Shown: positions 1-64,000 of the stretch, in pieces | Layout of the letters: the number at the start of each line of letters is the position of its first letter | Numbering within the stretch: position 1 is the first letter of the stretch | Origin: an uncultured Candidatus Saccharibacteria bacterium | GTDB taxonomy: Bacteria > Patescibacteriota > Saccharimonadia > Saccharimonadales > JACDBH01 | DNA: 64,000 bases | NCBI GenBank assembly: GCA_964431415.1 | Contig: CAYSJS010000006.1 | Coordinates: 252 to 64,251, forward strand | Direction of reading: 5' to 3' | Notes under the pieces: generated by a model | Told to the model about the DNA's origin: nothing | The model's input: only the letters and a program-made list of their open reading frames with translations | Databases searched by the model: none | Made by a program: the position numbers and the translations under genes

Positions 1-390
1 GCGTTCGAAAGAGCAGAATGAAACATGTCGCCAGCAGAAAACCGTAGACGGTCACAAGCCGAGCCGGAAATATAACAGTGTTGGTGATGTAGCTGTAACT
101 TATGACAAATAAAATTCCAACAAACGAACCGGTGACGAGCTTGCCGAACTCCGAAAAGCGGTTTTCGTAGGTGTTTTTGTTGTATAGACCCAGAAGTCCG
201 AAGATAATCAGCCAGAATGGTAGAAGGAGCGCAAAGATTTTTACATATTCCAGGGAGGTCACCTGGGCAGAAATAGGGCGGTCATCCAGAGTTACGCGCA
301 GTATAAAAGCCGCAGTAAAGGCGGCCACGAGTGCAAGAAAGTCACCGACAATCAGGAAGAAGCCATAGACGAGCGTTGCATTATTCTTCA
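1..390 (-). CDS. Bacterial sugar transferase (polyprenyl-phosphate glycosyl-1-phosphate transferase family); N-terminal membrane part only, gene runs off the left edge
   Basis: Absent from the ORF track because there is no stop in the window. The reverse complement from ATG at 388-390 reads MKNNATLVYGFFLIVGDFLALVAAFTAAFILRVTLDD...LGLYNKNTYENRFSEFGKLV, a multi-TM N-terminus typical of WbaP/EpsL-type initiating transferases. Neighbours are envelope glycan genes. Confidence 0.45.
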
Positions 391-507
391 TGTAGTAACT
401 CCTAGTATACCCCGGTATTTGCTATTTTGCACCGCAGTGGCGTCAAATGTTTGAAGACTATGCGAGTGGGTGCGATCCGGCTGAACCAGGTTATACTATA
501 AGGGTAT

Positions 508-1839
508 ATGCAAAAAAGGAACCTTCGGCTTGGCCGCTTTTTATGGGGCGGATGTGCGATAATCCTGATTCTTATTCCTTTTCATGCTTTCTTGACAGCA
601 TGGTTTGCGAGCCGGTTTGGATATTTTGACCTGATTCGTCTATGGAAGGAAGGCCTGCTGCTGGTATTGTCGATCATGTCAGTCGTCACCGTTCTTCGGC
701 ATCCATCGCTGCGAAGAGAGTTGCAGTCAAACAGGATAGTGCAGTTTTCCTTACTCTTCATTGCTTACGTGCTTCTAATGTCGGCTATGGGCTTACTTTT
801 TGGAAACGTAAGTTTGAAGGCAGCGATTTATGGGTTTATCATCGATTCTCGGTCGTTTGTTTTTCTGCTCGTCATGATGGTAGCCGCGTGTTTGGCGCCT
901 TTGCCCCGTTTGCGCCGGCGCTGGCTGTTAATACCAGCTGTGGTTGTTATTTTATTTGGGCTTCTGCAGATTTTTGCATTGCCTGCAGATTTTCTTAGAC
1001 ATTTCGGATATGGCCCCTCAACACTGCCTGCTTTTCAGCCGGTAGACAACAAGCCAGAGCTGGCTCGTATCCAGTCAACGCTTCGCGGGCCGAATCCTTT
1101 GGGCGCCTACCTCGTTCCTATTTTGCTATCCTGCGTAACACTAGGTTTGACAATAAAAAAGCGCCGCAAATACGCTGCAGGGCTCTTTGTCATTGGTTTT
1201 ATAGTGCTGCTTGCCACCTACTCACGGAGCGCGCTCTTAGGACTGGCTGCTTCACTTGCGGTATTTGGCATACTGGCTGTGCGGCGGGCGGAAACAAGGC
1301 GTCTGTTTGTTTCTATTTTGGCAGCACTGGCAGTGGTCTTTTGCGGAGCTTTGTTTTTGCTGCGTGACAACGATCATTTTCAGAATTACTTTTTCCACAC
1401 CAACGAGAAGTCGACATCTTCTGTGAGCTCAAACAGTGCGCGACTGACGGCAGTTAAAAACGGCGTTAAAGATGTGTTTGAGCAACCGCTCGGCATGGGT
1501 GTTGGCTCGGCTGGCCCGGCTTCGTTAAGAAATACAAAAGCAGAACCGCGCATTGCCGAGAACTACTTTGTGCAAATCGGACAAGAGACGGGCGTCTTTG
1601 GGCTTGCTCTTTACCTGTTAGTTCTCGGAGCAGCGACTATGCAGTTATGGCGACGAAGTAATGACCGTTTGGCGGTGGGCGTACTGGCTACATTTGCCGG
1701 CCTGATTGTAATCAACATGCTCTCTCATGCCTGGGCGGATGATACGCTTGCCTACACATCGTTTGCGTTTTTGGGCTTTGTGCTCGTAAAAACCAGTACA
1801 AAAAGCGAAAATCTTGCTAAACTAGAGCTTAAGCGGTAA
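508..1839 (+). CDS. O-antigen ligase-like (Wzy_C/RfaL family) polytopic membrane protein
   Basis: 443 aa with about 10 or more hydrophobic segments. Central YSRSALLGLAASLAVFG region and large loop are typical of O-antigen ligase/polymerase family proteins. Confidence 0.7.
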   Translation: MQKRNLRLGRFLWGGCAIILILIPFHAFLTAWFASRFGYFDLIRLWKEGLLLVLSIMSVVTVLRHPSLRRELQSNRIVQFSLLFIAYVLLMSAMGLLFGNVSLKAAIYGFIIDSRSFVFLLVMMVAACLAPLPRLRRRWLLIPAVVVILFGLLQIFALPADFLRHFGYGPSTLPAFQPVDNKPELARIQSTLRGPNPLGAYLVPILLSCVTLGLTIKKRRKYAAGLFVIGFIVLLATYSRSALLGLAASLAVFGILAVRRAETRRLFVSILAALAVVFCGALFLLRDNDHFQNYFFHTNEKSTSSVSSNSARLTAVKNGVKDVFEQPLGMGVGSAGPASLRNTKAEPRIAENYFVQIGQETGVFGLALYLLVLGAATMQLWRRSNDRLAVGVLATFAGLIVINMLSHAWADDTLAYTSFAFLGFVLVKTSTKSENLAKLELKR

Positions 1840-1883
1840 GAAAAGAATCCAGAGTATAGATTAGAGATGACAGAATTAAGACA

Positions 1884-2318
1884 ATGAAAAGAAGACAAAA
1901 AAAGCTGGTCATACAGTTTGCTGAATATATGATTAGCGGTGGTGCTTATTTTTGGGTTGGATACCTCGTATTTTTTGGCGCAGATAAAGGGCTTCACTTA
2001 AGCTTATGGTGGTCCAAGCTGCTCTCAAACCTGATTGGCTGGACGGTAAATTATTTACTCCAGCGCTACTGGGTATTTAAAAACCCGCATCTGAAAGGTC
2101 ATTTAGCGCGCACTACGGGGCGTTATTTTGTTATAACCGGCGTGGATTTCATTCTCGACTACTTTATTGTTGCGGGCCTTAAGTCGATCGGCATTACGCC
2201 GTACATCGGCCAGTTTATCTCGGCTGGTTTCTTCACCGTATGGAACTATCTATGGTACCGCTTTTGGGTATTTCCTGAAACGCACAAAAAGGGAATTAAG
2301 CCGCGCAGACGGCGCTAA
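1884..2318 (+). CDS. GtrA family membrane protein
   Basis: 144 aa with 4 TM segments; LLQRYWVF and NYLWYRFWVF motifs are characteristic of GtrA-like proteins. Confidence 0.75.
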   Translation: MKRRQKKLVIQFAEYMISGGAYFWVGYLVFFGADKGLHLSLWWSKLLSNLIGWTVNYLLQRYWVFKNPHLKGHLARTTGRYFVITGVDFILDYFIVAGLKSIGITPYIGQFISAGFFTVWNYLWYRFWVFPETHKKGIKPRRRR

Positions 2319-2330
2319 GGAGGAGAGGCA

Positions 2331-2780
2331 ATGGAAGGCGTACGACCAACGAAAAAACAGCGTGAGCTTTTAGGGTACATCGAAAGTTTTATTCAAGAGC
2401 ACGGTTACAGCCCGAGTTACCGCGAAATAATGAACGGCTTGGGATACACGTCGGTGGCTACAGTTGCCCTGCATGTGGGAAACTTGATTAAGCGCGGGCA
2501 CTTAAGAAAAAGGGACCGCTCTGCCCGTTCGCTCGAAGTGGTAGGCGTAGACTTGGGGTTGGCGTCAAAAGCCAGTGAAGTGCTTGAAAATGATGCCAAG
2601 TGGCTTATTAATCACGTACATGGCTTGCTTACCGAACTTGAAACCGCGGCAGAACCGGCAGCAAAGAAACTGGATGATGCATATGTGCTCATCGGTGCAT
2701 TGCATGTGCTTGGCCTGGAAGAGGCGGTGCGCGCCCTCGTACCACGACTTTCTGCGATAAAGGTCAAAACTGACGTATAA
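2331..2780 (+). CDS. LexA-type winged-helix DNA-binding domain protein without the S24 peptidase domain
   Basis: N-terminus PTKKQRELLGYIESFIQEHGYSPSYREIMNGLGYTSVATVALHVGNLIKRGHLRK matches the LexA DNA-binding domain. The C-terminal 70 aa are helical with no Ser/Lys peptidase motifs. Confidence 0.6.
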   Translation: MEGVRPTKKQRELLGYIESFIQEHGYSPSYREIMNGLGYTSVATVALHVGNLIKRGHLRKRDRSARSLEVVGVDLGLASKASEVLENDAKWLINHVHGLLTELETAAEPAAKKLDDAYVLIGALHVLGLEEAVRALVPRLSAIKVKTDV

Positions 2781-2792
2781 TACTCTATTACA

Positions 2793-3860
2793 ATGAAACA
2801 TTCTGAAGAAGAATGGACTCTTGTAGAACGGCGTGCCGAGGCGCTTCAGGATTTTTTTGCAGAAAATAACGTTCCGATCCGGGACCAATTACCGTTTGCG
2901 TACTACAACTTGCAGGCACCACCCAACTCATTACCGGAGTGGACGCTTCCTTATTTTGATCGTGGCGTCTTGCCGCAAGGTGGCTACGGTGACTTTGATC
3001 TAGAAAAAGTTGACGGCTACGGCAGTTTGCTTGTACCTAATTTTGCTAAGAGGAGTCATGGGCTTGCGCCGATGCTGGACGCAGCTAAACCGCTCGCAGA
3101 TACGATTATTGAAGGCCTTAAAACTGGATCATTTCTTGTTTCGTCTAACCATCCTACGCTCCCAACTCCAATCTTGATTGCACGTTCAATAATAGAGGCG
3201 GTTGGTGACGAGATACCGGACATTCAAAAACGTATATACATTACGTACGGCATGTTGCCTGTTATGTTCAAATTCGATTTTGGCGTGGCAGAACTTTCTC
3301 CGGCGGCGTTTGCTGCCGGGCTGGGCAATGTGGCAGTAACGGCAGCTGTCTCGGACAGCAATATGCAGCCAAAAATGAAAGACTGGCAATCCGAGTATCG
3401 GAACTTTTATAAGGCGAATGTCGCCAGTTGGCTTGCGAGTGCGGGGAATATAGTTATCTTGGCGCTGAACGGCCAGAGAGATGTACATTTTAGTTCTTTC
3501 AATAAGAAGGCTCGTATGATTCATCAGCCAGAGGGTGAACTCGATGCTTTTGTGCAGGCAGGCGCGCAGTTTGTTAATTTCGCTGTGTACGACAAGCTGC
3601 TCGAGGACCCTGTGCAAATAGGAAGCCCGGTAGAGATCTACGCCAATCCGCGCGTTAGACCGATTACATTAGAGGAATTAAGAAGCTCAAATAAGTGGCA
3701 AAAGGAAATGCTTCGGTCCACATTTGATGGTACGCCCTACTATCACGAGGGAGTAAGCGAAATGGCTGTCAGGCTGACTGATCGCCGCAGGGAAATAGAA
3801 GCAAGCATAACATCGGCAGCGAAGTCAGTATTAGATCGTGTAAAAAATAGAGGCGGTTAG
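2793..3860 (+). CDS. Hypothetical protein (355 aa)
   Basis: Long ORF with normal composition, packed tightly after the LexA-like gene. No motif recognised. Confidence 0.5.
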   Translation: MKHSEEEWTLVERRAEALQDFFAENNVPIRDQLPFAYYNLQAPPNSLPEWTLPYFDRGVLPQGGYGDFDLEKVDGYGSLLVPNFAKRSHGLAPMLDAAKPLADTIIEGLKTGSFLVSSNHPTLPTPILIARSIIEAVGDEIPDIQKRIYITYGMLPVMFKFDFGVAELSPAAFAAGLGNVAVTAAVSDSNMQPKMKDWQSEYRNFYKANVASWLASAGNIVILALNGQRDVHFSSFNKKARMIHQPEGELDAFVQAGAQFVNFAVYDKLLEDPVQIGSPVEIYANPRVRPITLEELRSSNKWQKEMLRSTFDGTPYYHEGVSEMAVRLTDRRREIEASITSAAKSVLDRVKNRGG

Positions 3861-3865
3861 TTTGC

Positions 3866-5089
3866 TTATTCGCGGCGCAAAGCGTCAATCGGGTTAATCT
3901 TCTGGGCTCTTCGGGCAGGGAAAAGTACCACCAGCAAGCCAACAATCATCATAAACGCAGTAAGGCTTACCATTACCCATAGTGGGTTTGAGAACAGCTG
4001 GAAGCCTTCTGTTACGCCTCGCCGACGTGCGAGCTGGTTTATGATGACATTCATTATCTTGCCCGACAACATGGCCAGGATGATGCCTGTTACTGCGCCG
4101 ATAAACGAAAGTAGCATTGCTTCTAAGATAAACAGTTTTCGCATATCACGATTCCTGCCACCAAGTGCAATCATAAGTCCAATTTCTTTTGTTCGCTCAA
4201 GCAACGAAATGGTGAGGGTGTTAAACATGCCAAGCACCGAAACAATCATACCAATGCCGCCGAAGCCCACCAGAATAACTGTGAAGAACTTAAACACTTG
4301 GTTGATCTGGTCCAGGGTGTCGATGGGCGAAGAAGTTTGAAAGCCTTGTGACTCAATTTGTTTGCGTAAGGTCGCAACATTGTCGACATTGTCGGCAAGC
4401 ACCTTCAGCTGAGAATACGAGGTAACGCCAGCAACTTCAAACAAACCACTTGGGATAAACATCTCACTTCCTGAGCCAGAACTAATGATGCCAACAATTG
4501 TGAAAGTTCCGCTCACCTCTTTTTTTGTTGTTTCGACTCCTTGTAGCGGCACAACTATGTCGATAGTTTTGCCAAGAGCATCATTCTCGTTTTTAAATCC
4601 CGCCGCCGCGATGGCTGCTTTGTTTACAAGCACCGAGTAGCTGTCGCTGTTCTTGAGGCCCCTGCCAGATGTGGTCGTGATATTACTGAGTGTCTGGTAG
4701 GACTCGTCAACGCCATAGGTAACGGCGTCGGACTCTCCACCCTTGTTTTTGATCGTTCCCGGGAATGAATATTGTTTACCGACCCCGTTTGTGTGTGCCA
4801 CTTTTTGTAGTCTGGTGACGGTTGCGGCGTCTAGTTTTACGATTTTTGAATTGGTCGTCGTAACTTCAATTGATTTTATAGACTGGTCACCAATTACCTG
4901 ATTTGCTACAAGGTTACGGAGGCCGAGCCCAAATGAAGTGAGGAAATAAATAGCCGAAATACCGATTACCACACCGAATACAGTAAGGAAGGTACGGAGC
5001 TTCTTGCTAACTAGGTTGCGCCATGCAATGTATAGCAGAAGTTTCGTGGAGATGTTGTTTCGTGATTTTTTTTGAAGAAAAGATATCAT
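3866..5089 (-). CDS. ABC transporter permease, FtsX/MacB type
   Basis: 407 aa: N-terminal TM, large extracytoplasmic domain, C-terminal 3-TM FtsX-like block (LERTKEIGLMIALGGRNRDM...). Overlaps the upstream ATPase gene by 4 nt. Confidence 0.85.
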   Translation of the reverse strand: MISFLQKKSRNNISTKLLLYIAWRNLVSKKLRTFLTVFGVVIGISAIYFLTSFGLGLRNLVANQVIGDQSIKSIEVTTTNSKIVKLDAATVTRLQKVAHTNGVGKQYSFPGTIKNKGGESDAVTYGVDESYQTLSNITTTSGRGLKNSDSYSVLVNKAAIAAAGFKNENDALGKTIDIVVPLQGVETTKKEVSGTFTIVGIISSGSGSEMFIPSGLFEVAGVTSYSQLKVLADNVDNVATLRKQIESQGFQTSSPIDTLDQINQVFKFFTVILVGFGGIGMIVSVLGMFNTLTISLLERTKEIGLMIALGGRNRDMRKLFILEAMLLSFIGAVTGIILAMLSGKIMNVIINQLARRRGVTEGFQLFSNPLWVMVSLTAFMMIVGLLVVLFPARRAQKINPIDALRRE

Positions 5090-5901
5090 TTTTTTGTTTC
5101 CTCTGTTTTGTTCACCCCAGAAAGACGGTCAATGCGTTGCTTCATATCTCTCATGAGTTCGTTTGTTGCTGCTCGAATCGAGCCGCTCTTAAGTTCTTGC
5201 ACGTTGCCATCCTGAATATGAAGCAGATAGTTAGCGAGAGGAAGATACTCCATATTATGCGTAACCAGGATAATAGTTCTTCGGTATTCGTTCTTAATCT
5301 TGCTAAGAAGCCCCATGATCTTGTCGCCATTTTTACTGTCGAGGCTTCCAGTTGGTTCATCGGCGATAATGATACGAGGGTCATTTACGAGCGCGCGTGC
5401 CATAGCAATACGCTGCTGCTCACCACCAGAGAGCATAGTTGGATATTTCTTGGCATAGCCAACCATATCGACACGCTCAAGTGATATGAGTGCCAGGCTG
5501 CTTGCTTCAGCACGACTATACCCCAGGAAGTAAAGCGGCAGAGAAATGTTTTCTATAACGTTTAGGCTGTGTACCCAGTAGTTCTGCTGGTATACGATGC
5601 CGATTCTATGCGCACGAAAGCGTGCCAGTTCATCAGGAGTGTAGTCGTACAGGGAGCGTCCTTCGACATCAAGCGTTCCTTTTGTTGGCTTCTGCAAGCC
5701 TGTAAGGATGTTTAAGAGTGTTGACTTACCTGATCCGGAGGCGCCATAGATAATGTTGAACGAGTTGTCGGTTATGGTGAAGTTGACGCTACGTAAAATT
5801 GACACTTTTTCGTCTGAGAAGTTGAAGTCCATATGGATATCTTTTGCCTGCAGTAAAGGATGCTGAGGGTTATGGGATGAAGGTACGTAAGATTTGTCCA
5901 T
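5086..5901 (-). CDS. ABC transporter ATP-binding protein (MacB/LolD-like)
   Basis: Walker [10 protein letters not shown], signature [15 protein letters not shown], Walker B IIIADEPT. Confidence 0.9.
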
Positions 5902-5903
5902 GG

Positions 5904-8900
5904 TTAAAATCCAAATATTTTCTGCAGTGAGTTAATGATGACGGTTAAGATACTGTCGGATGCGCGTCCGATGATGGTTGACTGTGGTTCGCCTAGGCCG
6001 GCATTGCCGCCGCGGTCTCGGGATACAGGTTGAACGCTGTAAACCTTAGAGGTTGGAAGGTCTGAGATGATCACGATATGTTCCGTGGTGAGTTCGCCGT
6101 CTTCTGAAGTCTTGCTGTTGAATATAGATACATTTGATCCTTCGCCGTAGGCCACTTGGCTGGAAGAAGGCTCGTCGGTCTTCCAGGATACGATGATCTG
6201 GCCTCTTGCCTCTGCGCCCGAACCGCGAATCGACGATTCCACAGTAATGTCACTTACCTTCGGCGGTCTAGTGTCGAGAGCGGTCTTGAATACCTGACGA
6301 TCAGACACCGCTAAGTTACCTGCGGCATCGCGGCTCTGTGCAAGCAAGAAGTATTCGCTGTCATCTTCGAGGTTGCTGATCGTTATCTCGTGGTCTGTTA
6401 CTAGGCCGGATTTTTGTACGTCAATACCAGAAGAATTCACTTTGCCGTAGGTAACGGTTGTATTAGAGGGTACATTTGTTTGCCAAGTTACACTCTGAGT
6501 ACTTGTAGGTTCCCCTGTAACCGGCTGGAATCGCAGGTTTATGATACGCGGTCTTTGCGGCGTGGTGAACGAGAAGACGTTGCCAAAATATTCGCTGCCT
6601 TCGCTGTCGAAAGCACTGATGCGGAAGAAATATTTGGTGCCGTCATCTAGACCACTTAATGCGAACGAGTATTTAGACTCCGCACTTGAGGTGTTTATCG
6701 ACTGCAGTCCGCCGAAGCTTTCACTCTTACCGTAGTACAAGGTCACCTTGCTGGCGCCGTTGCTAACAAACTGTATCACTGCCGAAGATAGGCTGACGCT
6801 CACTGTTTCGACCTCTTTAACAACCGGAGCCGGAGCGGTTGTAAAGGTAAACTCTTGGCTTGTGCCCGTGTTGCCGTCTTCGTCTGTCCACTTTGCGACG
6901 TAGTAATATGTGGTACCGGCCGAAAGATTATCGAGCTGAATAGTGTGTAGGTTGATCTGAGTCGAGTTACCGATCTCAGAGCTGCCATACTGACCGCTTG
7001 TCGTGCCCAGGGCTATCTTTGAATCGCTGGCGCGGTCTGTCGCCCAGGTGATGGTCGCTTTCTTGGTTGTTAGATTACTTGCCGAGGGGTCGCTTGTAAG
7101 AGTCGCCGGACTGGTAAATTTGCCCGTTGGCAGCATCTGCACAACGGTGCTTTCTGAGCCACAGTTGTTTGTGCTGTCACAAGCCCGCACTTTGTAGTAA
7201 TACAACTGTTGGTTTAATCCGGCGTCGATATACGTAGTACTGGTACTGCTGCCGACAAAAGAGAATGCAACGTTATTGGTCGACCGTAATACCTTGTAAC
7301 TTGCTATGCCCGCACCGGTGTCGACCGGCGAGTCCCAGGTGATTGCCAGCCGCCAGTTGCTGGTGGACTTGATCGACACGTCAACGATATCGGTGTTTGT
7401 AGGGATCCCCGGGCTAGGCGTGTTGGCAGTAAAATCAACGGTCGCGAAGCTGGAGTAGTTAATATTATCCGACTCATCCTTGGCCACGACATAAAACGTG
7501 TTAGTTCCCGGCTGTGTCGCGTATGGGCCCGAACCGAGGCTTGTCACGCCCGCAGAAGTGTAGGCGCAGGTAGTAGGGCTTGGAAGCGTATTAATGGTGT
7601 AGCAATAGGTAAGGTGATTAACGTCACCGACAAAACTATTTGGAGCATTCCAAGAGAATGCAAAGGCATTGGTCGTGTTTGATGCAGGCGTTGCATGTAC
7701 GTTCTGTGGCTCACTTGGAGAGCCAGCCGTGTTTACCTTTAGGGCGGCCGTTACGTAGCCGCTGGTTACGTTTCCGGCGTTGTCCCAGGTTCTAAAGTAG
7801 ACCGTATTAACTCCTTCAATAATATTGTTGAAGTCTGTAGGATCGACGGTTACATAGCTGCCGTCATCAGCGAGAAGGTCGGTCATGTCACCGCTGCCTG
7901 TATGGTTGTCGCCGTACCAGGAAGAGGCGTTGATGCGGTATTGCAGACCGGCTACGCCTGACGCCGTATCGCTTGTTGCTTGCCCGCCGCTTGTAGGCCA
8001 GGTGAGAGTGGTTGACTTTGTGTTAATGAATCCCGAGGGGGCCGTGATAAACCCGGGGTTTGTGGGCGGGGTGTTATCAAATCTAAAGTGAAACTCAGCA
8101 CTGGTTCCAAAAATATTGCCCGCGTTGTCTATGGCCCGAACCAGTAGATAGTAAGAGCTGTTAGATGTGGTAAGCGGCGAGCCCATATACCCAGCAGTAG
8201 ATAGATCTACTGAGTTTCCGGAAACGGCAAACTGACAATGGCCGGCTGTGTCTAAGGGTGAAGTGCCCAGGAGTCCTTTAGTGGTTGTCGGATCGGCGGA
8301 GCTGTTAGTGCCAAGATACAGGCAATACCCCTTTATGCCTGATCCGGTATCTGTGCCGGCCGTCCATGAAAAGTAAGGAGAAGAGCCGTTTGTCCAGTCG
8401 TTTGTATTCAGCTCCGTTCCGCCGTTTGTTTTATATCCGTGTAATGCTGAAGCGTTTGTATTCGGCGCTGACAAATCAGAGGTTGCGGCGAGGTCGATAG
8501 TGTTGAGGGTTACCTGCTGAGTCCCGTTGCCTTTTAATACAGCCTGCCATCTTATGCCATAGAGGGTAGCAGGAAAGGTGGCAATGTTGGTGCCTATGAC
8601 GGCTGCGGTATTAGACTGTGCTAATCCGGATGATGTTACCCAGCCGCTGTTCCAGTATTTCCATGTCGTACCATTATCATCAGATAACCGGTATGTAATC
8701 GCCCCGCCGTTAGCTGTTTCGTCGCTGGTGAAATTATCCCAATGAGCGACTCCGCTAGTGCGTACTGCGGCAGCTAAGGTAATAGCCTGGTGATTTGCGC
8801 TATACGGGAGTGTGTTAAAAGACCCGCGGGCAATGTTGCTGATCCGCAGCTCATCAAGCATACCTTCAAAAAAGGCTCGACTCCATCCCGTCTCAGAGGG

Positions 8901-11900
8901 CCCAAAGTTCGTACCGATCAGGGCAGGCTGCGTGGTGTCCGGCATCGTCAAGGAAACTGAAGTCTGTGCGTCTACTACGCCGTCTACGTAGAGTTTCATG
9001 GTGGTGCCGTCATACGTGGCGGCAATATGATGCCAGGAAGTGTCCTGAGAGCCGACGGTACTCTGCAGGAATCCGTTGTTTCCGTATGACCAAACAGCTG
9101 CATCGGTGTTGGCGCTGTCGCCAAGCCCGGCGTACAGCTTCCCTTTATAGACACTAAAGCTGCGCACCGATTCGGTGGCATTTGCGGTCCAGCTTGAGTT
9201 TGTGCCGCCGCCACCTATCTTTGACCAGCTGGAACCGTCCATTTCCCACACCTCACCGTCCCCGGCACTATTACCAAGCCCGGCATACAGCTTGCCATTG
9301 TAGGTAACAAGTGATTTTACCTGCTCGTATTGTCCGTCCAGCCAGCTGCCATTTACGCCGTCTCCGCCTACAATGCTCCAAGCCGTACCCGTCCATTCCC
9401 AGAGCTCGGCGTCTCCGGTTGAGTTACCAAGCCCGGCATACAGCTTGCCATTATAGGGGATCATCGACTCGACTTGTTCGTAAACGGTATTCCAGCTACT
9501 GTTCACGCCATCTCCGCCAATTTTCGCCCAAGACGAGCCATTCCATCTCCAAACCTCAGCATCTCCTGCGGTCAGGCCCAAGCCTGCATAGAGCTGACCA
9601 TCATACACCGATAATGAGCTAACCCGTTCGAAGTTTGTCGTCCAGCCGCTGTTTAAGCTGTCTCCGCCAATTTTCGCCCAAGACGAGCCATTCCACATCC
9701 ACACTTCCGCATCGTTAGCGGAGTTGCCTATCCCGGCGTAAAGATTGCCAGCGAGAACTGCCATAGAAGAAACTTCTTCAAAGTTTGTCGTCCAGCCACT
9801 GTTTAAGCTGTCTCCACCGATTTGGTTCCACGTTGAGCCGTCATATTTCCACACTTCCGCATCGTTTGCGCTCGTGCCTAACCCTACGTACAGATTGCCG
9901 CCGAAGCTGATCATACTTGTCACGTCCTCGTAAGTAGTCGCAGCCCAACTGTTATTTATTCCTTGGCCACCGACAATTTGCCACGAATTGCCGTCGAACC
10001 TCCATACCAGCGCGTTGCCGGCAACTGTGTTTCCGGTGCCAGCATAGAGGTAGCTTCCATACACTGTCATGCTTTCAACGTTTTGGATGTTATAACCGCC
10101 CCAGCTTTTGTTAATGTAACCACCGCCGATTCTTGTCCATGAGCCGCTCGTAAAGCTCCACACCTCGGCGTTGTTGCCTGTTGCTATTAGCCCGGCATAC
10201 AGAGTACTGTTACCGTAGCTCAATGCGTTCACTTCTATGTGCGTATTCGTAAAGCCGCCGTTCACGCCGTCACCGCCAATTTTCGCCCAAGACGAGCCAT
10301 TCCACATCCACACCTCGTTGTCCCCGGCAGATAAGCCTAGTCCGGCATACAGATTCGTTCCGTCATCGGTAAAGCTATAAACCCCTTCGTAAGATACTGC
10401 ATCCCATCCGCTGTTGAGATTATCGCCGCCGATCTTCGCCCAAGACGAGCCATTCCACATCCACACCTCACCGTCCCCGGCTGTTGTACCCAATCCAGCG
10501 TACAGATTGCCGCCAAAATAACGCATGCTGATCACCGACTCGTAGGTGGACGCCGCCCAGCTTGAGTTAACTGCGTCCCCGCCAATCTGGGTCCATGTTG
10601 TGCCAGTTAGTCTCCAAACGTCAGCGTCGCCAGCAGTACTGCCGAAGCCTACATAAATGCTTGAACCGTCGTTGGACATACTGTAGACCGCCTCGTAGCC
10701 GGTGGGGAAAGCGTTATAGGCTCCTGTAATACCAAAGCCTCCTACCCATGTCCAGGTTGAGCCATTCCATGCATACACCTTTGAGTCATTGGCGGTCGTC
10801 CCAAGCCCAACGTAGAGCGTGGAACCCAAAACGGTCATACTGTCTACCTCTTCTATGGTGTTAACTGCCCAGCTGTTATTTATGCCGTCACCGCCAATCT
10901 TAGTCCAGGACGTACAGCCGGTGCCCGTATCACAGCTCCAAACTTCACCGTCGCCAGCCGTTGAACCAAGCCCCGCGTAGAGAATTGTTCCACTGTAATT
11001 TAGCGTCGTTACGTTTTCGAAGGTAAGATCGGCCCAACTATTATTCTTGCCGTCCCCGCCAATCTGGGTCCACGTTGAGCCGTCCCATTTCCATACTTCA
11101 GCATCTCCAACTGCGTTGCCGAGTCCGACATACAGGTTACCACCGATAAACTGCTCGGCGTTTACAGAAAGCTTTCCGTTTAAATCCCAACTGTTCTTTG
11201 TGTCGTTGCCAGCTTGCTGTGTCCAGGTGGTCGCGGTCGAATTTGCTAGCTCATATGTTATTTTCCCGGTCTCTTGGTCGTAGTAGAGTTTGTACGAACC
11301 TTTGTCTATAACCGATTGTTTATGGTCGTGGCTGCCCGCACTAAAGGGTGCGCTAAATTTTGTCCACGCTTCAATACTGTTATCTCTAGATAATGAGGTG
11401 GCGGCAGAATCCGGTATGCTGGCGTATGCCGTTGAGCCGTTTAGTGAAAGGCCGTTGTTTAAGTTGCCGGTTATAAAGGTGCCATTGGTTACGGATGCAT
11501 TATTAGTATTGGATGAACCGTCGGTAGCTATGGCTCCACTTGCTTCATCGAAATGATAGAGGGCTGCGGTATTAACGTCACTCGTGTAATTCTGGGCTTT
11601 GAGGCGCGCACTTGTACCGCTGACTTCTACACCGGCATCCAGTGTAAAGCTGGCTGGTGCACTAAAATCCCAAGAATTAAATAGGTCGGATGCAGCGAGC
11701 ACCTTACCATAAGAAAGAGCGACCAAAGTGCCCACTACGGCAAGGTATACGCCCAATACCGAATAATGAATGTGCTTATGGAACTTCCAGTCATGCCAGT
11801 TTCGATACCAGTTCCATTTGTTGTATAGGTGATTATGGGGACGTTTCGCAAGGTGATGGTGTAAGAACCGAGTGGTGATCTTAGTATAGTGGTGCGTCTT

Positions 11901-12020
11901 TTTGACGGTAATGACAGTCAGTTTTTTGGTAAACCCCAGGAGCTTTTTTGAGTAGGGTTTAAAAACCCTCTTATAAAGAAGTTGCGTCTTCCTTGCTGTT
12001 TTATGAATTTTATCCCTCAA
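5904..12020 (-). CDS. Giant N-terminally anchored surface protein (2038 aa): basic/His-rich tail, TM helix, LamG-like module, about 14 tandem propeller-like blades, second LamG-like module, multiple Fn3/Ig-like domains
   Basis: Single uninterrupted ORF. TM helix YSVLGVYLAVVGTLVALSYG. Blade motif LYAGLGxxxGDAEVWxWNGSSWxKIGGDxxNSxW repeats about every 52 aa. LamG-like WHHIAATYDGTTMKLYVDG...LDELRISN. C-terminal repeats such as GTTYYYVAKWTDEDGNTGTSQEFTFTT are Fn3-like. Stop lies 2 nt from the ABC ATPase start. Confidence 0.85.
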   Translation of the reverse strand: MRDKIHKTARKTQLLYKRVFKPYSKKLLGFTKKLTVITVKKTHHYTKITTRFLHHHLAKRPHNHLYNKWNWYRNWHDWKFHKHIHYSVLGVYLAVVGTLVALSYGKVLAASDLFNSWDFSAPASFTLDAGVEVSGTSARLKAQNYTSDVNTAALYHFDEASGAIATDGSSNTNNASVTNGTFITGNLNNGLSLNGSTAYASIPDSAATSLSRDNSIEAWTKFSAPFSAGSHDHKQSVIDKGSYKLYYDQETGKITYELANSTATTWTQQAGNDTKNSWDLNGKLSVNAEQFIGGNLYVGLGNAVGDAEVWKWDGSTWTQIGGDGKNNSWADLTFENVTTLNYSGTILYAGLGSTAGDGEVWSCDTGTGCTSWTKIGGDGINNSWAVNTIEEVDSMTVLGSTLYVGLGTTANDSKVYAWNGSTWTWVGGFGITGAYNAFPTGYEAVYSMSNDGSSIYVGFGSTAGDADVWRLTGTTWTQIGGDAVNSSWAASTYESVISMRYFGGNLYAGLGTTAGDGEVWMWNGSSWAKIGGDNLNSGWDAVSYEGVYSFTDDGTNLYAGLGLSAGDNEVWMWNGSSWAKIGGDGVNGGFTNTHIEVNALSYGNSTLYAGLIATGNNAEVWSFTSGSWTRIGGGYINKSWGGYNIQNVESMTVYGSYLYAGTGNTVAGNALVWRFDGNSWQIVGGQGINNSWAATTYEDVTSMISFGGNLYVGLGTSANDAEVWKYDGSTWNQIGGDSLNSGWTTNFEEVSSMAVLAGNLYAGIGNSANDAEVWMWNGSSWAKIGGDSLNSGWTTNFERVSSLSVYDGQLYAGLGLTAGDAEVWRWNGSSWAKIGGDGVNSSWNTVYEQVESMIPYNGKLYAGLGNSTGDAELWEWTGTAWSIVGGDGVNGSWLDGQYEQVKSLVTYNGKLYAGLGNSAGDGEVWEMDGSSWSKIGGGGTNSSWTANATESVRSFSVYKGKLYAGLGDSANTDAAVWSYGNNGFLQSTVGSQDTSWHHIAATYDGTTMKLYVDGVVDAQTSVSLTMPDTTQPALIGTNFGPSETGWSRAFFEGMLDELRISNIARGSFNTLPYSANHQAITLAAAVRTSGVAHWDNFTSDETANGGAITYRLSDDNGTTWKYWNSGWVTSSGLAQSNTAAVIGTNIATFPATLYGIRWQAVLKGNGTQQVTLNTIDLAATSDLSAPNTNASALHGYKTNGGTELNTNDWTNGSSPYFSWTAGTDTGSGIKGYCLYLGTNSSADPTTTKGLLGTSPLDTAGHCQFAVSGNSVDLSTAGYMGSPLTTSNSSYYLLVRAIDNAGNIFGTSAEFHFRFDNTPPTNPGFITAPSGFINTKSTTLTWPTSGGQATSDTASGVAGLQYRINASSWYGDNHTGSGDMTDLLADDGSYVTVDPTDFNNIIEGVNTVYFRTWDNAGNVTSGYVTAALKVNTAGSPSEPQNVHATPASNTTNAFAFSWNAPNSFVGDVNHLTYCYTINTLPSPTTCAYTSAGVTSLGSGPYATQPGTNTFYVVAKDESDNINYSSFATVDFTANTPSPGIPTNTDIVDVSIKSTSNWRLAITWDSPVDTGAGIASYKVLRSTNNVAFSFVGSSTSTTYIDAGLNQQLYYYKVRACDSTNNCGSESTVVQMLPTGKFTSPATLTSDPSASNLTTKKATITWATDRASDSKIALGTTSGQYGSSEIGNSTQINLHTIQLDNLSAGTTYYYVAKWTDEDGNTGTSQEFTFTTAPAPVVKEVETVSVSLSSAVIQFVSNGASKVTLYYGKSESFGGLQSINTSSAESKYSFALSGLDDGTKYFFRISAFDSEGSEYFGNVFSFTTPQRPRIINLRFQPVTGEPTSTQSVTWQTNVPSNTTVTYGKVNSSGIDVQKSGLVTDHEITISNLEDDSEYFLLAQSRDAAGNLAVSDRQVFKTALDTRPPKVSDITVESSIRGSGAEARGQIIVSWKTDEPSSSQVAYGEGSNVSIFNSKTSEDGELTTEHIVIISDLPTSKVYSVQPVSRDRGGNAGLGEPQSTIIGRASDSILTVIINSLQKIFGF
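9060..11240 (-). repeat. Intragenic tandem repeat region (about 14 units of about 156 nt) encoding the blades of the giant protein
   Basis: Repeat periodicity is visible in the translation. At nucleotide level TTCGCCCAAGACGAGCCATTCCA occurs 4 times (near 9530, 9680, 10288, 10443). Confidence 0.8.
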
Positions 12021-12159
12021 AACACACCAGCTTCTAGTTACTTTCCTACCTGTTATACATCATAACAAAAAAACATCATTTTGGTTATGTTTATGATTAT
12101 ATAGTGCGGGCAGTTTTAAAGGGGTGTAGAGTATAGCACCGTAATATCTTTCAAGGAGG

Positions 12160-12188
12160 TTGACCATTACCCTGTAAAAACATATAAT
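12160..12188 (+). promoter_or_regulatory. Near-consensus sigma70-type promoter (TTGACC-17 nt-TATAAT) in front of the tRNA 5'-half copy, GIY-YIG gene and tRNA-Asn
   Basis: TTGACC at 12160-12165, a 17-nt spacer, TATAAT at 12183-12188. Predicted start is about 15 nt before the tRNA-like 5' end at 12211. Confidence 0.5.
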
Positions 12189-12210
12189 CTTACTCTGTAC
12201 AGAGACATAT

Positions 12211-12251
12211 TCCGACTTAGCTCTCCGCCAGCTGGCGGAGGTAGAGCGGGA
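12211..12251 (+). pseudogene. Duplicated 5' half of tRNA-Asn with the D-loop replaced by the palindrome TCCGCCAGCTGGCGGA
   Basis: 12207-12223 is identical to 12494-12510, and 12240-12251 is identical to 12514-12525 of the intact tRNA. Similarity ends at the start of the anticodon stem. Confidence 0.6.
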
Positions 12252-12258
12252 GAAAAAG

Positions 12259-12507
12259 ATGTTTTATGTATATGCAATCTTTAACAAACAAGTGGGTAAG
12301 CTGTATATTGGCCAGACGATTGATATTCGACAGCGTCTCATCGATCACAATGCGCATACTCACAAAGGCTATACGTCTCGATTCTTGGGCGAATGGGAGC
12401 TGATTTATACGGAATTCCTCCCTACTCGTACTGAAGCGCTTGTGCGAGAAAAGCAGCTAAAAAGTTTCAGAGGCAGGCAATTTGTTAAAAAATATATTCC
12501 GACTTAG
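12259..12507 (+). CDS. Small GIY-YIG nuclease superfamily protein (82 aa, UPF0213/COG2827-like)
   Basis: FYVYAIFNKQVGKLYIGQT (GIY...YIG), RLIDHN, and REKQLKSFRGRQFVKK (conserved Arg/Glu region). GGGAG Shine-Dalgarno 6 nt upstream. The stop codon TAG at 12505-12507 lies inside the tRNA. Confidence 0.8.
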   Translation: MFYVYAIFNKQVGKLYIGQTIDIRQRLIDHNAHTHKGYTSRFLGEWELIYTEFLPTRTEALVREKQLKSFRGRQFVKKYIPT

Positions 12508-12572
12508 CTCAGTGGTAGAGCGGGACGCTGTTAACGTCTAGGTCGCTGGTTCGAGCCCAGCAGTCGGAGCCA
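12498..12572 (+). tRNA. tRNA-Asn (anticodon GUU), CCA encoded
   Basis: Manual cloverleaf: acceptor TCCGACT/AGTCGGA, D arm GCTC-AGTGGTA-GAGC, anticodon arm GGACG-CTGTTAA-CGTCT, T arm GCTGG-TTCGAGC-CCAGC, discriminator G plus CCA. Confidence 0.9.
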
Positions 12573-12735
12573 GACCAAGCAGAGAAAAACGTAGACCCAG
12601 TTCTATGACCTACAATAACTTCTCTCCTTGGTCAGTCAAGAAAGAGTTGGGCCGACAACAGGGTACAAATGTTGGAACCGCCCGAAAGGGCGGTTCTTTC
12701 ATTTTACCCCTGTAATTTAGTTCGAACCCAGCCTC
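12564..12735 (+). repeat. Copy 1 of a roughly 170-bp tRNA-trailer module (tRNA 3' end, stem-loop, terminator, GGTTCGAACC box)
   Basis: Blocks shared with 16304-16468: CGGAGCCAGACCAAGCAGAGAAA, CGTAGAC.CAGTTCTA.GACC, ACTTCTCTCCTT.GTC, AAATGTTGGAACCG, CGGTTCTTTCATTTTACCCCTGT, GTTCGAACC. Confidence 0.8.
12674..12705 (+). terminator. Rho-independent terminator after tRNA-Asn
   Basis: GAACCGCCC-GAAA-GGGCGGTTC followed by TTTCATTTT. Confidence 0.7.
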
Positions 12736-12796
12736 TCCCGTCCTGAAGGAGCAAGCACCCCAAAAGCTGACCCGTTCCCTAGACCTGTGCGCTTGG

Positions 12797-13510
12797 TTAA
12801 ACGACCTGAACCCAGTCATTGACTTGGTTTGCTGAAGTGTCGGAAGACGGATCGACAGAACGTTTCCATGTAAGTTCCATGCCTTCGACTGCTCCTGAAG
12901 TTGGATTGATGTTTGTATAGTGGACAACTTGACCATTATGTATAGAATCTGTATCTACGTCTTCTATTTTGTCGAGAGCTAGTTTATCTAAAGGCGCATG
13001 TGCAGCCCATAAAACATCGCGGTGGGTCATAACTAGTATGTTATTCGTATTGGCGAGGTCGTTAACTAACTCTCCAAATCGGTGCGAGACAGCCAGGATA
13101 GATTCTCCGCCTGGTGGAACCCAGTAGAAAGGATGGTCTTCCATCGATTGATAACTATCCGGAAACTTTTCCTTATGTTGCTGCTTGGTTAGTCCCTGAA
13201 TATCACCGCGATTTCTCTCAGTGAGTCTGGGCTCTTTTATCCAATCTCCACCAAAGCCTAACGATTCTGCAGACTGTTTGGTGCGAATAAGTGGTGAAGT
13301 CAGGTATGTATCAAATTTCTTAAAGTCATAAACCTGCATGATATACTTTGCAATCCAACGTCCCGTTATCTGTGATTGTCTATGGCCAGCCTCAGTCTGT
13401 TTTTCATCGTTAGGGTGAATAAGGGCATGTGTGCCTAGCTTTCGCCTGACATCACCTTCGCTTTCACCGTGACGAACAAGTACTAAGTGTCGTGGCTGCA
13501 ATAACTCCAT
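12797..13510 (-). CDS. Histidine phosphatase family protein (phosphoglycerate-mutase-like)
   Basis: LVLVRHGESEGD (RHG motif), a downstream HRD-containing region (VMTHRDVL), 237 aa. Confidence 0.8.
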   Translation of the reverse strand: MELLQPRHLVLVRHGESEGDVRRKLGTHALIHPNDEKQTEAGHRQSQITGRWIAKYIMQVYDFKKFDTYLTSPLIRTKQSAESLGFGGDWIKEPRLTERNRGDIQGLTKQQHKEKFPDSYQSMEDHPFYWVPPGGESILAVSHRFGELVNDLANTNNILVMTHRDVLWAAHAPLDKLALDKIEDVDTDSIHNGQVVHYTNINPTSGAVEGMELTWKRSVDPSSDTSANQVNDWVQVV

Positions 13511-13513
13511 GAG

Positions 13514-14713
13514 TTAGACCATAGCATATAAACTTTTATCTTTGAGTCGTCGATGAATGTAGATGAGCACAACGAATGCAGCTGCTGCTAATAGTACAAG
13601 CGCCAAGGAGTAGGAATGCATACGTTGGTATGTAAAACCTAATATCAGTGGCGGCAAGAATCCGCCAAAGCCACCAGCAGCACCCACGATACCAGTAACG
13701 CTACCCATGACTTCTGGCTTTGCAAGCTTACCAACCATTGCAAATACAGCCCCATTAGCACAGCCAAGTACGAAGGCTAAAGTTAGATATGCGATGGTTG
13801 TCTGTGGCTCGAGGGTTGGCTGGAAGGCAACAAATGCCGCAAGAGGAATAATAGTGCAGAGAGTGGCTTGTACGACACGCCTGGCACCAACTTTATCACT
13901 CAGCCACCCACCAACCGGCCGTGCAATCGTGGCGAGTAATACAAATCCAGCCGCCCGTGTAGCAGCGTCAGTAAGCGATAAACCGTAAGAAACCTTAAGT
14001 AGAACAGGCAAATATACACCAAAAGCAACAAAAGCACCGAACGTTACAGCATAAACAGATGATAAATCCCATGTGAGCCGTAGCTTCGAAGCTGCAACTA
14101 TCCGCAAAATAGAAGATCCTTTTGCGGGCTTCCATCCCGGAGCATTTTTACCCCAAAATATAAAAACCATCGCCATAATTATCAATAAACTAGCTACAAT
14201 CATAAATGTCATATCTCTGTCAAAGTTATCTGCAAGTCGTGGTGTAGCAAATCCTGATAATGCCGTTCCGGCATTGCCCATACTGTACACACCTAGAACA
14301 AATCCTCTTCTCTCTGGCGGAAACCATGCGCTAATAAATGGGATACCAATAACAAATGCCGCGCCACCAAAACCGAGAAATATGGCGGCAACCACGATCT
14401 GCCAATAGTCGCCTGCGAACGTTAACGCAAAAACTGGGATTGCGGTCAATAAAGATATAACCGTAAACATCGTTTTACCACCAAATTTATCGGTTAACAT
14501 GCCAAATGCTATACGGCCTAAAGAACCAACGATAACTGGTACGGCCAGAAGTAACGATAGCATTACAGGGGTTAGAGTTAGTTCGCCGGCAAGCTTTGCA
14601 CCAAGGGGGCTCAATAGCGACCAAGCCCAAAAATTAATAATGAGTGCTAGTGTTGCGATACAAAGAGCAAAATATGCACCTTGAACTGACTTTATTTTTT
14701 TTGTTTTTGGCAT
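13514..14713 (-). CDS. MFS transporter, nitrate/nitrite-porter (NarK/NNP)-like
   Basis: 12 TM pattern; MFS motif A FGMLTDKFGGKT; Gly-rich NNP-like boxes SMGNAGTALSG and GIVGAAGGFGGFLPP. Start trimmed to MPKTKK (ATG at 14713) so that it does not overlap the upstream gene. Confidence 0.65.
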   Translation of the reverse strand: MPKTKKIKSVQGAYFALCIATLALIINFWAWSLLSPLGAKLAGELTLTPVMLSLLLAVPVIVGSLGRIAFGMLTDKFGGKTMFTVISLLTAIPVFALTFAGDYWQIVVAAIFLGFGGAAFVIGIPFISAWFPPERRGFVLGVYSMGNAGTALSGFATPRLADNFDRDMTFMIVASLLIIMAMVFIFWGKNAPGWKPAKGSSILRIVAASKLRLTWDLSSVYAVTFGAFVAFGVYLPVLLKVSYGLSLTDAATRAAGFVLLATIARPVGGWLSDKVGARRVVQATLCTIIPLAAFVAFQPTLEPQTTIAYLTLAFVLGCANGAVFAMVGKLAKPEVMGSVTGIVGAAGGFGGFLPPLILGFTYQRMHSYSLALVLLAAAAFVVLIYIHRRLKDKSLYAMV

Positions 14714-14717
14714 ATCA

Positions 14718-16184
14718 TTATATTGCTGCTTCCCAGTCAAAGAACACGGTGTCCTCACGGTAACCTCCACGTCCTTGACCAAAGTTTTCAAAACTCTCGA
14801 CAAACTCAATCGATTTTATATATTTTGCCATTTTATAGCCGTATTTCTTTTCACATCGCAAGCGAAGTGGTGCACCATACTCGATAGGTAGTGTTTTGCC
14901 GTTCATCTCATATGCAAGAATTGTCTGTTTATCATACATATCGCTGACACGTAATCCTGAATAATATGCCTGACCCTTGTCGTCGATATCGTAACAATGA
15001 AACAGCACATACTTTGCATTCTTCTTCGGCTTACAAATCTCCATAACATCGCTCATAGGCAAACCACCCCACTCAGCGACTGCAGTCCATCCCTGAATGC
15101 AATTATGCTTAGTGATTTGGTCTTGTTTACGTAAATCTTTAATATCTTGAAGTGACATTTCGATGGGATTATCGACTAGTCCGTAAACACTTAATATCCA
15201 ATCTTTGAAATGATTGGCTTTGAGTTTTTCATATTCTTCAGATTTTGGAGGATAGCCATTGACTCTAAAGAACGGTGAAATGTCTTTTTTTGTGTAGTGC
15301 TGATTAGACTTCATTCTTCCGAACAATAGACGCACCACAGGCGTATAAAACTTCGTGAGGATTCGTCGTAAGCGTACTTGATCGCCAAGTGTGAAAAATG
15401 AAACCCAAATATTAAAGGCAACTAGCAAAATCAGCGCCATCAAGAATATTGTGAGCGCCAGGGCAAAATCTACATCTGTGTTGCCTAGTGTTATACGTTT
15501 TACGCTATCGTAGAAGTGGAAACCAAGCGCCATTGTTACGTGCACGAGTATGAATAGCGAGAACAGAACCATCGCAATAAAGTGCAAACTCCTCGCAACC
15601 TGACGACGACCGCCAAATAGCTTGAGAAATCCTGGGTGTTTTGCTACCAGTGCTGGGGATAGCGCTAAACCAGTAATAATTGCTAACGGCGCCAGTATGA
15701 AAACCACACCTGCATAAGTTAGTTGCTGCAGGGCGTTATATGTCGCACCCTCTGAAGGCACGTTTAGCGTCAAATATTGGTACATGGTATCAATTGCGCG
15801 CGAGAAAACACCAATGTCAGTAGGGATCAAACGCTGCCATTGTCCGCTGAAGAACAAAAAGCTCATGTAAATTAAGCCCGTTATTACCCAGATGATAGCT
15901 ACTGTGAAGTGCCAATGTCGTGCAGAACCCAAGTTATGGGTACCGCCAGGTAATGCAAGCTTACCTGGTTCTTCTGCTTCATCTAGAGATGTCCAAAGCT
16001 TATCCTTGGGCATAATTTTCTTACCAAAACGTAACCAGTGATTGTCGTCTTTGGTATCATCGGTCCAGTACAGTTTAGGGTGATCAAAAAGTATTTGTAT
16101 ACCGCTCCGAATAAGCAAGACGAGGCAGAATAGATTAATCAAATGTAGAATTATTATAAATATTGGCAGATGTAGCGTTTCCAT
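14718..16184 (-). CDS. Fusion of a cytochrome-b-like membrane domain with a molybdopterin-binding oxidoreductase domain (sulfite-oxidase/MsrP family)
   Basis: The N-terminal 280 aa have 5-6 TM helices with conserved His residues. The C-terminus ITKHNCIQGWTAVAEWGGLPMSDVM...YEMNGKTLPIEYGAPLRLRCEKKYGYKMAKYIKSIEF matches the Mo-pterin oxidoreductase domain. Confidence 0.7.
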   Translation of the reverse strand: METLHLPIFIIILHLINLFCLVLLIRSGIQILFDHPKLYWTDDTKDDNHWLRFGKKIMPKDKLWTSLDEAEEPGKLALPGGTHNLGSARHWHFTVAIIWVITGLIYMSFLFFSGQWQRLIPTDIGVFSRAIDTMYQYLTLNVPSEGATYNALQQLTYAGVVFILAPLAIITGLALSPALVAKHPGFLKLFGGRRQVARSLHFIAMVLFSLFILVHVTMALGFHFYDSVKRITLGNTDVDFALALTIFLMALILLVAFNIWVSFFTLGDQVRLRRILTKFYTPVVRLLFGRMKSNQHYTKKDISPFFRVNGYPPKSEEYEKLKANHFKDWILSVYGLVDNPIEMSLQDIKDLRKQDQITKHNCIQGWTAVAEWGGLPMSDVMEICKPKKNAKYVLFHCYDIDDKGQAYYSGLRVSDMYDKQTILAYEMNGKTLPIEYGAPLRLRCEKKYGYKMAKYIKSIEFVESFENFGQGRGGYREDTVFFDWEAAI

Positions 16185-16269
16185 ATATATAAATATACCG
16201 CTTATCTATTATTATTGATAACACTACACAAATTAACAGATGTAAGCTAGTATGAAGCGAGCCTAAAAT

Positions 16270-16312
16270 CAGGTGGTAGAATCACTTGGTTCGAATCTGG
16301 TTGCCGGAGCCA
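16270..16312 (+). pseudogene. tRNA-like remnant (D-loop-like and T-arm-like segments, acceptor 3' strand plus CCA, no anticodon arm)
   Basis: TCAGGTGGTAGAATCACTTGGTTCGAATCTGGTTGCCGGAGCCA. There is no matching 5' acceptor strand upstream, and it runs directly into trailer-module copy 2. Confidence 0.45.
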
Positions 16313-16468
16313 GACCAAGCAGAGAAACTCGTAGACTCAGTTCTACGACCAAGAATTACTTCTCTCCTTAGTCTTACGAATAAGATTTTCTCAAAAAGAA
16401 GATTGAAATGTTGGAACCGTCAGAAATGGCGGTTCTTTCATTTTACCCCTGTTGTTTGGTTCGAACCT
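16304..16468 (+). repeat. Copy 2 of the roughly 170-bp tRNA-trailer module
   Basis: See copy 1. Includes a terminator hairpin whose differences from copy 1 preserve pairing. Confidence 0.8.
16413..16444 (+). terminator. Rho-independent terminator (copy 2 of the trailer module)
   Basis: GAACCGTCA-GAAA-TGGCGGTTC followed by TTTCATTTT. Relative to copy 1, one pair changes C:G to A:T (both sides changed) and one changes C:G to T:G. Confidence 0.65.
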
Positions 16469-16548
16469 TGTCCTTCATTTGCCTTAGCAACAAGTAGCCA
16501 AAAACAGACCTGTTTCCATGATAGTAAATTGCAAACTATAATATATTC

Positions 16549-17499
16549 ATGAATTCTTACCAAATTCACTCGATCCTTGAGTCACCCGATGCCTGGCTTT
16601 TTAGTGCTACGACCTCACCAAAGATTTGCAAAGAACTCGAATTTGTTGATCCAAAAGAGCATGGAAAAACACGACATCTTGTAAGTTACGAATGCGAAGC
16701 GGAAAACTTGAATGGGGCGTGGAAAAGCTTCTATAAAGTTGTCACTGAATTTCTTGATGCGGCAGTATTTTATACAACCAGCTATATTTCATTTCTTGAT
16801 TGGAACCACGTAGTTATTAATACCACCCAGAATGTTTCATTAATCTCACTTTATGAGAGGACCTTAGGAACCTCCCTAGATTTTTATAGCGAAGAACGAA
16901 CCGATAGTGTGCAAAATATCCGAGATTTCGCCCAAAAAGATATCCGTCTCGCAAACTTTTTACATTGTTATCGCATGGCGGTTCTAGTTGACTCACCAGA
17001 AACGTACGATGCATATGAAAAGTACTTAATTCTTGCGTGTGAGGCACTTGCCGGAGAGATCAAAGACGTAGACGGTAATGTTAAGTACGACAGAAAACGG
17101 CTTCAAAGCATTCTTGGGAAAGAGCTACACAAAAAGTTCTTCAGTCATGTTGATGGCACATCGGGTAAAACTGTAAGGAATGCGCATTTTCATCTTGGTA
17201 AAGTAATGGTGACGGAGGGTAAGCCACGTAAAGTAATTGAGTTGGTTAATCAGCTTAGGCAGTTTATTGCCAGTGAGTACGGTATAACTGATTTACCTAT
17301 ACTCAGGATTGAGAATTCGCCCACTAGAGGCATGCATCGAGACGATGGTGGCATTGTAGTTATTAGAGGTCAGTACGACAATCCTCAAATACTCATGGAA
17401 AACTGTGAGCCCAATAAAGTATTTGATGATTTGATAGACAAGAAAGATTACGAAATACTATCAGGACCTGAGGCCAGCTCTGCTGTAAATTCTATGTAG
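16549..17499 (+). CDS. Hypothetical protein (316 aa) with an RNxxxH (Rx4H, HEPN-like) motif
   Basis: Long ORF in the AT-rich island. GKTVRNAHFHLG contains Rx4H. No other motif recognised. Its 3' end overlaps the convergent recombinase gene by 8 nt. Confidence 0.5.
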   Translation: MNSYQIHSILESPDAWLFSATTSPKICKELEFVDPKEHGKTRHLVSYECEAENLNGAWKSFYKVVTEFLDAAVFYTTSYISFLDWNHVVINTTQNVSLISLYERTLGTSLDFYSEERTDSVQNIRDFAQKDIRLANFLHCYRMAVLVDSPETYDAYEKYLILACEALAGEIKDVDGNVKYDRKRLQSILGKELHKKFFSHVDGTSGKTVRNAHFHLGKVMVTEGKPRKVIELVNQLRQFIASEYGITDLPILRIENSPTRGMHRDDGGIVVIRGQYDNPQILMENCEPNKVFDDLIDKKDYEILSGPEASSAVNSM

Positions 17500-18799
17500 C
17501 CTTTCTGAACCGTAATACACCTTTCTTTATCTCCATTGTCGTCTCAAATCCTTCCGCCAGAGCACCCTTCTCAAATTCCGTTCCGCTACTCAGCACGTAT
17601 CTTGAATATTCTACTAACGGTACGCTTAAATTTACCTCAACTTTATAGTGGTTTAGCAATGTTTTCGTTACATAGTAATGCTTGTCGACCTTAGCTTGTA
17701 GCTTATTGGTGATTTTAATCTTCTTATAATTAGCTTCGATGAAGGTCTGAAGCAGGTCGCAAAGATTGTTTTCATTAATATACTTTTCTTTACAATTTGG
17801 ATCTTTACGCCTTGTGCAGTTGTAGTAGACGAATCGTTTTACGTCTCCTTTTTTCAATGTCTTAAACTTCTCCTGTGCGGTAATATCTGCCCCGCATTGT
17901 CCGCATTTCAGTAATCCTCGGAATGCGAATGCTTTCGATCCCCAGATGCCTTTGTTAACGCCGCGAGTTTGCTGCACAAGATCGTATAACTCTTTAGAAA
18001 TGAGCGGTTTATGAGCCCCGTCATACCAAGGAGCATCAGGGGCTTGCGGATATTGAAACTTTCCGTAGTAGAACGGGGTCGTCAATATTACAAGTACTTG
18101 GCTCACACTTACTTGCTTACCGGATCTGTTAGTTAGACCTTGTTCGTCTAACCACGCCTTTATTCTTCGACCGCTCCATCGCTCATAGCCAGCTTTATGA
18201 AATGCTTCTCGTACTAGGTCGGCACGCTCAGGGTCAAGAACGATATCGTTGATGCCGCCTAATGCTCGATTCATATAGCCGAGTGGGGCAACGCCTGGAC
18301 GCCAACCCATTTCACATTTTGTCCTAATACCACGTTTTACATTGATACTCTTATTGTCATTCTCGAGTTTTGCTTGCGAGCACAATATCATCAGTAAGAA
18401 TTTTTCATTTGGGTTATTCGTGAAGGTTTGCGAATAAGTTCTTATGTGCAGTAATTTACCTTGATCCATGAGATCAACGACTGCTCCTAAGTCCCCCGCA
18501 TTTCTGCTTAGTCTATCGGGCGCCCATGTGAGAATAGCGTTATATTCTTCACTAGCTAAACCTTTTAGAAGTTTGTTATATACCGGGCGCTTGCCAGAGT
18601 CTTTCGCAGAGTGGCTCTCTTGTAATTCACAGACTACGTTAAGACCTTCATTCTCCGCAAGTGAACGCATCTCGGCCAGTTGCGAGTCGATGCTCATCGC
18701 TTGACGTTCGTCTGATTCACTCGATTTTCTAGCATACAGGCAGTACTTGAGTTGGATTTCTTTTTCCATCAAGGACAAAGGTACCGCAATATTGGGCAA
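17492..18799 (-). CDS. Large serine recombinase (resolvase catalytic domain, recombinase domain, zinc ribbon)
   Basis: YCLYARKSSESDERQAMSIDSQ (catalytic Ser region), LTWAPDRLSRN, central recombinase domain, and CGQCGADITAQEK...YYNCTRRKDPNC zinc ribbon. The real start may be the internal MEKEIQ. Confidence 0.85.
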   Translation of the reverse strand: MPNIAVPLSLMEKEIQLKYCLYARKSSESDERQAMSIDSQLAEMRSLAENEGLNVVCELQESHSAKDSGKRPVYNKLLKGLASEEYNAILTWAPDRLSRNAGDLGAVVDLMDQGKLLHIRTYSQTFTNNPNEKFLLMILCSQAKLENDNKSINVKRGIRTKCEMGWRPGVAPLGYMNRALGGINDIVLDPERADLVREAFHKAGYERWSGRRIKAWLDEQGLTNRSGKQVSVSQVLVILTTPFYYGKFQYPQAPDAPWYDGAHKPLISKELYDLVQQTRGVNKGIWGSKAFAFRGLLKCGQCGADITAQEKFKTLKKGDVKRFVYYNCTRRKDPNCKEKYINENNLCDLLQTFIEANYKKIKITNKLQAKVDKHYYVTKTLLNHYKVEVNLSVPLVEYSRYVLSSGTEFEKGALAEGFETTMEIKKGVLRFRKAT

Positions 18800-18844
18800 A
18801 GTCTAGCTGTAATTACACCTATAAAACAGATATAATGGTCAGTA

Positions 18845-21800
18845 ATGGAAGAGTCAGATAATATACGAGCCATTCATGCAACATTCTCTTACGGAGTAGT
18901 TTACGTTTATTCAATCCCGGGCGATCAACATAAGGGTCGTTTGAAAATCGGTGGTGCGACTCTGACCGCAGAAAAACCTACACAGCAATCTATTGATGCA
19001 GCTGCTCACGAACGCATAAAGCAGCAAACAAAAACTGCAGACGTGCCGTATAAGCTTGAGCACGCCGAGCTGACAGTTAGCAATAATGGGACTTACTTCT
19101 CTGATTACGATGTCCACGAAATACTAAAAAGATCAGGTTACGCCCGTAAATCAGAAAACACTAAAAACGCACACTCAGAATGGTTTGAAGTTAGTTTAGA
19201 AACAGCGAAGAGTGCGATCCAAGCCGCAAAAGAAGGACGAGAGGCTCTCACTACTTTAGAAAAAACTGGAACTAACAATTTTGAGTTTCCATTCCGCCCA
19301 AATCAACGTGATGCCATAGACAAAACAACCAAAGCTATTAAGCAGCACCGCAAACATTTTCTTTGGAATGCAAAGATGCGCTTCGGAAAAACATCTGCTG
19401 CTATGCAGGTAGCCAAAGAGAATGATATGAAAAAGATTCTCATCGTTACCCACCGCCCAAGTGTTAGTGCAGACTGGTATGATGATTTTAATAGGGTTTT
19501 TGCAGGTACAAACTATGAGTATGCTTCAAAAACGAAAGGGCAACAAATAAGCACTCTCGCAAGAGGCGACAAACCCTTCGTTTACTTTGCGTCACTACAA
19601 GATTTACGTCTTTCCAAACGAGTGGTAGAGGACGAAGCTGCCCAATCTCATGCCAGAGGATTTGATAAAAATGATGAGGTATTTGATACAACCTGGGACA
19701 TGCTCATTGTCGACGAGGCACATGAAGGTACTCAAAGTAACTTGGGTGATGCTACCTTTGCAAAAATCCCCGTTAATTTCACCCTACAACTTTCAGGCAC
19801 TCCATTTAACATCCTGCACAAACACGAGGAAAATGAGATTTATACCTGGGACTACGTCATGGAGCAAGAAGAAAAGCTGCACTGGGATGAACGTCATCAA
19901 GGTGTGCCTAACCCGTATGTAGAACTTCCTGCTCTTAGTATGTTTACCTATGACATAGACAAGTTCGCTAGTCATATCGGTAGCTTGGGCGAAAACTTTC
20001 ATGACGCGCTAGATGGTGCATTTAAGTTCCACGAGTTCTTCCGCGTACACAGGGACGATGACGGAAACGAGATTGCTGAATTTGTGCATGAGCAAATGGT
20101 CAAAAAGTTTCTTGATTTGTTAGTAGATAGCTCTATTCATACCAAGTTTCCGTATTCATCAGAAGAATATCGTAATCACAATAAACACTCACTCTGGCTG
20201 TTACCTAATCGTGTCAAAGTTATTGAAGCCATGGAAAAGCTACTTAAAGATCACTGGATTTTCGGATCCAACCAATTTGGGATAGTAAATATTTCAGGTA
20301 GCAATCGTGATGATGAAGAAGACAAAGACGCAAAAGACCGAGTAACGAAAGCTATCAAAAATCATGACTATACCATTACGCTAACGGGGCAAAGATTGAC
20401 TACTGGCGCATCTGTCCCGGAGTGGACGGCCGTATTCATGCTTTCAGACACAAGTAGCGCAACTACCTACTTGCAAACAGCATTCCGTTGCCAGACGCCA
20501 GCAAAGATTGATGGCAAACTTAAAACCCAGGGTTATGTATTTGACTTTGCACCAGACCGTACACTACGACTCGTCGCAGAGGCCATTGAGCTTAATCACA
20601 AATCTGGCAAAACTAATTCACCAGAACAAAAAGAAGCGATGAAACAATTTCTAAACTTCTGCCCAATCTTGGCTGCTGAAGGTGGCACGATGAAGCCATA
20701 CGATGTAGGCACCATGTTAGTACAGCTCAAAAAAGCCATTATTGAACGTGTCAGCAGGAATGGTTTTGACGACCCTAAACTGTACAATGACGAGTTACTT
20801 CAATTAGACGAACTTGCCCTCGAAAAGTTCAATGAGCTTAAGAAAATTGTTGGCTCTGCATCTGGTGAGCGAATAAACGAGATACCCGTTAATGACTTAG
20901 GTATGGATGAACTCGAGACCGCTAAAGCCGAGGAAGCCGAGCGTAAGAAGAAAAAGAAAGAACCGCTTACTCCAGAGCAGGAAGAAGCACTTAGAAGACT
21001 AAAAGAAGCTCGCGAGCAAAAACAAAGCGCCATAAGTATACTCCGAGCTGTCAGTATACGAATGCCGATGATGGTATACGGTGCTGACGTGTCTGTACGT
21101 GAAGATATAACCTTGGAAAAATTCATTGATCTAGTCGATGAAACGTCTTGGCAAGAATTTATGCCCGAAGGTCTGACTAAAGAAAAGTTCAGAGGTTTTA
21201 TCAAATACTATGATGAAGAAGTGTTTAGTGGAGTCGCTCATAGCATACGAGCAAAAGCATATGATTATGACGAGCTTCTTCCGGCTGAACGTATTCAGGC
21301 AATTGCTAACGTGTTTGCGACATTTAAAAACCCAGACAAGGAAACAGTTCTCACTCCTTGGAATGTCGTCAATCTACAGCTGTCATCAACGTTAGGTGGT
21401 AATGATTTCAGATCGCTTGTTAAAGATAAACCCGAGTGGAAAACAGCCGGTCAAGCAACACAAATATGGTCTCAGGAAGATGCCAAAATTTTAGAAATTA
21501 ACTCAAAATCAGGACTCTATCCATTGCTTGCCGCTTATAACATTTACTCCCGGCAGCTTATCAAACACAAAAAGCCAGAGGATAAAATCCATAGGCATTT
21601 GTGGAACGAGGTTTTGTCAAAAAACATTTTTGTCATCTGTAAAACCCCTATGGCCAAGACTATTACCGAACGAACTCTTGCTGGCTATTCAAAAGTAAGC
21701 ATGAATATTGTCTATATAGAGGACTTAATAGAGAAACTACGTCAAGAAGACACATATAAGAGTTATACTCTAAGAGATGAGTTGCGTGAAAAATTCAAAG

Positions 21801-22798
21801 TTGAGGGTAGCGATATGAAGTTTTCTGCAGTCGTAGGAAATCCTCCCTACCAGGTTAATACTGACACTAATTTTTCGGTGCCGGTATATCATTTGTTTTT
21901 CAACGCTGCAAAAGATCTGGACCCAGATTATGTAAGCCTAATTCACCCTGCTAGATTCCTTTTCAACGCCGGGGCAACGCCAAAAGAGTGGAATGCTCAA
22001 ATGCTCAACGACAAACATCTGTCGGTTCCTTTATACGAGCCAGACTCTCAGAAAATATTTTCAGGAGTAGATATTAAAGGTGGTGTTTGTATAACATTCT
22101 GGGATAAGAACAATCCGAAAGGCGGTCTTGGCGGAACTTTTATAGCTTTCAAGGAATTACGCGCCATTTTGGCAAAAACTAAAACAGGTGGATTTGATCA
22201 AATTGTCGGATCGAGGGGCGGAACACGTGCTAAACGATGGCTAGATAGTTTTGATAGATACCGCTCCTATTTTCCTTCAAGTGTATTCACAACTAACGCA
22301 GACTTATTTTCCGAATCTGCAGACGACCAACATCAAATAAAGCTTGTGGGGCTGGTTAATAACAAACGCATTGAACGTTTTGTAAGCAAAGATCTCGTGG
22401 ATGATAAAGACTTACTGAAATGGAAGGTCTTTATTCCTAAGTCGAATGGTACTGGCGCAATTGGTGAAATATTAAGTACACCCCTTACGGGGGAACCCCT
22501 TACGGGGTGTACTGAGTCTTTCATCCAAATTGGCTCGTTTGACAATAAGGATGAAGCAATGAACTGTATGAACTATATCAAGACTAAGTTTTGTCGAGCT
22601 ATGCTGGGTACACTTAAGGTTACACAAGATAATCCAAAAAGTACCTGGAAGAATGTACCTCTACAAGATTTTACCAATGCTTCTGATATAAACTGGTCGG
22701 AATCAATTGAAAATATCGACAAACAGCTATACGCAAAATACGGACTTAATGAAGAAGAGGTGGCCTTCATCGAAACTCGTGTCAAAGCCATGGAGTAG
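18845..22798 (+). CDS. 1317-aa fusion: GIY-YIG-like (T5orf172-type) N-terminal domain, SF2/ResIII helicase-type ATPase, Eco57I-type N6-adenine methyltransferase domain and TaqI-C-like specificity region
   Basis: aa 15-130: GVVYVYSIPGDQHKGRLKIGGAT...HSEWFEV. Helicase motifs AKMRFGKTSAAM (I), LIVDEAHEG (II), LQLSGTPF (III), YLQTAFRCQT (VI-like). Lys/Glu coiled linker. MTase motif I-like KILEINSKSGLY and motif IV FSAVVGNPPYQ. C-terminus ends ...IDKQLYAKYGLNEEEVAFIE, typical of Eco57I/TaqI-C families. Confidence 0.75.
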   Translation: MEESDNIRAIHATFSYGVVYVYSIPGDQHKGRLKIGGATLTAEKPTQQSIDAAAHERIKQQTKTADVPYKLEHAELTVSNNGTYFSDYDVHEILKRSGYARKSENTKNAHSEWFEVSLETAKSAIQAAKEGREALTTLEKTGTNNFEFPFRPNQRDAIDKTTKAIKQHRKHFLWNAKMRFGKTSAAMQVAKENDMKKILIVTHRPSVSADWYDDFNRVFAGTNYEYASKTKGQQISTLARGDKPFVYFASLQDLRLSKRVVEDEAAQSHARGFDKNDEVFDTTWDMLIVDEAHEGTQSNLGDATFAKIPVNFTLQLSGTPFNILHKHEENEIYTWDYVMEQEEKLHWDERHQGVPNPYVELPALSMFTYDIDKFASHIGSLGENFHDALDGAFKFHEFFRVHRDDDGNEIAEFVHEQMVKKFLDLLVDSSIHTKFPYSSEEYRNHNKHSLWLLPNRVKVIEAMEKLLKDHWIFGSNQFGIVNISGSNRDDEEDKDAKDRVTKAIKNHDYTITLTGQRLTTGASVPEWTAVFMLSDTSSATTYLQTAFRCQTPAKIDGKLKTQGYVFDFAPDRTLRLVAEAIELNHKSGKTNSPEQKEAMKQFLNFCPILAAEGGTMKPYDVGTMLVQLKKAIIERVSRNGFDDPKLYNDELLQLDELALEKFNELKKIVGSASGERINEIPVNDLGMDELETAKAEEAERKKKKKEPLTPEQEEALRRLKEAREQKQSAISILRAVSIRMPMMVYGADVSVREDITLEKFIDLVDETSWQEFMPEGLTKEKFRGFIKYYDEEVFSGVAHSIRAKAYDYDELLPAERIQAIANVFATFKNPDKETVLTPWNVVNLQLSSTLGGNDFRSLVKDKPEWKTAGQATQIWSQEDAKILEINSKSGLYPLLAAYNIYSRQLIKHKKPEDKIHRHLWNEVLSKNIFVICKTPMAKTITERTLAGYSKVSMNIVYIEDLIEKLRQEDTYKSYTLRDELREKFKVEGSDMKFSAVVGNPPYQVNTDTNFSVPVYHLFFNAAKDLDPDYVSLIHPARFLFNAGATPKEWNAQMLNDKHLSVPLYEPDSQKIFSGVDIKGGVCITFWDKNNPKGGLGGTFIAFKELRAILAKTKTGGFDQIVGSRGGTRAKRWLDSFDRYRSYFPSSVFTTNADLFSESADDQHQIKLVGLVNNKRIERFVSKDLVDDKDLLKWKVFIPKSNGTGAIGEILSTPLTGEPLTGCTESFIQIGSFDNKDEAMNCMNYIKTKFCRAMLGTLKVTQDNPKSTWKNVPLQDFTNASDINWSESIENIDKQLYAKYGLNEEEVAFIETRVKAME

Positions 22799-22801
22799 CC
22801 C

Positions 22802-23737
22802 ATGGTACCACGTACAGACATCGATATCCTAGAAAATAATCTTCGTCGCAAGGGCGACTTATTAGACATTTTGCTAGTAGATCGCACAACTGGAAAGAAT
22901 CTCCTGTGGGGCACGGATTCTTATTCTGGTAACGGCAAAGTATTTGGCTCAAAAAGCCGCATGCAGCCGGACTTAGTAACAGGCCTTTATGGTAAGCTCA
23001 TCCAGCCTCGCGCAGCCAAGAGTCGCGATGAGCAGCTTCGCCGTACGAAAGAAAAAGCTGAAGTATTCACACCACTCCGCATAGTACATGAAATTAATAG
23101 TACTGTTGATAGAGCTGCTGGCGCAAAACTTGTTAGCGGACACACATGGCAAGACTATGTGTCAGAACTAAAACTAGAAATTGCGTGTGGTGAAGCACCG
23201 TTTATTGTAAGTCGCTATAACCCTGTTGCACATGGTGTTATTATCAAGCTTGAAAACCGCGTAGGATTTTTAGACCAAAAGTTACGTGTTGTATCACACT
23301 ATTGCGATAAACCTAAAGATTGGCTGAAGTGGGCGAAGATTGCTTTTCAGAGTTCTTATGGATACGAATGGCAGGGCGACAACTTACTAATAGCTCGTGA
23401 AAATCTGTTATACACACTCATTGACTACTATAAGGATAAGTTCGGTCGCCGACCATCGCTATCAATTCAACAAGAGTTTGCAGAGATTATAAGTTGGAAT
23501 ATCTGGCAAATGGACGGCGTTAAATACGTCGTACCGATGAGCTGTAAGCACATAAACAGAGTTATACCTGGCGAACTTACGCTATTCGGCGAAACCCCTG
23601 ACATAGTCGAAAAAGATGAATGCGAGGGTTGTAAGTTTAACCGTCCCAAAAAGCATAATGGCCGTTATGCTCGTGTTATGGATTGGAAAACTGGTAAGTC
23701 GATAAAGTTTGTTGAGCTAGTTTCGCAGCTCGTTTGA
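22802..23737 (+). CDS. 311-aa methyltransferase-fold protein with motifs X and I but no recognisable motif IV (NPPY)
   Basis: KEKAEVFTPLRIVHEIN (motif X-like xxFTP), LEIACGEAPFIV (motif I-like ACGxxxF), SYGYEWQGDNLLIARENL (motif II/III-like), IISWNIWQMDG, a C-terminal Cys pair (CEGC), and no [DNS]PP[YFW]. Starts 4 nt after the 1317-aa gene. Confidence 0.55.
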   Translation: MVPRTDIDILENNLRRKGDLLDILLVDRTTGKNLLWGTDSYSGNGKVFGSKSRMQPDLVTGLYGKLIQPRAAKSRDEQLRRTKEKAEVFTPLRIVHEINSTVDRAAGAKLVSGHTWQDYVSELKLEIACGEAPFIVSRYNPVAHGVIIKLENRVGFLDQKLRVVSHYCDKPKDWLKWAKIAFQSSYGYEWQGDNLLIARENLLYTLIDYYKDKFGRRPSLSIQQEFAEIISWNIWQMDGVKYVVPMSCKHINRVIPGELTLFGETPDIVEKDECEGCKFNRPKKHNGRYARVMDWKTGKSIKFVELVSQLV

Positions 23738-23792
23738 GGGTTGGGTTGATCCTGAAAAATGCAATTAGAGCCATTGAAAATGGTGCTGACTT

Positions 23793-24617
23793 TTAATTGC
23801 TCGCAGCAGAATCGGAAACTTTGCATACCAAAATATCGGATGCGGTTTCGCTATCATCAACAACTACTGTGACTCTCTGGCCTACCTTAAGATCCGTTCT
23901 AGATGCGGTGCCTTTTGAACTTTTATACATTGTCCGATTCGTCAGCGTAATCGTCTGGGCGGTATTGTTATTACGATTGATGACGATGCTGCCATCGCCT
24001 ATGCTCGCAATCTCTCCTGTTCCTCTTGTGCCGTTACAAGGATCACCACTCTGAGGCGAGGTGGTCTCTGCGGGGCGAACCACTTGGCCTTTTGGATATA
24101 GGGCGTAAAACGATGCGCTGCACAGAACCAATATTGAAAGAACGGCAATTGCGACATACTTATATTTTTTTCTTTGGATCCAGTCGGCAAAAGCAAGGAA
24201 TGCCCAGTAGCCGGTCATAACACCGAGTGCGTTCAGAGTTACATCGTCGATATCGAATATACCGATGTGCAGTGCTGCTTGCATGACTTCAACACTAAGA
24301 CCGGCGGCTACTGCGACGGCGAAAGCCTTCTTCCATGTGATGTTTTTTAAAATGAGAGGCGCAAGAACGCCAAGCGGAACAAGCAGTGCAATATTGCCGA
24401 GCAGATTAACCCCCGCAATCACTAGTCCCTGATTTCCGAATAGGTAAGGAATGATGGTCGTAAATGGTACAAAGTTGGCTGCCCCGCTATTTGTTCCACC
24501 AATGTTAAACAGTAACTGCCCAACATGAATAGTTGGCAAATCTTTGAAGACCATTACTTTTACAAGCAGAATGCTATATAAAACAAAGAGAACTGCCGGG
24601 TATAAAGTTTTTTTCAT
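23793..24617 (-). CDS. VanZ-like membrane protein with an extracytoplasmic C-terminal domain
   Basis: FVPFTTIIPYL, NLLGNIALLVPLGVL, SVEVMQ, and IFDIDDVTLNALGVMTGY are typical of VanZ family proteins. Confidence 0.65.
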   Translation of the reverse strand: MKKTLYPAVLFVLYSILLVKVMVFKDLPTIHVGQLLFNIGGTNSGAANFVPFTTIIPYLFGNQGLVIAGVNLLGNIALLVPLGVLAPLILKNITWKKAFAVAVAAGLSVEVMQAALHIGIFDIDDVTLNALGVMTGYWAFLAFADWIQRKKYKYVAIAVLSILVLCSASFYALYPKGQVVRPAETTSPQSGDPCNGTRGTGEIASIGDGSIVINRNNNTAQTITLTNRTMYKSSKGTASRTDLKVGQRVTVVVDDSETASDILVCKVSDSAASN

Positions 24618-24769
24618 TTCTAATCGTAACCAGTCACAAGAACTGTATATAGGAATGCTGAGTTTAAGCTTAAAAAGAAAAGTTTAGAACCGCGGGGACA
24701 ACGCTAGATTTAACTATCACTTTTTGGCCTGATCTATCTTTACTGCAGGTATAACTTCCTCTTCCTCTA

Positions 24770-24794
24770 TCCGCCAGCTGGTTGGAGGCGGAGG
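24770..24794 (+). repeat. tRNA D-arm-like hairpin TCCGCC-AGCTGGTTGGA-GGCGGA (member b of a recurring hairpin family)
   Basis: Shares TCCGCCAGCTGG and GGCGGAGG with 12224-12241. The loop resembles a canonical D-loop. It is followed by GACGCTTGTTAAAAC, which resembles the tRNA-Asn anticodon arm GACGCTGTTAACGTC. Confidence 0.5.
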
Positions 24795-24867
24795 ATGACG
24801 CTTGTTAAAACTTGAGCTAGCCGAGAGTTACCGCGCCTTCTTTTTCGTTATGAGGTAATATAAATCT

Positions 24868-25401
24868 ATGAAATACGTAGTCTTGTTGAGAGGCATCAAT
24901 GTAGGTGGTAATAACAAAGTCGGCATGAAAGACTTGAAGCTTTCCTTGGAAAAAGCACGTTTTGCCAATGTTTACACGTATATAAACTCTGGCAACGTAA
25001 TACTATCGAGTAGCTTAGCAACGGGTGAGGTGAACGATTTGGTTGAAGTAACGATCAAACATGCATTTGGCTTTGATGTTTACGTGTTGGCTATACCAAG
25101 CGCCGAATTTCAGCGTATCGCAAAAGAGCTGCCTAAAACCTGGACTAACGATACTGAAATGAGATGCGATTGCTTGTTCTTATGGAAAGATGTGGACTCC
25201 CCTGACGTGTTAGACAGTTTGACGATCAAACCAGATATAGACCGAGTGAAGTATGTTCCCGGTGCTATATTTTGGTCTATAAACCGTGAGAATGTGACCC
25301 GAAGCGGCCTAGCCAAAATTATCGGCACGCCGCTATATAAAAAGGCGACCATACGAAATTGCAATACGGTGCGAAAGCTAACGGCCTTACTGAATTCATA
25401 G
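24868..25401 (+). CDS. DUF1697 family protein
   Basis: MKYVVLLRGINVGGNNKVGMKDLK is the hallmark N-terminus of DUF1697. Confidence 0.75.
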   Translation: MKYVVLLRGINVGGNNKVGMKDLKLSLEKARFANVYTYINSGNVILSSSLATGEVNDLVEVTIKHAFGFDVYVLAIPSAEFQRIAKELPKTWTNDTEMRCDCLFLWKDVDSPDVLDSLTIKPDIDRVKYVPGAIFWSINRENVTRSGLAKIIGTPLYKKATIRNCNTVRKLTALLNS

Positions 25402-25422
25402 AACTTACTTAATTACGGTCTC

Positions 25423-25448
25423 CTCCGTACGAGCGGAGTAGAGCGGGA
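25423..25448 (+). repeat. Hairpin CTCCG-TACGAG-CGGAG followed by TAGAGCGGGA (member c of the hairpin family)
   Basis: The same CTCCG...CGGAG stem plus TAGAGCGGGA and an A-rich tail as at 12223-12257. Confidence 0.5.
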
Positions 25449-25533
25449 ACAAAAAAGCCATTGATTCCATGTTTCGATTTTGGCCTTTTCTGCGCGTTCT
25501 AAATTGAACCGGAGTCAATGGTATACTCATCTC

Positions 25534-25806
25534 ATGGGCAGAGAACACAAAGCGCAGCGAGAACTTGCAGAGCAAATTGAAGAAGCTAAGTCGAAGATTA
25601 CGGTCGGTGCAGAATACTGGCATTATAAAAGCAGGGACAAAGTCTATAAAATTATTGGGTTGGGATTTTTTGAGGCTAATGAGGAGTTGTGTGTGATCTA
25701 CCAAGCACAATACGGCGAAAAGCTCACTTTCCTCCGGCCACTAACCATATGGCTTGAAAATGTCGAATGGGAAGGGAAGATTGTCCCCCGCTTTAATAAA
25801 ATATGA
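25534..25806 (+). CDS. DUF1653 family protein
   Basis: YWHYKSRDKVYKIIGLGFFEANEELCVIYQAQYGEKLTFLRPLTIWLENV matches the DUF1653 pattern. ATG at 25534 was chosen over the TTG at 25480 given in the track. Confidence 0.65.
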   Translation: MGREHKAQRELAEQIEEAKSKITVGAEYWHYKSRDKVYKIIGLGFFEANEELCVIYQAQYGEKLTFLRPLTIWLENVEWEGKIVPRFNKI

Positions 25807-25885
25807 GTCGGTAGATGACCGTTGGGTCTAGGCATTAACGGGTCAAGTTTTTGCTGAAAAAGGTGATTTGGTATAGTTTAAACGT

Positions 25886-26446
25886 ATGTCGCGCTTACCA
25901 ATATTTATTACCGGGAATCAAAACAAGGCCGACTATTTGTCGCGGCAGCTTGGCGTTGAATTGCCGCATAGGAAAATTGATTTGCTTGAGCTACAGTCAA
26001 CCGACCTGCACGAAATTGTCGCACATAAACTTGAGCAGGCATTTAGTGTATGCAAGCAACCAGTGCTCGTAGAAGATGTGAGCTTGGTCTTTAATGCGCT
26101 TGGCGATTTGCCGGGGCCATATATTAAGTGGTTTGTAGAGCATGCAGGCGATGAGGCGTGTTGTAGAATGCTCGACGGTTTTAAAGATCGCTCGGCCGTT
26201 ATTCGATGTACGTTTGGCTACTACGACGGCGAACGTATGGAGTTTTTTGACAGTGAACTGCCCGGTTCGATTGCAGATAGGCCGCGCGGCGAAAACGGCT
26301 TTGGCTTTGACAAATTTTTCATAAACGAAGGTATGGATATTACCCGCGCAGAAATGACCCAGGAAGAAAACGAGCGGACATATGCCGAAATGATGAAGCC
26401 GTTTAAACAGGTGCGCGATTTTGTGCGCACTCTTTCGGTTCAGTGA
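25886..26446 (+). CDS. Non-canonical purine NTP pyrophosphatase (HAM1/ITPA family)
   Basis: FITGNQNKADYL, VLVEDVSLVFNALGDLPGPYIKWF, and RGENGFGFDKFF closely follow the ITPA/HAM1 consensus. Confidence 0.85.
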   Translation: MSRLPIFITGNQNKADYLSRQLGVELPHRKIDLLELQSTDLHEIVAHKLEQAFSVCKQPVLVEDVSLVFNALGDLPGPYIKWFVEHAGDEACCRMLDGFKDRSAVIRCTFGYYDGERMEFFDSELPGSIADRPRGENGFGFDKFFINEGMDITRAEMTQEENERTYAEMMKPFKQVRDFVRTLSVQ

Positions 26447-26526
26447 GATCTTTATTATTAGGCCGTTATGAATACACTAAGCATAAGCTCGTCTTTACGT
26501 ACCGCTTCGTATATAATACGCAGTAG

Positions 26527-27855
26527 ATGATGCAGTTTTTCAAAAGTCACAAACTTAGCTCTATTCTTTTTATATTTATCTTTGCATGCCTTGGGAGCTA
26601 TTTAATTACTATAAGTTTGGCAGCGGTTGATGACTATATAATTGAGCCGGAAAGCGGTGCTTTGTCCGGAGGAGCTGTAACGGGCAGCAATGCCAATGCG
26701 TCCGGAGGCGGATACGTGCAGTTTAAGGCTGCCGCGCCAAACCCGCCGCCTTCTAATTCGGGGGTAGAACATGGAGATCAGCTTACTGAAGGCATGGTTG
26801 GTCCGTGGGCGCTTCAGAACGTAAATATGGGTCAAGAACAGCTTGATAAGGTAGCGAAACCGTCACGTGGATACTGGCGCTTGGACACGCCGGAAGAATT
26901 CGTACCGAGCGGTACCTATACGTATAACAATAATCCGAGCAATCATGGCGGGACGCTTGCTGCAGACACGATGATAGATGGCTACTTAGTGCCCGCGGGT
27001 ACTCGAGTTGTGCAGTTCCGTGATCTAAGTGCTGCTACGTTCTATGCGCAGGGAGCTTCGGGTAATTGGCTTTTTAGAGGTGTGAGAATCAGGGAGAGTG
27101 GTGTTGGTGGTGAGTCGGTATTTAACGACAATAATGCAAGCTACACAATGAGCATACATTACGCAGATATGGGCGGATTAGGACCGCAAGACGGTAAACA
27201 GATGGATGTTGCGTGGAAGATGTTGGGTGGTCAAAACCACCGCGTTCTTCGTACATACATTACCTATGTCTCGACGGGGCTACAGCCAAATGTTGTAGGC
27301 GTAGAAATTACCGAGAATTTTATAGACAAGGTCACTTTTTACTATGGAGAAGCAGGTCCATGCGGCTCCGGAGGCAGTTGTACGTACCACTTAAACGGCG
27401 TTTCTTCTGAAGGTATGAGCAACACGACACCCACTCGGTTTAAGATTCTTAGAAACCATATTACGGTACCAAGCCCAGATGAAGCGGGCCATATTACTTT
27501 GCAAACCGACTGTATTGCTCTGTTTGGATCGAACGGCGGCTCATACAATGACGTATTGGTTCAGGACAACTATCTAGGAGGTTCCGGCTTTGTGATTTAT
27601 GCAGGAGGCGAAAAGCCGGGTGCGAAAAACGTGCGGTTTATAGGCAATAAGATCACCACTCGCTGGTGGACGAACGGTGGTAACTTTGGCGCGGTAGCGG
27701 CGCAACCGTCGTGGGGTTCGAATGGTAACGTCGCGACCGGTAATGTATGGGCGGACGATTACGGCAGCGGCGGTAATGGCAACACTCCGACATCATCCAG
27801 GCAGTACCCAAGCGGTAATGGTCCGAGGAAAAACCAAGTTATTTTTGGTAACTAA
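26527..27855 (+). CDS. Secreted protein with a CBM-like N-terminal module and a probable right-handed beta-helix
   Basis: Signal/anchor sequence; IIEPESGALSGGAVTGSNANASGGGYVQFK (carbohydrate-binding-module-like); Gly/Asn-rich repeats downstream. Confidence 0.5.
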   Translation: MMQFFKSHKLSSILFIFIFACLGSYLITISLAAVDDYIIEPESGALSGGAVTGSNANASGGGYVQFKAAAPNPPPSNSGVEHGDQLTEGMVGPWALQNVNMGQEQLDKVAKPSRGYWRLDTPEEFVPSGTYTYNNNPSNHGGTLAADTMIDGYLVPAGTRVVQFRDLSAATFYAQGASGNWLFRGVRIRESGVGGESVFNDNNASYTMSIHYADMGGLGPQDGKQMDVAWKMLGGQNHRVLRTYITYVSTGLQPNVVGVEITENFIDKVTFYYGEAGPCGSGGSCTYHLNGVSSEGMSNTTPTRFKILRNHITVPSPDEAGHITLQTDCIALFGSNGGSYNDVLVQDNYLGGSGFVIYAGGEKPGAKNVRFIGNKITTRWWTNGGNFGAVAAQPSWGSNGNVATGNVWADDYGSGGNGNTPTSSRQYPSGNGPRKNQVIFGN

Positions 27856-28160
27856 GTAGAATGCAGTGATTGGCGGCAAATCGAAGGTGTTTGCTGTAAG
27901 CGGCGCATTGATGAATCCGGGTTCCTAGGGAATAAAAGCTTAATGTTGTCCTTCCATATTTCTGCAAAGCATATTGTGCCGTTTACCACCCACGCCGGCA
28001 GGCCTTCTGGCCGGGTTGGCATTTTCCATTTAACTTCTTTGATGATGTGGTGGTCTGCCGAGGTAATTACTGCCCGCAGCTGAGTAAGAAGTGCGGCCTT
28101 CCATCTGCCGTGCAGTTCGATAATGTGCTCTACTTGTTGGGAAGGGGTTTGACTGTCCAT
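27852..28160 (-). CDS. DUF1801 (YdhG-like) domain protein, C-terminus possibly degraded
   Basis: IIKEVKWKMPTRPEGLPAWVVNGTICFAEIWKDNIKLLFP fits DUF1801. The last 25 aa look atypical. Confidence 0.45.
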   Translation of the reverse strand: MDSQTPSQQVEHIIELHGRWKAALLTQLRAVITSADHHIIKEVKWKMPTRPEGLPAWVVNGTICFAEIWKDNIKLLFPRNPDSSMRRLQQTPSICRQSLHST

Positions 28161-28223
28161 AGAACTTTATCCTAGCATGGAAAGAGCGGTGCTAACGAAA
28201 AATAACTTATAGAGATACAGAAT

Positions 28224-28730
28224 ATGCCAATGCTTCCTTCGGAAACGCTCGAAACAATTACTCTGCTGCAAAAAGAAGGTGTTGATCCGATTTTATACGG
28301 ATCACAGGGCGTCTCGCTGTACATAGGGCAGTTTAAGCGATTCGGTGATGCCGATTTTTTGGTCGACAGTCCGTGGTTAAGCAATGAGTGGGATAGGTTG
28401 GTGAGTATTATGGCAAAGCTGGGGTTCTTTCTTGTGGATGAGCACGAACACGAGTTTCAAAATGATGAAGATATGCGTGCCGCATTTGCCGATACGTCCG
28501 TACTGGCTCGTGACGGAATCGCTGATCCGTTAGATGAAGCTGTGCAAATATTCGATATTAATGGTGTAAGAGTACGTACTTTACGCGCTGAAACTTTTAA
28601 GAAAGCATACGAGTTTAGTGAAAAAGATGGCTATAGAAGGGAGCTGCGCGGCAAGAACGACAGAATTATAATCGGCCTGATTGATAATTATTTGGCGAAG
28701 AAACAGGGCGACGACAGTGCTGCGAGCTAG
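28224..28730 (+). CDS. Nucleotidyltransferase-fold (Pol-beta-like) protein
   Basis: LYGSQGVSLYIG...FGDADFLV fits the hG[GS]-x(n)-DxD NTase pattern. Confidence 0.45.
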   Translation: MPMLPSETLETITLLQKEGVDPILYGSQGVSLYIGQFKRFGDADFLVDSPWLSNEWDRLVSIMAKLGFFLVDEHEHEFQNDEDMRAAFADTSVLARDGIADPLDEAVQIFDINGVRVRTLRAETFKKAYEFSEKDGYRRELRGKNDRIIIGLIDNYLAKKQGDDSAAS

Positions 28731-28759
28731 TGCCTGCTGTATGTGAGATAATGTAAATC

Positions 28760-29104
28760 ATGATTGAGATATGGCTTAAGGAATTTAGTACAGCATGGAT
28801 AGTCAAGGATTTGGCCGGCGTGCTACGTTTGTTCGGCAGCGGCGTCGAATATTGGGAGACGCCTTACAAAAAGTTACAGGACAGGACCGAACTGGAGCGA
28901 GAGTGGTCGGCTATTACCGGGCAGCAAAACGTAGAGCTCAATACGCAGCTTTTTGCTAAAGAGGCAGATAAGTACACGGTTTTATGGCGGCTGTCATATG
29001 AAAACGAAAATAATGAAGTGCAAGACTGGGCAGGCGTATATTTGATTCGGCTTGATGCAGAAGGCAAGTGCATTTATTTTTATCAGACAGGTGAGCGAGC
29101 CTAA
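28760..29104 (+). CDS. Small NTF2/SnoaL-like protein
   Basis: 114 aa. The pattern of aromatic and acidic residues is consistent with an NTF2-like cone fold. Weak call. Confidence 0.4.
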   Translation: MIEIWLKEFSTAWIVKDLAGVLRLFGSGVEYWETPYKKLQDRTELEREWSAITGQQNVELNTQLFAKEADKYTVLWRLSYENENNEVQDWAGVYLIRLDAEGKCIYFYQTGERA

Positions 29105-29137
29105 GGACCATATTGTTATACCAGGACGATTTAAAGC

Positions 29138-29638
29138 ATGTATGAATTTAAAGCTGAACTTAAGATAATCGGTGTAAACCCTTACGTGGATGTGCCCGAG
29201 GCTGTTCTTGTTTCCCTACTTACGAAAGCACAAAAAGAAAAGGGAGCGATACCGGTGTATGGCCGCGTAAATGGCGTGCCGTACACTCAGACACTTGTTC
29301 GCTATTTAGGAGCATGGCGTTTGTACATAAACATGAAAATGCTTAAAAATTCTCCTAAAAGAGTGGGCGAAACAATACATATAGAGGTAGATTACGATCC
29401 ACGTGATCGGACAATTCCGATGCCGCCGCTTTTATGTAAAGCGCTCGAGAACGACAGGCACGCCCGCGAAATGTACGAGTCACTGAAACCATCGCTTCAG
29501 AAAGAAATTAACCGCTATATAGCCAACCTTAAGACTGAAGAAAAAGTCCGAGAAAACGTGCAAAGGGCGCTGGACTTTCTGAACGGCAAAGGGAGGTTTA
29601 TTGGCCGCGAAGCGCTGAACCAAGACGTGGCAGGATAA
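29138..29638 (+). CDS. DUF1905/YdeI family protein
   Basis: The N-terminal beta-barrel-like segment (PVYGRVNGVPYTQTLVRYLGAWRLYIN) and C-terminal PSLQKEINRYIANLKTEEKVRENV resemble DUF1905 plus YdeI. Confidence 0.55.
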   Translation: MYEFKAELKIIGVNPYVDVPEAVLVSLLTKAQKEKGAIPVYGRVNGVPYTQTLVRYLGAWRLYINMKMLKNSPKRVGETIHIEVDYDPRDRTIPMPPLLCKALENDRHAREMYESLKPSLQKEINRYIANLKTEEKVRENVQRALDFLNGKGRFIGREALNQDVAG

Positions 29639-29672
29639 ATAGATCAAAATGTTGTTTGATTCATAAAAGGCC

Positions 29673-29694
29673 CCGGCCGTCTTCGGTCGGTTTA
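29673..29694 (+). terminator. Candidate terminator hairpin after the YdeI-like gene
   Basis: CCGGCCG-TCTT-CGGTCGG followed by TTTA. The U-tract is short. Confidence 0.4.
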
Positions 29695-29799
29695 CCCTTA
29701 GAGAAAAAGAGGATTGGCGACCCTATGCGCTACTGGTGGTGTATGTATAAGCGAGCAATACGCTATATGTTGACATAGCAAAATAAACATTTTAAAGCA

Positions 29800-29828
29800 T
29801 TGATTTTTTCTCTTATTAGTTGTATAGT
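29800..29828 (+). promoter_or_regulatory. Candidate promoter of the TS-fold/PP-loop/kinase/HAM1 operon
   Basis: TTGATT (29800-29805), a 17-nt spacer, TATAGT (29823-29828), about 30 nt before the GTG start. Confidence 0.5.
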
Positions 29829-29859
29829 TCAGCATTATTTCAATATAAGGATTTGAAAA

Positions 29860-30582
29860 GTGATAGACCTAAATATATTTGGCTGTAATATAGCGGGTGA
29901 ATCGGCTGGATCTTTATGGATTGACCTCGTTAAGGCGGTAACGGAGCATGGGGATGTAACATTCGATGAAGGCAGGAAGCGCTTAAGTGTCCAAAATGTG
30001 CGTTTGCACTCAGAAAAAACAAACGAAACTGATGATTTTATTGATAAATATGCAAATAAAAAGAATATACAGGAAATTCTTAAGCTGACTTTCGAAGAAC
30101 CGGTAATGCACGATATTGATGTCAACCCTTCCTTTGGGGATGGTGCTAAGAGCTACTACCAGCGGCTGTTAGATACACGTGCTATAGAGTTTGTGGTAAA
30201 CAGGCTCTCGCTTATACCTGAAAGCAAAAAAGCCGTCGTTGTTTTTCCTAACAAAGATGATTATGAGGCCGTACTAAATAACCCATGGAACGACTACCTG
30301 CCTTGTATCGTTGCTGTTCAATTTAGAATGGTGCCGAACGGCGGTAGTGGTAGATACAAACTTAATACAGTGTTCTTTGCCCGCTCTATCGATGCATACC
30401 AGAAGAGTATAGGAAATTTGGTGGCTATTGCACATATGGCGGAGATGGTAAGGGGCCAGATTACTGAAAAAACCGGACGCGAAATTAGTCTTGGCGCGCT
30501 GGATGGTTTTATCACCGACGCGCACATATACGAAGAAAATTTTGATGAGGCAAGAAAAATGCTTAAGGACGCGACAAAATGA
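29860..30582 (+). CDS. Thymidylate synthase (ThyA)-fold pyrimidine C5-transferase/hydroxymethylase-like protein
   Basis: YLPCIVAVQF (catalytic Cys in the PCxxxxQF context), FARSIDAYQKSIGN (RSxD phosphate-binding box), FITDAHIYEEN (DAHIY box). 240 aa, GTG start. Confidence 0.75.
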   Translation: MIDLNIFGCNIAGESAGSLWIDLVKAVTEHGDVTFDEGRKRLSVQNVRLHSEKTNETDDFIDKYANKKNIQEILKLTFEEPVMHDIDVNPSFGDGAKSYYQRLLDTRAIEFVVNRLSLIPESKKAVVVFPNKDDYEAVLNNPWNDYLPCIVAVQFRMVPNGGSGRYKLNTVFFARSIDAYQKSIGNLVAIAHMAEMVRGQITEKTGREISLGALDGFITDAHIYEENFDEARKMLKDATK

Positions 30583-31310
30583 GAGCTTATCAGACAGACA
30601 TTAACGAAGTTGAAAGAGCGATTCTTGCCCACAGACCGCTTCTATTTGATAAGCCGCAAGAAGCAGAGTACGCAGTGTTACTTTTTTCTGGAGGTATGGA
30701 TTCGGTAATAGGGGCACATATGCTGCTTGAAAAAACAAAGTACAGTATTGCTCCGCTTTACATCGACAGAAATGCGCGCTCTAGAAATGCCGAGATCGCA
30801 AGCGCCAAGAAGTGTGCGAAAGTACTGTAAGAAAAGTATCCCTCGCGCGTTTTATCGCTAGAAATTGTGCAATCTCCTTATCCTAGTGCGGATTTAAAAC
30901 GCAATCTTGATTCTGAGTATAAAAAGAAAAATGGCCATCCTGGTCGAAACGCTTTTCTGGTACTTAACGCGGCGTATTATCTCCTTAACCTTCGGTCGAG
31001 TGGCAAAAAAGTACGAACTATATTTATAGGCAGTTCGCCGAACGATACTTTTTCGCATTCGCAGCTTTTTTCTCTCCGCGCAGTTAATATAGCTGTCTGC
31101 GCAGATGCAGATGACTGGAGTATTCAAGTGACATCACCGCTTTTAGAGCCGGATTTATTCGGAAAGGTGACAAAAGCCGACCTGGTAGCCTTTGCGCGCG
31201 AACACGATGTAGACGTAGATGACACCTATACTTGTACGCGAGGCGATGTACCCTGTAATGAATGCGACGAGTGCAAACTAAGAAATTCATTCTTGCAGGC
31301 AAGTGTATGA
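30579..31310 (+). pseudogene. QueC-like PP-loop ATPase interrupted by a single in-frame TAA (30828-30830)
   Basis: The 83-aa and 147-aa ORFs are in the same frame. The N part has LLFSGGMDS (SGGxDS PP-loop). The C part has GHPGRNAFLVLNAAYY and CTRGDVPCNECDECKLR (a QueC-type Cys cluster). Read through the stop, the sequence is colinear with E. coli QueC. Confidence 0.7.
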
Positions 31311-31903
31311 GCAGCGGATCTCGGTGCTACGAAGGGCAAATAAAGTTTGGAGGAGTGCAAGGTTCGGGAAAAACTACCATAATAGGGGAACTAACCGGAT
31401 GTCTTGAAAAGGCAGGGGTATATGTACCCGTCCTAAAAGGGTCGCTCATTATGGCGGCTATTCTCGGTTGCAAACCCGATGAAATATCGGCTCAAGATCC
31501 TGCGAAGCGCGCTCAAGCGCGCAGTGATATGTTTGAGCGTTTAGCACGTGAACCTCTCGGTATTCGTGATGGCCACTTTACCGTGCCCGATGGTAGGGGT
31601 GGCTACGAAATATCTGATGATTTCGTGGAGGCTACCAGAGGTTTGGTAGTAGTGACGGCTTCACCCGAAGTTATTCGTGAGCGTCGTATACTAACCGGCA
31701 GGGTAGGAAGAGAATTAGATGTACATAAAATTGCGGCACAGCAGGATGTTGAGCTGGAGGCTGCTAAGGAATCGGCAGAGAGACACGGCCGGCCTCTTTT
31801 TCTTTTGGACAATAACGGTTCTGTAGATACACTAGAAACATCTAAGAGTCTTGACCCGCTCGTGCATTTTGTGTGCGAGGCACTTAAACCTCGGAGTATA
31901 TAA
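31307..31903 (+). CDS. P-loop kinase-like protein (nucleoside/nucleotide kinase fold)
   Basis: GGVQGSGKTTIIGEL Walker A. About 198 aa from the ATG at 31307, which overlaps the QueC-like stop (ATGA). Confidence 0.55.
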   Translation: MSSGSRCYEGQIKFGGVQGSGKTTIIGELTGCLEKAGVYVPVLKGSLIMAAILGCKPDEISAQDPAKRAQARSDMFERLAREPLGIRDGHFTVPDGRGGYEISDDFVEATRGLVVVTASPEVIRERRILTGRVGRELDVHKIAAQQDVELEAAKESAERHGRPLFLLDNNGSVDTLETSKSLDPLVHFVCEALKPRSI

Positions 31904-31920
31904 ATTAAAAAGGAACTTGC

Positions 31921-32496
31921 ATGAAAACTATCTATTTTGTAACTACTAACTCCGGAAAGCTTGCTGTGGCCCGTGCATATATAGAGCAGGCAGGTTTGCA
32001 AGACAAATATATTGTTGAACAACTTTCGATTGAGACTCCAGAGATTCAGGATGATTCAGTTGAGAAAATAGCGCTTGAATCGGCACGCTGGGCTTCTACA
32101 AAAGAAAACAAAGCAGTGATTTGTGCTGACGCTGGTATGGAACTGGTGGCCGTTAAAGGGTTTCCCGGGCCATACGTTAAATATTTCAACCAAACATTTA
32201 CGGTCGACCAAGTGATGCGCCTTTTTTCTGCCGAGGATGACCGCACAGCCGTATGGACTGATGCTCTTGCTTTTTACGATGCAGAAGATGGTAGTTCGGT
32301 GGTTTTTCGTTCGGATACCAATGGCAAAATAGCGCTAGTTCCATCAACTAAGAAAGATGCATCTACGGTTGATAGATTGTTTGTACCAGAAGGTTTTGAG
32401 GTGCCACTTGCAGATATGAGTGACGAAGAACGTATGCGCGCCTGGAATACTTCACGCTGGCAAAAGATGCTCGAGTATCTAGCAAGTAAGAATTAG
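31921..32496 (+). CDS. Divergent HAM1/ITPase-family NTP pyrophosphatase paralog
   Basis: IYFVTTNSGKLAVA (TxNxGK), ETPEIQDDS, and ICADAGMELVAVKGFPGPYVKYF are present. The region corresponding to the FGFD box of the canonical paralog at 25886 is altered. Confidence 0.7.
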   Translation: MKTIYFVTTNSGKLAVARAYIEQAGLQDKYIVEQLSIETPEIQDDSVEKIALESARWASTKENKAVICADAGMELVAVKGFPGPYVKYFNQTFTVDQVMRLFSAEDDRTAVWTDALAFYDAEDGSSVVFRSDTNGKIALVPSTKKDASTVDRLFVPEGFEVPLADMSDEERMRAWNTSRWQKMLEYLASKN

Positions 32497-32501
32497 CAGG
32501 G

Positions 32502-32768
32502 TTACTTGCCGTTTTTTTCGCGGTGGAAGCAGCCGGCCCAGCAGCAAGGGCGGCGTTTGCCGGCCGAAAGATCGGAGTGGACTCTGTTCGCTCGTCTGGC
32601 GCGTGTTTCAATCATTTTTGCTGAAGTAACCCAGCAGATCCATTCGTTGCGCGCAAGGGGTGTCAAACCGTTCCATGTTTTAAGAGTGGATGGATGGGAA
32701 AGCAGGAGTTTTTTTAAGTCCGCAGGCATTTTATGAACAGTACCGATGGAAAGAGTAGTAGTCTTCAT
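32502..32768 (-). CDS. YdeI/OmpD-associated family small protein
   Basis: LTPLARNEWICWVTSAKMIETRARRANRV...GKRRPCCWAGCFHR matches that family. Confidence 0.6.
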   Translation of the reverse strand: MKTTTLSIGTVHKMPADLKKLLLSHPSTLKTWNGLTPLARNEWICWVTSAKMIETRARRANRVHSDLSAGKRRPCCWAGCFHREKNGK

Positions 32769-32984
32769 TAACGAATAGTATACCAGTTATATAAAGGGTC
32801 TTGTACGCTCTTGTAGTTTTGAAGCCTTATAAAAGCGACGCCGGTACAGCGGACGCTAAAGACACGGTAGTGTCCGCTGAGTGATAACTCTTAGCGCTGC
32901 ATCGAAATGTTTACAGTAAAAATGTCATTCATTTGAATTGCTCGCTTATGTGTTTTTAAGCGTAACCATTATACTAAGTAGACT

Positions 32985-35486
32985 ATGCCATGGTATCAAG
33001 AAACTGCCGAACGACTGTATGCGCTACTTGAATCATCGCCGCAAGGTTTGACCAAAAAAGAGGCGGCCGCCCGACTTAAGAAGTTTGGACCCAATCAGCT
33101 CGCATTAAAAAAAGAACCGCTGTGGCGAATTATCATTGAACCATTTCGGAATGTTTTTGTAGCGGTGCTTGGACTTGCTGCTTTTATTAGTCTACTGAGC
33201 CACGAACGGCTTGATGCGGGAATTATTGCCGTCATTATTATCGTTAACGCATGCATTTATTACTCGCAGCAATACGCTACGACGCGTGTCCTAAGAAGTC
33301 TAAAAAAGCACAGTGTTCAAGAAGTGAACATTCTGCGCGAAGGACAAGAACAGAAGGTGGATGCGGTGATGCTCGTGCCGGGTGATATTATTGTGCTGAG
33401 CGAAGGAGAGCGCGTGCCGGCGGATGCACGCGTTATCCAAGTAGAAAATTTGCAGGTGAACGAATCGTCCTTGACTGGCGAGTCGGTTCCGGTGCATAAA
33501 CATGCTTCCCGGCTTGAGACAGAAAAACAGCTGTACGAGCAAGATAATATGGTTTTTCAAGGAACCTACGTACTTACCGGTACGGCGATTGCTCTCGTGG
33601 TTGAAACGGGTGGAACTACCGAATTTGGCAAAATTGCAGCGCTCGCATCCGACCAGCCATCAAAAAGTCCTGTGCAGGCAAAGATTGATCAACTCATTAC
33701 GCTACTTATAAAAGTAATAGCCGTTCTCGCGAGTTTTGTTTTCATCCTGTCGCTTATGCGCGGGATACCTTCTGGCGAGGCGCTCCGCTTTGTACTTTCA
33801 CTGACCGTCTCCGCTGTGCCTGAAGGACTACCGGTTGCTCTGACAGTAATAATAGTCTTAGGGATGCGTCGAATGGCGAGGCAAAAAGCTCTCGTCCGGA
33901 ACTTTAAAGCAATAGAAGACATTGGTCTGGTAACGACAATCGCAACTGACAAAACCGGGACGCTGACTAAAAACCATCTTCGGGCAGTTGATAGCTGGTC
34001 GTTTGGCAAGGACGACGTGCTAAAACTGGCAGGCAAGACGATTGATGCGGACGGTGTCTTGTCTGACCCGCTCGATAAAGCGATTAGCGAAGCTTCCCCT
34101 CATCATGCAGTAAACAAAGTGTATCCGTTCGATCTTGGGCTCCGAATGAGTGGCGCGTTTGTGGCGGCAGATGAAACAATCTATATAAAAGGGTCGCCAG
34201 AGCATATTCTCAGTAGGTCAAAAGTAACACAAACAGAACGGCAAGCGGCTGAGTCGGTTATGCATGGGTTTGCGGCAAAAGGGTACCGCGTTATTGCATT
34301 TGGACGGCGTGCTGAGATAGCGGAACCGCCAAAAACACTCGCTTCGCTTGCAAAAGAAACGCTCCAGTTTGTAGGCTATATCGCATTTGCTGACGAACTG
34401 CGCCCCGAGGCCGCGCCTGCTGTGCGAGCAGCCCATGCTGCTGGGATACGGGTGCGGCTCATTACTGGGGACCACTATGAAACAGCATTTAATATCGGCA
34501 GGCAAGTGGGTATTGCCGAGCGCGAAGAGGAAGTGATTCAGGGTGCTGATTTGCCCGGGCCAATCCATGAGCTGGCAGCGGTCGTAAAAAACAAAACGGT
34601 TTTTGCGAGGATATTGCCAGAAGATAAGTTTCGTATTTTGAAGGCTTTAAAAGAAACTGAAATAACGGCGATGACAGGCGACGGGGTGAATGACGTGCCA
34701 GCGCTTGCGAATGCGCACGTTGGCATAGCTATGGGATCAGGCAGTGATATTGCACGAGATGCCGGAGGAATTGTGCTTTTAAATGATAACTTTGCAACCA
34801 TAATTAAGGCGGTCGCAGAGGGTAGGAAGATCTTCGACAATATACGTCGCATGCTTTTCTATTTACTCTCGACTTCACTCGGTGAAGTGCTGACGATGAT
34901 TGGTGCACTTTTGTTTGGGCTGCCGCTCCCGGTGACTGCGATTCAGATTTTGTGGATCAACCTCGTAACCGATACGGCACTTGTCCTGCCGCTCGGGCTT
35001 GAGCCGGAAGAAGACGGTCATATGAAGCGGCCGCCGCGCCGACCGAAAGATCCTTTGCTCAGCCGAATGCTGCTCGGAAGAATGGGTATAGTGGCGTTTA
35101 CTATGGCACTTATTACTCTCTGCGAAGTTTTTATTTTACGCCGCCGGGGGTATACGACCGACCAAATTCAAACGGTTGCTTTTATGAGCCTTATCGCTGC
35201 GCAGTGGACAAATGCGTTTAATGCTCGTAGCGAATTTAAGTCGTCGTTCAGCCGGATCAAAAAAGTGAACCGCGGTATGATCGTCGGGTTTTTAATTGCA
35301 TTTACGCTACAGATGATAGTTATGTTCGGGCCGCTTGGCTCTGTATTTAACATTCAAACAGTTCCTTTTATGACCCTCCTGGTGTGCGCCGGGACGATGG
35401 CTTTGTCGGTAATGGCGGTGGCCGAAGTCCACAAGGCTGTTCTGGCTTGGCTTAAGTCATTGCGAACTTCTGCCGGTCCGGTGTAG
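32985..35486 (+). CDS. Cation-transporting P-type ATPase (type II, Ca2+/Mg2+-like)
   Basis: DKTGTLT phosphorylation site, TGES, TGDHYETA, MTGDGVNDVPAL, and 10 TM segments. Confidence 0.9.
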   Translation: MPWYQETAERLYALLESSPQGLTKKEAAARLKKFGPNQLALKKEPLWRIIIEPFRNVFVAVLGLAAFISLLSHERLDAGIIAVIIIVNACIYYSQQYATTRVLRSLKKHSVQEVNILREGQEQKVDAVMLVPGDIIVLSEGERVPADARVIQVENLQVNESSLTGESVPVHKHASRLETEKQLYEQDNMVFQGTYVLTGTAIALVVETGGTTEFGKIAALASDQPSKSPVQAKIDQLITLLIKVIAVLASFVFILSLMRGIPSGEALRFVLSLTVSAVPEGLPVALTVIIVLGMRRMARQKALVRNFKAIEDIGLVTTIATDKTGTLTKNHLRAVDSWSFGKDDVLKLAGKTIDADGVLSDPLDKAISEASPHHAVNKVYPFDLGLRMSGAFVAADETIYIKGSPEHILSRSKVTQTERQAAESVMHGFAAKGYRVIAFGRRAEIAEPPKTLASLAKETLQFVGYIAFADELRPEAAPAVRAAHAAGIRVRLITGDHYETAFNIGRQVGIAEREEEVIQGADLPGPIHELAAVVKNKTVFARILPEDKFRILKALKETEITAMTGDGVNDVPALANAHVGIAMGSGSDIARDAGGIVLLNDNFATIIKAVAEGRKIFDNIRRMLFYLLSTSLGEVLTMIGALLFGLPLPVTAIQILWINLVTDTALVLPLGLEPEEDGHMKRPPRRPKDPLLSRMLLGRMGIVAFTMALITLCEVFILRRRGYTTDQIQTVAFMSLIAAQWTNAFNARSEFKSSFSRIKKVNRGMIVGFLIAFTLQMIVMFGPLGSVFNIQTVPFMTLLVCAGTMALSVMAVAEVHKAVLAWLKSLRTSAGPV

Positions 35487-35520
35487 TATCTGACATGAGT
35501 TAAAGTAAGAGGAAAAATAC

Positions 35521-35781
35521 GTGGACAGGTTATTTGTTGACGTTCGGGAGCCGTTTGAATATGAAAGAGGGCATGTAGATGGTGCCATCAGTTTACCGCC
35601 GGAGCAGCTTATGAATGGCGCCGCCGTCCTTAAAGATGTGCCTAAAGATACCGAACTGGTACTTTACTGCGTATCCGGTAGTCGCTCGAATGCCTCGATA
35701 AGCATCTTAAAATCGATGGGGTATACTAATTTGGTAAATGGTATTAACCAAGATCACGTAAAAGCAAAATACGGTGTATAG
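35521..35781 (+). CDS. Rhodanese-like domain protein
   Basis: VDVREPFEYERGHVDGAISLP and the active-site loop YCVSGSRS. GTG start. Confidence 0.75.
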   Translation: MDRLFVDVREPFEYERGHVDGAISLPPEQLMNGAAVLKDVPKDTELVLYCVSGSRSNASISILKSMGYTNLVNGINQDHVKAKYGV

Positions 35782-35795
35782 AAAGTCACTGTTTT

Positions 35796-36380
35796 ATGGC
35801 AAACGACCAGTTTAATGATCACGAACTTGCGGTATTGCTGCGGGAGCTCCAGAAGGTGCGGGGTCGCTCGGTAGAGGGTGATGTGGTTGAGCTGGGATGT
35901 TATAAGGGCCTAACATCGCTGCATATTCAGGAAGAGCTAGTTAAAAATTCTCCAGCCAAGCGGCTGTACCTGTACGATTCGTTTAGTGGTTTACCAGAAA
36001 AGCGAGCGGATGATGCAAGCCCGGCCGGGACACAGTTTAAAGCAGGTGAGCTACCCGCGAGTAAAAAGGACGTTATACGTATTTTTAAACAAAGCGGGCT
36101 GCCCATGCCCTATATACGCAAGGCATGGTTTAGTGAACTTACCCCAAGCAACCTACCGGAGCGCATTGCACTAGCCTTTTTGGATGGGGATTTTTACGAG
36201 TCGATCATGGACAGCCTGAAACTAGTGTGGCCAAAGCTCGCCCCAGGAGCGGTGGTAGTGGTGGACGATTATCAAAACGAACAGCTCCCTGGCGCCGCTA
36301 AGGCGGTAGACGAATGGCTGAAGACGCATCCAGCTCAACTCGCTATAGAGGCGAGTCTCGCCATTATTCGCCTAATATAG
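35796..36380 (+). CDS. TylF/MycF-like class I SAM-dependent methyltransferase
   Basis: GDVVELGCYKGLTS, YLYDSFSGLPE, FLDGDFYES, and VVVVDDY follow the macrocin-O-methyltransferase family. Confidence 0.7.
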   Translation: MANDQFNDHELAVLLRELQKVRGRSVEGDVVELGCYKGLTSLHIQEELVKNSPAKRLYLYDSFSGLPEKRADDASPAGTQFKAGELPASKKDVIRIFKQSGLPMPYIRKAWFSELTPSNLPERIALAFLDGDFYESIMDSLKLVWPKLAPGAVVVVDDYQNEQLPGAAKAVDEWLKTHPAQLAIEASLAIIRLI

Positions 36381-36768
36381 CGTTTAGTTTCTTTGCTTTA
36401 GTTTCCGCAACCGGCATGACACTGAGGCGGGACTGCCTAACGAGTGCAAAGTCTAAAAATGCCGGGTCGTTTTTAATCACTGCAAGCGTAAGCGGCGCAG
36501 TGTATTTTTTTATAAACTTCATTTTTACGGCCCAGCTTTTTCTGGGGTCGGCGGTATTTTCAAACGGCTCGCTGGTAACTTCGGCGAGTCCGACAATCGC
36601 TTTTGTCGTCATTGACTCGTAGATGAATACCTTGTCACCTGGCTGCATCTGACGAATAAACAGCAGTGCGGCGTTATTGTGTACGCCGTCCCATAACGTT
36701 TCGCCTTCTTTTGCAAAATCATCGATGCTATAGGTGTCCGGGTCTGTTTTTGCTAAAAACCACCGCAT
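36364..36768 (-). CDS. EVE (PUA-like) domain protein
   Basis: MRWFLAKTDPDTYSIDDFAKEGETLWDGVHNNAALLFIRQMQPGDKVFIYES...SRLSVMPV. Trimmed from the 241-aa track ORF to the ATG at 36768. Confidence 0.85.
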   Translation of the reverse strand: MRWFLAKTDPDTYSIDDFAKEGETLWDGVHNNAALLFIRQMQPGDKVFIYESMTTKAIVGLAEVTSEPFENTADPRKSWAVKMKFIKKYTAPLTLAVIKNDPAFLDFALVRQSRLSVMPVAETKAKKLNAILGE

Positions 36769-36843
36769 TGTTCGATATCCTTTCTTGAGTAAGGTATTTA
36801 GTTTGTTCTCAAATATTGCAACTAACGGGTATAGTATATAGGA

Positions 36844-37764
36844 ATGATACGGATATATTTTAGCAATCGTAACGCGAAAATGAGCGAACTCAAAGAGCCG
36901 CGCAACGGTTGTTTGGTATATGTCGAAAATCCAACTGAAAACGAGCTGACTACGCTTGCGAACGGGCACGGGCTCGATATCGATCTTTTGCGTGACGGCC
37001 TGGACCAAAACGAGGCGCCGCGTATAGACACCTGGGCTGAGCGTACATATATTTTTACACGGTTTGTGCTGCCGGAGTCCGAAAAGCAAACCACGAGCCC
37101 CGTTCTTATTATCTATGGACTATCGATGGTGTATGTGGTGAGCCGTGAACCATTTGCCGAGCTGCAAAAAATTATTAGAAAAACAGGGATAACTACAACA
37201 AAACGTACCCAGGTAATGCTGCAGATACTTAACCAGATAAATGCCGGCTATAAGAGCCGCATCAACAGTGTGGCAAAGCGTATGTGGTCGGTTCGGTCAC
37301 AGCTTAACAAAGCGCACATCGACAACAAGGACTTTATTCACTTCATCGACATGGAAGAAGATCTAAACGACTTTTTGTCGGCGCTTGAACCGATGAATAC
37401 CCAGCTTAACTATCTGCTTACCGGTAAATATATAAAACTATACGAAGACGACAAGGACCTGATAGAAGATGTCGAATTGGGCAGCCACGAGCTCATTAGT
37501 CTTGCCAATAGCCAGCTTAAAACAATCCGCAATATCCGTGAGGCGTATAGCACGATTACGGCAAATAATTTAAACAAAGTCTTTAAGCTGATGACGAGCA
37601 TTACTATACTCATGGGTATTTTTACGCTTATAACCGGTATATACAGCATGAACATCGCACTGCCGGCGGCGCACAACCCAAACGCTTTTTGGATAATCAT
37701 CGGTATCACCACCACGCTTATTACGGTCGTATCACTTATGTTTAAAAAGAAGCGGTGGTTTTAA
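36844..37764 (+). CDS. CorA-family divalent cation transporter with the variant pore motif YSMN
   Basis: CorA-like soluble domain plus 2 C-terminal TM helices. ITGIYSMNIALP sits where CorA has YGMNF. An alternative start exists at 36880 (MSELKEP). Confidence 0.7.
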   Translation: MIRIYFSNRNAKMSELKEPRNGCLVYVENPTENELTTLANGHGLDIDLLRDGLDQNEAPRIDTWAERTYIFTRFVLPESEKQTTSPVLIIYGLSMVYVVSREPFAELQKIIRKTGITTTKRTQVMLQILNQINAGYKSRINSVAKRMWSVRSQLNKAHIDNKDFIHFIDMEEDLNDFLSALEPMNTQLNYLLTGKYIKLYEDDKDLIEDVELGSHELISLANSQLKTIRNIREAYSTITANNLNKVFKLMTSITILMGIFTLITGIYSMNIALPAAHNPNAFWIIIGITTTLITVVSLMFKKKRWF

Positions 37765-37767
37765 TCT

Positions 37768-38607
37768 ATGTGGCCTATAATCCAAGCGATTATTCTAGGG
37801 ATTGTTGAAGGTTTTACGGAATTTTTGCCCATTTCTAGCACCGGGCACTTGATCGTAGCGCAGGACTTGATTGGGTATAAAGACACGGCTGAGCTTTTTA
37901 CCGTTGTTATACAAGTGGGTGCGATTGCTGCGGTAATGTGGCACTACCGCGGGGATCTGTTTAAAAGAATTTCAGCATTATTTAGCGGTAAAAAAGGTAG
38001 TGTTCGTTTTTGGCTCAACCTCGTTATTGCGGTTATTCCGGCAGGGTTGGTTGGGGTATTGTTTGACTCGTCAGTGCAGAAGTATTCACGTCCAAGTACC
38101 ATCGCCATTGCCTTAATACTGGGCGGATTTGTCCTGTGGTTTGTAGAAGACAAAAGACAACGCTCAGAAGCGGACAGGCCGCGGCAGATGAACAGGCACT
38201 CCGAAGCAGCGCTGGATGCCATTACTTCCAAACAAGCGCTCGGCGTTGGTGTGGCGCAGGTGTTCTCGCTTGTGCCGGGCGTATCACGTTCTGGCTCCAC
38301 AATTGTCGGTGGCTTGGTTGCTGGGCTAGACCGGGTTACGGCAACGGCATTTTCGTTTTACTTAAGCATCCCGGTGATGATACTCGCTTCCGGGTATAAG
38401 ATCATTAAAGAAAGAAGCGTTATCTCCCAGCTTCCCGGAGGTAGTCCGGCCCTTATCGCCGGAACGGTCACGGCATTTATTACGGCGCTTTTTGCGGTTT
38501 CTTGGCTGCTTAGCTATGTTTCTCGTCACACGTTTAAAAGTTTTGCGTATTACCGGGTAGTGTTTGGGGTTGTCATTCTTTTCCTGCTCGCCGTAAACAT
38601 ACTGTAA
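37768..38607 (+). CDS. uppP: Undecaprenyl-diphosphate phosphatase
   Basis: EGFTEFLPISSTGHL and PGVSRSGSTI motifs, 8 TM segments. Confidence 0.9.
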   Translation: MWPIIQAIILGIVEGFTEFLPISSTGHLIVAQDLIGYKDTAELFTVVIQVGAIAAVMWHYRGDLFKRISALFSGKKGSVRFWLNLVIAVIPAGLVGVLFDSSVQKYSRPSTIAIALILGGFVLWFVEDKRQRSEADRPRQMNRHSEAALDAITSKQALGVGVAQVFSLVPGVSRSGSTIVGGLVAGLDRVTATAFSFYLSIPVMILASGYKIIKERSVISQLPGGSPALIAGTVTAFITALFAVSWLLSYVSRHTFKSFAYYRVVFGVVILFLLAVNIL

Positions 38608-38689
38608 AACGCGGTTTTCTTAACAACGGTACCGGCCAGAGAGGTGAGCTTTTATTACGCTATAGGTTGTGGAAAAACAGTGCAAATTA

Positions 38690-38900
38690 CACTACGGGTA
38701 GCGGTTAAGCGCCGTGCTACACTGGGAGTACTTAACAATCAAAGCTGGAATCTGGTGTAAATCCAGAACTGTGCCGCAACGGTAATCTATCGAGGAAAAA
38801 ATAGAGAGTCCGATCTAGCTACTTTTAAGACTTCCGAGCAGGAGCATTGAGTCATATGATTTTACAGCCTGCACCCGGAAGTCACCCGAGCAGGTTTTTT
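38690..38900 (+). promoter_or_regulatory. Structured 5' leader with a cobalamin-riboswitch-like core
   Basis: 38741-38786 AAAGCTGGAATCTGGTGTAAATCCAGAACTGTGCCGCAACGGTAA resembles the conserved core AAGGGAA..GGUG..AAUCC....C.G..CCCGC.ACUGUAA. Downstream, CTTCCGAGCAGG (38831-42) and CCTGCACCCGGAAG (38868-81) can pair, as an alternative to CCTGC/GCAGG plus TTTTTT, which abuts the ATG. Confidence 0.4.
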
Positions 38901-38902
38901 AT

Positions 38903-40222
38903 ATGTCTGAATTAGTTATCAATGATCATAGAAGTGAGGGCCGAAAGATATTTGATATGTCCTCAAGTGTCATGTTGCTGCGACATGACCTAGAGCAAAA
39001 TGGGGCTGTGCATCCCGAAACGGTACAGCGTGTTTTTGATGAGGAAATGACATATTTAGCTGAAGGCGTGAATCGATCTTTATATACTAAATTTGAGCTT
39101 AAGCCCGTAGACGGCAGGCTCGCGTACTTTGATAAAGGCAGGTGGCGACCATATGTTGGAACACTTGAGAGGGCGGTTGGAGTTGCTCGCGCCGACGCCT
39201 CGAAAGACTATCGAAAAGAGTTTTTAGTGGATATGTGCGTTACTGATCTAACGATTGGTCTTACGCTCGAGAGGCTTGAAAGGGGTAAAAAATTTAGTTG
39301 GTTTTCGCCATATCCTCGAGTTATTGAAGAAAGATATGGAAAAGAATTCGTAGGTGATAGTGGCTTCCAGCCTGAGCGTGCAATGGGGTTTTTATATCAA
39401 GCGACAAAGAATTTAGACGGGAGCTTAACACTCGAAACTCAGTCGGTCGACAATAGTGACGACGAAGCTTTCAAATGTGCTATGTATGAGGCGGATCAAG
39501 CAGAACAGAAAACTATTAGTGATATGCGCGCCGCATATGATAGGACGCTAGCGGAAAAGTATGGCGGAATTTATTTTGCTGGCAGAAAAGTGAGACCAGG
39601 CATGAAAAATGAAAACGCATGGGATTTGATCAGAGAACACTCTGACTTGCTTAACTATTTCATGCAAGGCATACAAGACTTAGCAGCCGCCTTTCATCTT
39701 GACAAGGAACAGGTTGAGACTGAAAAGAAGTTACTGACGTATGGTGTGTGGGCGGCGCTGAAGCAAAGGCTTGACGCTTCAAAGCTGCCAGCAGGACAGC
39801 GTGGCGCAACAGTTGGATATCCTGTGGAGTATATACATTTAGAGGTCCAACAAGCCTTTAGAGAATATAGCGAAAGAGGCGAAGTCCTCGTGGGGTGCGG
39901 AGGCTCGATCAAGGGCGTTCGTGACGCTATCAGAGACAGTGATCCGCAAGACGTATTTAATGATATTTTCGGTGAGGATGGTAAGGATAAGTGGGTATGG
40001 AAAAAAGGTGTGTGTCGGGTTGACGCTTGTCCAACTCGTCCTGGGCAAACAGAGGTTGGGCCCTGTGCGGTGTGCAGGAACTGTCAGCACTGGTTTGATA
40101 AAGGGCACGACCCGCAAAAACTGTATCGCGGTTTACGGCTTGCTGCTCAAGATGCGGTTACGACAAAGACAAAGAACAACAGCAAGACAACAAAGGTAAA
40201 AAAGAAAGTTGAAACAGTATGA
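38903..40222 (+). CDS. Hypothetical protein (439 aa) with a C-terminal Cys cluster (zinc-ribbon-like) and a Lys-rich tail
   Basis: Long ORF ending in CRVDACPTRPGQTEVGPCAVCRNCQHW. No family recognised. Confidence 0.6.
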   Translation: MSELVINDHRSEGRKIFDMSSSVMLLRHDLEQNGAVHPETVQRVFDEEMTYLAEGVNRSLYTKFELKPVDGRLAYFDKGRWRPYVGTLERAVGVARADASKDYRKEFLVDMCVTDLTIGLTLERLERGKKFSWFSPYPRVIEERYGKEFVGDSGFQPERAMGFLYQATKNLDGSLTLETQSVDNSDDEAFKCAMYEADQAEQKTISDMRAAYDRTLAEKYGGIYFAGRKVRPGMKNENAWDLIREHSDLLNYFMQGIQDLAAAFHLDKEQVETEKKLLTYGVWAALKQRLDASKLPAGQRGATVGYPVEYIHLEVQQAFREYSERGEVLVGCGGSIKGVRDAIRDSDPQDVFNDIFGEDGKDKWVWKKGVCRVDACPTRPGQTEVGPCAVCRNCQHWFDKGHDPQKLYRGLRLAAQDAVTTKTKNNSKTTKVKKKVETV

Positions 40223-40419
40223 GCGGGCTAACAAAAGAGCAATACGAAAAGCAGGCAGCGCAGTGTGACGGACTGTGTGAAGTACCCGTGTCGTCACAGC
40301 AGGAAGCTGCCAGTGAGCTGCCCTGCGTGAAGTGCCCTTTTTGTCATGAGATAGTAACGGCCCGGCTGACGCCTACGACCATTAGCTGCCCGGCATGCAA
40401 AATAACCGTTTCGAGGTAA
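40219..40419 (+). CDS. Zinc-ribbon mini-protein (66 aa)
   Basis: CVKCPFC...CPAC. Its start overlaps the upstream stop (ATGA). Confidence 0.5.
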   Translation: MSGLTKEQYEKQAAQCDGLCEVPVSSQQEAASELPCVKCPFCHEIVTARLTPTTISCPACKITVSR

Positions 40420-40428
40420 ACTACTATA

Positions 40429-40599
40429 ATGGCATCCGAAGAAGAAACGATATATCAGGAAATGGTGAAAGAAAAGTCTCCAGAATTTTACTGCGACAAC
40501 TGCGACTTTTACCCCATCGTTCCGGTCCACGGGCATTTTGAATGTCCGCAGTGCCACTACAAAAGCAAATGCTGCGAAGGAATGGCGCTGGATGCGTAG
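40429..40599 (+). CDS. Zinc-ribbon mini-protein (56 aa), below the size cutoff of the ORF track
   Basis: Manual translation: MASEEETIYQEMVKEKSPEFYCDNCDFYPIVPVHGHFECPQCHYKSKCCEGMALDA*. The last 11 codons form repeat copy 1. Confidence 0.4.
   Translation: MASEEETIYQEMVKEKSPEFYCDNCDFYPIVPVHGHFECPQCHYKSKCCEGMALDA
40567..40599 (+). repeat. 33-bp perfect direct repeat, copy 1 (AAATGCTGCGAAGGAATGGCGCTGGATGCGTAG)
   Basis: Identical to 40783-40815. Confidence 0.9.
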
Positions 40600-40782
40600 C
40601 ATGTACTGTCTTTGGGGAGAGCAGCCCGAGCAATCCGGCCTTGCCGGTTCTCGGCGCGATGAGAGGGTGAAAAATGCCAGTGGCATTTTGCAAGGCCGCA
40701 GCCGCGACGGTGGCGAGGAGGGCCCGACCAAGTTTTCAGCAGAAAACTACGGGTGGGTTTCCCCCTCTCATAAGCGAAGCGA
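40600..40782. other. GC-rich 183-nt multi-hairpin element between the 33-bp repeats (candidate structured RNA or small inserted element)
   Basis: Closing helix ATGAGAGGG (40660-40668)/CCCTCTCAT (40764-40772). Internal hairpins: CCGAG..CCGGC-CTT-GCCGG..CTCGG, AAAATGCC-AGT-GGCATTTT, AGTTTTC-AGCA-GAAAACT. Overlapping ORFs occur in several frames, which is typical of non-coding GC-rich DNA. Confidence 0.3.
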
Positions 40783-40815
40783 AAATGCTGCGAAGGAATG
40801 GCGCTGGATGCGTAG
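40783..40815 (+). repeat. 33-bp perfect direct repeat, copy 2
   Basis: Identical to 40567-40599. Confidence 0.9.
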
Positions 40816-40875
40816 ACATCAAGTAACACGTATCAAATATCATGTATCAAATAGTAAATATCAGGCATTTTCTTC

Positions 40876-41469
40876 ATGAAGCGTATTGGTATACTTGCCG
40901 GCACGTTTGACCCGGTGCATAAGGGGCACCTGAGTTTTGCGATGCAAGCAGCCGAAAAAGCAGGGCTTGATGCGGTGTATCTAATCCCCGAACCGAAACC
41001 ACGGTACAAAGGCGATACAACCCACATTAGCCACCGAACGGCCATGCTTCACTTAGCGGTTGAAGGCTATTCAAAAATAAAAGTATTAGAACTGCCGGAC
41101 AAACAGTTTTTAGTTGCTACTACCTTGCCGCGGCTTAAACAACAATTTCCCAATACGGAGCTAGTCATGCTTGTAGGCATAGATGTACTTGCCCACATGT
41201 CGGTGTGGCCGCACATACGCACTCTTTTAAAGGACATGGGCCTGGTGGTTGCTGTTCGGGGCGACAAAGACGAGCGGCATGCCTTTCAGCTGCTGGCTCG
41301 TTTGCCGGTTGAGCCACGCGAAGCGCATGTGCTGATAAGCAATTATAAAATGGTTGCCGCACGCGAGATCCGTAGCGCCTTAAAGACTAAAAGTGAGCCT
41401 GAGGGCATGCTTGGAAGCGTAAAAAAGTACATAAAAGATAACTGGCTCTACCAAGGAATCATTAAGTAG
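40876..41469 (+). CDS. nadD: Nicotinate-nucleotide adenylyltransferase
   Basis: GILAGTFDPVHKGHL (the HxGH-type motif of cytidylyltransferase-fold NMNAT/NaMNAT enzymes), 197 aa. Confidence 0.8.
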   Translation: MKRIGILAGTFDPVHKGHLSFAMQAAEKAGLDAVYLIPEPKPRYKGDTTHISHRTAMLHLAVEGYSKIKVLELPDKQFLVATTLPRLKQQFPNTELVMLVGIDVLAHMSVWPHIRTLLKDMGLVVAVRGDKDERHAFQLLARLPVEPREAHVLISNYKMVAAREIRSALKTKSEPEGMLGSVKKYIKDNWLYQGIIK

Positions 41470-41474
41470 AGTTT

Positions 41475-43172
41475 TCAGGATTCGCTTGAACCGGCAAAAA
41501 GGTCATAGTGTGACTGCAGATATGCCAGATGTTTTTCGCGGTATTTTTTAAATTCAGTTTTATTGAAACCGTTCTTTTTTATAAAAGAGCCAATTTTCTC
41601 TGAGCCGATGTAATGCGGCAAGATAACGTATGCAACTCCTTTACCATACAGCTCGGCTGCTTCTTCGCTCGTGTCGGCGGTAGCGATAAAAACCGCTTTA
41701 GGATTGTTTTTCTCCAGCCACTCAGCAAGGAGAGTGTTGGTGTTCATGTCGGTTATTGTGGATACCACCAGCCGAGACTTTTCGAGGTTCAACTCTTCTA
41801 GTAGCTCCGGATCAGTGACATCGCCGTACAGGTATTCGGCTCCCTGGTTTTCCAGACTGTCAATAATGATTGGATCGTAATCTACTACTACGTAGCGTTT
41901 CTTGAGCTGCTTGAATACCTTTAAAAACTCTCTGCCGCCTTTTTGGTAGCCTATAAGTACAAGCTCGTAGTTGCGGCGTATTTCCCGGGACTCTTTAGCC
42001 TTTCTCTGCTCAAACAATTCGAGGTATTTTTCAAAAAATATGTACAGTTTGTCTGAGTAGATAATTAGGTATGTCGAAATACCTATAGTTAGTAAGCCGA
42101 CCACGGTCATAAGCGACAAAACCTCCTGCGAAACATGGCCCAACTTATTTGCAAGCAGCAAAAGGATAAGCGAGAATTCGCTTACCTGTGTGCCCAGTAG
42201 ACCGGTTTTAAAGCTTGTTTTCTTTGTGTAGCCGCTCAGGCCCATAATGGTCATCACAATAAGCGGGTTGCCAAACAGGACCAAAACCGAAAGGATGGCG
42301 GCCTTTGGCATGATGCTCCACAAGTTATGGAGTTCCAGGTGTGAGCCAAGGCCTATAAAGAAAAGCACGATAAAGAAATCTCGCAGAATTTTGAGCCGAG
42401 AGGCTATTTCCTGTGCGTAAGGGAGGGAGGCAAGGGTGACTCCGGCAATAAGGGCGCCGATCTCTAGACTAAAACCGGCATTCTGAAACAGAGAAGCGAT
42501 GCCTAAGGCCCAGCCGATTGCAAACAAAAAAAGGAACTCCTGAGACTTGGCAATAATGCTCCCCATACGATTGATTATAAAAACACGCACGAGGACGATG
42601 CCGGTTATGAGGCCAATGCATTTCAGTATAAGACCGGCGAAGTCCGAAAATGTTACGCCGCCGCTCCCGGATGCCGAAACGGCGACCAGAAGAATGGTGG
42701 CAACCAGGTCCTCGGCAAGAAGGAAGCCGATAGATATCTTGCCGTATAATCTCGACTGTTCCTTTTTATCACTCAGAAGCTTGAGGATGATGATGGTACT
42801 AGAAAACGAGAGAGCTACACCAATAAGCAGCGAGGGGACAATCTCATATCCAAACAGCCGCGATACAGCAAAGCCAAATAGCGTAGTGATGCCAATCTTG
42901 CCGACGGCAATAATACCGGCAATTTTTCCCACTTCCTTAATAACACGCGGATTAAGGCCTAAGCCCACGATAAGTAACAGAAGGGCGATGCCGAAGTCAG
43001 AAAAAACCTGGATAGTTTCCGGCGACTTAATAAGGTGCAGAAGTGAAGGGCCCACCAGAAGACCTGTCAGTATATGTCCGATTATAAGCGGCTGGCGGAT
43101 AATTCGCATAAACAAGCTCACCAAAACGGCAACCGTTATTACTAGACTGAGCTCGGCGAAAATACTGTGCAT
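41475..43172 (-). CDS. Monovalent cation:proton antiporter (CPA2/Kef-type) with a C-terminal TrkA-N/RCK domain
   Basis: About 11 TM Na+/H+ exchanger-like region followed by LVLIGYQKGGREF...VVVDYD (a Rossmann-type RCK domain). Confidence 0.85.
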   Translation of the reverse strand: MHSIFAELSLVITVAVLVSLFMRIIRQPLIIGHILTGLLVGPSLLHLIKSPETIQVFSDFGIALLLLIVGLGLNPRVIKEVGKIAGIIAVGKIGITTLFGFAVSRLFGYEIVPSLLIGVALSFSSTIIILKLLSDKKEQSRLYGKISIGFLLAEDLVATILLVAVSASGSGGVTFSDFAGLILKCIGLITGIVLVRVFIINRMGSIIAKSQEFLFLFAIGWALGIASLFQNAGFSLEIGALIAGVTLASLPYAQEIASRLKILRDFFIVLFFIGLGSHLELHNLWSIMPKAAILSVLVLFGNPLIVMTIMGLSGYTKKTSFKTGLLGTQVSEFSLILLLLANKLGHVSQEVLSLMTVVGLLTIGISTYLIIYSDKLYIFFEKYLELFEQRKAKESREIRRNYELVLIGYQKGGREFLKVFKQLKKRYVVVDYDPIIIDSLENQGAEYLYGDVTDPELLEELNLEKSRLVVSTITDMNTNTLLAEWLEKNNPKAVFIATADTSEEAAELYGKGVAYVILPHYIGSEKIGSFIKKNGFNKTEFKKYREKHLAYLQSHYDLFAGSSES

Positions 43173-43247
43173 GCGACTTTTCCTTCGTTCCTCTTATTCT
43201 ATATTAGGATAAGCGTAATACGCAAAGATTGGTGCTATGATGGATGC

Positions 43248-43673
43248 ATGAAAGAGCCATTTCGCCGTTTTTCTTCGAGGGTGTCCAGTGCGGCAGGAAA
43301 TGCCTATGCCTTCTTCTTTGCAGTTTGTCTGGTTATTTTTTGGGCACTCAGTGGCTTTCCGTTTCACTTTTCGAACACGTGGCAGCTTTTTATAAATACC
43401 ACGACAACTATCGGCACTTTTTTAATGGTGTTCTTGATTCAAAACACTCAGAACCGCGAAACCAAAGCAACCCAACTCAAGCTAGACGAACTAATTCGGG
43501 CAACAAATGCACGGGATAGTTTTATTGACATCGAGGACCTTACCGATTCCGAGCTAGAGGCAATTAACCAGTATTTTATAGAGATGCATGAACATTTGAG
43601 CAGGCCAGGCATGGATAAGCTGCATCAAAAAATACAGCTCGCTCACCATCGCCGCCAAAAAAGTAAGCAGTAA
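43248..43673 (+). CDS. Low-affinity iron permease family protein
   Basis: FSNTWQLFINTTTTIGTFLMVFLIQNTQNRETKATQLKLDELIRA matches that family. Start trimmed to the ATG at 43248. Confidence 0.65.
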   Translation: MKEPFRRFSSRVSSAAGNAYAFFFAVCLVIFWALSGFPFHFSNTWQLFINTTTTIGTFLMVFLIQNTQNRETKATQLKLDELIRATNARDSFIDIEDLTDSELEAINQYFIEMHEHLSRPGMDKLHQKIQLAHHRRQKSKQ

Positions 43674-43695
43674 ACAAGTTTTTTGATCAATTTGC

Positions 43696-43725
43696 TTGAC
43701 ATCAAGCATAAGCTTTCTATATAGT
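43696..43725 (+). promoter_or_regulatory. Strong-looking orphan promoter (TTGACA-18 nt-TATAGT)
   Basis: TTGACA at 43696-43701 and TATAGT at 43720-43725. No annotated gene lies downstream for about 300 nt. Confidence 0.4.
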
Positions 43726-44034
43726 ACGCAGCATATCTGAAGAGTGGCATGCGAGAGCCCCTGCTCGGAAAAATAAAAATTAAAAAAATAAATCAGTAAA
43801 ACGCGATAGGCAAAAATAGCCCGTGTGGTTTTAGTGGTTTTTGGAGTGACAGAAATGCCAATAAAAGTACGAATAGTTAAGAGCCGGCCAAGTATGGTTG
43901 CCGTCAGGATCAAGCGAGCACCCTGGCAGGAGTTTATACACTACTAAAGTGAGATGTAACTTCTTAGGATACGAGTTCGCGTTTTCCCGTTAGTTCTTTT
44001 TTGTGTTATTTTGAGTTTATTTATTCTAAACAAT

Positions 44035-44664
44035 CTATTTTGCAGCACTGATAGCGTCTTCAATGAGCTTTGCAAAAGAAGCCTCATCGTTCGGCGTATC
44101 AACAACCTTACCATTCAGGACAAAGGTAGGTGTACCAGTAAGACCAAGCTTTTGGCCTTCTTTTATGTCGGCGTTAATTACGTCGTTAACCGCTGCACTT
44201 TTATAGTCGTCGGTGAACTTAGTCGTGTCACTAATACCGATCTGGGTGGCATAGTTTGTGAATAGTGTCAGTGGGTCGCTGGTTGACTTCCATGAGTCCT
44301 GATTAGTATATAGAGAAGAGTACATCTCCCAGAATTTACCCTGAAGATGTGCGGCCTCAGCTGCGCGGGATGCCGCTCTGGCGTTTTGGTGCAGGGATTC
44401 GAGCGGGAAATTGCGGAACTGGAAGGTGATATCGGCTTTATGGGCGTCTACCACGCGTTCAACAATGGGGAAATAAACGGCACATGCCGGACATTGGAAG
44501 TCACCGTATTCTACCAAAGTTACTTTTTTAGCGCCTTCGCCTTTTACGTGGTCACTCGCAGCCGGACTTGAGCTTGAAGTGTCTTCGGCTGGCTTTGTGA
44601 GCCACATAAAACCTGCAGCGACCACGATGATTGCAAACACAATACCTACAAAACGTTTATTCAT
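44035..44664 (-). CDS. DsbA-family thiol:disulfide oxidoreductase, membrane anchored
   Basis: N-terminal TM helix, a thioredoxin-fold CPAC active site, and DsbA-like helical insertion motifs. Confidence 0.8.
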   Translation of the reverse strand: MNKRFVGIVFAIIVVAAGFMWLTKPAEDTSSSSPAASDHVKGEGAKKVTLVEYGDFQCPACAVYFPIVERVVDAHKADITFQFRNFPLESLHQNARAASRAAEAAHLQGKFWEMYSSLYTNQDSWKSTSDPLTLFTNYATQIGISDTTKFTDDYKSAAVNDVINADIKEGQKLGLTGTPTFVLNGKVVDTPNDEASFAKLIEDAISAAK

Positions 44665-44793
44665 GAATCTCCCCTTGATTTGTTACTCTATAATAATAGA
44701 TTTAAGCTCTAAAGGCCATCTTTGATTTAAGGCAGTAAACCATGTGGACATGCATCATCACGGATAGGGCACAGTGGTGCTACAATTATAGCC

Positions 44794-45774
44794 ATGAGCA
44801 TCTTAATTATTATCGGACTGCTTAGTGTATCGGCGTGTCTGAGTGCAATGGTGGCTGCGTTTCAAACCCTTTCTGCGTCGCATCTAAAGTACTGGGCCCG
44901 GAAAAAGGATCCCAGTGCACTCAAACTATACCCGCTCAAGGCGCGAGGTGCGGCAACATATCTTATGCTTGAGATTTTAAGAGCATTAGCTGTTGGCGGT
45001 ACTTTTGTATATATAGCATCACATATGAATGTTTGGTTTGCCTGGTTGATTAGTACGGTACTATTTTTTGTTGCATTTATTGTGCTTACCCAGTTATATC
45101 TCAAGCCGTATGGCATGCGCTTGCTCATTTTGCTGAGCAGGCCATTGCTGGCTTTAACGAATGCCTTAAAGCCACTCACTTTGCCGCTTGGGCATGTTTT
45201 TGACGAATATATGGAGCAAGAACCCGTAACCCTAACGCGTTATGATCTTGAGGCGATGCTTAAATCGGTGGAACCGGACGATACGGACTTGAGTTCAGAA
45301 GAAATACGCATTCTTTCTGGCGTGCTCAGCTATTCGCATAAATCAGTCCACGATGTCATGATACCCAAATCAAAAGTAGTTACCGTAAAGGCAACCGAAG
45401 CGCTGACACCAGTGGTAATTGATGAGTTATATAAAACAGGTCATGCGCGCTTCCCGGTGCTGGGCGAAGATGGCAAGTCGGTGGTGGGAATCTTGCATAT
45501 ACATGACATTATGAATGTAAAGACTCCCGGCAGTGTCGAAGAAGCAATGCAGGCACGCGTTAACTATGTGGACGAAGACCGAGGATTGGATCATGTACTC
45601 CAAACCTTTTATACAACTAAGCAATCGGTTTTTGTGGTCCACAATCAGGCGAGTAACATGGTAGGTCTCATCAGTGTCGAAGATGTCCTTCAGCAAATTC
45701 TCGGTAAGCCGTATCAGCACCCGGTAGACTCTCCTGAAGAGACAGTACCGCCAGAGCCAAAGATAAAGGATTAG
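44794..45774 (+). CDS. CNNM/DUF21 transmembrane domain plus CBS-pair protein (CorC/HlyC-like, lacking the C-terminal CorC domain)
   Basis: 4-TM DUF21-like N-terminus, then VHDVMIPKSKVV...ARFPVLGEDGKSVVGILHIHD...LISVEDVLQQILG CBS repeats. Confidence 0.75.
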   Translation: MSILIIIGLLSVSACLSAMVAAFQTLSASHLKYWARKKDPSALKLYPLKARGAATYLMLEILRALAVGGTFVYIASHMNVWFAWLISTVLFFVAFIVLTQLYLKPYGMRLLILLSRPLLALTNALKPLTLPLGHVFDEYMEQEPVTLTRYDLEAMLKSVEPDDTDLSSEEIRILSGVLSYSHKSVHDVMIPKSKVVTVKATEALTPVVIDELYKTGHARFPVLGEDGKSVVGILHIHDIMNVKTPGSVEEAMQARVNYVDEDRGLDHVLQTFYTTKQSVFVVHNQASNMVGLISVEDVLQQILGKPYQHPVDSPEETVPPEPKIKD

Positions 45775-45967
45775 TTCAGCCTAAAAAGTTTGACATGTAC
45801 GGTGGTTGGGGAAAATAGCAGCACATGCTAAAATTACCTCTGTAATGTTTTGGCTAAAAGATAATAACGTAAATCTACGGGCTGGCAAGTAAACGCCGGT
45901 TTGATTTACTCTGCCTATAGCCCGGGAGCCAAAAACCACTTTAGCAAAGAAATAACTAGGAATTATT

Positions 45968-47278
45968 ATGGAACGAACATTAAGTAAAGAAGTGGCACAG
46001 CATATCGGCGCAAGCGTAATGATAGAGGGCTGGCTACATAAAAAACGCCTACTGGGCGGTCTGAGTTTTATTTTGGTACGCGACCGCAAAGGGGTGACTC
46101 AGGTAGTGGTTGAAGATAAAGACGAGGTTGAAAAACTCCGTGCACTGCAAATCGGCACGGTGCTTCGGGTTGAAGGCAATGTCGTGGCCGAAGAGCGTGC
46201 CCCGGGCGGCGCCGAAATTCACGATGCAAAACTTAACGTCTTGGTACCGGTGCTAGATGTGCCGCCGATAGAAATCGACAAACCGTTAGACCATAAACCC
46301 GAGAACTTAGACACGTTACTAGACAACCGTGTAGTGGGGCTTCGGAACCTGCGAGAAACGGCTATCTTTAAGATTCAGGACCGAGTACTCGAAGGTGCGC
46401 GTCGATATTTTTATCAAAATGGTTTCACTGAAATGAAAACTCCAAAGCTTCTTGCAAAGCCGACTGAAGGCGGAGCCGAGGTGTTTATGTTAGATTATTT
46501 TGGCAAAACGGCCAGCTTGGCGCAAAGCGCGCAGTTTTATAAGCAAATAATGGTTGGTGTGTTTGAGCGTGTGTTCGAGATGGGCGGTACATACCGAGCC
46601 GAGCCGAGTTCAACAACGCGGCATATGACTGAATATGTGACGATTGACTGTGAGATGGGCTTCATAACATTCGACGAACTGCGCGAGTTTGCGCACGGAC
46701 TTCTAAAGTCGGTTGTAGACTTTGTTTGGGAAGAATGTCCTGATGAAGTAAGAATGTGGAACTTGCAAAAACCGCTCCTTTCCGACAAAGCGGTTTCGCT
46801 CACCATGGCTGAAGTACATGAATTGTTTGAAAAAGCTAACAACACAACCGTAGAGGATAAAAAGGATTTAACGCCATCCGAAGAAAAGTGGATTTGCGAA
46901 TACGCCAAAAAGAACCTCGGCACTGAAGCGGTATTTGTGACCGAATGGCCTGCAAGTTCGATGAAGTTTTACCATAAAAAGACCGAAGGCAATGAAGAGA
47001 TGTGCGACCGAAGCGACTTCTTGTTCCGTGGTGTCGAAATCATGACTTGCCCAATGCGCGAAAACCGGTATGACGTTTTAATTCAGCAGATGAAAGATCA
47101 AGGACTCGATGAAACCGAAGAGGGGTATCAAGCGTACTTAAGTGCCTTCAAATTTGGCCTGCCGCCGCATGGTGGTTTCGGACTCGGCATGGAACGCTTA
47201 ACACAAAGAATCCTTGGACTGAATAACGTTAAAGAAGCCACACTCTTCCCGCGTGACATTAACCGCCTCGCCCCATGA
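45968..47278 (+). CDS. aspS: Aspartate--tRNA ligase, archaeal/eukaryotic type (class IIb)
   Basis: OB-fold N-terminus, motif 2 YRAEPSSTTRHMTEY, and C-terminal GLPPHGGFGLGMERL...LFPRDINRLAP (FPRDxxRLxP is typical of type-2 AspRS). Confidence 0.75.
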   Translation: MERTLSKEVAQHIGASVMIEGWLHKKRLLGGLSFILVRDRKGVTQVVVEDKDEVEKLRALQIGTVLRVEGNVVAEERAPGGAEIHDAKLNVLVPVLDVPPIEIDKPLDHKPENLDTLLDNRVVGLRNLRETAIFKIQDRVLEGARRYFYQNGFTEMKTPKLLAKPTEGGAEVFMLDYFGKTASLAQSAQFYKQIMVGVFERVFEMGGTYRAEPSSTTRHMTEYVTIDCEMGFITFDELREFAHGLLKSVVDFVWEECPDEVRMWNLQKPLLSDKAVSLTMAEVHELFEKANNTTVEDKKDLTPSEEKWICEYAKKNLGTEAVFVTEWPASSMKFYHKKTEGNEEMCDRSDFLFRGVEIMTCPMRENRYDVLIQQMKDQGLDETEEGYQAYLSAFKFGLPPHGGFGLGMERLTQRILGLNNVKEATLFPRDINRLAP

Positions 47279-47736
47279 CCTACGACATTCCCGGCTCAGG
47301 AGAGTTAAAACTAGAAACCATCATCCTAGATTTGAACGGTACGCTTTCGGTTGGCGGACAAATTGTCGAAGGTGTACACGACAGACTTGCCGCAATCAAA
47401 GAACTTGGTTTCAAAGTGCTGTTTTTTACTGGTAATACGCGTAATGATGCTGATAGTATTGCCGAAGAACTTGGTATTGAGTGGCGGCTTGCCAAGAATG
47501 CGGTTGAAAAACGCGACCTTGCATTAACTATGAACCCGGAAACGTGCGTATCTATCGGCAACGGATTAATTGACCTTGAGCTCATGAAAGCGGTGAAGCT
47601 GCGCATTGTTACCCTCCAGGCTGAAGGTGTGCACGTGCAGACACTGCTTAACTCTGATATTGTTGTGCCAAACATGAACGATGCGCTTGATTTGTTTATA
47701 GACCCGCAGCGCCTCATTGCAACCCTGAGGTCGTAG
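47275..47736 (+). CDS. HAD-superfamily hydrolase (soluble P-type-ATPase-like, COG4087-like)
   Basis: IILDLNGTLS (DxxGT motif I), FFTGNTR, IGNGLIDL. Start overlaps the aspS stop (ATGA). Confidence 0.6.
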   Translation: MTYDIPGSGELKLETIILDLNGTLSVGGQIVEGVHDRLAAIKELGFKVLFFTGNTRNDADSIAEELGIEWRLAKNAVEKRDLALTMNPETCVSIGNGLIDLELMKAVKLRIVTLQAEGVHVQTLLNSDIVVPNMNDALDLFIDPQRLIATLRS

Positions 47737-47739
47737 CCG

Positions 47740-48657
47740 ATGATTGTTGTAACAGCCGGGTCAGCATTTCTCGATATCGATTCTTTTGCGGGCTGCATTG
47801 CTTACGCAGAACTAACGAAACTACAAGGGAATGAGGCGGTTGCGGTAAGTAGTGCGCCACTCAATAAAAGTGTTACGCCAGACATCCGTTCAAAACTAAA
47901 GCTCGACACATATTCACCGCAAGCGGGCGACCAGTTTGTATTGATTGATGTGTCAAACGCTGCATTTTTTGACCCGATTGTAGACCAGAAAGCAATTGTA
48001 GAGGTGATCGACCACCATCCGGGGCATGAACAGTATTGGGCGGAACGTCTGCATAACAAAGCACATATTGAGCCAATCGGTGCTGCCTGCACATTGGTTT
48101 ACGAACGGTATGTGGCTGAGGGTTTAACTGGCAAAATGCCGGCCGTAGTGGCAGAGGCGCTCGCAGTAGGAATTTTGGATAACACGCTTAATTTTACGGC
48201 AGAAATAACGAGCGAACGAGACAAAACGGCTTATAAGCAGCTTCTTGTTATTGCAGGCAAAGACGAATCTTTGGCAGGCACCTACTTTTCCGCTTGTCAG
48301 GACGCAATCGAAGAAGAGCTCGAAGAAGCGATTCGTAATGATTTAAAACACGTCACCGAAACAAGTTTACTGCCAGAGTACGTCGGACAACTTGTTATTT
48401 GGAATGCAAAAGCGTTATTAGAACGAGAGCTTGATAGAATTGTAGCTATTATGAATGCCCTGTCGACTGACTGGTGCGTTAATCTTGTGAGCATAGTAGA
48501 CGGCAAAAGCTATATTATTGCTGGTTCTTCGGATGCAAAAGCAAAAATGAGCCGGCTTTACGACCTTACGTTTACGGGTGCCGCCTGGGCACCGATGCCG
48601 GCGCGGCTACGAAAAGAGATTCTTAAACGAGCCATCACATTGGAGTCGCAACAATAG
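47740..48657 (+). CDS. DHH/DHHA2-family phosphoesterase (family II pyrophosphatase-like)
   Basis: LDIDSFAGCIAYAEL (motif I/II region), LIDVSN, VIDHHPG (DHH). Confidence 0.65.
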   Translation: MIVVTAGSAFLDIDSFAGCIAYAELTKLQGNEAVAVSSAPLNKSVTPDIRSKLKLDTYSPQAGDQFVLIDVSNAAFFDPIVDQKAIVEVIDHHPGHEQYWAERLHNKAHIEPIGAACTLVYERYVAEGLTGKMPAVVAEALAVGILDNTLNFTAEITSERDKTAYKQLLVIAGKDESLAGTYFSACQDAIEEELEEAIRNDLKHVTETSLLPEYVGQLVIWNAKALLERELDRIVAIMNALSTDWCVNLVSIVDGKSYIIAGSSDAKAKMSRLYDLTFTGAAWAPMPARLRKEILKRAITLESQQ

Positions 48658-48711
48658 CATAGCTGCATATTCTGTTATAGTTGAAGTACTGATTAAAAGG
48701 AGTGGATAGGG

Positions 48712-49251
48712 ATGAATAAGAAAGTGGTTGCCGCAGCGGGTGTTGTCATTGTGCTTATTGGTGCTGTACTGTTTGTTACAAGTAAAAAGAACGATTCAAC
48801 TGTTTCAAACAGCAAAGAAACAACATCTTCAAGTACTTCAAAGTATAAAATAGTCAATGCGTGTGAAGTGTTTACCTTAACCGATGCCCAAGCGGTGCTC
48901 GGATCCGGTTCGCAAGCTGGGAGTGATGATGGCTCGGCGACGGAAAGCGATGATATTAGCGTAAGCACATGCACATATACTGCCTCGGGCGTAGCTGCGA
49001 CATTACTTGCTCGTTCCGCTAAGACTGCTGACGGTGCAGCCAGTAACGCAAGCCAGTTCACCTCTTTGCCTGCTACGGCCACTACGGTTGACGGCTACGG
49101 AGATAAGGCATACTGGGACTCGGCCTACGGTCAGCTAAATATCCTGAAGAATAATAACTGGTATATCTTGTCGAATGGTCCAATACGCGCAAGTGAAAAG
49201 ACCCTTGAAAGTGCCAAAAAACTCGCCGACCAAATCATCTCCCGGTTGTAG
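48712..49251 (+). CDS. Secreted/anchored hypothetical protein
   Basis: N-terminal hydrophobic anchor and a Ser/Thr-rich linker. No motif recognised. Confidence 0.45.
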   Translation: MNKKVVAAAGVVIVLIGAVLFVTSKKNDSTVSNSKETTSSSTSKYKIVNACEVFTLTDAQAVLGSGSQAGSDDGSATESDDISVSTCTYTASGVAATLLARSAKTADGAASNASQFTSLPATATTVDGYGDKAYWDSAYGQLNILKNNNWYILSNGPIRASEKTLESAKKLADQIISRL

Positions 49252-49262
49252 TAAGCTAAAAA

Positions 49263-49901
49263 TTACACTGCCGGAGCGTTGTCCAGTGATTTCCATACAT
49301 ACCAGCTCGCTACCGATTCATAAGGGTGCCAAGAGTTTTTTTGGGCAATGGTTTTAATATCTTCGGTGCCGGGCAGTTTGGGTAGGTTATAGAGTTTCAT
49401 AATGCCGTTTTTTATACCCAAATCCCCGACCGGTAATATGTCGAGCCTGCCCATGCAAAAGATCATAAACATGTGAGCCGTCCACTCGCCAATACCTTTT
49501 ACGGCAGTAAGCTCTTCAATAACTTCATTATTAGATAGGTTGTCCAGTTTTTTGAAGTCCAGTCGGTCTTCTAGTACATGCAAGGCGAGGTCCTGGATGT
49601 AACGAGCCTTTGCGTTGCTCAGACCCGCACTGCGCAGGTCTTCATGTGACTTTTCCAGTATGGCCTGAGGGGTCGGGAGAGTCTGGCCGCCAAAGAGTGC
49701 AACAAATTTCTGCTTTATGGCTGCAGCGGCTTTAACGCTCAGCTGCTGGCCGATGATGCTTTCTATGAGTTCGTGATAGTAGTCTGTATGAGGTGTAACG
49801 GTGTAGCCGCCATAACGCGCAATAAGCTCTGCAATGACCGGGTCATGCAATGAAAGATGTTTTAACGCAGCAGAGATTGTCCGAGCACGAGAGTCTTGCA
49901 T
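49263..49901 (-). CDS. DNA-3-methyladenine glycosylase II-like (HhH-GPD, AlkA family)
   Basis: LTAVKGIGEWTAHMFMIFCMGRLDILPVGDLGIKNG (HhH plus catalytic Asp loop). Confidence 0.8.
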   Translation of the reverse strand: MQDSRARTISAALKHLSLHDPVIAELIARYGGYTVTPHTDYYHELIESIIGQQLSVKAAAAIKQKFVALFGGQTLPTPQAILEKSHEDLRSAGLSNAKARYIQDLALHVLEDRLDFKKLDNLSNNEVIEELTAVKGIGEWTAHMFMIFCMGRLDILPVGDLGIKNGIMKLYNLPKLPGTEDIKTIAQKNSWHPYESVASWYVWKSLDNAPAV

Positions 49902-49981
49902 AAGAGTAAGTATGACACAGCTTATGCGGTGGGGCGAAACGCTAGGATTGTGAAACCATAAACGGTATACTGAAGCATACT

Positions 49982-50416
49982 ATGGTAGTAGCAGACGGAT
50001 CAGAAATGCCCGCAACCGATAATCCGCAGGTTGTGCCCAAAGTCGAAAACCCGGCCAATGATGCGAGTCGGTTCCAGCAAAGTGCGGGTTCGGATGTGCT
50101 TACACAAAAGAATCAGGCGCTCAGTGTGGAAAAGACCGGTGAGCCAATAAACACTGCCGTGACGACAGACGGCGCTTCGGTTGCGGTGGTGCTTTTTGTC
50201 ATAATCTCCTCAGTAACACTTGTATTGGTGGCACTGTATGTCTTTCGAGCCGTTTTAAAGAGGCCGAGCAAAGAAGAAAAAGAAACCGAGCTACTTACGG
50301 CAGTAGCCGCGGATGTGCACTCTGTGGATAGTGTACAAAAGGCCGTCATTAAAACGTCGGGTAAGAAAAAGAAGCAATCAAGATCGAAGCGTAAAAAAGC
50401 CGCTAAACGCCCGTAA
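49982..50416 (+). CDS. Hypothetical single-pass membrane protein with a Lys-rich C-terminus
   Basis: One TM helix (VAVVLFVIISSVTLVLVALYVF) and a basic tail. Confidence 0.4.
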   Translation: MVVADGSEMPATDNPQVVPKVENPANDASRFQQSAGSDVLTQKNQALSVEKTGEPINTAVTTDGASVAVVLFVIISSVTLVLVALYVFRAVLKRPSKEEKETELLTAVAADVHSVDSVQKAVIKTSGKKKKQSRSKRKKAAKRP

Positions 50417-50472
50417 TACATCAGAGGCTATGTATGGCATTCTCCACAAAGTAACAGGCACCTGTTATACTT

Positions 50473-52542
50473 ATGCTTAACATGAAAGCGAAAAAACAGG
50501 GTCCGTCAGAGGACTCATCCAACCAGGGCGTTGACATGGAACGCATAAAAGAACTCATGGGTCCTTTGCCTAATGAGCTTAGTGAGCAAGAGTCTTCTAA
50601 AACAAAGACCGAGCTTAACAAAAAGTCTGTCGAGCCAACTTTAGAAGCCGAACCAGAAACTGCGCCGGTTGTAAACGAAAAGCTTGCCGAGGCAGCCGAA
50701 GAGGCAAACGCTAGTCTGAAGGCTATGGCGCCAGACTTAGGCGAAGCAACCATTACTAAGGTTGATGACGAAGAAGAGCCGCTTCCAAACGCAGAAGATT
50801 CGACCGATTCGGAGACGTCCGAGCCCACAGAAGAGGGTGTCGCGTCGGACGATCCTTTAGTGGTCAAGGCGGTGAACGACATTGTCGCTCACGAGGGTGA
50901 TCAAGTGTTAGAGGCTGAAGACGAGAAGAAAAGCAGCTTACTAGAAGAGACCGGCGGTCTAGGCATAAAAGACAAAATTAAGGATTTCTTTAGAAAAAAA
51001 TGGGTACGAAGAGGATTATTGGGTGTAGCTTTGACTGCAATACTCGGGGTAGCTCTTTTTCCTACTAGTCGTTATTTTGTATTAAACACGGTTGGAGTGC
51101 GAGCCTCTTTAAATGTAAACGTTGTGGACAGCGGTACGCTCCAGCCGCTAAAAAATGTTCAAGTATCTGCAGCGGGTGTAACGGCGCAAACCGACGGTAA
51201 GGGCGTAGCTCGTCTTGAGCATGTAAAACTAGGACCGACAGAGCTGAAAATAAGTAAGCGTGCTTTTACATCGGTGACACAGCAAGTAACGGTCGGCTGG
51301 GGGAGCAATCCTAAAGGACAATTTAGGCTTGCGGCTTCCGGTGCGCAGTATACCTTCATGATAAAAGATTTTCTGAGTAGCAAGGCCGTTATAAGTGCCG
51401 AGGTAAGCAGTGGCGAGGGAAGCGCGGTTTCCGACAAGGACGGAAAAGTGGTGCTTACTTTGGACACAAGAGAAAAAGCTGACGCAGAAGAATTAAGTAT
51501 AGAGGTAAATGCGGCAAATTATCGTACCGAATCATTAAAAATTACTGCCGGCAGTAAAGAAATAACTGCCGTTTCGCTTGTGTCGGACCGTAAGGATGTC
51601 TTTGTTTCTAAAAGATCAGGTAAATACGACGTGTATTCGATAGATGTAGACGGAAAGAACGAGAAAAAGATAGTAAGCGGTACGGGCCTAGAGCGTGACG
51701 ATATAACCTTGGTGCCGCTTCAAAACTCTGATATGGTGGCGTTTATTGCCAGCCGTGAAAATACGAAGAATGCCGACGGTTACCTCCTCAGCACTCTTTA
51801 TTTTATAGACATAAAGTCCGGCACACTGACCAAAATTGACCAGTCGGAAATGATCAGGCCCATAGGCTGGTCGGCTAGCCAGCGTCTGGTGTATGTAAAA
51901 GTGGCAGCCGGCGCAAGCGGCGCAAATCCAAAACGACACCGGATTATGTCGGTAAGCGTAAAAAATACCAGCGACAATAAAGAAATTGCTGCCGCCAACT
52001 ACTTTAACGACGTACTAATGGTTAACGATAGGATTGTGTATGCGCCGTCTAATGCCTATAACACCGGTGCCAAATTAGGAGCATACAGCGTTGCATCCGA
52101 CGCTACAGGCAGCGTCACACTGCTCGACAAAGAAGTGTACAACATTCTACGCACCGACTACGAAACGCTTACACTCAGTGTCGAGGGCGGGTCGTACACA
52201 TATAAACTTGGCGCCAGCTCGGCTGCTCCTGCTACTTCTTCAACTACCACAAATCGACTCTACATAGACAACAGTAATGCTAAGCAAAGTGTATGGGTGG
52301 ATTCCCGCGATGGTAAAAACCTGCTGCTTGCGTATGACAAGTCGGCTAAAAAAGACACCACTCTCCTGACTAAGACGGGTGTCAAGTATCCGGTGTATTG
52401 GCTGAGTGATACCGTGCTTGTTTTTCGCGTGAACGACGGCCGCGAAACGGCAGACTATGCAGTTAGTACGCTAGGCGGAGATGCAAAAAAGATCCAAGAC
52501 GTAAGCGATGCCGGTGGCGTGCGGCGCTGGTACTACTACTAA
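50473..52542 (+). CDS. Membrane-anchored protein: acidic N-terminus, carboxypeptidase-regulatory-like domain(s), TolB-like beta-propeller region
   Basis: TM helix near aa 190. VNVVDSGTLQPLKNVQVSAAGVTAQTDGKGVARLE is CarboxypepD_reg-like. SGKYDVYSIDVDGKNEKKIVSG is a TolB-like blade. Confidence 0.5.
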   Translation: MLNMKAKKQGPSEDSSNQGVDMERIKELMGPLPNELSEQESSKTKTELNKKSVEPTLEAEPETAPVVNEKLAEAAEEANASLKAMAPDLGEATITKVDDEEEPLPNAEDSTDSETSEPTEEGVASDDPLVVKAVNDIVAHEGDQVLEAEDEKKSSLLEETGGLGIKDKIKDFFRKKWVRRGLLGVALTAILGVALFPTSRYFVLNTVGVRASLNVNVVDSGTLQPLKNVQVSAAGVTAQTDGKGVARLEHVKLGPTELKISKRAFTSVTQQVTVGWGSNPKGQFRLAASGAQYTFMIKDFLSSKAVISAEVSSGEGSAVSDKDGKVVLTLDTREKADAEELSIEVNAANYRTESLKITAGSKEITAVSLVSDRKDVFVSKRSGKYDVYSIDVDGKNEKKIVSGTGLERDDITLVPLQNSDMVAFIASRENTKNADGYLLSTLYFIDIKSGTLTKIDQSEMIRPIGWSASQRLVYVKVAAGASGANPKRHRIMSVSVKNTSDNKEIAAANYFNDVLMVNDRIVYAPSNAYNTGAKLGAYSVASDATGSVTLLDKEVYNILRTDYETLTLSVEGGSYTYKLGASSAAPATSSTTTNRLYIDNSNAKQSVWVDSRDGKNLLLAYDKSAKKDTTLLTKTGVKYPVYWLSDTVLVFRVNDGRETADYAVSTLGGDAKKIQDVSDAGGVRRWYYY

Positions 52543-52630
52543 AACTCCCTATATGTGTGCAGCGTTGTTGACGGATCAAAGCGGGCAGTATATTATCTGG
52601 TTTTAAACTAAAAGCGAGAGGTTTTTTCGT

Positions 52631-53059
52631 ATGGCTGCTGAAAGCTTAAATGGTCAGTGGGATTTTGATGACACAAGAAAAGTACTGGGCGAGTTAGGGG
52701 CGCGCATGACGGTACCGGGAGGTATTAGCGATGTTCCCACGGTTATAAATCACCTAGCGGATCAAAAAGGTAGTCACCCGGCTTTTCCAATCTTAGACGA
52801 TAACTTCAAGCTTTTAGCGGTCGCTGGCGAAGATTCTATGGATGAAACTGTTGCCGGACAAGGTTTGCCGGTTGCGATCGTGTGGGACGCTGACAGAAAA
52901 GTCGTGGAAGAAACGGCGCGTTTACTTGCGCTCACCGGCACTAACCCTGACGACCCGCGGTTTGTCGAAGGCGTTGCGTATAGTGGTGATATGGGCAGTG
53001 GAGTGTATGTCAGTATTAACCCAGCAGATGGTGGATACGCGTACCCATCTTCTATTTAG
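52631..53059 (+). CDS. Hypothetical protein (142 aa)
   Basis: ORF with normal composition. No motif recognised. Confidence 0.4.
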   Translation: MAAESLNGQWDFDDTRKVLGELGARMTVPGGISDVPTVINHLADQKGSHPAFPILDDNFKLLAVAGEDSMDETVAGQGLPVAIVWDADRKVVEETARLLALTGTNPDDPRFVEGVAYSGDMGSGVYVSINPADGGYAYPSSI

Positions 53060-53897
53060 GTTCTTTGAGCGTACATATTGCCATTTTGCCGTCGGTTCTT
53101 AGCAGGCCGCCGATGGTGCGGTTGCGTAGCTCGTACGGTGCGCCCACTTTGATTGTGCGCACACCCTTTACCTGACCGCTGGCGCGAAGTGATGTGACAA
53201 TCAGTTCACGCTCCGTGTCGGTGTCTGGATCTACCATATGGGTAATTTGTGCATTGTGGCGGATCGGGATGAGCCCAATGTCCTTGCTAACCGCCCCTAC
53301 CCACAGCTGCCGGTTATCACCTATCTTAGTCGGCTTATGGAGACGTTGCCAAAAACGAACGTGTTCATGAAAGTTCTCCGGTCCTTCAAAACTGCACGCC
53401 CAAAAACGGACGTGGTGTCTGCGGCTTGCACTTCCTTCAATCGGAAGGGCAAAGGCAAGATCTTGTTTTCTTCCGAATAGGTACAAGCTACTGAAAGGGG
53501 TGTTTGGGTAAGGTATGCGCTTAAATGTGGCGCGTAATACACGCACAAAAGAACGCACGTTCTTTTTGTCGGGCGCATGCCATCCCGCGTTTTGCATTGC
53601 GTCACGAATCTGCACTCGTGTGCCAATAATACCGATGTTAATAGGATCGCTTGCAAAGCCGTCGGGCGTTACGCAGTAAAGGGGGATATGGGTTGGACGA
53701 AAAAAGATACGATATAACCGTATACACGCCGGCAAAAATACATAGGCCGTAAAAAGGTATGTCGCAAGCAGGGCAAGCGCAATAGGAATACGGTTATCAA
53801 AGAAAGGGAAAAACTTCCATACGGCAAGGTAGACCACGGCTAAACCGGCAGAAAATAACAGCAGCCGCTTGAATGAGCGTAGAATAAAGTCGGTCAT
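53052..53897 (-). CDS. Membrane protein with an LssY-C-like domain
   Basis: 3 N-terminal TM helices. DPINIGIIGTRVQIRDAMQNAGWHAPD resembles the LssY C-terminal family. Confidence 0.45.
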   Translation of the reverse strand: MTDFILRSFKRLLLFSAGLAVVYLAVWKFFPFFDNRIPIALALLATYLFTAYVFLPACIRLYRIFFRPTHIPLYCVTPDGFASDPINIGIIGTRVQIRDAMQNAGWHAPDKKNVRSFVRVLRATFKRIPYPNTPFSSLYLFGRKQDLAFALPIEGSASRRHHVRFWACSFEGPENFHEHVRFWQRLHKPTKIGDNRQLWVGAVSKDIGLIPIRHNAQITHMVDPDTDTERELIVTSLRASGQVKGVRTIKVGAPYELRNRTIGGLLRTDGKMAICTLKEPK

Positions 53898-53925
53898 TTG
53901 TAGGTATTATAGAATATTTATAACG

Positions 53926-54759
53926 ATGAATCACCTATCACCCCATAAAATAAGACATTTTCAAAAAGAAGTGCTCGCTTTCTACGCCCTTAATCGGCGC
54001 GAGATGCCGTGGCGCACCCCTGAAGCGAACGGAACTTATAATCCCTACAAAATACTTTTGTCCGAAGTTATGCTGCAGCAGACACAAGTGGCGCGCGTAA
54101 CGGCAAAATACGCCGAATTTCTACAAGCTTTTCCAGGTGTTGAGGAGTTAGCCGGCGCAGAGCTTTCGGATGTCTTAAGAATTTGGAGTGGACTTGGCTA
54201 TAACCGCAGAGCAAAGTTTTTATGGCAGGCTGCCCGGCAAATCGTAGACATGTATCACGGCCATATCCCGCTGGATGTTGGCTTGCTGCAGGAGCTGCCG
54301 GGCATTGGTCGCAACACCGCGGCAGCTATATGTGTGTACGCTGCCGAGACGCCCGTGGCGTTTATTGAAACCAACATTCGCACGGTATTTCTGAACGCTT
54401 TTTTTCATGATGAAGAGAAAGTAACCGACGCACAAATATTAGAATTAGTTCAGGAGACTTTGCCCAAAAAAGGAGTGCGTGACTGGTATTATGCATTAAT
54501 GGATCTTGGGGCACATTATAAGGCGACTACGGGCAATCCAAACAAACGATCGACTTCATACGCTAGACAAAAAGCATTTAAAGGTTCGGTACGGCAGATC
54601 CGCGGCATAATACTAAAAACGCTTACTAAGACAGCAGCGTCTTTTGAAGAATTAGAAAATATAGTTAAAGACCAAAGGCTCGAGAATGTGCTAGGCGAAC
54701 TCGTAAAAGAACGGCTTATTCACAGCCGAAAAGCCAAGTATTATCTGGGTGAAAAATAG
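53926..54759 (+). CDS. MutY/EndoIII-like HhH-GPD glycosylase lacking the Fe-S cluster cysteines
   Basis: RREMPWR, NPYKILLSEVMLQQTQVARV, and LPGIGRNTAAAI are present. There is no Cys-x6-Cys-x2-Cys-x5-Cys loop. IETNI sits where MutY has VDGNV. Confidence 0.7.
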   Translation: MNHLSPHKIRHFQKEVLAFYALNRREMPWRTPEANGTYNPYKILLSEVMLQQTQVARVTAKYAEFLQAFPGVEELAGAELSDVLRIWSGLGYNRRAKFLWQAARQIVDMYHGHIPLDVGLLQELPGIGRNTAAAICVYAAETPVAFIETNIRTVFLNAFFHDEEKVTDAQILELVQETLPKKGVRDWYYALMDLGAHYKATTGNPNKRSTSYARQKAFKGSVRQIRGIILKTLTKTAASFEELENIVKDQRLENVLGELVKERLIHSRKAKYYLGEK

Positions 54760-54782
54760 TGCTTATGCTGTACAATATAGTC

Positions 54783-55418
54783 ATGAAGAAAAAACTCTTA
54801 TATATCGCTTTTGTGTTTAGTTTGGTGTTTACGGTTTCGCCTGCCGCCCTTGCGGTAACAGAGGGACGCTCTGGTTGGGTTTCGGCCTCGCGTGCTTCAA
54901 ACGAAACAGCTACCGAAGATAGCGCCGGGCGTTCATCACGCGTAGAAACGTACAAAAAAGAGCTTAAAGAAACACTCAGCAATGCGGCAAAGCTTCGGAT
55001 TGCTGAGCGCTGCGTGGCTTCTCAGGGCCTTGTAAAAGTAAAATCAACCAACAATACAGCTATAACAAAAGAGCGTAATGAAGCCTACGAAAAAATAATT
55101 GCAAATCTAAAAGCGGTCGCTGCCGCGGCACAAAAAAAGAATGTCAACGTAAATACCCTGAATGCTAATGTTCAGGTGCTTGAGACAAAAGTCCTTGCCT
55201 TTCAAACTGCAAATACTACGTACCAACAAGCATTAGGTGACCTTACGGCGGTAGATTGTAAAACTGATCCAACGGCGTTTAAGGCTGCTCTTGAGACTGT
55301 TCGCAAGGATCAGCTTGCGGTGTTTAATGCCGCAAAAGACATTAGGACATACCTGAAAGATACGGTTAAGTCAACGCTTCAAGCCATTAAAGCCCAGTTA
55401 AAAACCCAAGATAATTAG
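54783..55418 (+). CDS. Secreted coiled-coil hypothetical protein
   Basis: Signal peptide MKKKLLYIAFVFSLVFTVSPAALA, followed by a helical, Lys/Ala/Thr-rich sequence. Confidence 0.5.
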   Translation: MKKKLLYIAFVFSLVFTVSPAALAVTEGRSGWVSASRASNETATEDSAGRSSRVETYKKELKETLSNAAKLRIAERCVASQGLVKVKSTNNTAITKERNEAYEKIIANLKAVAAAAQKKNVNVNTLNANVQVLETKVLAFQTANTTYQQALGDLTAVDCKTDPTAFKAALETVRKDQLAVFNAAKDIRTYLKDTVKSTLQAIKAQLKTQDN

Positions 55419-55427
55419 GAAAAGTAT

Positions 55428-55904
55428 ATGGACGACATAACTCCCGCTTCCTCACAAAAAGAAACCACGGATACCTCTGTTTCTTCAGAGCCGGTCATGG
55501 CGCCTACGCCCGAATCGCCGGCTCCCGCTCCTGCGGCAGATGACCAAGCAGTAGAGAAAACAATCGAATCACCGCAAGTGCCAGAAGAACAGGTTGCAGA
55601 TACCGGTCTCCCGCAAGCTGCAGACGCCCAGAAAAAGCATGGAAGCATGCCGCTTGTTATTATTTTAGTTGTGCTAGTGGTGCTTGGTCTTTCTGCTGCG
55701 GCGTACTTGGCATTCGCCAAGAAGGATGACACTACGTCAAAGAACACAAATACGCAGCCTCAGGCAACCCAAACCGCGGCCGAAGCGAGCGCTACGAGCG
55801 ATCCGGATGAAGCAACTAAGGCAATAGACACAGCTCTTTCAAGCACCGACGAAACAAAAGATTATAGCGCAAACGATCTAAGCGACACGACACTCGGCCT
55901 ATAA
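55428..55904 (+). CDS. Single-pass membrane protein, Pro/Ala/Thr-rich
   Basis: One TM helix (LVIILVVLVVLGLSAAAYLAF) with low-complexity flanks. Confidence 0.45.
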   Translation: MDDITPASSQKETTDTSVSSEPVMAPTPESPAPAPAADDQAVEKTIESPQVPEEQVADTGLPQAADAQKKHGSMPLVIILVVLVVLGLSAAAYLAFAKKDDTTSKNTNTQPQATQTAAEASATSDPDEATKAIDTALSSTDETKDYSANDLSDTTLGL

Positions 55905-55993
55905 AAACGTGAACCATCTTTATATGCGGTACACTTCCGCTGCCAGGTAGCATATACTAGTAAGTGCGCTGTTGTTTGTAGCGTCTATTTTTT

Positions 55994-57646
55994 ATGAAAA
56001 GAGAAACCCCGTATAGCAGTAATGAGGATGATTCCTCTGATGACAGTGATATCACAAAAGAATCACGATCTAAAAAGACAACCAAAATTAGTCGCGCCGT
56101 TCCCTTGCCGGTAAGCATAGAAACAGAAGGCGTTACTGCCGCGCCAGAGTCAAAGCCGGTGCTTTCTTTTGGTGAGCGTTTTATGCAGGAACTCCAAAGA
56201 AGAGCGGCGCGCGAGCAAGAAAAGGCTGTGGAAGAGGCTGTAGAAGAAGACGAATCCGACGATGACGAGGATGCAGACGACTCCACGCCCGCGGTTGCTT
56301 CGCCCCACGCGCCCAGCGAAGATGCTGAGCCGGTAACCATGGTTGAACGGAATGATGTCAGGGGAGTGCCAGAGGCGCCACGCCCGGATACGCTTGAGGC
56401 GGCTGACTGGGAAGCGGAGCCGGAAGCTGCTCCTGCAGACTCTGAAGAGCGCGACCCCGACTATGCCGACGTGCCGCTTGGTTCGCCCGACGCTGTGGAA
56501 GAGGCTGTAGAAGAAATAGCGCCAGACTTGCTCGAGACGGGACTTGGCTCAGAAGGCCCGCCAGAACCGCCTAGTATTGCGGAAGATGAACCGACCTATC
56601 CAGAATTTGGTCCGGAAAGAAGAGATACCATGGTGCCGGTACACGAAAGTCCTTGGTATAGTCCGGCTGACCGCGAACCAGCGAGAGCAGCTGGTCAGCA
56701 TGAAGATGCGCTGTATCACGCCGAAAAGCGTGGCTTGCGCCGCGGGCTTGGTGCAGGGCTGCTTTTTGGCTGGATGTTCGGCAGAAGAGGCAAAAAACAA
56801 GCCGCCGAGCAGCATAAGCGCGAAATAGACTCAAAAAATAAAGAGTTGACGGCGCTTAAGCAAGAGCAAGTCCTCGCTCAGCAGCGTTTAGAAGCCATAC
56901 AGCGCACCCAAGAAAGCTTAAGGGCAAACATAACAGAAAAGCCTCCGGTTGCGCCCCAAGCCGGCAAAAAGACGGCAGAATCGGTTCGCTTAGGTCCTGA
57001 GGCAACCGTGTCACCAGCTGACTCAGCCGTTAACCAAGAGGTGAATCATAAACCACGCCTTAAAGTAGCGGAAATTGTTGCCATGACTGCGGCCGAGGTA
57101 GTTGCCGTTACCGAAGGGGCTCACCAAAAAGTCGAAGCTCCGGCTGCCGCTTCAGCCGTCGAAAAACAAAAAGTCACTGCCGAAAAACTTCCGTTGCCAC
57201 CCGAGGAACAGGAAATTACCGAAGACACTTACACGGTATCAAAAGATAGAAAGGTTGAGTCAAGCGCCTGGCATCGTATTGAAGTAGACGCTAAAACCGG
57301 TCGGCCGATACTGGATCCTGAGGTAGCTTATGGCGAAGAGTTTAAGCGAGAACAACGTCAAGAAGTCTGGAAAGATAGGCCGGGTGACACCGATACAAAG
57401 ACATCTGCCGGGATACTAGGTAGTTTGGCGGCAGGTGCTCTGGCGAGTGGGAGCTCTGGCACCCCGGGCGAAAACAGCGTGGAATCCGACAAAAATGATC
57501 AAGCTCTTACTGTTCCGTATCCTGAAGAAATAAAGAACACCATCCATGCCGATAACCGACTGGTTAAATATGCCAGCTCACCGCTGCTGTGGGCTCTGGC
57601 CGCCGGAGTGGTGTTACTATTATTTATTTTTGGTCTTGCGCGTTAG
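55994..57646 (+). CDS. Highly acidic low-complexity protein with internal and C-terminal hydrophobic segments
   Basis: 550 aa with Asp/Glu/Ala/Pro-rich stretches and C-terminal LLWALAAGVVLLLFIFGLA. Confidence 0.5.
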   Translation: MKRETPYSSNEDDSSDDSDITKESRSKKTTKISRAVPLPVSIETEGVTAAPESKPVLSFGERFMQELQRRAAREQEKAVEEAVEEDESDDDEDADDSTPAVASPHAPSEDAEPVTMVERNDVRGVPEAPRPDTLEAADWEAEPEAAPADSEERDPDYADVPLGSPDAVEEAVEEIAPDLLETGLGSEGPPEPPSIAEDEPTYPEFGPERRDTMVPVHESPWYSPADREPARAAGQHEDALYHAEKRGLRRGLGAGLLFGWMFGRRGKKQAAEQHKREIDSKNKELTALKQEQVLAQQRLEAIQRTQESLRANITEKPPVAPQAGKKTAESVRLGPEATVSPADSAVNQEVNHKPRLKVAEIVAMTAAEVVAVTEGAHQKVEAPAAASAVEKQKVTAEKLPLPPEEQEITEDTYTVSKDRKVESSAWHRIEVDAKTGRPILDPEVAYGEEFKREQRQEVWKDRPGDTDTKTSAGILGSLAAGALASGSSGTPGENSVESDKNDQALTVPYPEEIKNTIHADNRLVKYASSPLLWALAAGVVLLLFIFGLAR

Positions 57647-57672
57647 TTTAAAGAAGGAGGTTAAGAGGGTTT

Positions 57673-58017
57673 ATGGATTTTAATACATACCAAAAGCACG
57701 CGATCAGTACGGATCTAATGGGAGGTGTGCCGCAGCCGGTTGATTCGCGGGCATTTATGGCCCAGTTGCTCGGGTTGCTTGGCGAAACTGGCGAAGTGGC
57801 CGAAAAGTTCAAAAAGATCCTGCGCGACAAAAATGGTGAAATGTCTCCGGAAGACGAAAAAGAAATGTCCAAAGAACTTGGCGATATTCTTTGGTATGTA
57901 AGTGTCGTTTGTTCGTATCTTGGTATTTCTTTGCAAGATGTGGCCGAAGCAAATATAGAAAAACTCCAGAGCCGACAAAAAAGAGGTATGTTAAGCGGAA
58001 GCGGCGACAACCGATGA
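57673..58017 (+). CDS. MazG-like nucleotide pyrophosphohydrolase
   Basis: LLGLLGETGEVAEKFKK and ELGDILWYV are typical of the all-alpha NTP-PPase (MazG) domain. Confidence 0.75.
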   Translation: MDFNTYQKHAISTDLMGGVPQPVDSRAFMAQLLGLLGETGEVAEKFKKILRDKNGEMSPEDEKEMSKELGDILWYVSVVCSYLGISLQDVAEANIEKLQSRQKRGMLSGSGDNR

Positions 58018-58448
58018 CGCCAAATTATCCTGCCTGTTACCTGCTCATAAAAAAGGATGACTGCCTACTTTTTGTTCTTAGAGAAAATACGGGCTACATG
58101 GATGGGATGTACAGTTTACCCGCAGGCAGGGTAGAAGAGGGCGAAACATTTCTGAACGGTGCGGTACGTGAAGCAAAAGAAGAGGCTGGATTAGTTGTTA
58201 AGCCGACAGATCTGCAGCACGTTCATACACAGCATCGTTTCTCAGAACTGAGCGAAAAACAACAGTGGGTCGACGTATTTTTTGAAGCTTCGGTATGGAG
58301 TGGAGAACCGGTTAATAATGAGCCCGATAAACATGCCCGGATAGAGTGGCTGCCCATTAGTTCTTTGCCGGACAATATTATGGATTATCAGAAAAATGCG
58401 CTCCAGTCCATTTTTGCCGGGCGTATCTATGGCGAATTTGGTTTTTGA
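58014..58448 (+). CDS. NUDIX hydrolase
   Basis: Nudix box LPAGRVEEGETFLNGAVREAKEEAGL. ATG at 58014 overlaps the MazG-like stop (ATGA). Confidence 0.8.
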   Translation: MTPNYPACYLLIKKDDCLLFVLRENTGYMDGMYSLPAGRVEEGETFLNGAVREAKEEAGLVVKPTDLQHVHTQHRFSELSEKQQWVDVFFEASVWSGEPVNNEPDKHARIEWLPISSLPDNIMDYQKNALQSIFAGRIYGEFGF

Positions 58449-58454
58449 TCTGTC

Positions 58455-59753
58455 CTAGGCAAACTCAGCACGCAGCCATTCGTCTAAGCTGTGACCGCCG
58501 CCACCGCTAAAAGCCACAACCATATCGTTCTGAGCCAGGTGGGACGCAATAATCTGTTTAAGTTCGTCGTTCAGTTCCATCGGCTTTGTTTTTTGCTGGA
58601 CCTCTGGGTCGAGCGACTGTATAAGCTCGGATGGAGTAAGGATATGCTGTGCGGGATCTTCACGGGCCAGATAACTTGGTACCCAGTACAGCGCAGATAC
58701 GGGCTTAAATATATCTCGGTGTTGGTCGCGCATGTAGTGCATGCGGCGGTTTGTCAGCGGCTCATAAATAGCAACAAGTTTTTGGTTTTTTGATTTGGCT
58801 ATGTCGAGTGCAACTCCAAGTGCTCCGACGATTTTTTCTGGCGTGTGGGCGTAGTCGCTATAGAGGTTTTCTCTCAGCCGTTCCATCCGCCTGCTAAGTC
58901 CAGGAAACTCGTTCATGAGCGCAAATAATCTTTCTAATGGCTCGCCGCTCAAGTAGTGCACGGCAGAAATTACCTGCCAGGCATTTTGGCGATTTACAAG
59001 TCCGTTCAGCAGGATCTTGTCGAGCTCTTCGGCATGATCCTCAAGTATGGTGTGGGTGCTGTCGTTATGATACTGCAGCCGCTCTGCTTCAAAACGCCAC
59101 AAGAAAGTACGACCGCTTTGTGCAATAAAATCTTTAAAAGCTTGCTGATAATTTTCCTCGGTCGGGAAAATCTCGTGATGGTCCCAGGTAATGCCGGTGA
59201 TGAGGCTGGTATGCGGGTGAAAGGCGAGAAAGTTTCTGTCAAACTCATCGCATTCGTATACAAAATATTCGCTCGCGGGGTCAAAGTGTCCCATTTCGCC
59301 AAAGCTTATTTTTGCACCCACAGAATAGCTAAGGGGTATGCCGAGCTGCTGCATGAGCCATATTGTCATGGCGGTCGTGGTGCTTTTGCCATGCGTGCCG
59401 GCGACGGCGATAAGCTTTAAGGACTTTTCTTCCAGTAGATGGTTTAAAAATTCATCTCGTTTTGTGGTTTTGATATGGTTAGCTTTGGTAAAAAGCAGTT
59501 CAGGGTGTTCTGGGTTTTCTTTGAGCACGGCAGAGGAGTAAACGTACCAGTCTATGGGGTTCTTTTGGTGAACCTCGGCTAGTGCAGATTCTGTTTGCCC
59601 GATATGTATGTTGGTGACGCCATGTTTGCGAAGGTAGTCTATATACTGGCTCTCCTGCTTATCTGAGCCGCTGACTTGGTAGCCTGCTTGATGAGCTATA
59701 AGAGCCAGAGGCCCTATGCCCGTACCCCCGACACCCGAAAAGAATATATGCAT
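58455..59753 (-). CDS. murC: Mur ligase family protein, MurC-like (UDP-N-acetylmuramate--L-alanine ligase)
   Basis: IFFSGVGGTGIGPLALIAHQAGYQVSGSD, AVAGTHGKSTTT, YECDEFDRNF, and ITWDHHEIF follow the MurC/Mpl pattern. MurC and Mpl cannot be told apart by eye. Confidence 0.65.
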   Translation of the reverse strand: MHIFFSGVGGTGIGPLALIAHQAGYQVSGSDKQESQYIDYLRKHGVTNIHIGQTESALAEVHQKNPIDWYVYSSAVLKENPEHPELLFTKANHIKTTKRDEFLNHLLEEKSLKLIAVAGTHGKSTTTAMTIWLMQQLGIPLSYSVGAKISFGEMGHFDPASEYFVYECDEFDRNFLAFHPHTSLITGITWDHHEIFPTEENYQQAFKDFIAQSGRTFLWRFEAERLQYHNDSTHTILEDHAEELDKILLNGLVNRQNAWQVISAVHYLSGEPLERLFALMNEFPGLSRRMERLRENLYSDYAHTPEKIVGALGVALDIAKSKNQKLVAIYEPLTNRRMHYMRDQHRDIFKPVSALYWVPSYLAREDPAQHILTPSELIQSLDPEVQQKTKPMELNDELKQIIASHLAQNDMVVAFSGGGGHSLDEWLRAEFA

Positions 59754-59799
59754 ACTGTGTAGTATAGCGATAACACTTTAGATGCGCCAGATGCGCCGA

Positions 59800-60414
59800 C
59801 TAGCTTCGGCTTTCTAGTTCGTGTTTGATAAAAGCCTCACTGATATAGCGCAGAACAAAGAGCAGCAAGAACAAGATCATGAGGGCTATCGACCAGCCGG
59901 CAAGGTCTGGTGTCCAAAAAGGCGAAGCAAAATCAAATTTGTATAGATCATCAGGGATGGTCTGTAAAGTTACGGGGTGCTGGTTAGCATAGTCACGAGC
60001 ACAGTTTAGACGGTCCTGGCTAAAGGTTACGTTAGGGTACTTCGCTACGCAGTAAGCTTCTGCATCGCGTACTACCTTGGCGTTTGCCGCGTCATACTCG
60101 GTCTTTGCAGCAGCCACCAGACGGTCGTAGCGATATTTGAGTTGAATGGGCGGTTTGACCGCATTGGTGCCACTGCTCAGGTTTGTATTCATGTGCGAAA
60201 ATACAAACGCTCTAAGTTCTCGCAGCGCACTCTCCACATCACCATTCTGTTCGTCAGCTTTAAAAACGGCAGACCGAAGCTCGACCATTCGTAAGTTGTT
60301 GGAGCGGAGACCATATACAGCCAGGCCGGCACAAACTACACACGCAATAAGCAGCCATGCGTAGCGTATCTTACGAAGCAGTTTAAGGGCGTGGTGAAGG
60401 GCTTTTTTATGCAT
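59800..60414 (-). CDS. Hypothetical two-TM membrane protein
   Basis: TM helices near both termini. No motif recognised. Confidence 0.45.
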   Translation of the reverse strand: MHKKALHHALKLLRKIRYAWLLIACVVCAGLAVYGLRSNNLRMVELRSAVFKADEQNGDVESALRELRAFVFSHMNTNLSSGTNAVKPPIQLKYRYDRLVAAAKTEYDAANAKVVRDAEAYCVAKYPNVTFSQDRLNCARDYANQHPVTLQTIPDDLYKFDFASPFWTPDLAGWSIALMILFLLLFVLRYISEAFIKHELESRS

Positions 60415-60484
60415 AGTGGAGCTTTTTACGGGGGATGCTGCTTATGATTATATAGGTTTCTGATCTAATTTATAGAGAATTTTA

Positions 60485-60525
60485 AAAGCCCCCTAGCGTT
60501 TTTTAGATAACGAAAGGGGGCTTTT
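60485..60525 (-). terminator. Terminator hairpin after the 60541-61146 gene
   Basis: AAAGCCCCCT...AGGGGGCTTT, a 10-bp stem flanked by A/T runs. Confidence 0.55.
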
Positions 60526-60540
60526 ATTCTTTACCAGTGT

Positions 60541-61146
60541 TTACTTCTTGGTGGAAGGTGTTGTGCTGGTGTTCGAGGTGTTGTTGGTTGCAGTAGTGTC
60601 AGTACACTTCTGGCCTTCTGGGTTGGCTTCAACAAACTTCTTAACTGCGGTTACTACTTGTCCGTCGTCCTTCAGGTTTTCCCAGAAAAGAACTTGCTCG
60701 CGGTTGATAACCATGGCGTCGGTTGGTCCGTGAAGTTCACAACCAAGCTTTGCAAGGCTTACGTCTTGTGCGGCAGTGCTTGAGCTAGACTGGTTTGGTT
60801 GTACTTGCTGGTTGACGCGTAGGTAGTAGATGTTATCTAGCGTAACGTACTTGGTGTTAAGTGTGCGGATCTTTCCGAAGTAAACCTGGCCGCCATTCAA
60901 GAAGACTGCCTGGTACTTGTTTTTGTCAACATACTTTTGTTCGCCTGACGTGTCGCCAGTTGCAAGATAGAGTGCAACGAGACCAACGATCAAAGCGCTT
61001 AATACAAGCAGTACGACCGATAGGATGCGCATGCCGCGTCCGCTTACCCGTCGCTTCTTAGCTGCTACTGTTTGTTTGTTTTGTGCCGGCGCGGCGCCTT
61101 GAGATGGAGCTGCCTGGTGCGGGCTAGAATTATTCACAAAGTCCAT
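60541..61146 (-). CDS. Single-pass membrane protein (Gln/Ala-rich N-terminus, extracytoplasmic domain, Thr-rich tail)
   Basis: Start trimmed to MDFVNNSS (ATG at 61146). TM helix ILSVVLLVLSALIVGLVALYLA. Confidence 0.5.
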   Translation of the reverse strand: MDFVNNSSPHQAAPSQGAAPAQNKQTVAAKKRRVSGRGMRILSVVLLVLSALIVGLVALYLATGDTSGEQKYVDKNKYQAVFLNGGQVYFGKIRTLNTKYVTLDNIYYLRVNQQVQPNQSSSSTAAQDVSLAKLGCELHGPTDAMVINREQVLFWENLKDDGQVVTAVKKFVEANPEGQKCTDTTATNNTSNTSTTPSTKK

Positions 61147-61390
61147 GTTTGACCTTTCAACTTCCCTTTTAACCTTACTAGTATTACTGAATAAGTGTAA
61201 TGCATAAGCGCTATGGCTGGCAAGTATTTTACACAGAAAGGCCAAAAGTAGTGGATAATTTTTTTACTACACTTTTATATCTGTTAAATTGTTCGTACGG
61301 GGGTCAATCTTGTAAACGACCATTGACAAATAAAAAGCTAACAGCGTATGTTAGGGGTACTATCAGTAATTTAAGAGAGGGAAATTAAAA

Positions 61391-61588
61391 ATGGCATACA
61401 AGCACACAAACTCAAAAGGGGTAACATACTACCTGAACTCAAAGAAGGTTACACTTCGCGGCGGCAAAGAACAGACTATCTACTACTTCAGCAAAGACGA
61501 GCGCCCAGAAGCAGTTGATGCAGTACCAGCCGGCATGGTAGTTAACGAAAACCCACGCAACGGTTTCTTGACTGTAAAGCGCGCCTAA
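61391..61588 (+). CDS. Small basic hypothetical protein (65 aa)
   Basis: GAGGG Shine-Dalgarno 8 nt upstream and a strong terminator downstream. Confidence 0.5.
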   Translation: MAYKHTNSKGVTYYLNSKKVTLRGGKEQTIYYFSKDERPEAVDAVPAGMVVNENPRNGFLTVKRA

Positions 61589-61609
61589 ATTTCTATTTGT
61601 TCAATAACA

Positions 61610-61640
61610 AAGAGGTCCTTCCGATCGCGAAGGACCTCTT
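61610..61640. terminator. Bidirectional rho-independent terminator between convergent genes
   Basis: AAGAGGTCCTTC-CGATCGC-GAAGGACCTCTT, flanked by A-rich sequence on the 5' side and TTATTTTT on the 3' side. Confidence 0.8.
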
Positions 61641-61646
61641 TTATTT

Positions 61647-63167
61647 TTACTTTAACTTTTTTGGCAGCTTTTTAAGCGGGCCAGGCGTAGTGTCTTTTAT
61701 AATGCGCTTTACTGCTAACTCGGCGCTAATTAGTGCCATTGGCAGCCCAATACCTGGATTGGTGTCGGCGCCGACGTAAAGCAGGTTCTTCACCTTTTTG
61801 CTGGTGTTGTTCGGTCGCCAGAGGGCGCTTTGCCGTAGAGTATGGGCGAGCCCAAGAGCAGTGCCTTGAAAACTGTTGTAGGTAGATTCGAAATCTTTTA
61901 CACAAAAACTTCTTTTTACGACCAGTTTTTCCCGCAGAGCGGGCACGCTCATGGACGTTTCGATGGTTTCAAGTATGTGATCAATATATTTGTCGAGTTC
62001 GCTCTGAGTGTATTTTAAGCCGGCCGCAATTGGCACTAAAACAAACAGGTTTTCACAGTCCTTAGGGGCGACACTTTTATCTGAAGCGCTCGGTTTGCAC
62101 ACATAGAGAGAGGGCTTGTCGGGCCACTCTGGAGAGTCAAATATTTGGGCAAAATTCTTCTTCCAGTCACTGCTGAATAGAAGGTTGTGATGCGTTAAGG
62201 CAGGGAGCTTTCCTTGGACGCCCAAGTATAAAAGAAGCGCAGAGGGAGCCAGTGTACGTTTTTTCCAGTAACGTTCTGAGTGGTCACGGCTTTTCTCTGG
62301 CAGCAGAACCGTTTCCGTAAAATGACGGTCGGTATTAGAGATCACCAAATCGGCTTCTATAATCTCTCCTGACTCTAGTTCAACCCCGCTCGCTCTCTTT
62401 TTAGTGACCATAATCCGCTTTACTGCGGTATCGGTATGTAAGTCAACGCCGTGTTTGGTGGCGAGCGTAACCATTGCCTCGGTAACGCTGTATATTCCTC
62501 CATCGGGATAAAAAACTCCTTGGTTAAAATCCACATGACTCATAAGCGAATACAGAGCTGGGGCGTTAAATGGTGATGCGCCTAAAAATACCAAAGGATA
62601 TTCCATTATTTTCTGTAACTTCTCTTGCGTAAAGAATCTGCGTACATAGGGGTGCATTTTTTCAAAAAGCTGGAGTTTAGGTGCTTCTCGCAGCACTTCT
62701 GGAGTGAGAAAATCCGTCAGCTTGTCGTAGTTTTTGTACAAGAAGCGCTGCATAGAGACGTTGTATTTATACTTAGCGTCTTTTAGATACGCCTGCAGCT
62801 GGGTACTGGCACCGGCTTCAAGCGCTTCAAAGGCTGCTTTGTCGCTTTTTAGGTCAGAATGAATGTCGATAGCATCGCTGTCTTGGTAGAATACTCGGTA
62901 TGCTGGGTCGAGCCGCTTAAGCGTGTAGTAATCCTCGGGCTTTTCTTTAAGTAGCTTAAAGTAGTGTTTAAAAACTTCGGGCATTAAGTACCAGCTAGGA
63001 CCGGTATCAAATCGAAAGCCACCGACCTCAAGCATGCCTGCTTTGCCGCCGAGTGACTGGTTTTTTTCGTACAGGCTTACCGTATGGCCGCTCGCAGCAA
63101 GCAAAGTCGCGCTTGCCAAGCCGCCGTAACCGCCGCCAATAACTATGATACGCATGGAAGACCTCAT
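61647..63167 (-). CDS. Phytoene-desaturase-family FAD-dependent oxidoreductase (CrtI-like)
   Basis: IIVIGGGYGGLASATLLAASGHTVSLYEKNQSLGGKAG dinucleotide-binding motif and C-terminal LYVGADTNPGIGLP. The real start is probably the second Met (63155). Confidence 0.8.
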   Translation of the reverse strand: MRSSMRIIVIGGGYGGLASATLLAASGHTVSLYEKNQSLGGKAGMLEVGGFRFDTGPSWYLMPEVFKHYFKLLKEKPEDYYTLKRLDPAYRVFYQDSDAIDIHSDLKSDKAAFEALEAGASTQLQAYLKDAKYKYNVSMQRFLYKNYDKLTDFLTPEVLREAPKLQLFEKMHPYVRRFFTQEKLQKIMEYPLVFLGASPFNAPALYSLMSHVDFNQGVFYPDGGIYSVTEAMVTLATKHGVDLHTDTAVKRIMVTKKRASGVELESGEIIEADLVISNTDRHFTETVLLPEKSRDHSERYWKKRTLAPSALLLYLGVQGKLPALTHHNLLFSSDWKKNFAQIFDSPEWPDKPSLYVCKPSASDKSVAPKDCENLFVLVPIAAGLKYTQSELDKYIDHILETIETSMSVPALREKLVVKRSFCVKDFESTYNSFQGTALGLAHTLRQSALWRPNNTSKKVKNLLYVGADTNPGIGLPMALISAELAVKRIIKDTTPGPLKKLPKKLK

Positions 63168-63223
63168 TGTAGCGTAACCTCAAGAAATGTATACTGATGT
63201 TAATTAACAGGTTAAGCATTACT

Positions 63224-63973
63224 ATGATATTAGAAGTCAAAAAATTGCGCAAAAGTTATGACGAACGGGTAGTAGTAAACGACATTAGCTTCTCGGTCAA
63301 AAAAGGTGAAATATTCGGAATACTGGGTCCGAATGGCGCCGGAAAAACTACGACGCTTGAAATGATAGAAGCGATGCGGCCAATCGATGGAGGCAGTGTG
63401 GTCTTAGACGGCATAAATGTAGCCGAGGATCCGGATAAAGTTAGACGCATCATTGGCGTGCAGCCGCAAAGCCCTGCGTTTCAGGACAAGACAAAGCTTT
63501 CTGAGCTGCTCGAAATGTTTGCGGCCGCTTACGGCGAAAGCGTTGATGCGAAGAAGTTTCTTGAAGAGGTAAACCTACTTGAAAAAGCGTCCAGTTATGT
63601 CGAACAACTGTCCGGCGGACAGAAACAGCGGTTTAGTATAGCAGCAGCGCTGGTGCATAATCCAAAAGTATTCTTTATGGATGAGCCAACAACCGGTCTT
63701 GATCCACAGGCCCGCCGAAACCTTTGGGAACTGGTACAGCAAATCAGGGACAGGGGCATCACGGTTATTATGACAACCCATTACATGGAAGAGGCCGAGC
63801 TTTTGTGTGACCGTGTAGCGGTTATGGACAACGGGTCGATTATTGCAATTGATTCACCAAAAAATTTGGTACAGCAGTTGCTGAAACGAGGCTTTAAAAA
63901 AAAGCAGCACGTGGAACAGGCAAATCTTGAAGATGTATTTATAGATCTAACAGGTAAGGCATTAAGGGACTAA
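63224..63973 (+). CDS. ABC transporter ATP-binding protein (ABC-2/drug-exporter type)
   Basis: GPNGAGKTT, LSGGQKQRFSIAAAL, FFMDEPTTGLD. Start chosen at MILEVKKL. Confidence 0.85.
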   Translation: MILEVKKLRKSYDERVVVNDISFSVKKGEIFGILGPNGAGKTTTLEMIEAMRPIDGGSVVLDGINVAEDPDKVRRIIGVQPQSPAFQDKTKLSELLEMFAAAYGESVDAKKFLEEVNLLEKASSYVEQLSGGQKQRFSIAAALVHNPKVFFMDEPTTGLDPQARRNLWELVQQIRDRGITVIMTTHYMEEAELLCDRVAVMDNGSIIAIDSPKNLVQQLLKRGFKKKQHVEQANLEDVFIDLTGKALRD

Positions 63974-63976
63974 CTA

Positions 63977-64000
63977 TGGACTTTAAAACACAATTAAAAA
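63977..64000 (+). CDS. Start of a downstream ORF (probable ABC-2 permease partner), truncated by the window edge
   Basis: ATG lies 4 nt after the ATPase stop. Only 8 codons are visible. Confidence 0.25.

Follow-up and report, generated by a model that had tools for sequence, protein, structure and literature searches.

In fungal mitochondria, mobile endonuclease ORFs (mORFs) that carry a replacement gene terminus have been described in atp6 of Allomyces macrogynus and in atp6, atp9, cox2, and nad3 of Glomus (Beaudet et al. 2013, PMC3630166). In phage T4, SegB is a free-standing GIY-YIG homing endonuclease encoded in the tRNA gene cluster (PMC2330249). For Patescibacteria, group I introns, some of them with homing endonuclease genes, were reported at position 35/36 of tRNA-Asn and tRNA-Asp (Nakagawa et al. 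2026, PMC13011429); GIY-YIG, palindromes, or duplications are not mentioned in that paper.

UPF0213 structures are annotated as hypothetical proteins. To our knowledge, no function has been established for this group. Slx1 is a structure-specific nuclease, which needs Slx4 and a RING domain. The Seg proteins are longer than 200 residues and possess a separate DNA-binding domain. GC-rich mini-elements are represented by the PstI palindromes of Neurospora mitochondria, which flank tRNA genes, by the GC clusters of yeast mitochondria, and by the Rickettsia palindromic elements; we know of none that is tied to a specific nuclease gene or that replaces an arm of a duplicated tRNA.

Here, a window of 64,000 nt was analyzed, that is, the whole stretch of DNA to which all positions given below refer. 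Its tRNA-Asn region is probably, although by no means certainly, an allele occupied by a small selfish element of approximately 290 bp that is site-specific and consists of a GIY-YIG gene and a partial tRNA copy crippled by a hairpin. No description of such a GIY-YIG/hairpin cassette at tRNA-Asn was found in the published literature.

Organization of the tRNA-Asn locus

ARAGORN identified a single tRNA in the window, tRNA-Asn(gtt), at positions 12498-12572 of the plus strand. This intact tRNA-Asn(GUU) gene has an encoded CCA, matches Rfam RF00005 with 68.5 bits, and is identical to the tRNA of two relatives that lack the insertion (L081 and L084). The top-scoring promoter of the region, a sigma-70-type sequence TTGACC-17-TATAAT matching in 11 of 12 positions, is located at 12160-12188 (plus strand). 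It is followed on the same strand by a partial copy of the tRNA 5' half, the tRNA part of which spans 12211-12251. The left arm of this pseudo-half (12207-12223; ATATTCCGACTTAGCTC) consists of the leader ATAT plus tRNA nucleotides 1-13 and is identical to 12494-12510; the right arm (12240-12251; GGTAGAGCGGGA) consists of tRNA nucleotides 17-28 and is identical to 12514-12525. Between the arms, the sequence reads as a GC-rich hairpin or palindrome of 16 nt (12224-12239; TCCGCCAGCTGGCGGA) in place of the D-loop nucleotides 14-16 (AGT). The similarity to tRNA stops after the right arm, at 12251. Both pairs of identical segments, the replacement of the AGT by a palindrome, and the end of similarity near the anticodon stem had been noticed in the initial annotation and were confirmed.

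An ORF of 82 codons (12259-12507, plus strand) follows, which was assigned by Pfam and fold prediction to a stand-alone GIY-YIG domain of the UPF0213/Slx1-like type. A Shine-Dalgarno-like GGGAG (12248-12252, plus strand) precedes its ATG by 6 nt. The proposal that the Shine-Dalgarno sequence is tRNA-derived holds for the lineage of the window, where GGGA stems from the tRNA, but not as a general feature; many homologous loci contain a TGnTATAAT-type -10 box just upstream of the ATG instead. The last 10 nt of the ORF, including the stop codon, are tRNA nucleotides 1-10, and the TAG at 12505-12507 coincides with tRNA nucleotides 8-10, as had been stated before. The right copy of the 17-nt direct repeat (12494-12510, plus strand), again leader ATAT plus tRNA nucleotides 1-13, covers the 3' end of the ORF, the RNase P site (12497/12498), and the stop codon. 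For a perfect 17-nt repeat within 900 nt, we estimate a chance expectation of about 2e-5. About 100 nt 3' of the tRNA, a terminator-like hairpin (12674-12697, plus strand), which is also kept in a repeated flank at about 16410, is the probable end of the transcription unit.

A second assembly (L099, ENA sample ERZ27283041) is 99.9% identical over window positions 11621-14714 and contains the unchanged arrangement. Moreover, pseudo and intact tRNA copies flank the ORF according to the same design in 80 inspected loci. Because the independent assembly and these loci agree, chance and an assembly artefact were ruled out.

Directly downstream of its tRNA-Asn, the window additionally harbors a 3.7-kb cassette with repeats of the tRNA 3' end at its bounds, which elsewhere lies behind different tRNA-Asn genes. 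A diverged pseudo 3' end of a tRNA at 16288-16312 was recovered by alignment only; an attR copy of the tRNA 3' end with at most three mismatches was not found.

Empty and occupied alleles

In the empty relatives L081, L082, and L084, a promoter TTGACx-17-TATAAT is followed by 22 nt and then by tRNA nucleotide 1; L084 also shares the downstream flank of the window. The pseudo-half of the window likewise starts 22 nt past TATAAT, which is the position of the tRNA start in the empty alleles. The assumption that a tRNA promoter precedes the half copy is thus borne out by the empty alleles. As far as can be judged from sequence comparison, the promoter at 12160-12188 is the ancestral tRNA-Asn promoter, from which transcription now enters the pseudo-half and the ORF: the former place of the tRNA downstream of this promoter is taken by the 5' half with the hairpin, the ORF comes next, and an intact tRNA-Asn, which provides the ORF with its last codons and its stop, is reconstituted downstream. 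The difference between the occupied and the empty allele corresponds to a net insertion of 287 nt. In one of several equivalent phasings, this unit spans 12224-12510 (plus strand) and comprises, in this order, the hairpin, tRNA nucleotides 17-28, the leader, the ORF, and leader plus tRNA nucleotides 1-13. By the same comparison, it sits inside the ancestral tRNA-Asn transcription unit.

The window and L099 on the one hand and L084 and L081 on the other represent a presence/absence polymorphism at one fixed site. Similarly, L087 is the empty allele of the occupied locus L001, with upstream flanks that are 88% identical. Nine out of ten metagenome loci that share the anticodon arm of the window are empty, and the tenth contains a decayed ORF. 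L091, L092, and L096 possess the same 3' cassette as the window, yet they are empty. The comparison of tRNA-Asn loci thus revealed empty sites, so the arrangement is not universal among relatives, and the earlier claim that a selfish cassette of about 290 bp entered tRNA-Asn, with the gene kept functional by a duplicated or replaced 5' half, is supported by empty close relatives. Note that empty sites could also originate from precise deletion between the direct repeats; polymorphism alone is therefore no proof of gain.

Distribution of the cassette

Relatives of the protein are encoded at 167 genome loci. The search for further GIY-YIG/tRNA-half junctions in ultra-small bacteria (CPR) indicates that the design recurs in at least 167 species, which belong to many CPR classes. 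All titles that name a CPR lineage refer to Patescibacteria; some MAGs are labelled otherwise. Loci were inspected for the best 80 of the 167 relatives. In all of the approximately 66 loci of this set that could be resolved, tRNA-Asn(gtt) lies directly downstream of the ORF; the stop codon coincides with tRNA nucleotides 8-10 in 47 of these 66 and with nucleotides 19-21 in four. Most loci carry one unit, and the neighboring genes in CPR vary from locus to locus.

In 47 related loci, a unit length of 279-323 nt was measured. The left homology arm comprises 8-20 nt and matches the local tRNA in nearly all of them (L039 and L054 are off by one base); the leader contributes 0-7 nt to the repeat, and natural tRNA leaders already end in TAT. 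A target-site duplication of fixed length was ruled out on these grounds. An insertion sequence or transposon was rejected as well: there is no transposase, the sole inverted repeat is the internal hairpin, and the direct repeats are 8-20 nt long. Likewise, the unit does not encode the tyrosine or serine recombinase of an integrase-type element; it holds one ORF of 82 residues. Pseudo-halves of layout C end exactly at CTGT, i.e. at nucleotide 35, and those of layouts A and B end well before this position. Right arms of layout-A pseudo-halves mostly match the local tRNA; this fits spread within a lineage or vertical descent as well as transfer.

At 90% identity, the class comprises approximately 350 protein clusters; 913 representatives (50% identity, E up to 1e-10) make up the wider family. 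Genomic context was checked in only three subfamilies, namely those at tRNA-Asn and at tRNA-Lys in CPR and at tRNA-Asn in Planctomycetes. At the CPR loci L126-L131, a cassette with the same hairpin and with its stop codon in the tRNA resides at tRNA-Lys(UUU/CUU). The order is mirrored (tRNA, ORF, crippled copy) at L132 and also at tRNA-Asn in Pirellulimonas nuda, Anaerohalosphaera lusitana, and one Phycisphaerales genome; this Planctomycetes form is marked by a 15-nt version of the hairpin. P. nuda and A. lusitana are cultured hosts with complete genomes. At L134, a large serine recombinase is encoded about 1.2 kb downstream of the cassette, and the pseudo-tRNA has been mis-called tRNA-Cys. 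From CPR to Planctomycetes, the only constant parts are the ORF and the hairpin. The design, which the initial annotation had described for a single locus, is a family trait across CPR and is also present at tRNA-Lys and in Planctomycetes.

Among the viral contigs of IMG/VR, no member of the family turned up; only distant GIY-YIG proteins matched the N-terminal 30-45 residues, and PHROGs gave only weak N-terminal matches. A phage origin is thus unsupported, and in the absence of family members on viral contigs, no vector is known.

The hairpin

TCCGCC-N4-GGCGGA is exactly preserved in 76 of the 80 inspected loci, which are the best 80 of 167, and the remaining four contain near-variants. The stem is near-invariant and the loop of 4 nt is variable; a correlation of the loop with the local D-loop sequence was not seen. 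The window contains no second copy of the hairpin sequence. A palindrome of 16 nt is not rare, as about one is expected by chance per window; the significance of the hairpin therefore rests on its conservation at the same place in related loci. No other part of the unit is as conserved, and the hairpin defines the class of elements. The palindrome had initially been taken as incidental, which cannot be upheld given this conservation. No known RNA family could be assigned to the pseudo-half or its hairpin in an Rfam search with E up to 1. At L043:1562, a copy of the hairpin lies in frame ('IRQLAD') within fmt.

The hairpin may ensure that the duplicate neither works as a tRNA nor becomes a target. 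It may also break up direct repeats that could otherwise delete the element, and it may serve as a binding site of the nuclease itself. A further-reaching interpretation, which must be considered quite unlikely, is that the hairpin is a handle of the nuclease and that the flanking tRNA-identical segments set the target by base pairing or as homology arms. With the same reservation, a self-contained, reprogrammable homing module would be formed by the bare Slx1/UPF0213-like catalytic domain of 82 residues together with the 16-nt hairpin and some 25 nt taken from the target. The evidence neither excludes nor requires such a handle. If true, it would explain that one nuclease clade with an invariant hairpin was retargeted to tRNA-Asn, tRNA-Lys(UUU), tRNA-Lys(CUU), and probably tRNA-Arg(UCU), and that the hairpin position varies within the crippled copy. 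We would then know of no smaller mobile element that is autonomous and codes for a protein, and the cassette would be a GIY-YIG system guided by nucleic acid or by structure.

The nuclease

Residues 1-69 of the 82-residue protein match the Pfam family GIY-YIG (PF01541) with an E-value of 7.8e-18 and 65 bits (cut-off 22.6). In NCBIfam, nothing exceeded the cut-off; the best match was a group I intron endonuclease subfamily (27 versus 56 bits). Y5, Y16-I17-G18, R26, H30, and E64 are invariant among 31 homologs; by analogy with I-TevI, we presume catalytic roles for Y5, Y16, R26, H30, and E64, the last as the metal-binding residue. An AlphaFold2 model (pLDDT 96.2) consists of a three-stranded sheet and helices. 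Its best Foldseek matches were BH0048 and Slx1 (for the latter, TM 0.63-0.68, rmsd 2.5-2.9 Å); the N-terminal domain of UvrC and the catalytic domain of I-TevI were also found. The closest solved relatives by sequence are EF2693 (E 1.4e-4) and BH0048 (E 9e-4). The dN/dS values are 0.04-0.22, including those of pairs with a dS of 0.6-1.6; the synonymous divergence is saturated. Due to the Pfam match, the invariant residues, the confident fold, and the purifying selection, the protein looks functional, although neither cleavage activity nor a target site has been demonstrated. A separate DNA-binding domain is absent, as the match to the catalytic domain alone accounts for residues 1-69. Specificity must therefore come from elsewhere, e.g. 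from a dimer, from DNA structure, or from the hairpin.

Proposed mechanism and alternative explanations

If the region is the occupied allele of a selfish element, the nuclease is inferred to cut the unoccupied tRNA-Asn gene, although cleavage has not been shown. The break would be repaired off the occupied copy, with the tRNA segments beside the hairpin and the intact tRNA acting as portable homology arms. The topology would be that of one crossover joining a unit composed of the crippled tRNA and the ORF to the tRNA of the chromosome. If the exchange took place to the left of the hairpin, the order found in CPR (crippled copy, ORF, tRNA) would result; if it took place to the right, the mirrored order of L132 and the Planctomycetes (tRNA, ORF, crippled copy). 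Given the overlap of ORF and tRNA in 47 of 66 loci, it follows by inference that mRNA and pre-tRNA would share one transcript, and that an RNase P cut at 12497/12498 would remove the stop codon. Ribosomes would then be directed to tmRNA rescue, and the nuclease level would be low. As SmpB is encoded in the relative L092, tmRNA rescue is available. The fold of the 380-nt co-transcript was uninformative: the minimum-energy structure contains the 5' hairpin and the tRNA cloverleaf, and the z-score is only -1.6.

Signs of mobility and of decay were observed. The ORF of L088 has an internal deletion, that of L034 a premature stop, and hairpin units without ORF exist in L012, L032, L038, L046, L060, L063, L071, and L077. 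L080 consists of two stacked units of different layout, whose ORFs are only 60% identical. Segments of the pseudo-halves of L059, L072, and L077 match the tRNA-Asn of a foreign lineage in 9-10 of 10 positions and the resident tRNA in only 4-6 of 10; the right part is probably also foreign in L055 and L028. In these cases, a mere displacement of the resident half does not account for the pseudo-half, which can travel with the ORF. The combination of a local left arm with a foreign right arm lost weight as proof that a crossover occurred at the hairpin: in L072 and L077, donor and recipient lineage have the acceptor sequence in common, and the left arm could stem from either. In the window, the two copies do not differ from the local tRNA, so that neither can be traced to an origin. 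Despite decayed ORFs, ORF-less units, and many empty sites, most ORFs are intact and under purifying selection.

Purifying selection of this strength is not what one would usually expect of a homing gene that is purely selfish; it also fits a host-beneficial or addictive role. One might suppose that the GIY-YIG gene and the hairpin-marked pseudo-half, domesticated or addictive, have long belonged to the CPR tRNA-Asn operon and been inherited vertically, that a benefit to the host or a penalty on loss maintains them, and that deletion between the repeats has removed them repeatedly. Besides the low dN/dS even at a dS of 0.6-1.6, the occurrence in many CPR classes, the mostly single unit per locus, and the pseudo-half arms of layout A, both of which usually match the local tRNA, are in line with this history; direct repeats of 13-20 nt would permit the precise loss that leaves sites seemingly empty. 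We regard it as unlikely, though a real possibility, since nine of the ten relatives sharing the anticodon arm of the window are without cassette, and since foreign segments in three pseudo-halves, the stacking of two different layouts in L080, and the decayed ORFs of L088 and L034 speak against it. Moreover, the retargeting of the design to tRNA-Lys is hard to explain by one ancient operon. The selfish-element reading has difficulties of its own: the tRNA of the occupied allele looks as cleavable as that of the empty one, so that immunity remains unexplained, and a left arm of 8-20 nt is short for RecA-type recombination.

Alternatively, the cassette could be non-autonomous and be moved in trans by an integrase or another recombinase acting at tRNA genes, with the GIY-YIG protein as a passenger, e.g. 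a defence or repair nuclease. That the tRNA-Asn locus is a hot spot of integration, as the 3.7-kb 3' cassette found also behind other tRNA-Asn genes indicates, agrees with this idea, as do the serine recombinase near L134 and the direct repeats, which resemble att sites or target-site duplications. Little credit can be given to it, because a recombinase is neither inside nor consistently beside the unit, whose CPR neighbors vary, because ORF and hairpin are the sole constants up to the Planctomycetes, and because the variable repeat length (8-20 nt) is unlike a fixed att core or target-site duplication. A descent of the ORF from a group I intron of tRNA-Asn (position 35/36), whose ribozyme was lost while a tRNA duplication rescued the gene, is highly improbable. 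Such introns are common at this position in Patescibacteria (PMC13011429), they occur in the cassette-bearing loci L020, L027, L034, L035, and L048, and layout-C pseudo-halves end at nucleotide 35. Yet their endonucleases belong to the HNH and not to the GIY-YIG type (PMC13011429), cassette and intron coexist as separate entities within one gene, layouts A and B end elsewhere, and no intron equivalent of the tRNA-Lys cassettes is known. Furthermore, no intron model matches the window: an Rfam search of positions 11000-18000 with E up to 1 yielded only tRNA and a spurious mir-4899 (24 bits, threshold 85 bits) and no ribozyme, whereas the same search detected Intron_gpI in the five loci named above.

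Comparison with known systems

If the selfish-element reading is right, a class of cassettes of about 290 bp has been overlooked in annotation, where the ORF is labelled just 'GIY-YIG nuclease family protein'. The tRNA genes that these cassettes would parasitize are essential and probably present in one copy, and the hosts are the most streamlined bacteria known. The tRNA-Asn of CPR would be contested by three kinds of mobile DNA, namely the cassette, group I introns at 35/36, and cassettes that integrate at the 3' end. How a nuclease of 82 residues without DNA-binding domain finds one tRNA gene is a question that the hairpin and the retargeting to tRNA-Lys make testable. The cassette also explains annotation artefacts such as ORFs over-called through tRNA and hairpin, the mis-called tRNA-Cys of L134, and contig breaks at tRNA-Asn.

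With GC-rich palindromic mini-elements, the hairpin has in common that it is short, dispersed in low copy number, found beside tRNA genes, and able to lie in frame within protein genes; the sequences are unrelated. The proteins of UPF0213/YhbQ type and the Slx1 nuclease domain are closest to the cassette protein by sequence and fold and are, like it, single domains of about 80-100 residues, but they have no known link to tRNA genes or to a hairpin in cis. Integrase-type elements also target tRNA genes, restore the tRNA by the insert, and leave a partial copy at the other junction. Such elements measure kilobases and depend on a recombinase of the tyrosine or serine type; their att core is fixed, and it is mostly the 3' end that they duplicate. 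The cassette, in contrast, has no recombinase, comprises about 290 bp, duplicates the 5' half, and has a hairpin that interrupts the partial copy. The group I introns of Patescibacteria share phylum and target gene with the cassette, and both co-occur in five loci; in contrast to the cassette, which lacks a ribozyme, they are self-splicing, reside in the anticodon loop, and encode HNH endonucleases.

The Seg proteins of T4-like phages resemble the cassette in that they are free-standing, non-intronic GIY-YIG enzymes encoded among tRNA genes and in that they spread via double-strand-break repair with co-conversion of flanks (PMC2330249). Their genes differ by being phage-borne, and they are not known to overlap or duplicate a tRNA or to have a hairpin. 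The fungal mORFs likewise place a free-standing endonuclease ORF (LAGLIDADG or GIY-YIG) in an essential gene that is partly duplicated, so that the ORF lies between a functional hybrid and a displaced pseudo-copy; one of the two may be foreign, and the ORF can be in phase with and ended by host-gene sequence (PMC3630166). In contrast to these mORFs, the host gene of the cassette is a bacterial tRNA gene and not a mitochondrial protein gene, the duplicated part is the 5' part in CPR and the 3' part in the mirrored form of L132 and the Planctomycetes, and the nuclease comprises only 82 residues without a DNA-binding domain. Finally, the displaced copy of the cassette always contains the conserved GC-rich hairpin, to which nothing in the mORFs corresponds.

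The tRNA-Asn gene and its inserted cassette

The sole tRNA gene that ARAGORN identified in the 64-kb window is tRNA-Asn(gtt) at 12498-12572 (Rfam score 68.5 bits). An 82-codon ORF (12259-12507) encoding a GIY-YIG domain (PF01541, E 7.8e-18) runs into it: the 3' end of the ORF, ATT CCG ACT TAG, draws on tRNA nucleotides 1-10, with U8-A9-G10 serving as its stop codon. The segments 12494-12510 and 12514-12525 are perfectly repeated at 12207-12223 and 12240-12251, respectively. Between the two repeat segments of this partial copy (the pseudo-half), the palindrome TCCGCCAGCTGGCGGA (12224-12239) takes the place of the D-loop AGT. The promoter TTGACC-17-TATAAT is located at 12160-12188. Repeats, palindrome, promoter, ORF and the stop codon within the tRNA had been described in the initial annotation and were all borne out. 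An independent ENA assembly (comparison locus L099) is 99.9% identical to the window across 3.1 kb, which rules out an artefact of assembly.

A second promoter-like site, TTAACA-17-TATATT (12281-12309, 10/12 matches), lies inside the ORF; if active, it would produce a tRNA precursor without the ORF start. Directly upstream of the cassette, a 2038-aa ORF (5904-12020, minus strand) contains many 'GDGxNSW...LYAGLG'-type repeats and Ig/FN3-like regions.

Metagenome contigs were scanned for the anticodon arm of the window's tRNA lineage, which yielded ten loci. Nine are empty, i.e. a plain tRNA-Asn immediately follows a TTGACx-17-TATAAT promoter. The tRNAs of the empty loci L081 and L084 are identical to that of the window, and the downstream flank of L084 is 87% identical. 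The distance from TATAAT to the tRNA in empty alleles and from TATAAT to the pseudo-half in the window is 22 nt in both cases. The pseudo-half therefore occupies the place where the ancestral tRNA stood, and the cassette adds a net 287 nt. Of the ten loci, L088 alone is occupied; an internal deletion removed the catalytic core of its ORF, and its hairpin displays a compensatory arm change (TCCGGCAGCTGCCGGA). A further pair, occupied L001 and empty L087, has promoter and tRNA in common, with 88% identity in the upstream flank. To judge by L001, its nearest occupied relative, the window probably derives from a CPR bacterium of the Saccharibacteria lineage. The core of the earlier interpretation, a cassette inserted at tRNA-Asn, is thus supported: a lack of empty sites would have refuted it, and relatives with empty alleles exist (L081, L084, L087).

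In the empty alleles L089 (~430-535) and L092, the interval between promoter and tRNA-Asn contains a GC-rich, apparently structured insert of ~90-100 nt with the common motif GGAAGAGCAGCCC...GGCGCGATGAG. For this insert, no Rfam match was found at the gathering threshold.

Distribution in Patescibacteria

A protein search resulted in 352 clusters, mostly of exactly 82 aa; all clusters with an organism name belong to Patescibacteria (CPR) or unclassified bacteria. A scan in which each species was represented by a single genome confirmed 167 loci, the best 80 of which were inspected. Among these 80, all record titles naming a CPR lineage are patescibacterial, and several MAGs are otherwise labelled. 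Every ORF of this set is preceded by a hairpin-bearing partial tRNA-Asn copy, and tRNA-Asn(gtt) lies directly 3' of the ORF in every resolvable locus, i.e. excluding those that are cut by a contig end, N-masked or intron-interrupted. The stop codon coincides with tRNA nucleotides 8-10 in 47 of 66 loci and with nucleotides 19-21 in four. Of the 80 loci, 76 contain the exact hairpin TCCGCC-N4-GGCGGA and four a near-variant; the 6-bp stem is near-invariant and the 4-nt loop variable (AGCT, GGCT, AACT, AGCC, AGTT, AATT). Three unit layouts, which track ORF subfamilies, were distinguished. The hairpin replaces D-loop nucleotides 14-16 (layout A, that of the window), nucleotides 9-11 (layout B), or the whole D-arm, with the tRNA copy extending to nucleotide 35 (layout C). 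Units are 279-323 nt long, and in five loci one hairpin is nested in the loop of another. The window feature belongs to a widespread class that has apparently not been described before.

Some MAGs with the record titles 'uncultured Gammaproteobacteria', 'Bdellovibrionales' or 'Pseudomonadales' (L014, L021, L024, L032, L036, L044, L047, L050, L052-L054, L059, L063, L064, L074-L076) contain cassettes typical of CPR together with tRNA-Asn genes of CPR type. As these MAGs bear the same cassette, their titles look mislabelled, an inference from the locus alone. Two loci carry additional copies 3' of the intact tRNA-Asn: in L069 (3345-3460) a full-length pseudo-tRNA-Asn with hairpins replacing the D-loop (nested) and the T-arm, and in L017 two pseudo 3' halves with a hairpin 5' of each (3388-3403 and 3556-3571).

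Decay, stacking and foreign pseudo-halves as signs of mobility

Besides the ORF of L088, that of L034 has decayed (stop at codon 5), and at least eight loci contain ORF-less hairpin pseudo-halves between ORF and tRNA. In L080, a layout-A unit is followed by a layout-C-like unit whose ORF is only 60% identical to the first. The anticodon-stem segments of the pseudo-halves in L059, L072 and L077 agree with tRNA-Asn genes from other lineages at 9-10 of 10 positions, but with the resident tRNA at only 4-6 of 10; the pseudo-half can thus travel with the ORF. The pseudo-halves of L055 and L028 look foreign, too. Many contigs stop within ~100 nt past the ORF, which is consistent with population heterogeneity at the locus.

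The 16-nt hairpin was also observed away from the cassette (L043:1562-1577, L049:299-314, L021:376-391, L007:3337-3352). One copy is an in-frame part of fmt, where it reads as IRQLAD; another belongs to the C-terminal, Pro-rich tail of a penicillin-binding protein; a third is intergenic, and the fourth lies within a tRNA-Asn group I intron. Since we estimate a chance expectation of ~0.02 copies in ~400 kb, the hairpin behaves like a dispersed mini-palindrome.

The nuclease and its relatives at other tRNA genes

Among 31 homologs, 22 columns are invariant, including Y5, Y16-I17-G18, R26, H30 and E64, and dN/dS values of eleven pairs are 0.04-0.22. The AlphaFold2 model is confident (pLDDT 96). 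Among solved relatives, the UPF0213 proteins EF2693 and BH0048 come closest, together with the Slx1 nuclease domain; UvrC and I-TevI rank below them. The 82-aa protein leaves no room for a DNA-binding domain.

A profile search across 1.84 billion representative proteins retrieved 913 relatives with E up to 1e-10, a number that rises to 10,737 with E up to 1e-3. The 150 best-scoring ones are nearly all stand-alone proteins of 80-125 aa. In 19 of them, over-called ends contain the hairpin translated in one or another of its three frames (PPAGG, RQLA or SASWR); those of many others are translated tRNA sequence. Two subfamilies were followed up in their genomic context.

The second CPR subfamily resides at tRNA-Lys(UUU or CUU), with the identical hairpin and a crippled partial tRNA-Lys copy. 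In L126 (2040-2435), the order is promoter, tRNA-Lys nucleotides 1-22, hairpin, anticodon loop to variable region, and ORF, whose stop codon is nucleotides 8-10 of the intact tRNA-Lys(UUU). L128 (1940-2324) and L131 (1940-2489) have the same arrangement at tRNA-Lys(CUU) plus additional ORF-less units. L132 (1847-2340) is mirrored: intact tRNA, ORF, full-length hairpin-crippled copy. The over-called ends of three further proteins (P0174, P0231, P0178) suggest another set at tRNA-Arg(UCU).

The Planctomycetes subfamily is found at tRNA-Asn, in mirrored order in all three genomes: Pirellulimonas nuda CP036291 (L133:1190-1830), Anaerohalosphaera lusitana CP019791 (L134:1363-1815) and Phycisphaerales CP070675 (L135:1425-1850). 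In two of these genomes the ORF starts immediately 3' of the intact tRNA; in L134 it starts ~60 nt further on, past a terminator-like hairpin. The 3' end of the ORF is a pseudo 3' part with TCCGCC-N3-GGCGGA in place of the anticodon, the stop codon being TAA within the anticodon-loop TTAA. P. nuda additionally contains three tandem 116-nt ORF-less 5' units.

In L134, ARAGORN mistook the pseudo-copy for a tRNA-Cys. The true anticodon stem there, GGCGG/CCGCC, consists of the hairpin arms with their order swapped, a possible hint at where the hairpin came from. DUF2924 and a large serine recombinase are encoded ~0.75-1.2 kb 3' of the GIY-YIG/pseudo-tRNA-Asn (2527-3276); another integrative element may use the same tRNA.

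Further elements at tRNA-Asn

A 3.7-kb cassette (12573-16312) starts exactly at the 3' end of the window's tRNA-Asn. It encodes, all on the minus strand, a histidine phosphatase (12797-13510), an MFS transporter (13514-14809) and a molybdopterin oxidoreductase/cytochrome b (14718-16184). Its other boundary, at 16288-16312, is a pseudo 3' end of tRNA-Asn (GGTTCGAATCTGGTTGCCGGAGCCA) that stems from another tRNA-Asn lineage. Beyond this, the ~220-nt flank 12573-12790 is repeated with 78% identity, terminator hairpin included; pseudo-end and repeat together span 16288-16530. The cassette recurs in L092 (99% identity), L091 (89%) and L096-L098 (92-99%), adjoining different tRNA-Asn genes (acceptors TCCGGGG, TCCCGGG, TCCGGCG) and different neighbours; in L091 and L092 it is bounded by the same pseudo-end. 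In L084, equivalent repeats enclose another cassette, of ~3.5 kb. The 3.7-kb cassette looks like a horizontally mobile island without its own integrase. With the GIY-YIG unit upstream, the window's tRNA-Asn has mobile DNA on both sides. In other hosts of the 3.7-kb cassette, the upstream neighbours at the position of the 2038-aa ORF differ.

Some cassette-bearing tRNA-Asn genes are also interrupted after CTGT (35/36) by a group I intron. Rfam Intron_gpI confirmed this in five loci (L020:3264-3514, L048:2895-3204, L034:1937-2185, L027:3635-3879, L035:3563-3839), and L005, L007, L022 and L095, likewise cassette-bearing, probably contain such introns. This agrees with Nakagawa et al. 2026 (PMC13011429). 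A single 75-nt tRNA-Asn gene hosts two selfish elements.

A model for cassette movement

Insertion, target specificity, the conserved parts and an intact nuclease gene are established; the mobile unit is inferred to be the ORF plus the hairpin-crippled tRNA copy. A recombination event with the chromosomal tRNA would give the CPR order if it took place to the left of the hairpin and the mirrored order if to the right, so that a single model would account for both. Most likely, the nuclease would break the empty tRNA gene, a cleavage that is itself inferred, and repair would proceed off the occupied allele, as in homing. Against such a homing-type model stand the short left arm of 8-20 nt, the lack of an obvious immunity of the intact tRNA in the occupied allele, and purifying selection of a strength not expected in a purely selfish gene.

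Candidate roles of the hairpin are inactivation of the duplicate, interruption of deletion-prone repeats, or nuclease binding. By our count, G·T pairing on the top strand would be possible in five of eight single-arm variants, which weakly hints at a role of the hairpin in the sense strand. Since the ORF overlaps the tRNA, any complete mRNA includes the RNase P site 12497/12498. A cut there would yield a non-stop message, as the initial annotation inferred; this is logical, the cleavage being inferred. SmpB is encoded in a relative.

Relation to known systems

Literature searches revealed no description of a GIY-YIG/tRNA-Asn cassette. Tsurumaki et al. (PMC11270868) noted that rRNA genes of CPR can contain non-intron insertions with GIY-YIG ORFs, which may be related to it. 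There is a modest chance that targeting works by a categorically new mechanism. Integrase-type tRNA-targeting elements and the group I introns of CPR tRNA-Asn (PMC13011429) each have some features in common with the cassette but differ in others; the same applies to the T4 Seg endonucleases. Of the known systems, the mORF of fungal mitochondria, with its carried replacement gene terminus, comes closest (PMC3630166).

Follow-up and report, generated by a model that had tools for sequence, protein, structure and literature searches.

The stretch of DNA analysed here (the window; 64,000 nt of contig CAYSJS010000006.1, assembly GCA_964431415.1, from an uncultured Candidatus Saccharibacteria bacterium) carries on its + strand, at 12498-12572, a tRNA-Asn(GTT) gene recognised by ARAGORN and Rfam. 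It is the sole tRNA-Asn gene of an assembly in which 35 tRNA genes were found genome-wide, and it is the integration target of the units described below. An earlier note on this DNA had claimed that the end of the tRNA and its trailer, some 170 nt in all, occur a second time downstream, behind a tRNA-like remnant. The repeat is genuine: 12547-12728 recurs at 16287-16467 (78.6% identity over 182 nt, E 4.9e-36), and just these two copies, both at the tRNA-Asn locus, are present in the whole 1.1-Mb assembly. Its length had been underestimated, because the profile carries the likeness on to 12786 and 16521, which gives a module of about 222 nt, referred to as module B. The remnant is equally real and belongs to a conserved 88-nt module (module A), which ends in GGAGCCA, as do the last 7 nt of the tRNA (12566-12572). 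The parts of the array are the following, in window coordinates:

12573-12788 (12566-12788 with GGAGCCA), + strand: module B1, left end of cassette 1 (profile match, E 8e-68)
12573-12586 paired with 12620-12633, + strand: P1, the long stem of B1 (fold; covariation in 58 copies)
12590-12610, + strand: inner hairpin and first GACCnnGTTCnnnGACC motif of B1
12646-12659, + strand: variable hairpin of B1
12667-12704, + strand: terminator-like hairpin of B1 (terminator scan; covariation)
12706-12788, + strand: conserved 3' block of B1
12769-12785, + strand: second copy of the GACCnnGTTCnnnGACC motif in B1
12797-13510, - strand: cargo gene 1, histidine phosphatase (His_Phos_1), 237 aa (Pfam, E 3.5e-26)
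13514-14809, - strand: cargo gene 2, MFS transporter, ORF of 431 aa (Pfam MFS_1, E 9e-52; homologue in L170)
14718-16184, - strand: cargo gene 3, cytochrome b561/molybdopterin oxidoreductase domain fusion, 488 aa (Pfam Ni_hydr_CYTB, Oxidored_molyb)
16225-16312, + strand: module A, about 88 nt, right end of cassette 1 (profile match, E 2e-24; alignment of 11 copies)
16313-16521 (16306-16521 with GGAGCCA), + strand: module B2, left end of the next unit (profile match, E 4e-52; fold)
16413-16436, + strand: terminator-like hairpin of B2 (terminator scan)
16549-17499, + strand: cargo ORF of unit 2, 316 aa, of no Pfam family
17492-18799, - strand: large serine recombinase at the far end of unit 2 (Pfam Resolvase, Recombinase, Zn_ribbon_recom)
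18778-18815, + strand: conserved motif at the right end of recombinase units (compared between units of different genomes)

Two of the listed reading frames are probably too long at their 5' ends: the MFS transporter probably starts near 14713, since its homologue in genome G294 has 399 aa, and the recombinase probably starts downstream of its listed TTG. The product of cargo gene 3 shares 89-93% amino-acid identity with the copies at loci L170, L181 and L185. The ORF at 16549-17499 has no homologue among the ORFs located ahead of the recombinase in other genomes. Module A consists of a conserved 5' part (AATTAACAGATGTAAGCTAG...) and a pseudo-tRNA-Asn that comprises a D-loop-like piece, the T arm and the acceptor 3' strand up to the terminal GGAGCCA, without an anticodon arm; taken alone, it folds no better than shuffled sequence (z -0.2). 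The motif at 18778-18815 reads GTACCGC, 10-12 nt, (T)AAGTCTAGC(C) and then TGTAATT, and it is here that homology between the recombinase units of different genomes ends. Contigs from other organisms depart from the window at 12788, the end of B1. A promoter scan found none inside B and a single one straddling the end of B2.

Both copies of B fold into the long stem with an inner hairpin that the earlier note had described (-48 kcal/mol and z -5.4 for copy 1, -40.8 kcal/mol and z -4.9 for copy 2), and both carry a terminator-like hairpin on the + strand (12674-12697 and 16413-16436), whose loop-closing pair is indeed C:G in copy 1 and A:T in copy 2; among 58 copies of B it is A-U in 30 and C-G in 23. 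A palindromic box, in contrast to what had been supposed, is not a shared feature: GGTTCGAACC occurs in copy 2 only, copy 1 having AGTTCGAACC and most relatives GTTCTAACC. Over the same 58 copies, 90.6% of cells in the proposed pairs are paired; shuffles give 86.7%, none of the 500 reaching the observed value, and sliding the partners gives 39-48%. Pairs changed on both sides number 6 in P1 and 5 in the terminator helix. The terminator helix holds 119 G-U cells vs 11 A-C cells, counts which show that this hairpin belongs to the tRNA strand, and the inner hairpin bears the same + strand signature. P1, with 23 G-U and 21 A-C cells, displays no strand bias and could work at the DNA level or as an RNA from one or the other strand.

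The compensatory changes and the strand signature of the terminator bear out part of the earlier trailer-RNA reading, but copies with no live tRNA upstream retain their pairing to the same degree: 93.0-94.1% behind dead remnants vs 94.3% behind a live tRNA for P1, and 93.8-94.2% vs 95.7% for the terminator. Among the covariance models of Rfam 15 only tRNA reaches its gathering score, no match to B having an E value below 8. Contigs from RNA libraries (X15, X16, X18) cover B, A and cargo, and as contigs they carry no information on transcription, ends or strand; the greater depth of X15 over B (92-99 vs 27-34) may reflect a pile-up from many organisms.

Of 401 genomes sampled from the window's order, 73 contain module B, as do 5 of 401 genomes in a sample of the phylum, all five from that same order; its start motif had no exact match in the IMG/VR viral contigs. 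A scan of contigs with a loose pattern contained at least 13 true B loci among at least 121 loci listed, and the eight true B loci with organism labels among the matches listed were assigned to Candidatus Saccharibacteria (6), a Patescibacteria group (1) and Candidatus Dormiibacterota (1). Relatives devoid of B have plain terminators behind tRNA-Asn, and in genome G001 the tRNA-Asn is likewise present without B. In the loci fetched, the order tRNA-Asn, B, cargo, A, B is repeated with varying cargo, and 22 complete units running from B to A measure 1.0-9.1 kb. Among the 69 copies of B whose 5' end is intact, 27 adjoin a tRNA, 18 adjoin module A, 22 adjoin other sequence and two lie at contig ends; GAGCCA directly precedes B in 58 of 58 aligned copies, and in one genome B follows a real tRNA-Gln(CTG) gene whose 3' end is the same. 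The proposal that the trailer had been duplicated locally, together with a second tRNA since decayed, does not survive this distribution: the module is the end of an element present in 73 genomes, and the supposed decayed tRNA is module A, conserved in several genomes.

The cargo is accessory and variable, including metal efflux, Fic proteins, restriction-modification, transporters and redox enzymes, and its sequence shows that cassettes have been transferred between families. Genome G294, from another family, shares 12493-16517 with the window at 88% nucleotide identity and nothing beyond, with a B1 99% identical and a histidine phosphatase identical over 100% of its amino acids. Similarly, Fic cassettes from four families display 75-94% amino-acid identity, while the housekeeping protein SmpB reaches 58-68% in four genomes, two of them also in the Fic set; in the sole pair compared for both (G030-G043) the values are 77.6% for Fic and 62.3% for SmpB.

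The extent of one such unit is set by a 9161-nt contig assembled from a DNA run of another study (X5), which matches 12566-16312 with 9 differences in 3747 nt and diverges exactly at both ends, its left flank being a different tRNA-Asn allele and its right flank a sequence other than B2. The RNA-library contig X18 likewise departs from the window right after 16312. The segment 12573-16312, made up of B1, the three cargo genes and A, is thus one discrete mobile unit, bounded by GGAGCCA on either side. The suggestion that the repeats are att-like boundaries of an island inserted next to tRNA-Asn finds support once it is refined: the island is this unit, and the second copy of the repeat, rather than closing it, starts the next one. 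Two Islander-type features are found here, namely the intact tRNA-Asn at one end with the pseudo-tRNA 3' part at the other, and the occurrence of the same island elsewhere, in X5, behind another tRNA-Asn allele and without B2. Neither an excised circle nor a junction of tRNA-Asn with B2, the mark of a precise empty site, was observed; contig joints 12645>16407, 12700>16440 and 16452>12769, considered as excision products, proved to be other B variants. In the metagenome contigs, the 24-nt stretch just right of the recombinase unit was unmatched and no alternative right junction was found.

No integrase is encoded in cassette 1 according to Pfam, the next unit having the large serine recombinase. 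Orthologues of this enzyme (at least 70% identity) were found in 29 of the 401 genomes of the order, and their occurrence is linked to B, which is present in 15 of these 29 vs 58 of the other 372 genomes. The association is partial in both directions: 14 of the 29 genomes with an orthologue have no B, and 58 of the 73 with B have no orthologue at that identity. Where both lie on one contig (11 genomes), the recombinase is situated 0.5-12 kb downstream of B on the opposite strand in 10 genomes and closes the last unit in 10; at L172, L173, L180 and L186 it is placed with respect to B as in the window. Three genomes of three families have in common a 5.7-kb unit, 88-90% identical, whose left limit is the first base of B and whose right limit lies 20-40 nt beyond the recombinase start. 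In or beside the arrays of the 15 loci L034-L048 no recombinase was detected, save a broken copy in L047. The right ends of recombinase units read ...AAGTCTAGCC followed by TGTAATT or TAATT, not GGAGCCA, and in a comparison by eye no single attP/attB pair with a shared crossover dinucleotide fitted both kinds of right end. The ORFs immediately preceding the recombinase in the units were rejected as candidates for a directionality factor, being non-homologous between unit types. A tyrosine integrase at the locus was also discarded: the only match to PF00589 in the genome lies on contig C9 and is read as a putative Xer-like recombinase. Pfam scans of the ORFs in the arrays and their surroundings yielded neither a primase nor a replicative helicase; conjugation genes were not seen either.

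We consider it probable that the locus is a tandem array of site-specific integrative cassettes behind a single tRNA-Asn, moved in part in trans, and the two repeats are best read as the left-end modules of two neighbouring units. Each unit would consist of B, cargo and a right end of one of two types, either module A, in which the 3' part of a pseudo-tRNA-Asn closes in GGAGCCA, or the gene for the large serine recombinase followed by the short conserved motif. Entry would occur by site-specific recombination, with a crossover predicted to fall in the terminal 7-8 nt of the tRNA (GGAGCCA), so that the tRNA would be kept intact and acquire B as its new trailer. Module A would restore a tRNA-like target at the far end, and further units could therefore stack. 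The 5' half of B, with its long covarying stem and a hairpin of the Rho-independent terminator type on the tRNA strand, most likely stops and shapes transcripts that arrive from the tRNA or the cassette before it, while the 3' half and the repeated GACCnnGTTCCnnGACC motif would most likely be protein-binding DNA for a putative recombination machinery. The large serine recombinase is the best candidate for the acting enzyme, and units without one, such as 12573-16312, would have been moved in trans.

Other readings of the same observations have to be weighed. If B and A were homology arms, RecA-type exchange between naturally competent Saccharibacteria would require no dedicated recombinase, which agrees with the absence of the enzyme from most arrays, with the limits of the homology between the window genome and G294 (the tRNA start and the end of B2, that is, the outer module edges) and with the breaks that many contigs show within B, a behaviour to be expected of a repeat; Saccharibacteria are reported to be naturally competent (PMC10633639, PMC10187176). 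Against this, the near-identity of X5 reaches the outermost bases of B1 and A beside differing flanks, leaving at most 7-8 nt of common sequence per side for an exchange, and three recombinase units have the same sharp right end beside unrelated flanks; we hold such an origin to be improbable. Doubtful too, if slightly less so, is an integron-like gene-capture platform anchored on the tRNA-Asn 3' end, with recombinase-less cassettes exchanged across families and the folded B engaged in recombination itself. B could then act as single-stranded DNA entering by natural transformation, or as RNA together with the serine recombinase, and would on that reading be more than a terminator.

The strong fold of B, its compensatory changes, the + strand G-U signature of terminator helix and inner hairpin, its place immediately behind the CCA of a tRNA that is single-copy and presumably essential, and its coverage by RNA-library contigs would all suit a host small RNA or tRNA-processing trailer of about 60-130 nt, spreading because it is useful and with cassettes riding alongside. 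Yet B is absent from 328 of the 401 genomes of the order, relatives having plain terminators in its place, its pairing is equal behind dead remnants and live tRNA, no Rfam family matches it, and a conserved stretch of about 85 nt 3' of the terminator would fall outside such an RNA, which makes this account unlikely. Still less credible is single-strand movement by an HUH enzyme (IS200/IS605-type or REP/RAYT-like) inserting 3' of GAGCCA under the guidance of subterminal hairpins, P1 on the left and a T-arm-like hairpin on the right. Insertion always 3' of one short sequence in one orientation, hairpins near both ends whose structure rather than sequence is kept, and, in one case (L175), a Y1_Tnp ORF 0.8 kb past module A are consistent with it; the window genome has no match to PF01797 (Y1_Tnp), and by a hand tally this family occurs in 23 of 73 genomes with B and 87 of 328 without, which is no enrichment, so that an HUH transposase was rejected as a candidate.

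An array of site-specific cassettes would be of interest in Saccharibacteria and other Patescibacteria, bacteria with tiny genomes whose mobile elements are little known, as it represents one precisely bounded hotspot behind tRNA-Asn for the swapping of accessory genes between families. The conserved end modules offer a simple sequence handle to find such cargo in metagenomes, and a genetic system for these bacteria, which are hard to manipulate, might be built on the site and the recombinase. Furthermore, the covarying hairpin and terminator placed right after the CCA end suggest that a working trailer has to be supplied by any element that inserts behind an essential tRNA present in a single copy.

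Several known systems share parts of this organization. In the accretion of CIMEs and ICEs in streptococci, cis-mobilizable elements are found at att sites; as here, att-flanked units without recombination genes stand in tandem with a recombinase-encoding element, whereas in the present arrays conjugation genes were not seen and the serine recombinase unit measures just 1.3-5.7 kb. The SCC islands of staphylococci combine ccr large serine recombinases with ccr-less pseudo-SCC units in tandem at the rlmH 3' end. They resemble our locus in the type of recombinase, in a target formed by the 3' end of a conserved gene, which insertion leaves intact, in short direct repeats at every unit border and in tandem arrays whose recombinase-less units are thought to be moved in trans; action of the large serine recombinase on the borders is, for our locus, a prediction. 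The target differs, being tRNA-Asn (tRNA-Gln in one genome) and not rlmH (orfX), and the borders are not confined to short repeats but comprise some 310 nt of conserved sequence, part of it folded.

Integrons (IntI, attI, attC) are comparable in that mostly small, recombinase-less cassettes are arrayed at one fixed genomic site and in that a border hairpin keeps its pairing rather than its sequence. Unlike in integrons, there is no IntI-type tyrosine recombinase near the arrays, border sequences are conserved at 70-99%, and the cargo may lie in either orientation and amount to several genes. With regard to attC, an imperfect palindrome that recombines as a folded single strand and holds the crossover within it, P1 covaries but is free of strand bias, and the unit border lies just 5' of P1, which would place the crossover outside the hairpin.

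Tycheposons of Prochlorococcus, which like other tandem tRNA-linked islands belong to streamlined genomes, integrate at tRNA genes, 910 of 937 carrying a tyrosine recombinase and a minority using a large serine recombinase (bioRxiv 10.1101/2020.12.28.424599). They have in common with our locus, on that account, integration at a tRNA gene, which stays full-length at one end while partial tRNAs mark the unit borders, successive insertions into a single site that push older units deeper into the island, and an adaptive cargo. As presented there, they are defined by their own integrase, often with replication genes, whereas most units here have no recombinase, recombinases occurring in a minority of arrays, and neither primase nor helicase; in addition, units in our arrays are joined by a structured left module of 222 nt and a pseudo-tRNA module of 88 nt, and the host belongs to the Saccharibacteria. 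The locus is best read as a new variant of tRNA-linked islands.

Our comparisons best support a reading in which site-specific integrative units stand as a tandem array behind the 3' end of tRNA-Asn, a single-copy gene in the window's own genome. The earlier note described a tRNA-trailer repeat of about 170 bp bracketing a three-gene cargo. The repeat is indeed present twice, the interval 12547-12728 (from the T arm of the tRNA onward) recurring at 16287-16467 with 78.6% identity over 182 nt (E 4.9e-36), but its length was underestimated: a profile made from relatives extends the similarity to 12786 and 16521, so that the repeat unit is about 222 nt. Only these two copies occur in the whole assembly (1.1 Mb, 47 contigs, 99% complete). 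A search of relatives revealed two separable conserved pieces, a left-end module of the cassette (B) and a right-end module (A):

12498-12572, + strand: tRNA-Asn(GTT), ARAGORN and Rfam
12566-12788 and 16306-16521: module B, copies 1 and 2, start always directly after GAGCCA, from the profile and alignment of relatives
16225-16312: module A, a conserved 5' part, then a pseudo-tRNA-Asn ending GGAGCCA

GAGCCA is invariant in all 58 distinct full-length B copies, and B terminates just past the second copy of the motif GACCnnGTTCCnnGACC. The pseudo-tRNA-Asn of A comprises a D-loop-like piece, the T arm and the acceptor 3' strand, without an anticodon arm; its 3' part is identical to a genuine tRNA-Asn allele of another genome, and A is also found without B after it. 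In two loci (L035 14860-14905 and L175 12720-12765) a terminal A is directly followed by AGGTTAGAACCAGGATTACAGAGG, which reverse-complements the B box CCTCTGTAAnnnnGGTTCTAACC and belongs to a terminator hairpin; it may represent a putative protein-binding box copied in inverse orientation.

The limits of the mobile unit, 12573-16312, were delineated by contigs of other origin. A 9161-nt contig from a DNA run of another study (X5) matches 12566-16312 with only nine differences and departs exactly at both limits, its left flank being a different tRNA-Asn allele and its right flank, after 16312, not the second B copy. This suggests that the exchange took place within the 7-8 shared letters GGAGCCA, and such confinement argues for site-specific rather than homologous recombination. 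An RNA-library contig likewise departs after 16312, and contigs of other organisms depart from B at 12788. A genome of a different family (G294) has 12493-16517 in common with the window at 88% and nothing outside it, the first B copy being 99% identical and the histidine phosphatase protein identical. Fic cassettes across four families show protein identities of 75-94%, and SmpB 58-68% among four genomes, two of them in common with the Fic set; in the sole pair compared on both proteins (G030-G043), Fic is 77.6% and SmpB 62.3% identical.

The recurring layout is tRNA-Asn, B, cargo, A, B, cargo, A and so on; the comparison took in the window together with 55 loci of other genomes. The 5' end is intact in 69 B copies, of which 27 adjoin a tRNA, 18 A, 22 other sequence and two lie at contig ends; complete units from B to A number 22 and measure 1.0-9.1 kb. 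Upstream of 22 B copies selected by eye we found tRNA-Asn, a tRNA-Asn half or A in seven and other sequence, mostly decayed T-arm-like remnants, in 15, with GAGCCA closing the upstream sequence in all 22. In one genome (G105, L178 7212-7285) B adjoins a genuine tRNA-Gln(CTG) rather than tRNA-Asn, the two tRNAs sharing the 3' end GGTTCGAATCC-N6-CGGAGCCA. The cargo genes are of the usual accessory kind. In the window they encode a histidine phosphatase, an MFS transporter and a cytochrome b561-molybdopterin oxidoreductase fusion; across loci there are single Fic genes, P-type ATPase with DUF305, MMPL transporter with ArsR, LD-carboxypeptidase or restriction-modification genes.

The stem, inner hairpin and terminator-like hairpin of the earlier note agree with our fold and terminator scan, and covariation was assessed on the RNAalifold consensus of 58 B copies. 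The palindromic box GGTTCGAACC, by contrast, occurs in copy 2 only and is not conserved in relatives. Standard pairs occupied 90.6% of cells, against 86.7% in shuffles (0/500 reaching the observed value) and 39-48% with slid partners, and the covariation score was 0.199 against 0.139 (0/500), figures that overstate the case somewhat, since the shuffles ignore relatedness and the structure derives from the same alignment. The long stem in the 5' half (P1; 13 pairs, 93.9% paired) changed on both sides in six pairs, and the terminator helix (15 pairs, 95.3%) in five. G-U cells exceed A-C cells in the terminator helix (119 vs 11) and the inner hairpin (47 vs 18), which places both on the tRNA strand, but are about as frequent as A-C cells in P1 (23 vs 21), a symmetric helix. 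Pairing is independent of the preceding sequence (P1 and terminator 94.3% and 95.7% after a tRNA, 94.1% and 93.8% after A, 93.0% and 94.2% after other sequence), so that the fold belongs to every unit, not to a live tRNA trailer only.

The window's own genome encodes six serine recombinases and a single tyrosine recombinase, the latter on another contig. Orthologues of the large serine recombinase at 17492-18799, at 70% identity or above, occur in 29 of 401 genomes; by our count, B is co-present in 15 of these 29 vs 58 of the 372 others. Both lie on one contig in 11 genomes, the gene standing 0.5-12 kb downstream of B on the opposite strand in all except G321. Three genomes of three families have a 5.7-kb unit in common (88-90% identity), which opens with the first base of B, closes 20-40 nt beyond the recombinase start and contains, in this order:

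module B
P-type ATPase
DUF305
206-aa ORF
recombinase

At the right end, past the recombinase start, six loci have the conserved motif GTACCGC-N10-12-AAGTCTAGCC; this end is not tRNA-like, and the compared ends yielded no consistent attP/attB pair. Most arrays lack a recombinase of any kind. An HUH transposase as the mover was not supported. A second large serine recombinase of the genome (G000:C5:72888-73541, L003/L214; 46% identical) has upstream a similar motif, CTGGACTT...GCGGTACCTTTGTCC, and some 100 nt farther upstream a stretch that matches the B box CCCCTGTAATTTAG over 19 nt.

Low GC content (0.40-0.43) persists as far as about 25 kb, and DUF1697 and Ham1, genes that usually flank the arrays on the right, lie at 24868-25401 and 25886-26446; the whole island thus probably spans about 12573-24800. 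Some 45 nt past the recombinase unit, 18845-22798 (+) encodes a 1317-aa fusion of T5orf172, ResIII helicase and Eco57I-type methylase domains, followed at 22802-23737 (+) by a 311-aa ORF matching no Pfam family. Upstream of the locus, an 82-aa stand-alone GIY-YIG nuclease ORF (12259-12507, +) ends inside the first tRNA-Asn bases, and one lies likewise just upstream of tRNA-Asn in G011 (L039 5139-5453). Further upstream, 5904-12020 (-) encodes a 2038-aa protein with laminin-G, fibronectin-III and purple-acid-phosphatase N-terminal domains, its gene having internal nucleotide repeats (9807-9863 and 10574-10655 vs 11049-11132). In the assembly ARAGORN detected 35 tRNAs but no tmRNA, although relatives encode SmpB beside the tRNA-Asn locus.

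Of 401 genomes sampled from the order, 73 carry B (58 of the 323 of good quality), patchily over families and frequently at contig ends; of 401 sampled from the phylum, five do, all of the window's order. The start motif of B has no exact match in IMG/VR. The tallies 44/61 (search of relatives), 87/401 (recombinase search) and 110/401 (transposase search) take in genomes marked as unpublished, namely G015, G289, G314 and G344. Among the matches listed, seven of eight titled true-B loci are labelled Candidatus Saccharibacteria or Patescibacteria; the other (L073, E 1.7e-37) lies on a contig titled Candidatus Dormiibacterota, which may be mis-binned or reflect transfer. A relative without B (G001; L014, reverse complement, about 1494-1760) has tRNA-Asn followed by a plain terminator, and about 190 nt further on 17 nt of the tRNA 3' end (CCCAGTCCCCCGAGCCA) recur as a direct repeat, which marks a distinct small insertion at this hotspot. 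A literature search on Saccharibacteria tRNA-Asn, genomic islands and serine recombinases found no paper on this locus.

In the proposed tandem array some units, carrying the serine recombinase as the candidate enzyme, would be autonomous, and many are recombinase-less cassettes that would need movement in trans; the predicted crossover lies within GGAGCCA. B, presumably transcribed, would supply a hairpin and terminator in place of the tRNA's trailer, closing the preceding cassette, and its conserved 3' block and repeated motif probably bind recombination proteins. A would re-create a tRNA-like target, and so allow the array to grow.

Follow-up and report, generated by a model that had tools for sequence, protein, structure and literature searches.

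A free-standing methyltransferase front half is the almost universal partner of a nuclease-helicase-methylase family resembling the Type ISP restriction enzymes

Among the described restriction-modification (R-M) systems, those closest to the locus considered here are the Type ISP enzymes LlaGI and LlaBIII (PDB 5FFJ, 4XQK), single-polypeptide enzymes with an Mrr nuclease (PMC3553950, PMC4666363), in which, as in the large protein of our locus, nuclease, SF2 helicase, coupler, gamma-class N6-adenine methyltransferase (MTase), and target-recognition domain (TRD) lie on one chain. The first of those papers (PMC3553950) mentions, without going further, a "wider cohort" of uncharacterised relatives that have GIY-YIG nucleases and helicase subunits. 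Full-text searches of the literature gave no description of a half-MTase subunit; the restriction-enzyme family reported here is widespread and apparently uncharacterised. The fold of the methylases M.TaqI and CamA (PDB 2IBS, 7LT5) is reproduced in whole—motifs X through IV and beyond, plus a TaqI-like TRD—by what we term below the small-type front half together with the back half; but whereas those two enzymes are monomeric, the present family cuts the fold between motifs III and IV into modules that occur either separate or reattached, and the small protein of our locus lacks beta4-7, the NPPY motif, and the TRD and has a Cys3His insertion. With the Type I R-M systems (HsdM, HsdS, HsdR) the family has in common a construction from several subunits, which allows a methylase core to exist without the motor-nuclease subunit, as well as an N-terminal helical domain, in the small-type proteins, that resembles the one of HsdM. 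Unlike those systems, however, it contains no separate S subunit—the specificity domain travelling with the catalytic MTase half—and an MTase front half is part of its motor subunit. A naturally split enzyme assembled from two polypeptides is known in M.AquI, which enzyme is nevertheless a C5-cytosine MTase and thus of another class, is split at another point, and is not known to possess a second, alternative front half or a helicase-nuclease partner.

The locus lies in a stretch of 64,000 nucleotides (hereafter, the window) of a contig from an uncultured Candidatus Saccharibacteria bacterium (CAYSJS010000006.1, assembly GCA_964431415.1), and its features are collected in Table 1. The large gene (P0121) ends in a TAG stop at 22796-22798, after which come 3 nt (ccc) and the ATG of the small gene (P0001) at 22802, a GGAG being present 6 nt 5' of that ATG; from this layout of the junction translational coupling of the two genes is probable. 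The first-pass annotation had held that the pair was not one gene split by a frameshift, and with that we agree.

Table 1. Features of the R-M pair and its surroundings, in coordinates of the window (aa, residues of the protein named)
Feature	Position	Strand	Description
316-aa protein without family match	16549-17499		in the lower-G+C block
Large serine recombinase	17492-18799	-	adjoins the R-M pair
Large-subunit gene P0121, 1317 aa	18845..22798	+	T5orf172 nuclease, SF2 helicase, mid-type front half, back half with TRD
Mid-type front half, P0121 aa ~825-990	21317..21814	+	motif X, motif I, beta2, beta3; AF2 model
Back half, P0121 aa 991-1317	21815..22795	+	MKF..VVGNPPYQ, NPPY 999-1002, beta4-7 plus TaqI-like TRD
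Junction P0121/P0001	22792..22804	+	GGAG, TAG stop, 3-nt spacer, ATG
Small-subunit gene P0001, 311 aa	22802..23737	+	free-standing gamma-class N6A-MTase front half; PADLOC PDLC03390 match
N-terminal helical domain of P0001, aa 1-85	22802..23056	+	counterpart of the HsdM/CamA N-terminal region
Motif X of P0001, AEVFTP, aa 86-91	23057..23074	+	E87 83/85, T90 83/85, P91 81/85
Motif I of P0001, EIACGEAPF, aa 126-134	23177..23203	+	beta1 and cofactor loop; P0142-model strand 127-130
Motif II of P0001, YGYEWQGD, aa 186-193	23357..23380	+	beta2 and acidic residue; P0142-model strand 186-190
Motif III of P0001, WNIWQMDG, aa 232-239	23495..23518	+	beta3 and Asp; P0142-model strand 235-237
Cys3His cluster of P0001 (C248, C274, C277, H285)	23543..23656	+	zinc-ribbon-like hairpins, P0142 model 252-305
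VanZ-like membrane protein with DUF5666 tail	23793-24617	-	convergent, 3' of P0001

The front half of an MTase is present intact in the small protein. It has motifs X, I, II, and III of the gamma-class N6-adenine MTases, all near-invariant across its family, and each of the sequences that the first-pass annotation had assigned to the 311-aa reading frame—AEVFTP, EIACGEAPF, the motif II/III-like stretch YGYEWQGDNLLIARENLL (aa 186-203), and WNIWQMDG—was located in the translation, as were the four residues C248/C274/C277/H285 of the small Cys-containing C-terminal region reported there. Within aa 1-85 the positions conserved in the family are L24, L25, D27, W36, Y41, P69, R70, and K73. A regular-expression search of the protein for [DNS]PP[YFW] found nothing, in keeping with the earlier statement and hence with no catalytic motif IV; beta4-7 are missing as well, the protein ending at the very point where its fused relatives start MKF..GNPPYQ, and the TRD, likewise missing, sits in the back half of P0121 (~1075-1317).

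Searches with the small protein of Pfam, NCBIfam, and PHROGs gave no match, nor did searches of the PDB sequences either with the single query or with an 85-sequence profile, and the ESM Atlas returned family names only; the PADLOC profile PDLC03390 ("MTase_II"), in turn, matched it at an E-value of 3.8e-95, with the best stretch running from residues 113-308 to positions 135-324 of the 327 in that profile. The family has more than 7,790 homologues of near-equal length (~310 aa), many of them 67-90% identical, which set forms 1,568 clusters at 50% identity; homologues of ~310 aa from CPR bacteria, Gammaproteobacteria, and Bacteroidota are 57-72% identical. The PGAP name for these relatives is "restriction endonuclease subunit M," with some on Enterococcus and Lactiplantibacillus plasmids labelled "restriction endonuclease." When we counted conservation over 85 diverse homologues, C129, E131, G192, D193, N233, Q236, and M237 were invariant, E126, G130, P133, and D238 were each present in 84, and position 189 was E or D in all 85; the three acidic cofactor-contact positions (E126, E/D189, D238) are thus kept in 84-85 of the 85 members. 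The Cys cluster, for its part, is kept in ~50-52 of the same 85 (~60%) and is missing in ~40%.

In certain relatives of 600-720 aa the P0001-like module is followed without a break by "MKFxxVxGNPPYQ" and a back half, and the alignment indicates that these fused proteins contain the whole module, the Cys region included, before that sequence. Of the best 150 representatives 44 exceed 450 aa, and 35 of those 44 carry NPP[YF], which motif sits ~160-225 residues after the invariant motif I. The large protein of the window shares the same junction: its residues 991-1317 match the natural fusion P0142 at residues 324-666 with 42% identity, the homology beginning exactly at MKF. According to the first-pass annotation, full-length homologues continuing into NPPY would have meant that the present copy was simply truncated; such homologues do exist, but we rejected simple truncation because the free ~310-aa form is the commonest one and is conserved.

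As a surrogate for P0001 we folded P0142 (666 aa), whose module is 44% identical to P0001 (alignment A4), with AF2 from a 137-row alignment, and obtained a model with a pLDDT of 95.0 and a pTM of 0.92. Residues 2-650 of that model align to CamA 3-577 (Z 18.9) and residues 87-628 to M.TaqI 21-413 (Z ~13), the motif X of the model matching the start of M.TaqI at residue 21; with MmeI, LlaGI, LlaBIII, DrdV, BrxX, and HsdM the Z-scores were 13.3-18.2 and most of the model was spanned, the HsdM alignment reaching only residue ~437. The N-terminal residues equivalent to aa 1-85 align, in the comparison of models, from CamA residue 3, HsdM residues 6 or 36, and LlaGI residue 785 onward. The P0142 fusion is accordingly predicted to fold as a complete CamA/M.TaqI-like methylase; and the small-type module is, judging from the model, the N-terminal helical domain, motif X, and beta1-3 of a gamma-class N6-adenine MTase. 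The earlier reading of P0001 as an MTase front half thus stood, since the fused module matches M.TaqI from residue 21 onward and CamA along its full length.

In P0121 we found Pfam matches to T5orf172 (17-126, E 6.4e-07), ResIII (148-321), and Eco57I (926-1072), with no Mrr family among them; the N-terminal domain also matches MUG113, the sequence shows Walker A (GKT) and DEAH motifs, a single NPPY starts at residue 999, and PADLOC calls the protein REase_MTase_IIG. An AF2 model of residues 701-1317 (pLDDT 88.8, pTM 0.81) contains a helical coupler, motif X, beta1-3, beta4 with NPPY, and the TRD. Residues 134-580 of this model align to M.TaqI 21-413 (Z 14.6) and residues 115-601 to CamA 5-577 (Z 18.3), so that the region is confidently modelled as a complete MTase with a front half of its own. 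In that mid-type half motif X is ETVLTP (833-838) and motif I is ILEINSKSGLY (882-892), of which the ILE lies in beta1, and the strands are at model residues 182-184, 228-232, and 254-257; K888 and G890 of the cofactor loop are invariant, the motif II position is occupied by Cys-Lys (C932/K933) with no acid, and the motif III Asp is present in just 26 of 45 sequences. Between the small family and the mid-type half no significant homology was obtained (BLASTP E 91; hhalign E 0.26), the best alignment running motif X to motif I. The first-pass annotation had considered P0121 and P0001 to be complementary, the one supplying a catalytic half and the other a SAM-binding half, which description is wrong for the locus in the window, since P0121 models as complete (pLDDT 89) with its own front half.

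The comparison with the Type ISP enzymes can now be specified. The domain scan and the model place helicase, MTase, and TRD on one polypeptide in P0121, as in those enzymes, and the MTase-TRD parts of the P0142 and P0121 models align to LlaGI 780-1569 with Z-scores of 16-18. In contrast, the nuclease at the P0121 N-terminus is T5orf172, GIY-YIG-like, where the Type ISP enzymes have one of the Mrr family; P0121 has no detectable sequence similarity to any chain in the PDB; its back half is a movable cassette; and, whereas a single chain without any accessory subunit makes up the whole of a Type ISP enzyme, the P0121 family carries an extra half-MTase gene that is nearly always present.

The linkage of the two genes was assessed in 80 genome loci holding a small-type gene, ~70 of which were informative. 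In almost all the loci with enough flank a helicase and/or a back half adjoins the small-type gene on the same strand, with the order being large then small in the relatives from CPR bacteria, Gammaproteobacteria, and Bacteroidota, and small then large in those from Firmicutes, Treponema, and Bacteroidales. By an HMM tally of the 80 loci the small, mid, and back-half modules occurred together in 43, small and back half in 20 (the mid-type half there being too divergent for the profile used), small and mid in 3 that were cut at a contig end, and small alone in 14, mostly at contig ends. From the other direction, of 401 genomes sampled evenly across the phylum, 8 contained a member of the large-gene family, all 8 with a small-type partner; the small gene itself occurs in 4 of the 401. 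The small-type gene is therefore an almost universal partner of this nuclease-helicase-methylase family, as the first-pass annotation had surmised for P0001 and its neighbor; and the independent occurrence of the small gene that would have spoken against such a partnership is rare, with 2-3 true orphans among the ~70 informative loci (L020, L027), L024 and L029 retaining remnants of the back half.

A few loci depart from the plain pair. In G269:C1:26089-30913, from one of those 8 genomes, both genes are pseudogenes, the large one interrupted by many stops (TGA, TAG, and TAA) and the small one by two TAA stops, and from their sequences they appear to have decayed together. In a Moraniibacteriota locus (L017, 6991-8978) the two members of the pair stand apart, with acquired genes for a free 218-aa T5orf172/GIY-YIG protein and a Fic/DOC protein of 365 aa between them, and in L006, L018, L021, and L028 an insertion of 1.5-3 kb separates the large gene from the small. 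The orphan at L020 (2052-9903), without a back half or a cognate helicase, comes after a Schlafen/AlbA_2 protein, a PLD-SNF2 helicase (1,120 aa), and a Bro-N protein, and has perhaps been taken up by a different defence system, or is simply an orphan.

The modules of the family are three—the small-type front half, the mid-type front half, and a single back half comprising beta4-7 with NPPY plus the TRD—and they are distributed in different layouts. In type A a fused M protein of 645-680 aa (small-type half plus back half) is directly followed by an R protein of ~1,100-1,145 aa; the mid-type profile matches the C-terminus of all ~30 intact R proteins of this type at E-values of 1e-19 to 1e-24, and those proteins end ~25 aa past motif III, in alignment with the MKF junction. 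In type B, the layout of the window, the large protein (mid-type half plus back half) is accompanied by the free small subunit; type B large proteins on plasmids of lactic-acid bacteria have a short partner of 230-235 aa, which protein PGAP names "N-6 DNA methylase" and which matches the first third of the Pfam families N6_Mtase and MmeI_Mtase. Type C consists of a short small-type protein (189-263 aa) with a fully canonical motif I, FLEPACGTGNFL; an M protein of ~500 aa, in which a mid-type half with DPxxK[ST]G (its motif I, DPACKTG, being near-canonical) and a Cys cluster precede MKFDVIVGNPPYQ; and an R protein of ~830-970 aa that is a nuclease-helicase without a front half. This type was found at L165-L167 and L169 (genomes G141, G007, G292, and G117) and on the phage contigs L172 and L173. 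Finally, L114 has three genes (299, 354, and 1,144 aa), the back half being free-standing there. Every layout for which we checked the three modules has two different front halves and one back half, the last being attached to the small-type half, attached to the mid-type half, or free.

The back half is, moreover, the least constant of the modules: back halves are 24-68% identical to those of neighbours versus 70-80% for the helicase, with the mid- and small-type halves also conserved. A FastTree phylogeny of the back halves, whose type A loci had been chosen by their relatedness to P0142, requires small-type and mid-type attachment to have been exchanged at least 4-5 times, and groups the back half of the window with 24 type A sequences under good support. 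By these sequence comparisons the back half is a movable cassette. Two odd fusions—P0258 (933 aa), in which a small-type half (1 to ~242) is joined to coupler, mid-type half, and back half, and P0230 (1125 aa), in which a small-type half is joined to a ResIII helicase—could be either real rearrangements or assembly chimeras. On a Bifidobacterium longum plasmid (L004, 7932-14747) an IS256 lies between a small-type half of 328 aa and a back half of 383 aa, which pair is followed by an R gene of 1,113 aa; we rejected this arrangement as a natural split, because it looks like a fused M gene of ~711 aa disrupted by the IS256.

Some phages carry only parts of the system. In the Tenacibaculum jumbo phages PTm1 and PTm5 an HTH gene stands between gp277, a back half on its own (344 aa, with MKFDIIVGNPPYQ at its start), and gp279, a small-type half of 335 aa; in PTm1 (locus L170, NC_049340.1, 5564-7996) that intervening gene is the gp278 regulator, and a search of the whole 224,680-bp PTm1 genome gave no match to the helicase, nuclease, or mid-type part of P0121. 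The Fusobacterium phage FNU4 has the fused form alone. By its sequence the gp277-gp279 pair looks like a two-piece orphan methylase; and the retention in PTm1 of exactly a small-type half and a back half argues that these two would probably work as a methylase in trans. Such phage copies also suggest that the same parts are used for phage self-protection.

The best reading of these observations is that a two-gene, ATP-dependent R-M enzyme resembling the Type ISP ones would have in P0001 an obligatory subunit for the binding of SAM. In this scheme P0001 would bind SAM and dock on the back half of P0121 to give a methylation-competent form, while the mid-type half of P0121, having no motif II acid and an invariant Lys in the cofactor loop, would mainly couple the recognition/catalytic cassette to the motor and the nuclease. 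A composite, methylation-competent pairing in trans of P0001 with the P0121 back half—one of the options listed by the first-pass annotation—is the explanation we favour, at about an even chance, and it gains support from the fused relatives and from the phage having only a small-type half and a free back half. Against it must be counted that P0121 is confidently modelled as a complete MTase on its own front half, that a covalently tethered front half should be expected to out-compete a free one, that two of the three layouts join the back half to the mid-type half, which in type C has a near-canonical motif I, that the two types of front half are without significant sequence homology, and that the Cys cluster is missing in so many homologues. 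If, alternatively, the P0121 MTase were self-sufficient, P0001 might be a spare cofactor-binding half serving as a SAM sensor or regulator that allosterically gates translocation or cleavage against methylation, in line with the effector role of SAM in Type I, Type III, and some Type IIG enzymes. That alternative, which we consider possible but doubtful, draws on the complete MTase fold of P0121 701-1317, on the persistence of small-type halves in type C beside a normal-looking ~500-aa MTase, and on the strict conservation of the SAM-contact residues in the small family; but the P0121 front half lacks the motif II acid, and in the fused-M systems, PTm1, and FNU4 the small-type half is the sole front half available to the back half and so must there be the working half of the catalytic site.

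Less probable again is an arrangement in which the three modules form a machine whose two alternative front halves compete for the one back half and, by exchange of domains, switch it between modification and restriction. Paired with the small subunit, which is free and SAM-competent, the back half would be in a methylating, host-protecting state; paired with the helicase-tethered, cofactor-poor front half, it would recognise but not methylate, and would license translocation and cleavage. Though we judge it unlikely, such a switch, if true, would account for the attachment of the back half by evolution to either front half. A purely structural assembly role for P0001 with no SAM involvement—for example in the dimerisation or docking of two large subunits—would be compatible with the need of half-domains for a partner surface and with the resemblance of the N-terminal helical domain to the subunit-contacting regions of HsdM and the coupler, yet is improbable, in that it is precisely the residues contacting the cofactor (E126, G130, E/D189, and D238) that are near-invariant over a diverse set of more than 80 members, which is hard to explain without the binding of a ligand. 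The absence of NPPY from P0001 and the existence of full-length fused relatives might still suggest a functionless, decayed or truncated MTase remnant, which the first-pass annotation had entertained; we rejected that reading, whose chance is very slight, on the strong conservation over thousands of intact ~310-aa homologues, and it is further opposed by the tight coupling to the large gene and by the joint decay of both genes in G269. Least credible of all is that P0001 should be the restriction endonuclease of the system, as the product name in the Enterococcus and Lactiplantibacillus plasmid records would have it, since by fold the homologous module is an MTase front half, shorter relatives match the Pfam N6_Mtase and MmeI_Mtase, a T5orf172 (GIY-YIG-like) nuclease already stands at the N-terminus of P0121, and no nuclease motif was recognised in P0001.

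Were P0001 the obligatory SAM-binding subunit, a second subunit would have been overlooked in a very large branch, with thousands of members, of what are apparently single-chain helicase-type restriction enzymes, which branch extends over CPR bacteria, gut Firmicutes and Bacteroidota, plasmids of dairy lactic-acid bacteria, and phages, and in which annotation pipelines record the small subunit as "hypothetical," "restriction endonuclease," or "subunit M." A Rossmann-fold methylase divided after motif III and before motif IV, having two alternative front halves and a cassette for catalysis plus specificity that can be swapped, would be an unusual way of building and diversifying an R-M system; the arrangement bears on the balance between modification and restriction, and could account for the failed expression of such enzymes from the large gene alone.

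As to the surroundings, the 14000-25000 block of the window that holds the R-M pair has a G+C content of 0.38-0.44, with 0.40-0.44 where the pair itself lies, versus 0.51-0.54 at 8-11 kb and, with its serine recombinase, is probably a mobile island; the low G+C, the recombinase, and the patchy distribution of the small gene over the sampled phylum (4/401) are all consistent with a mobile defence island. The VanZ-like gene that converges on P0001 looks unrelated to the R-M pair.
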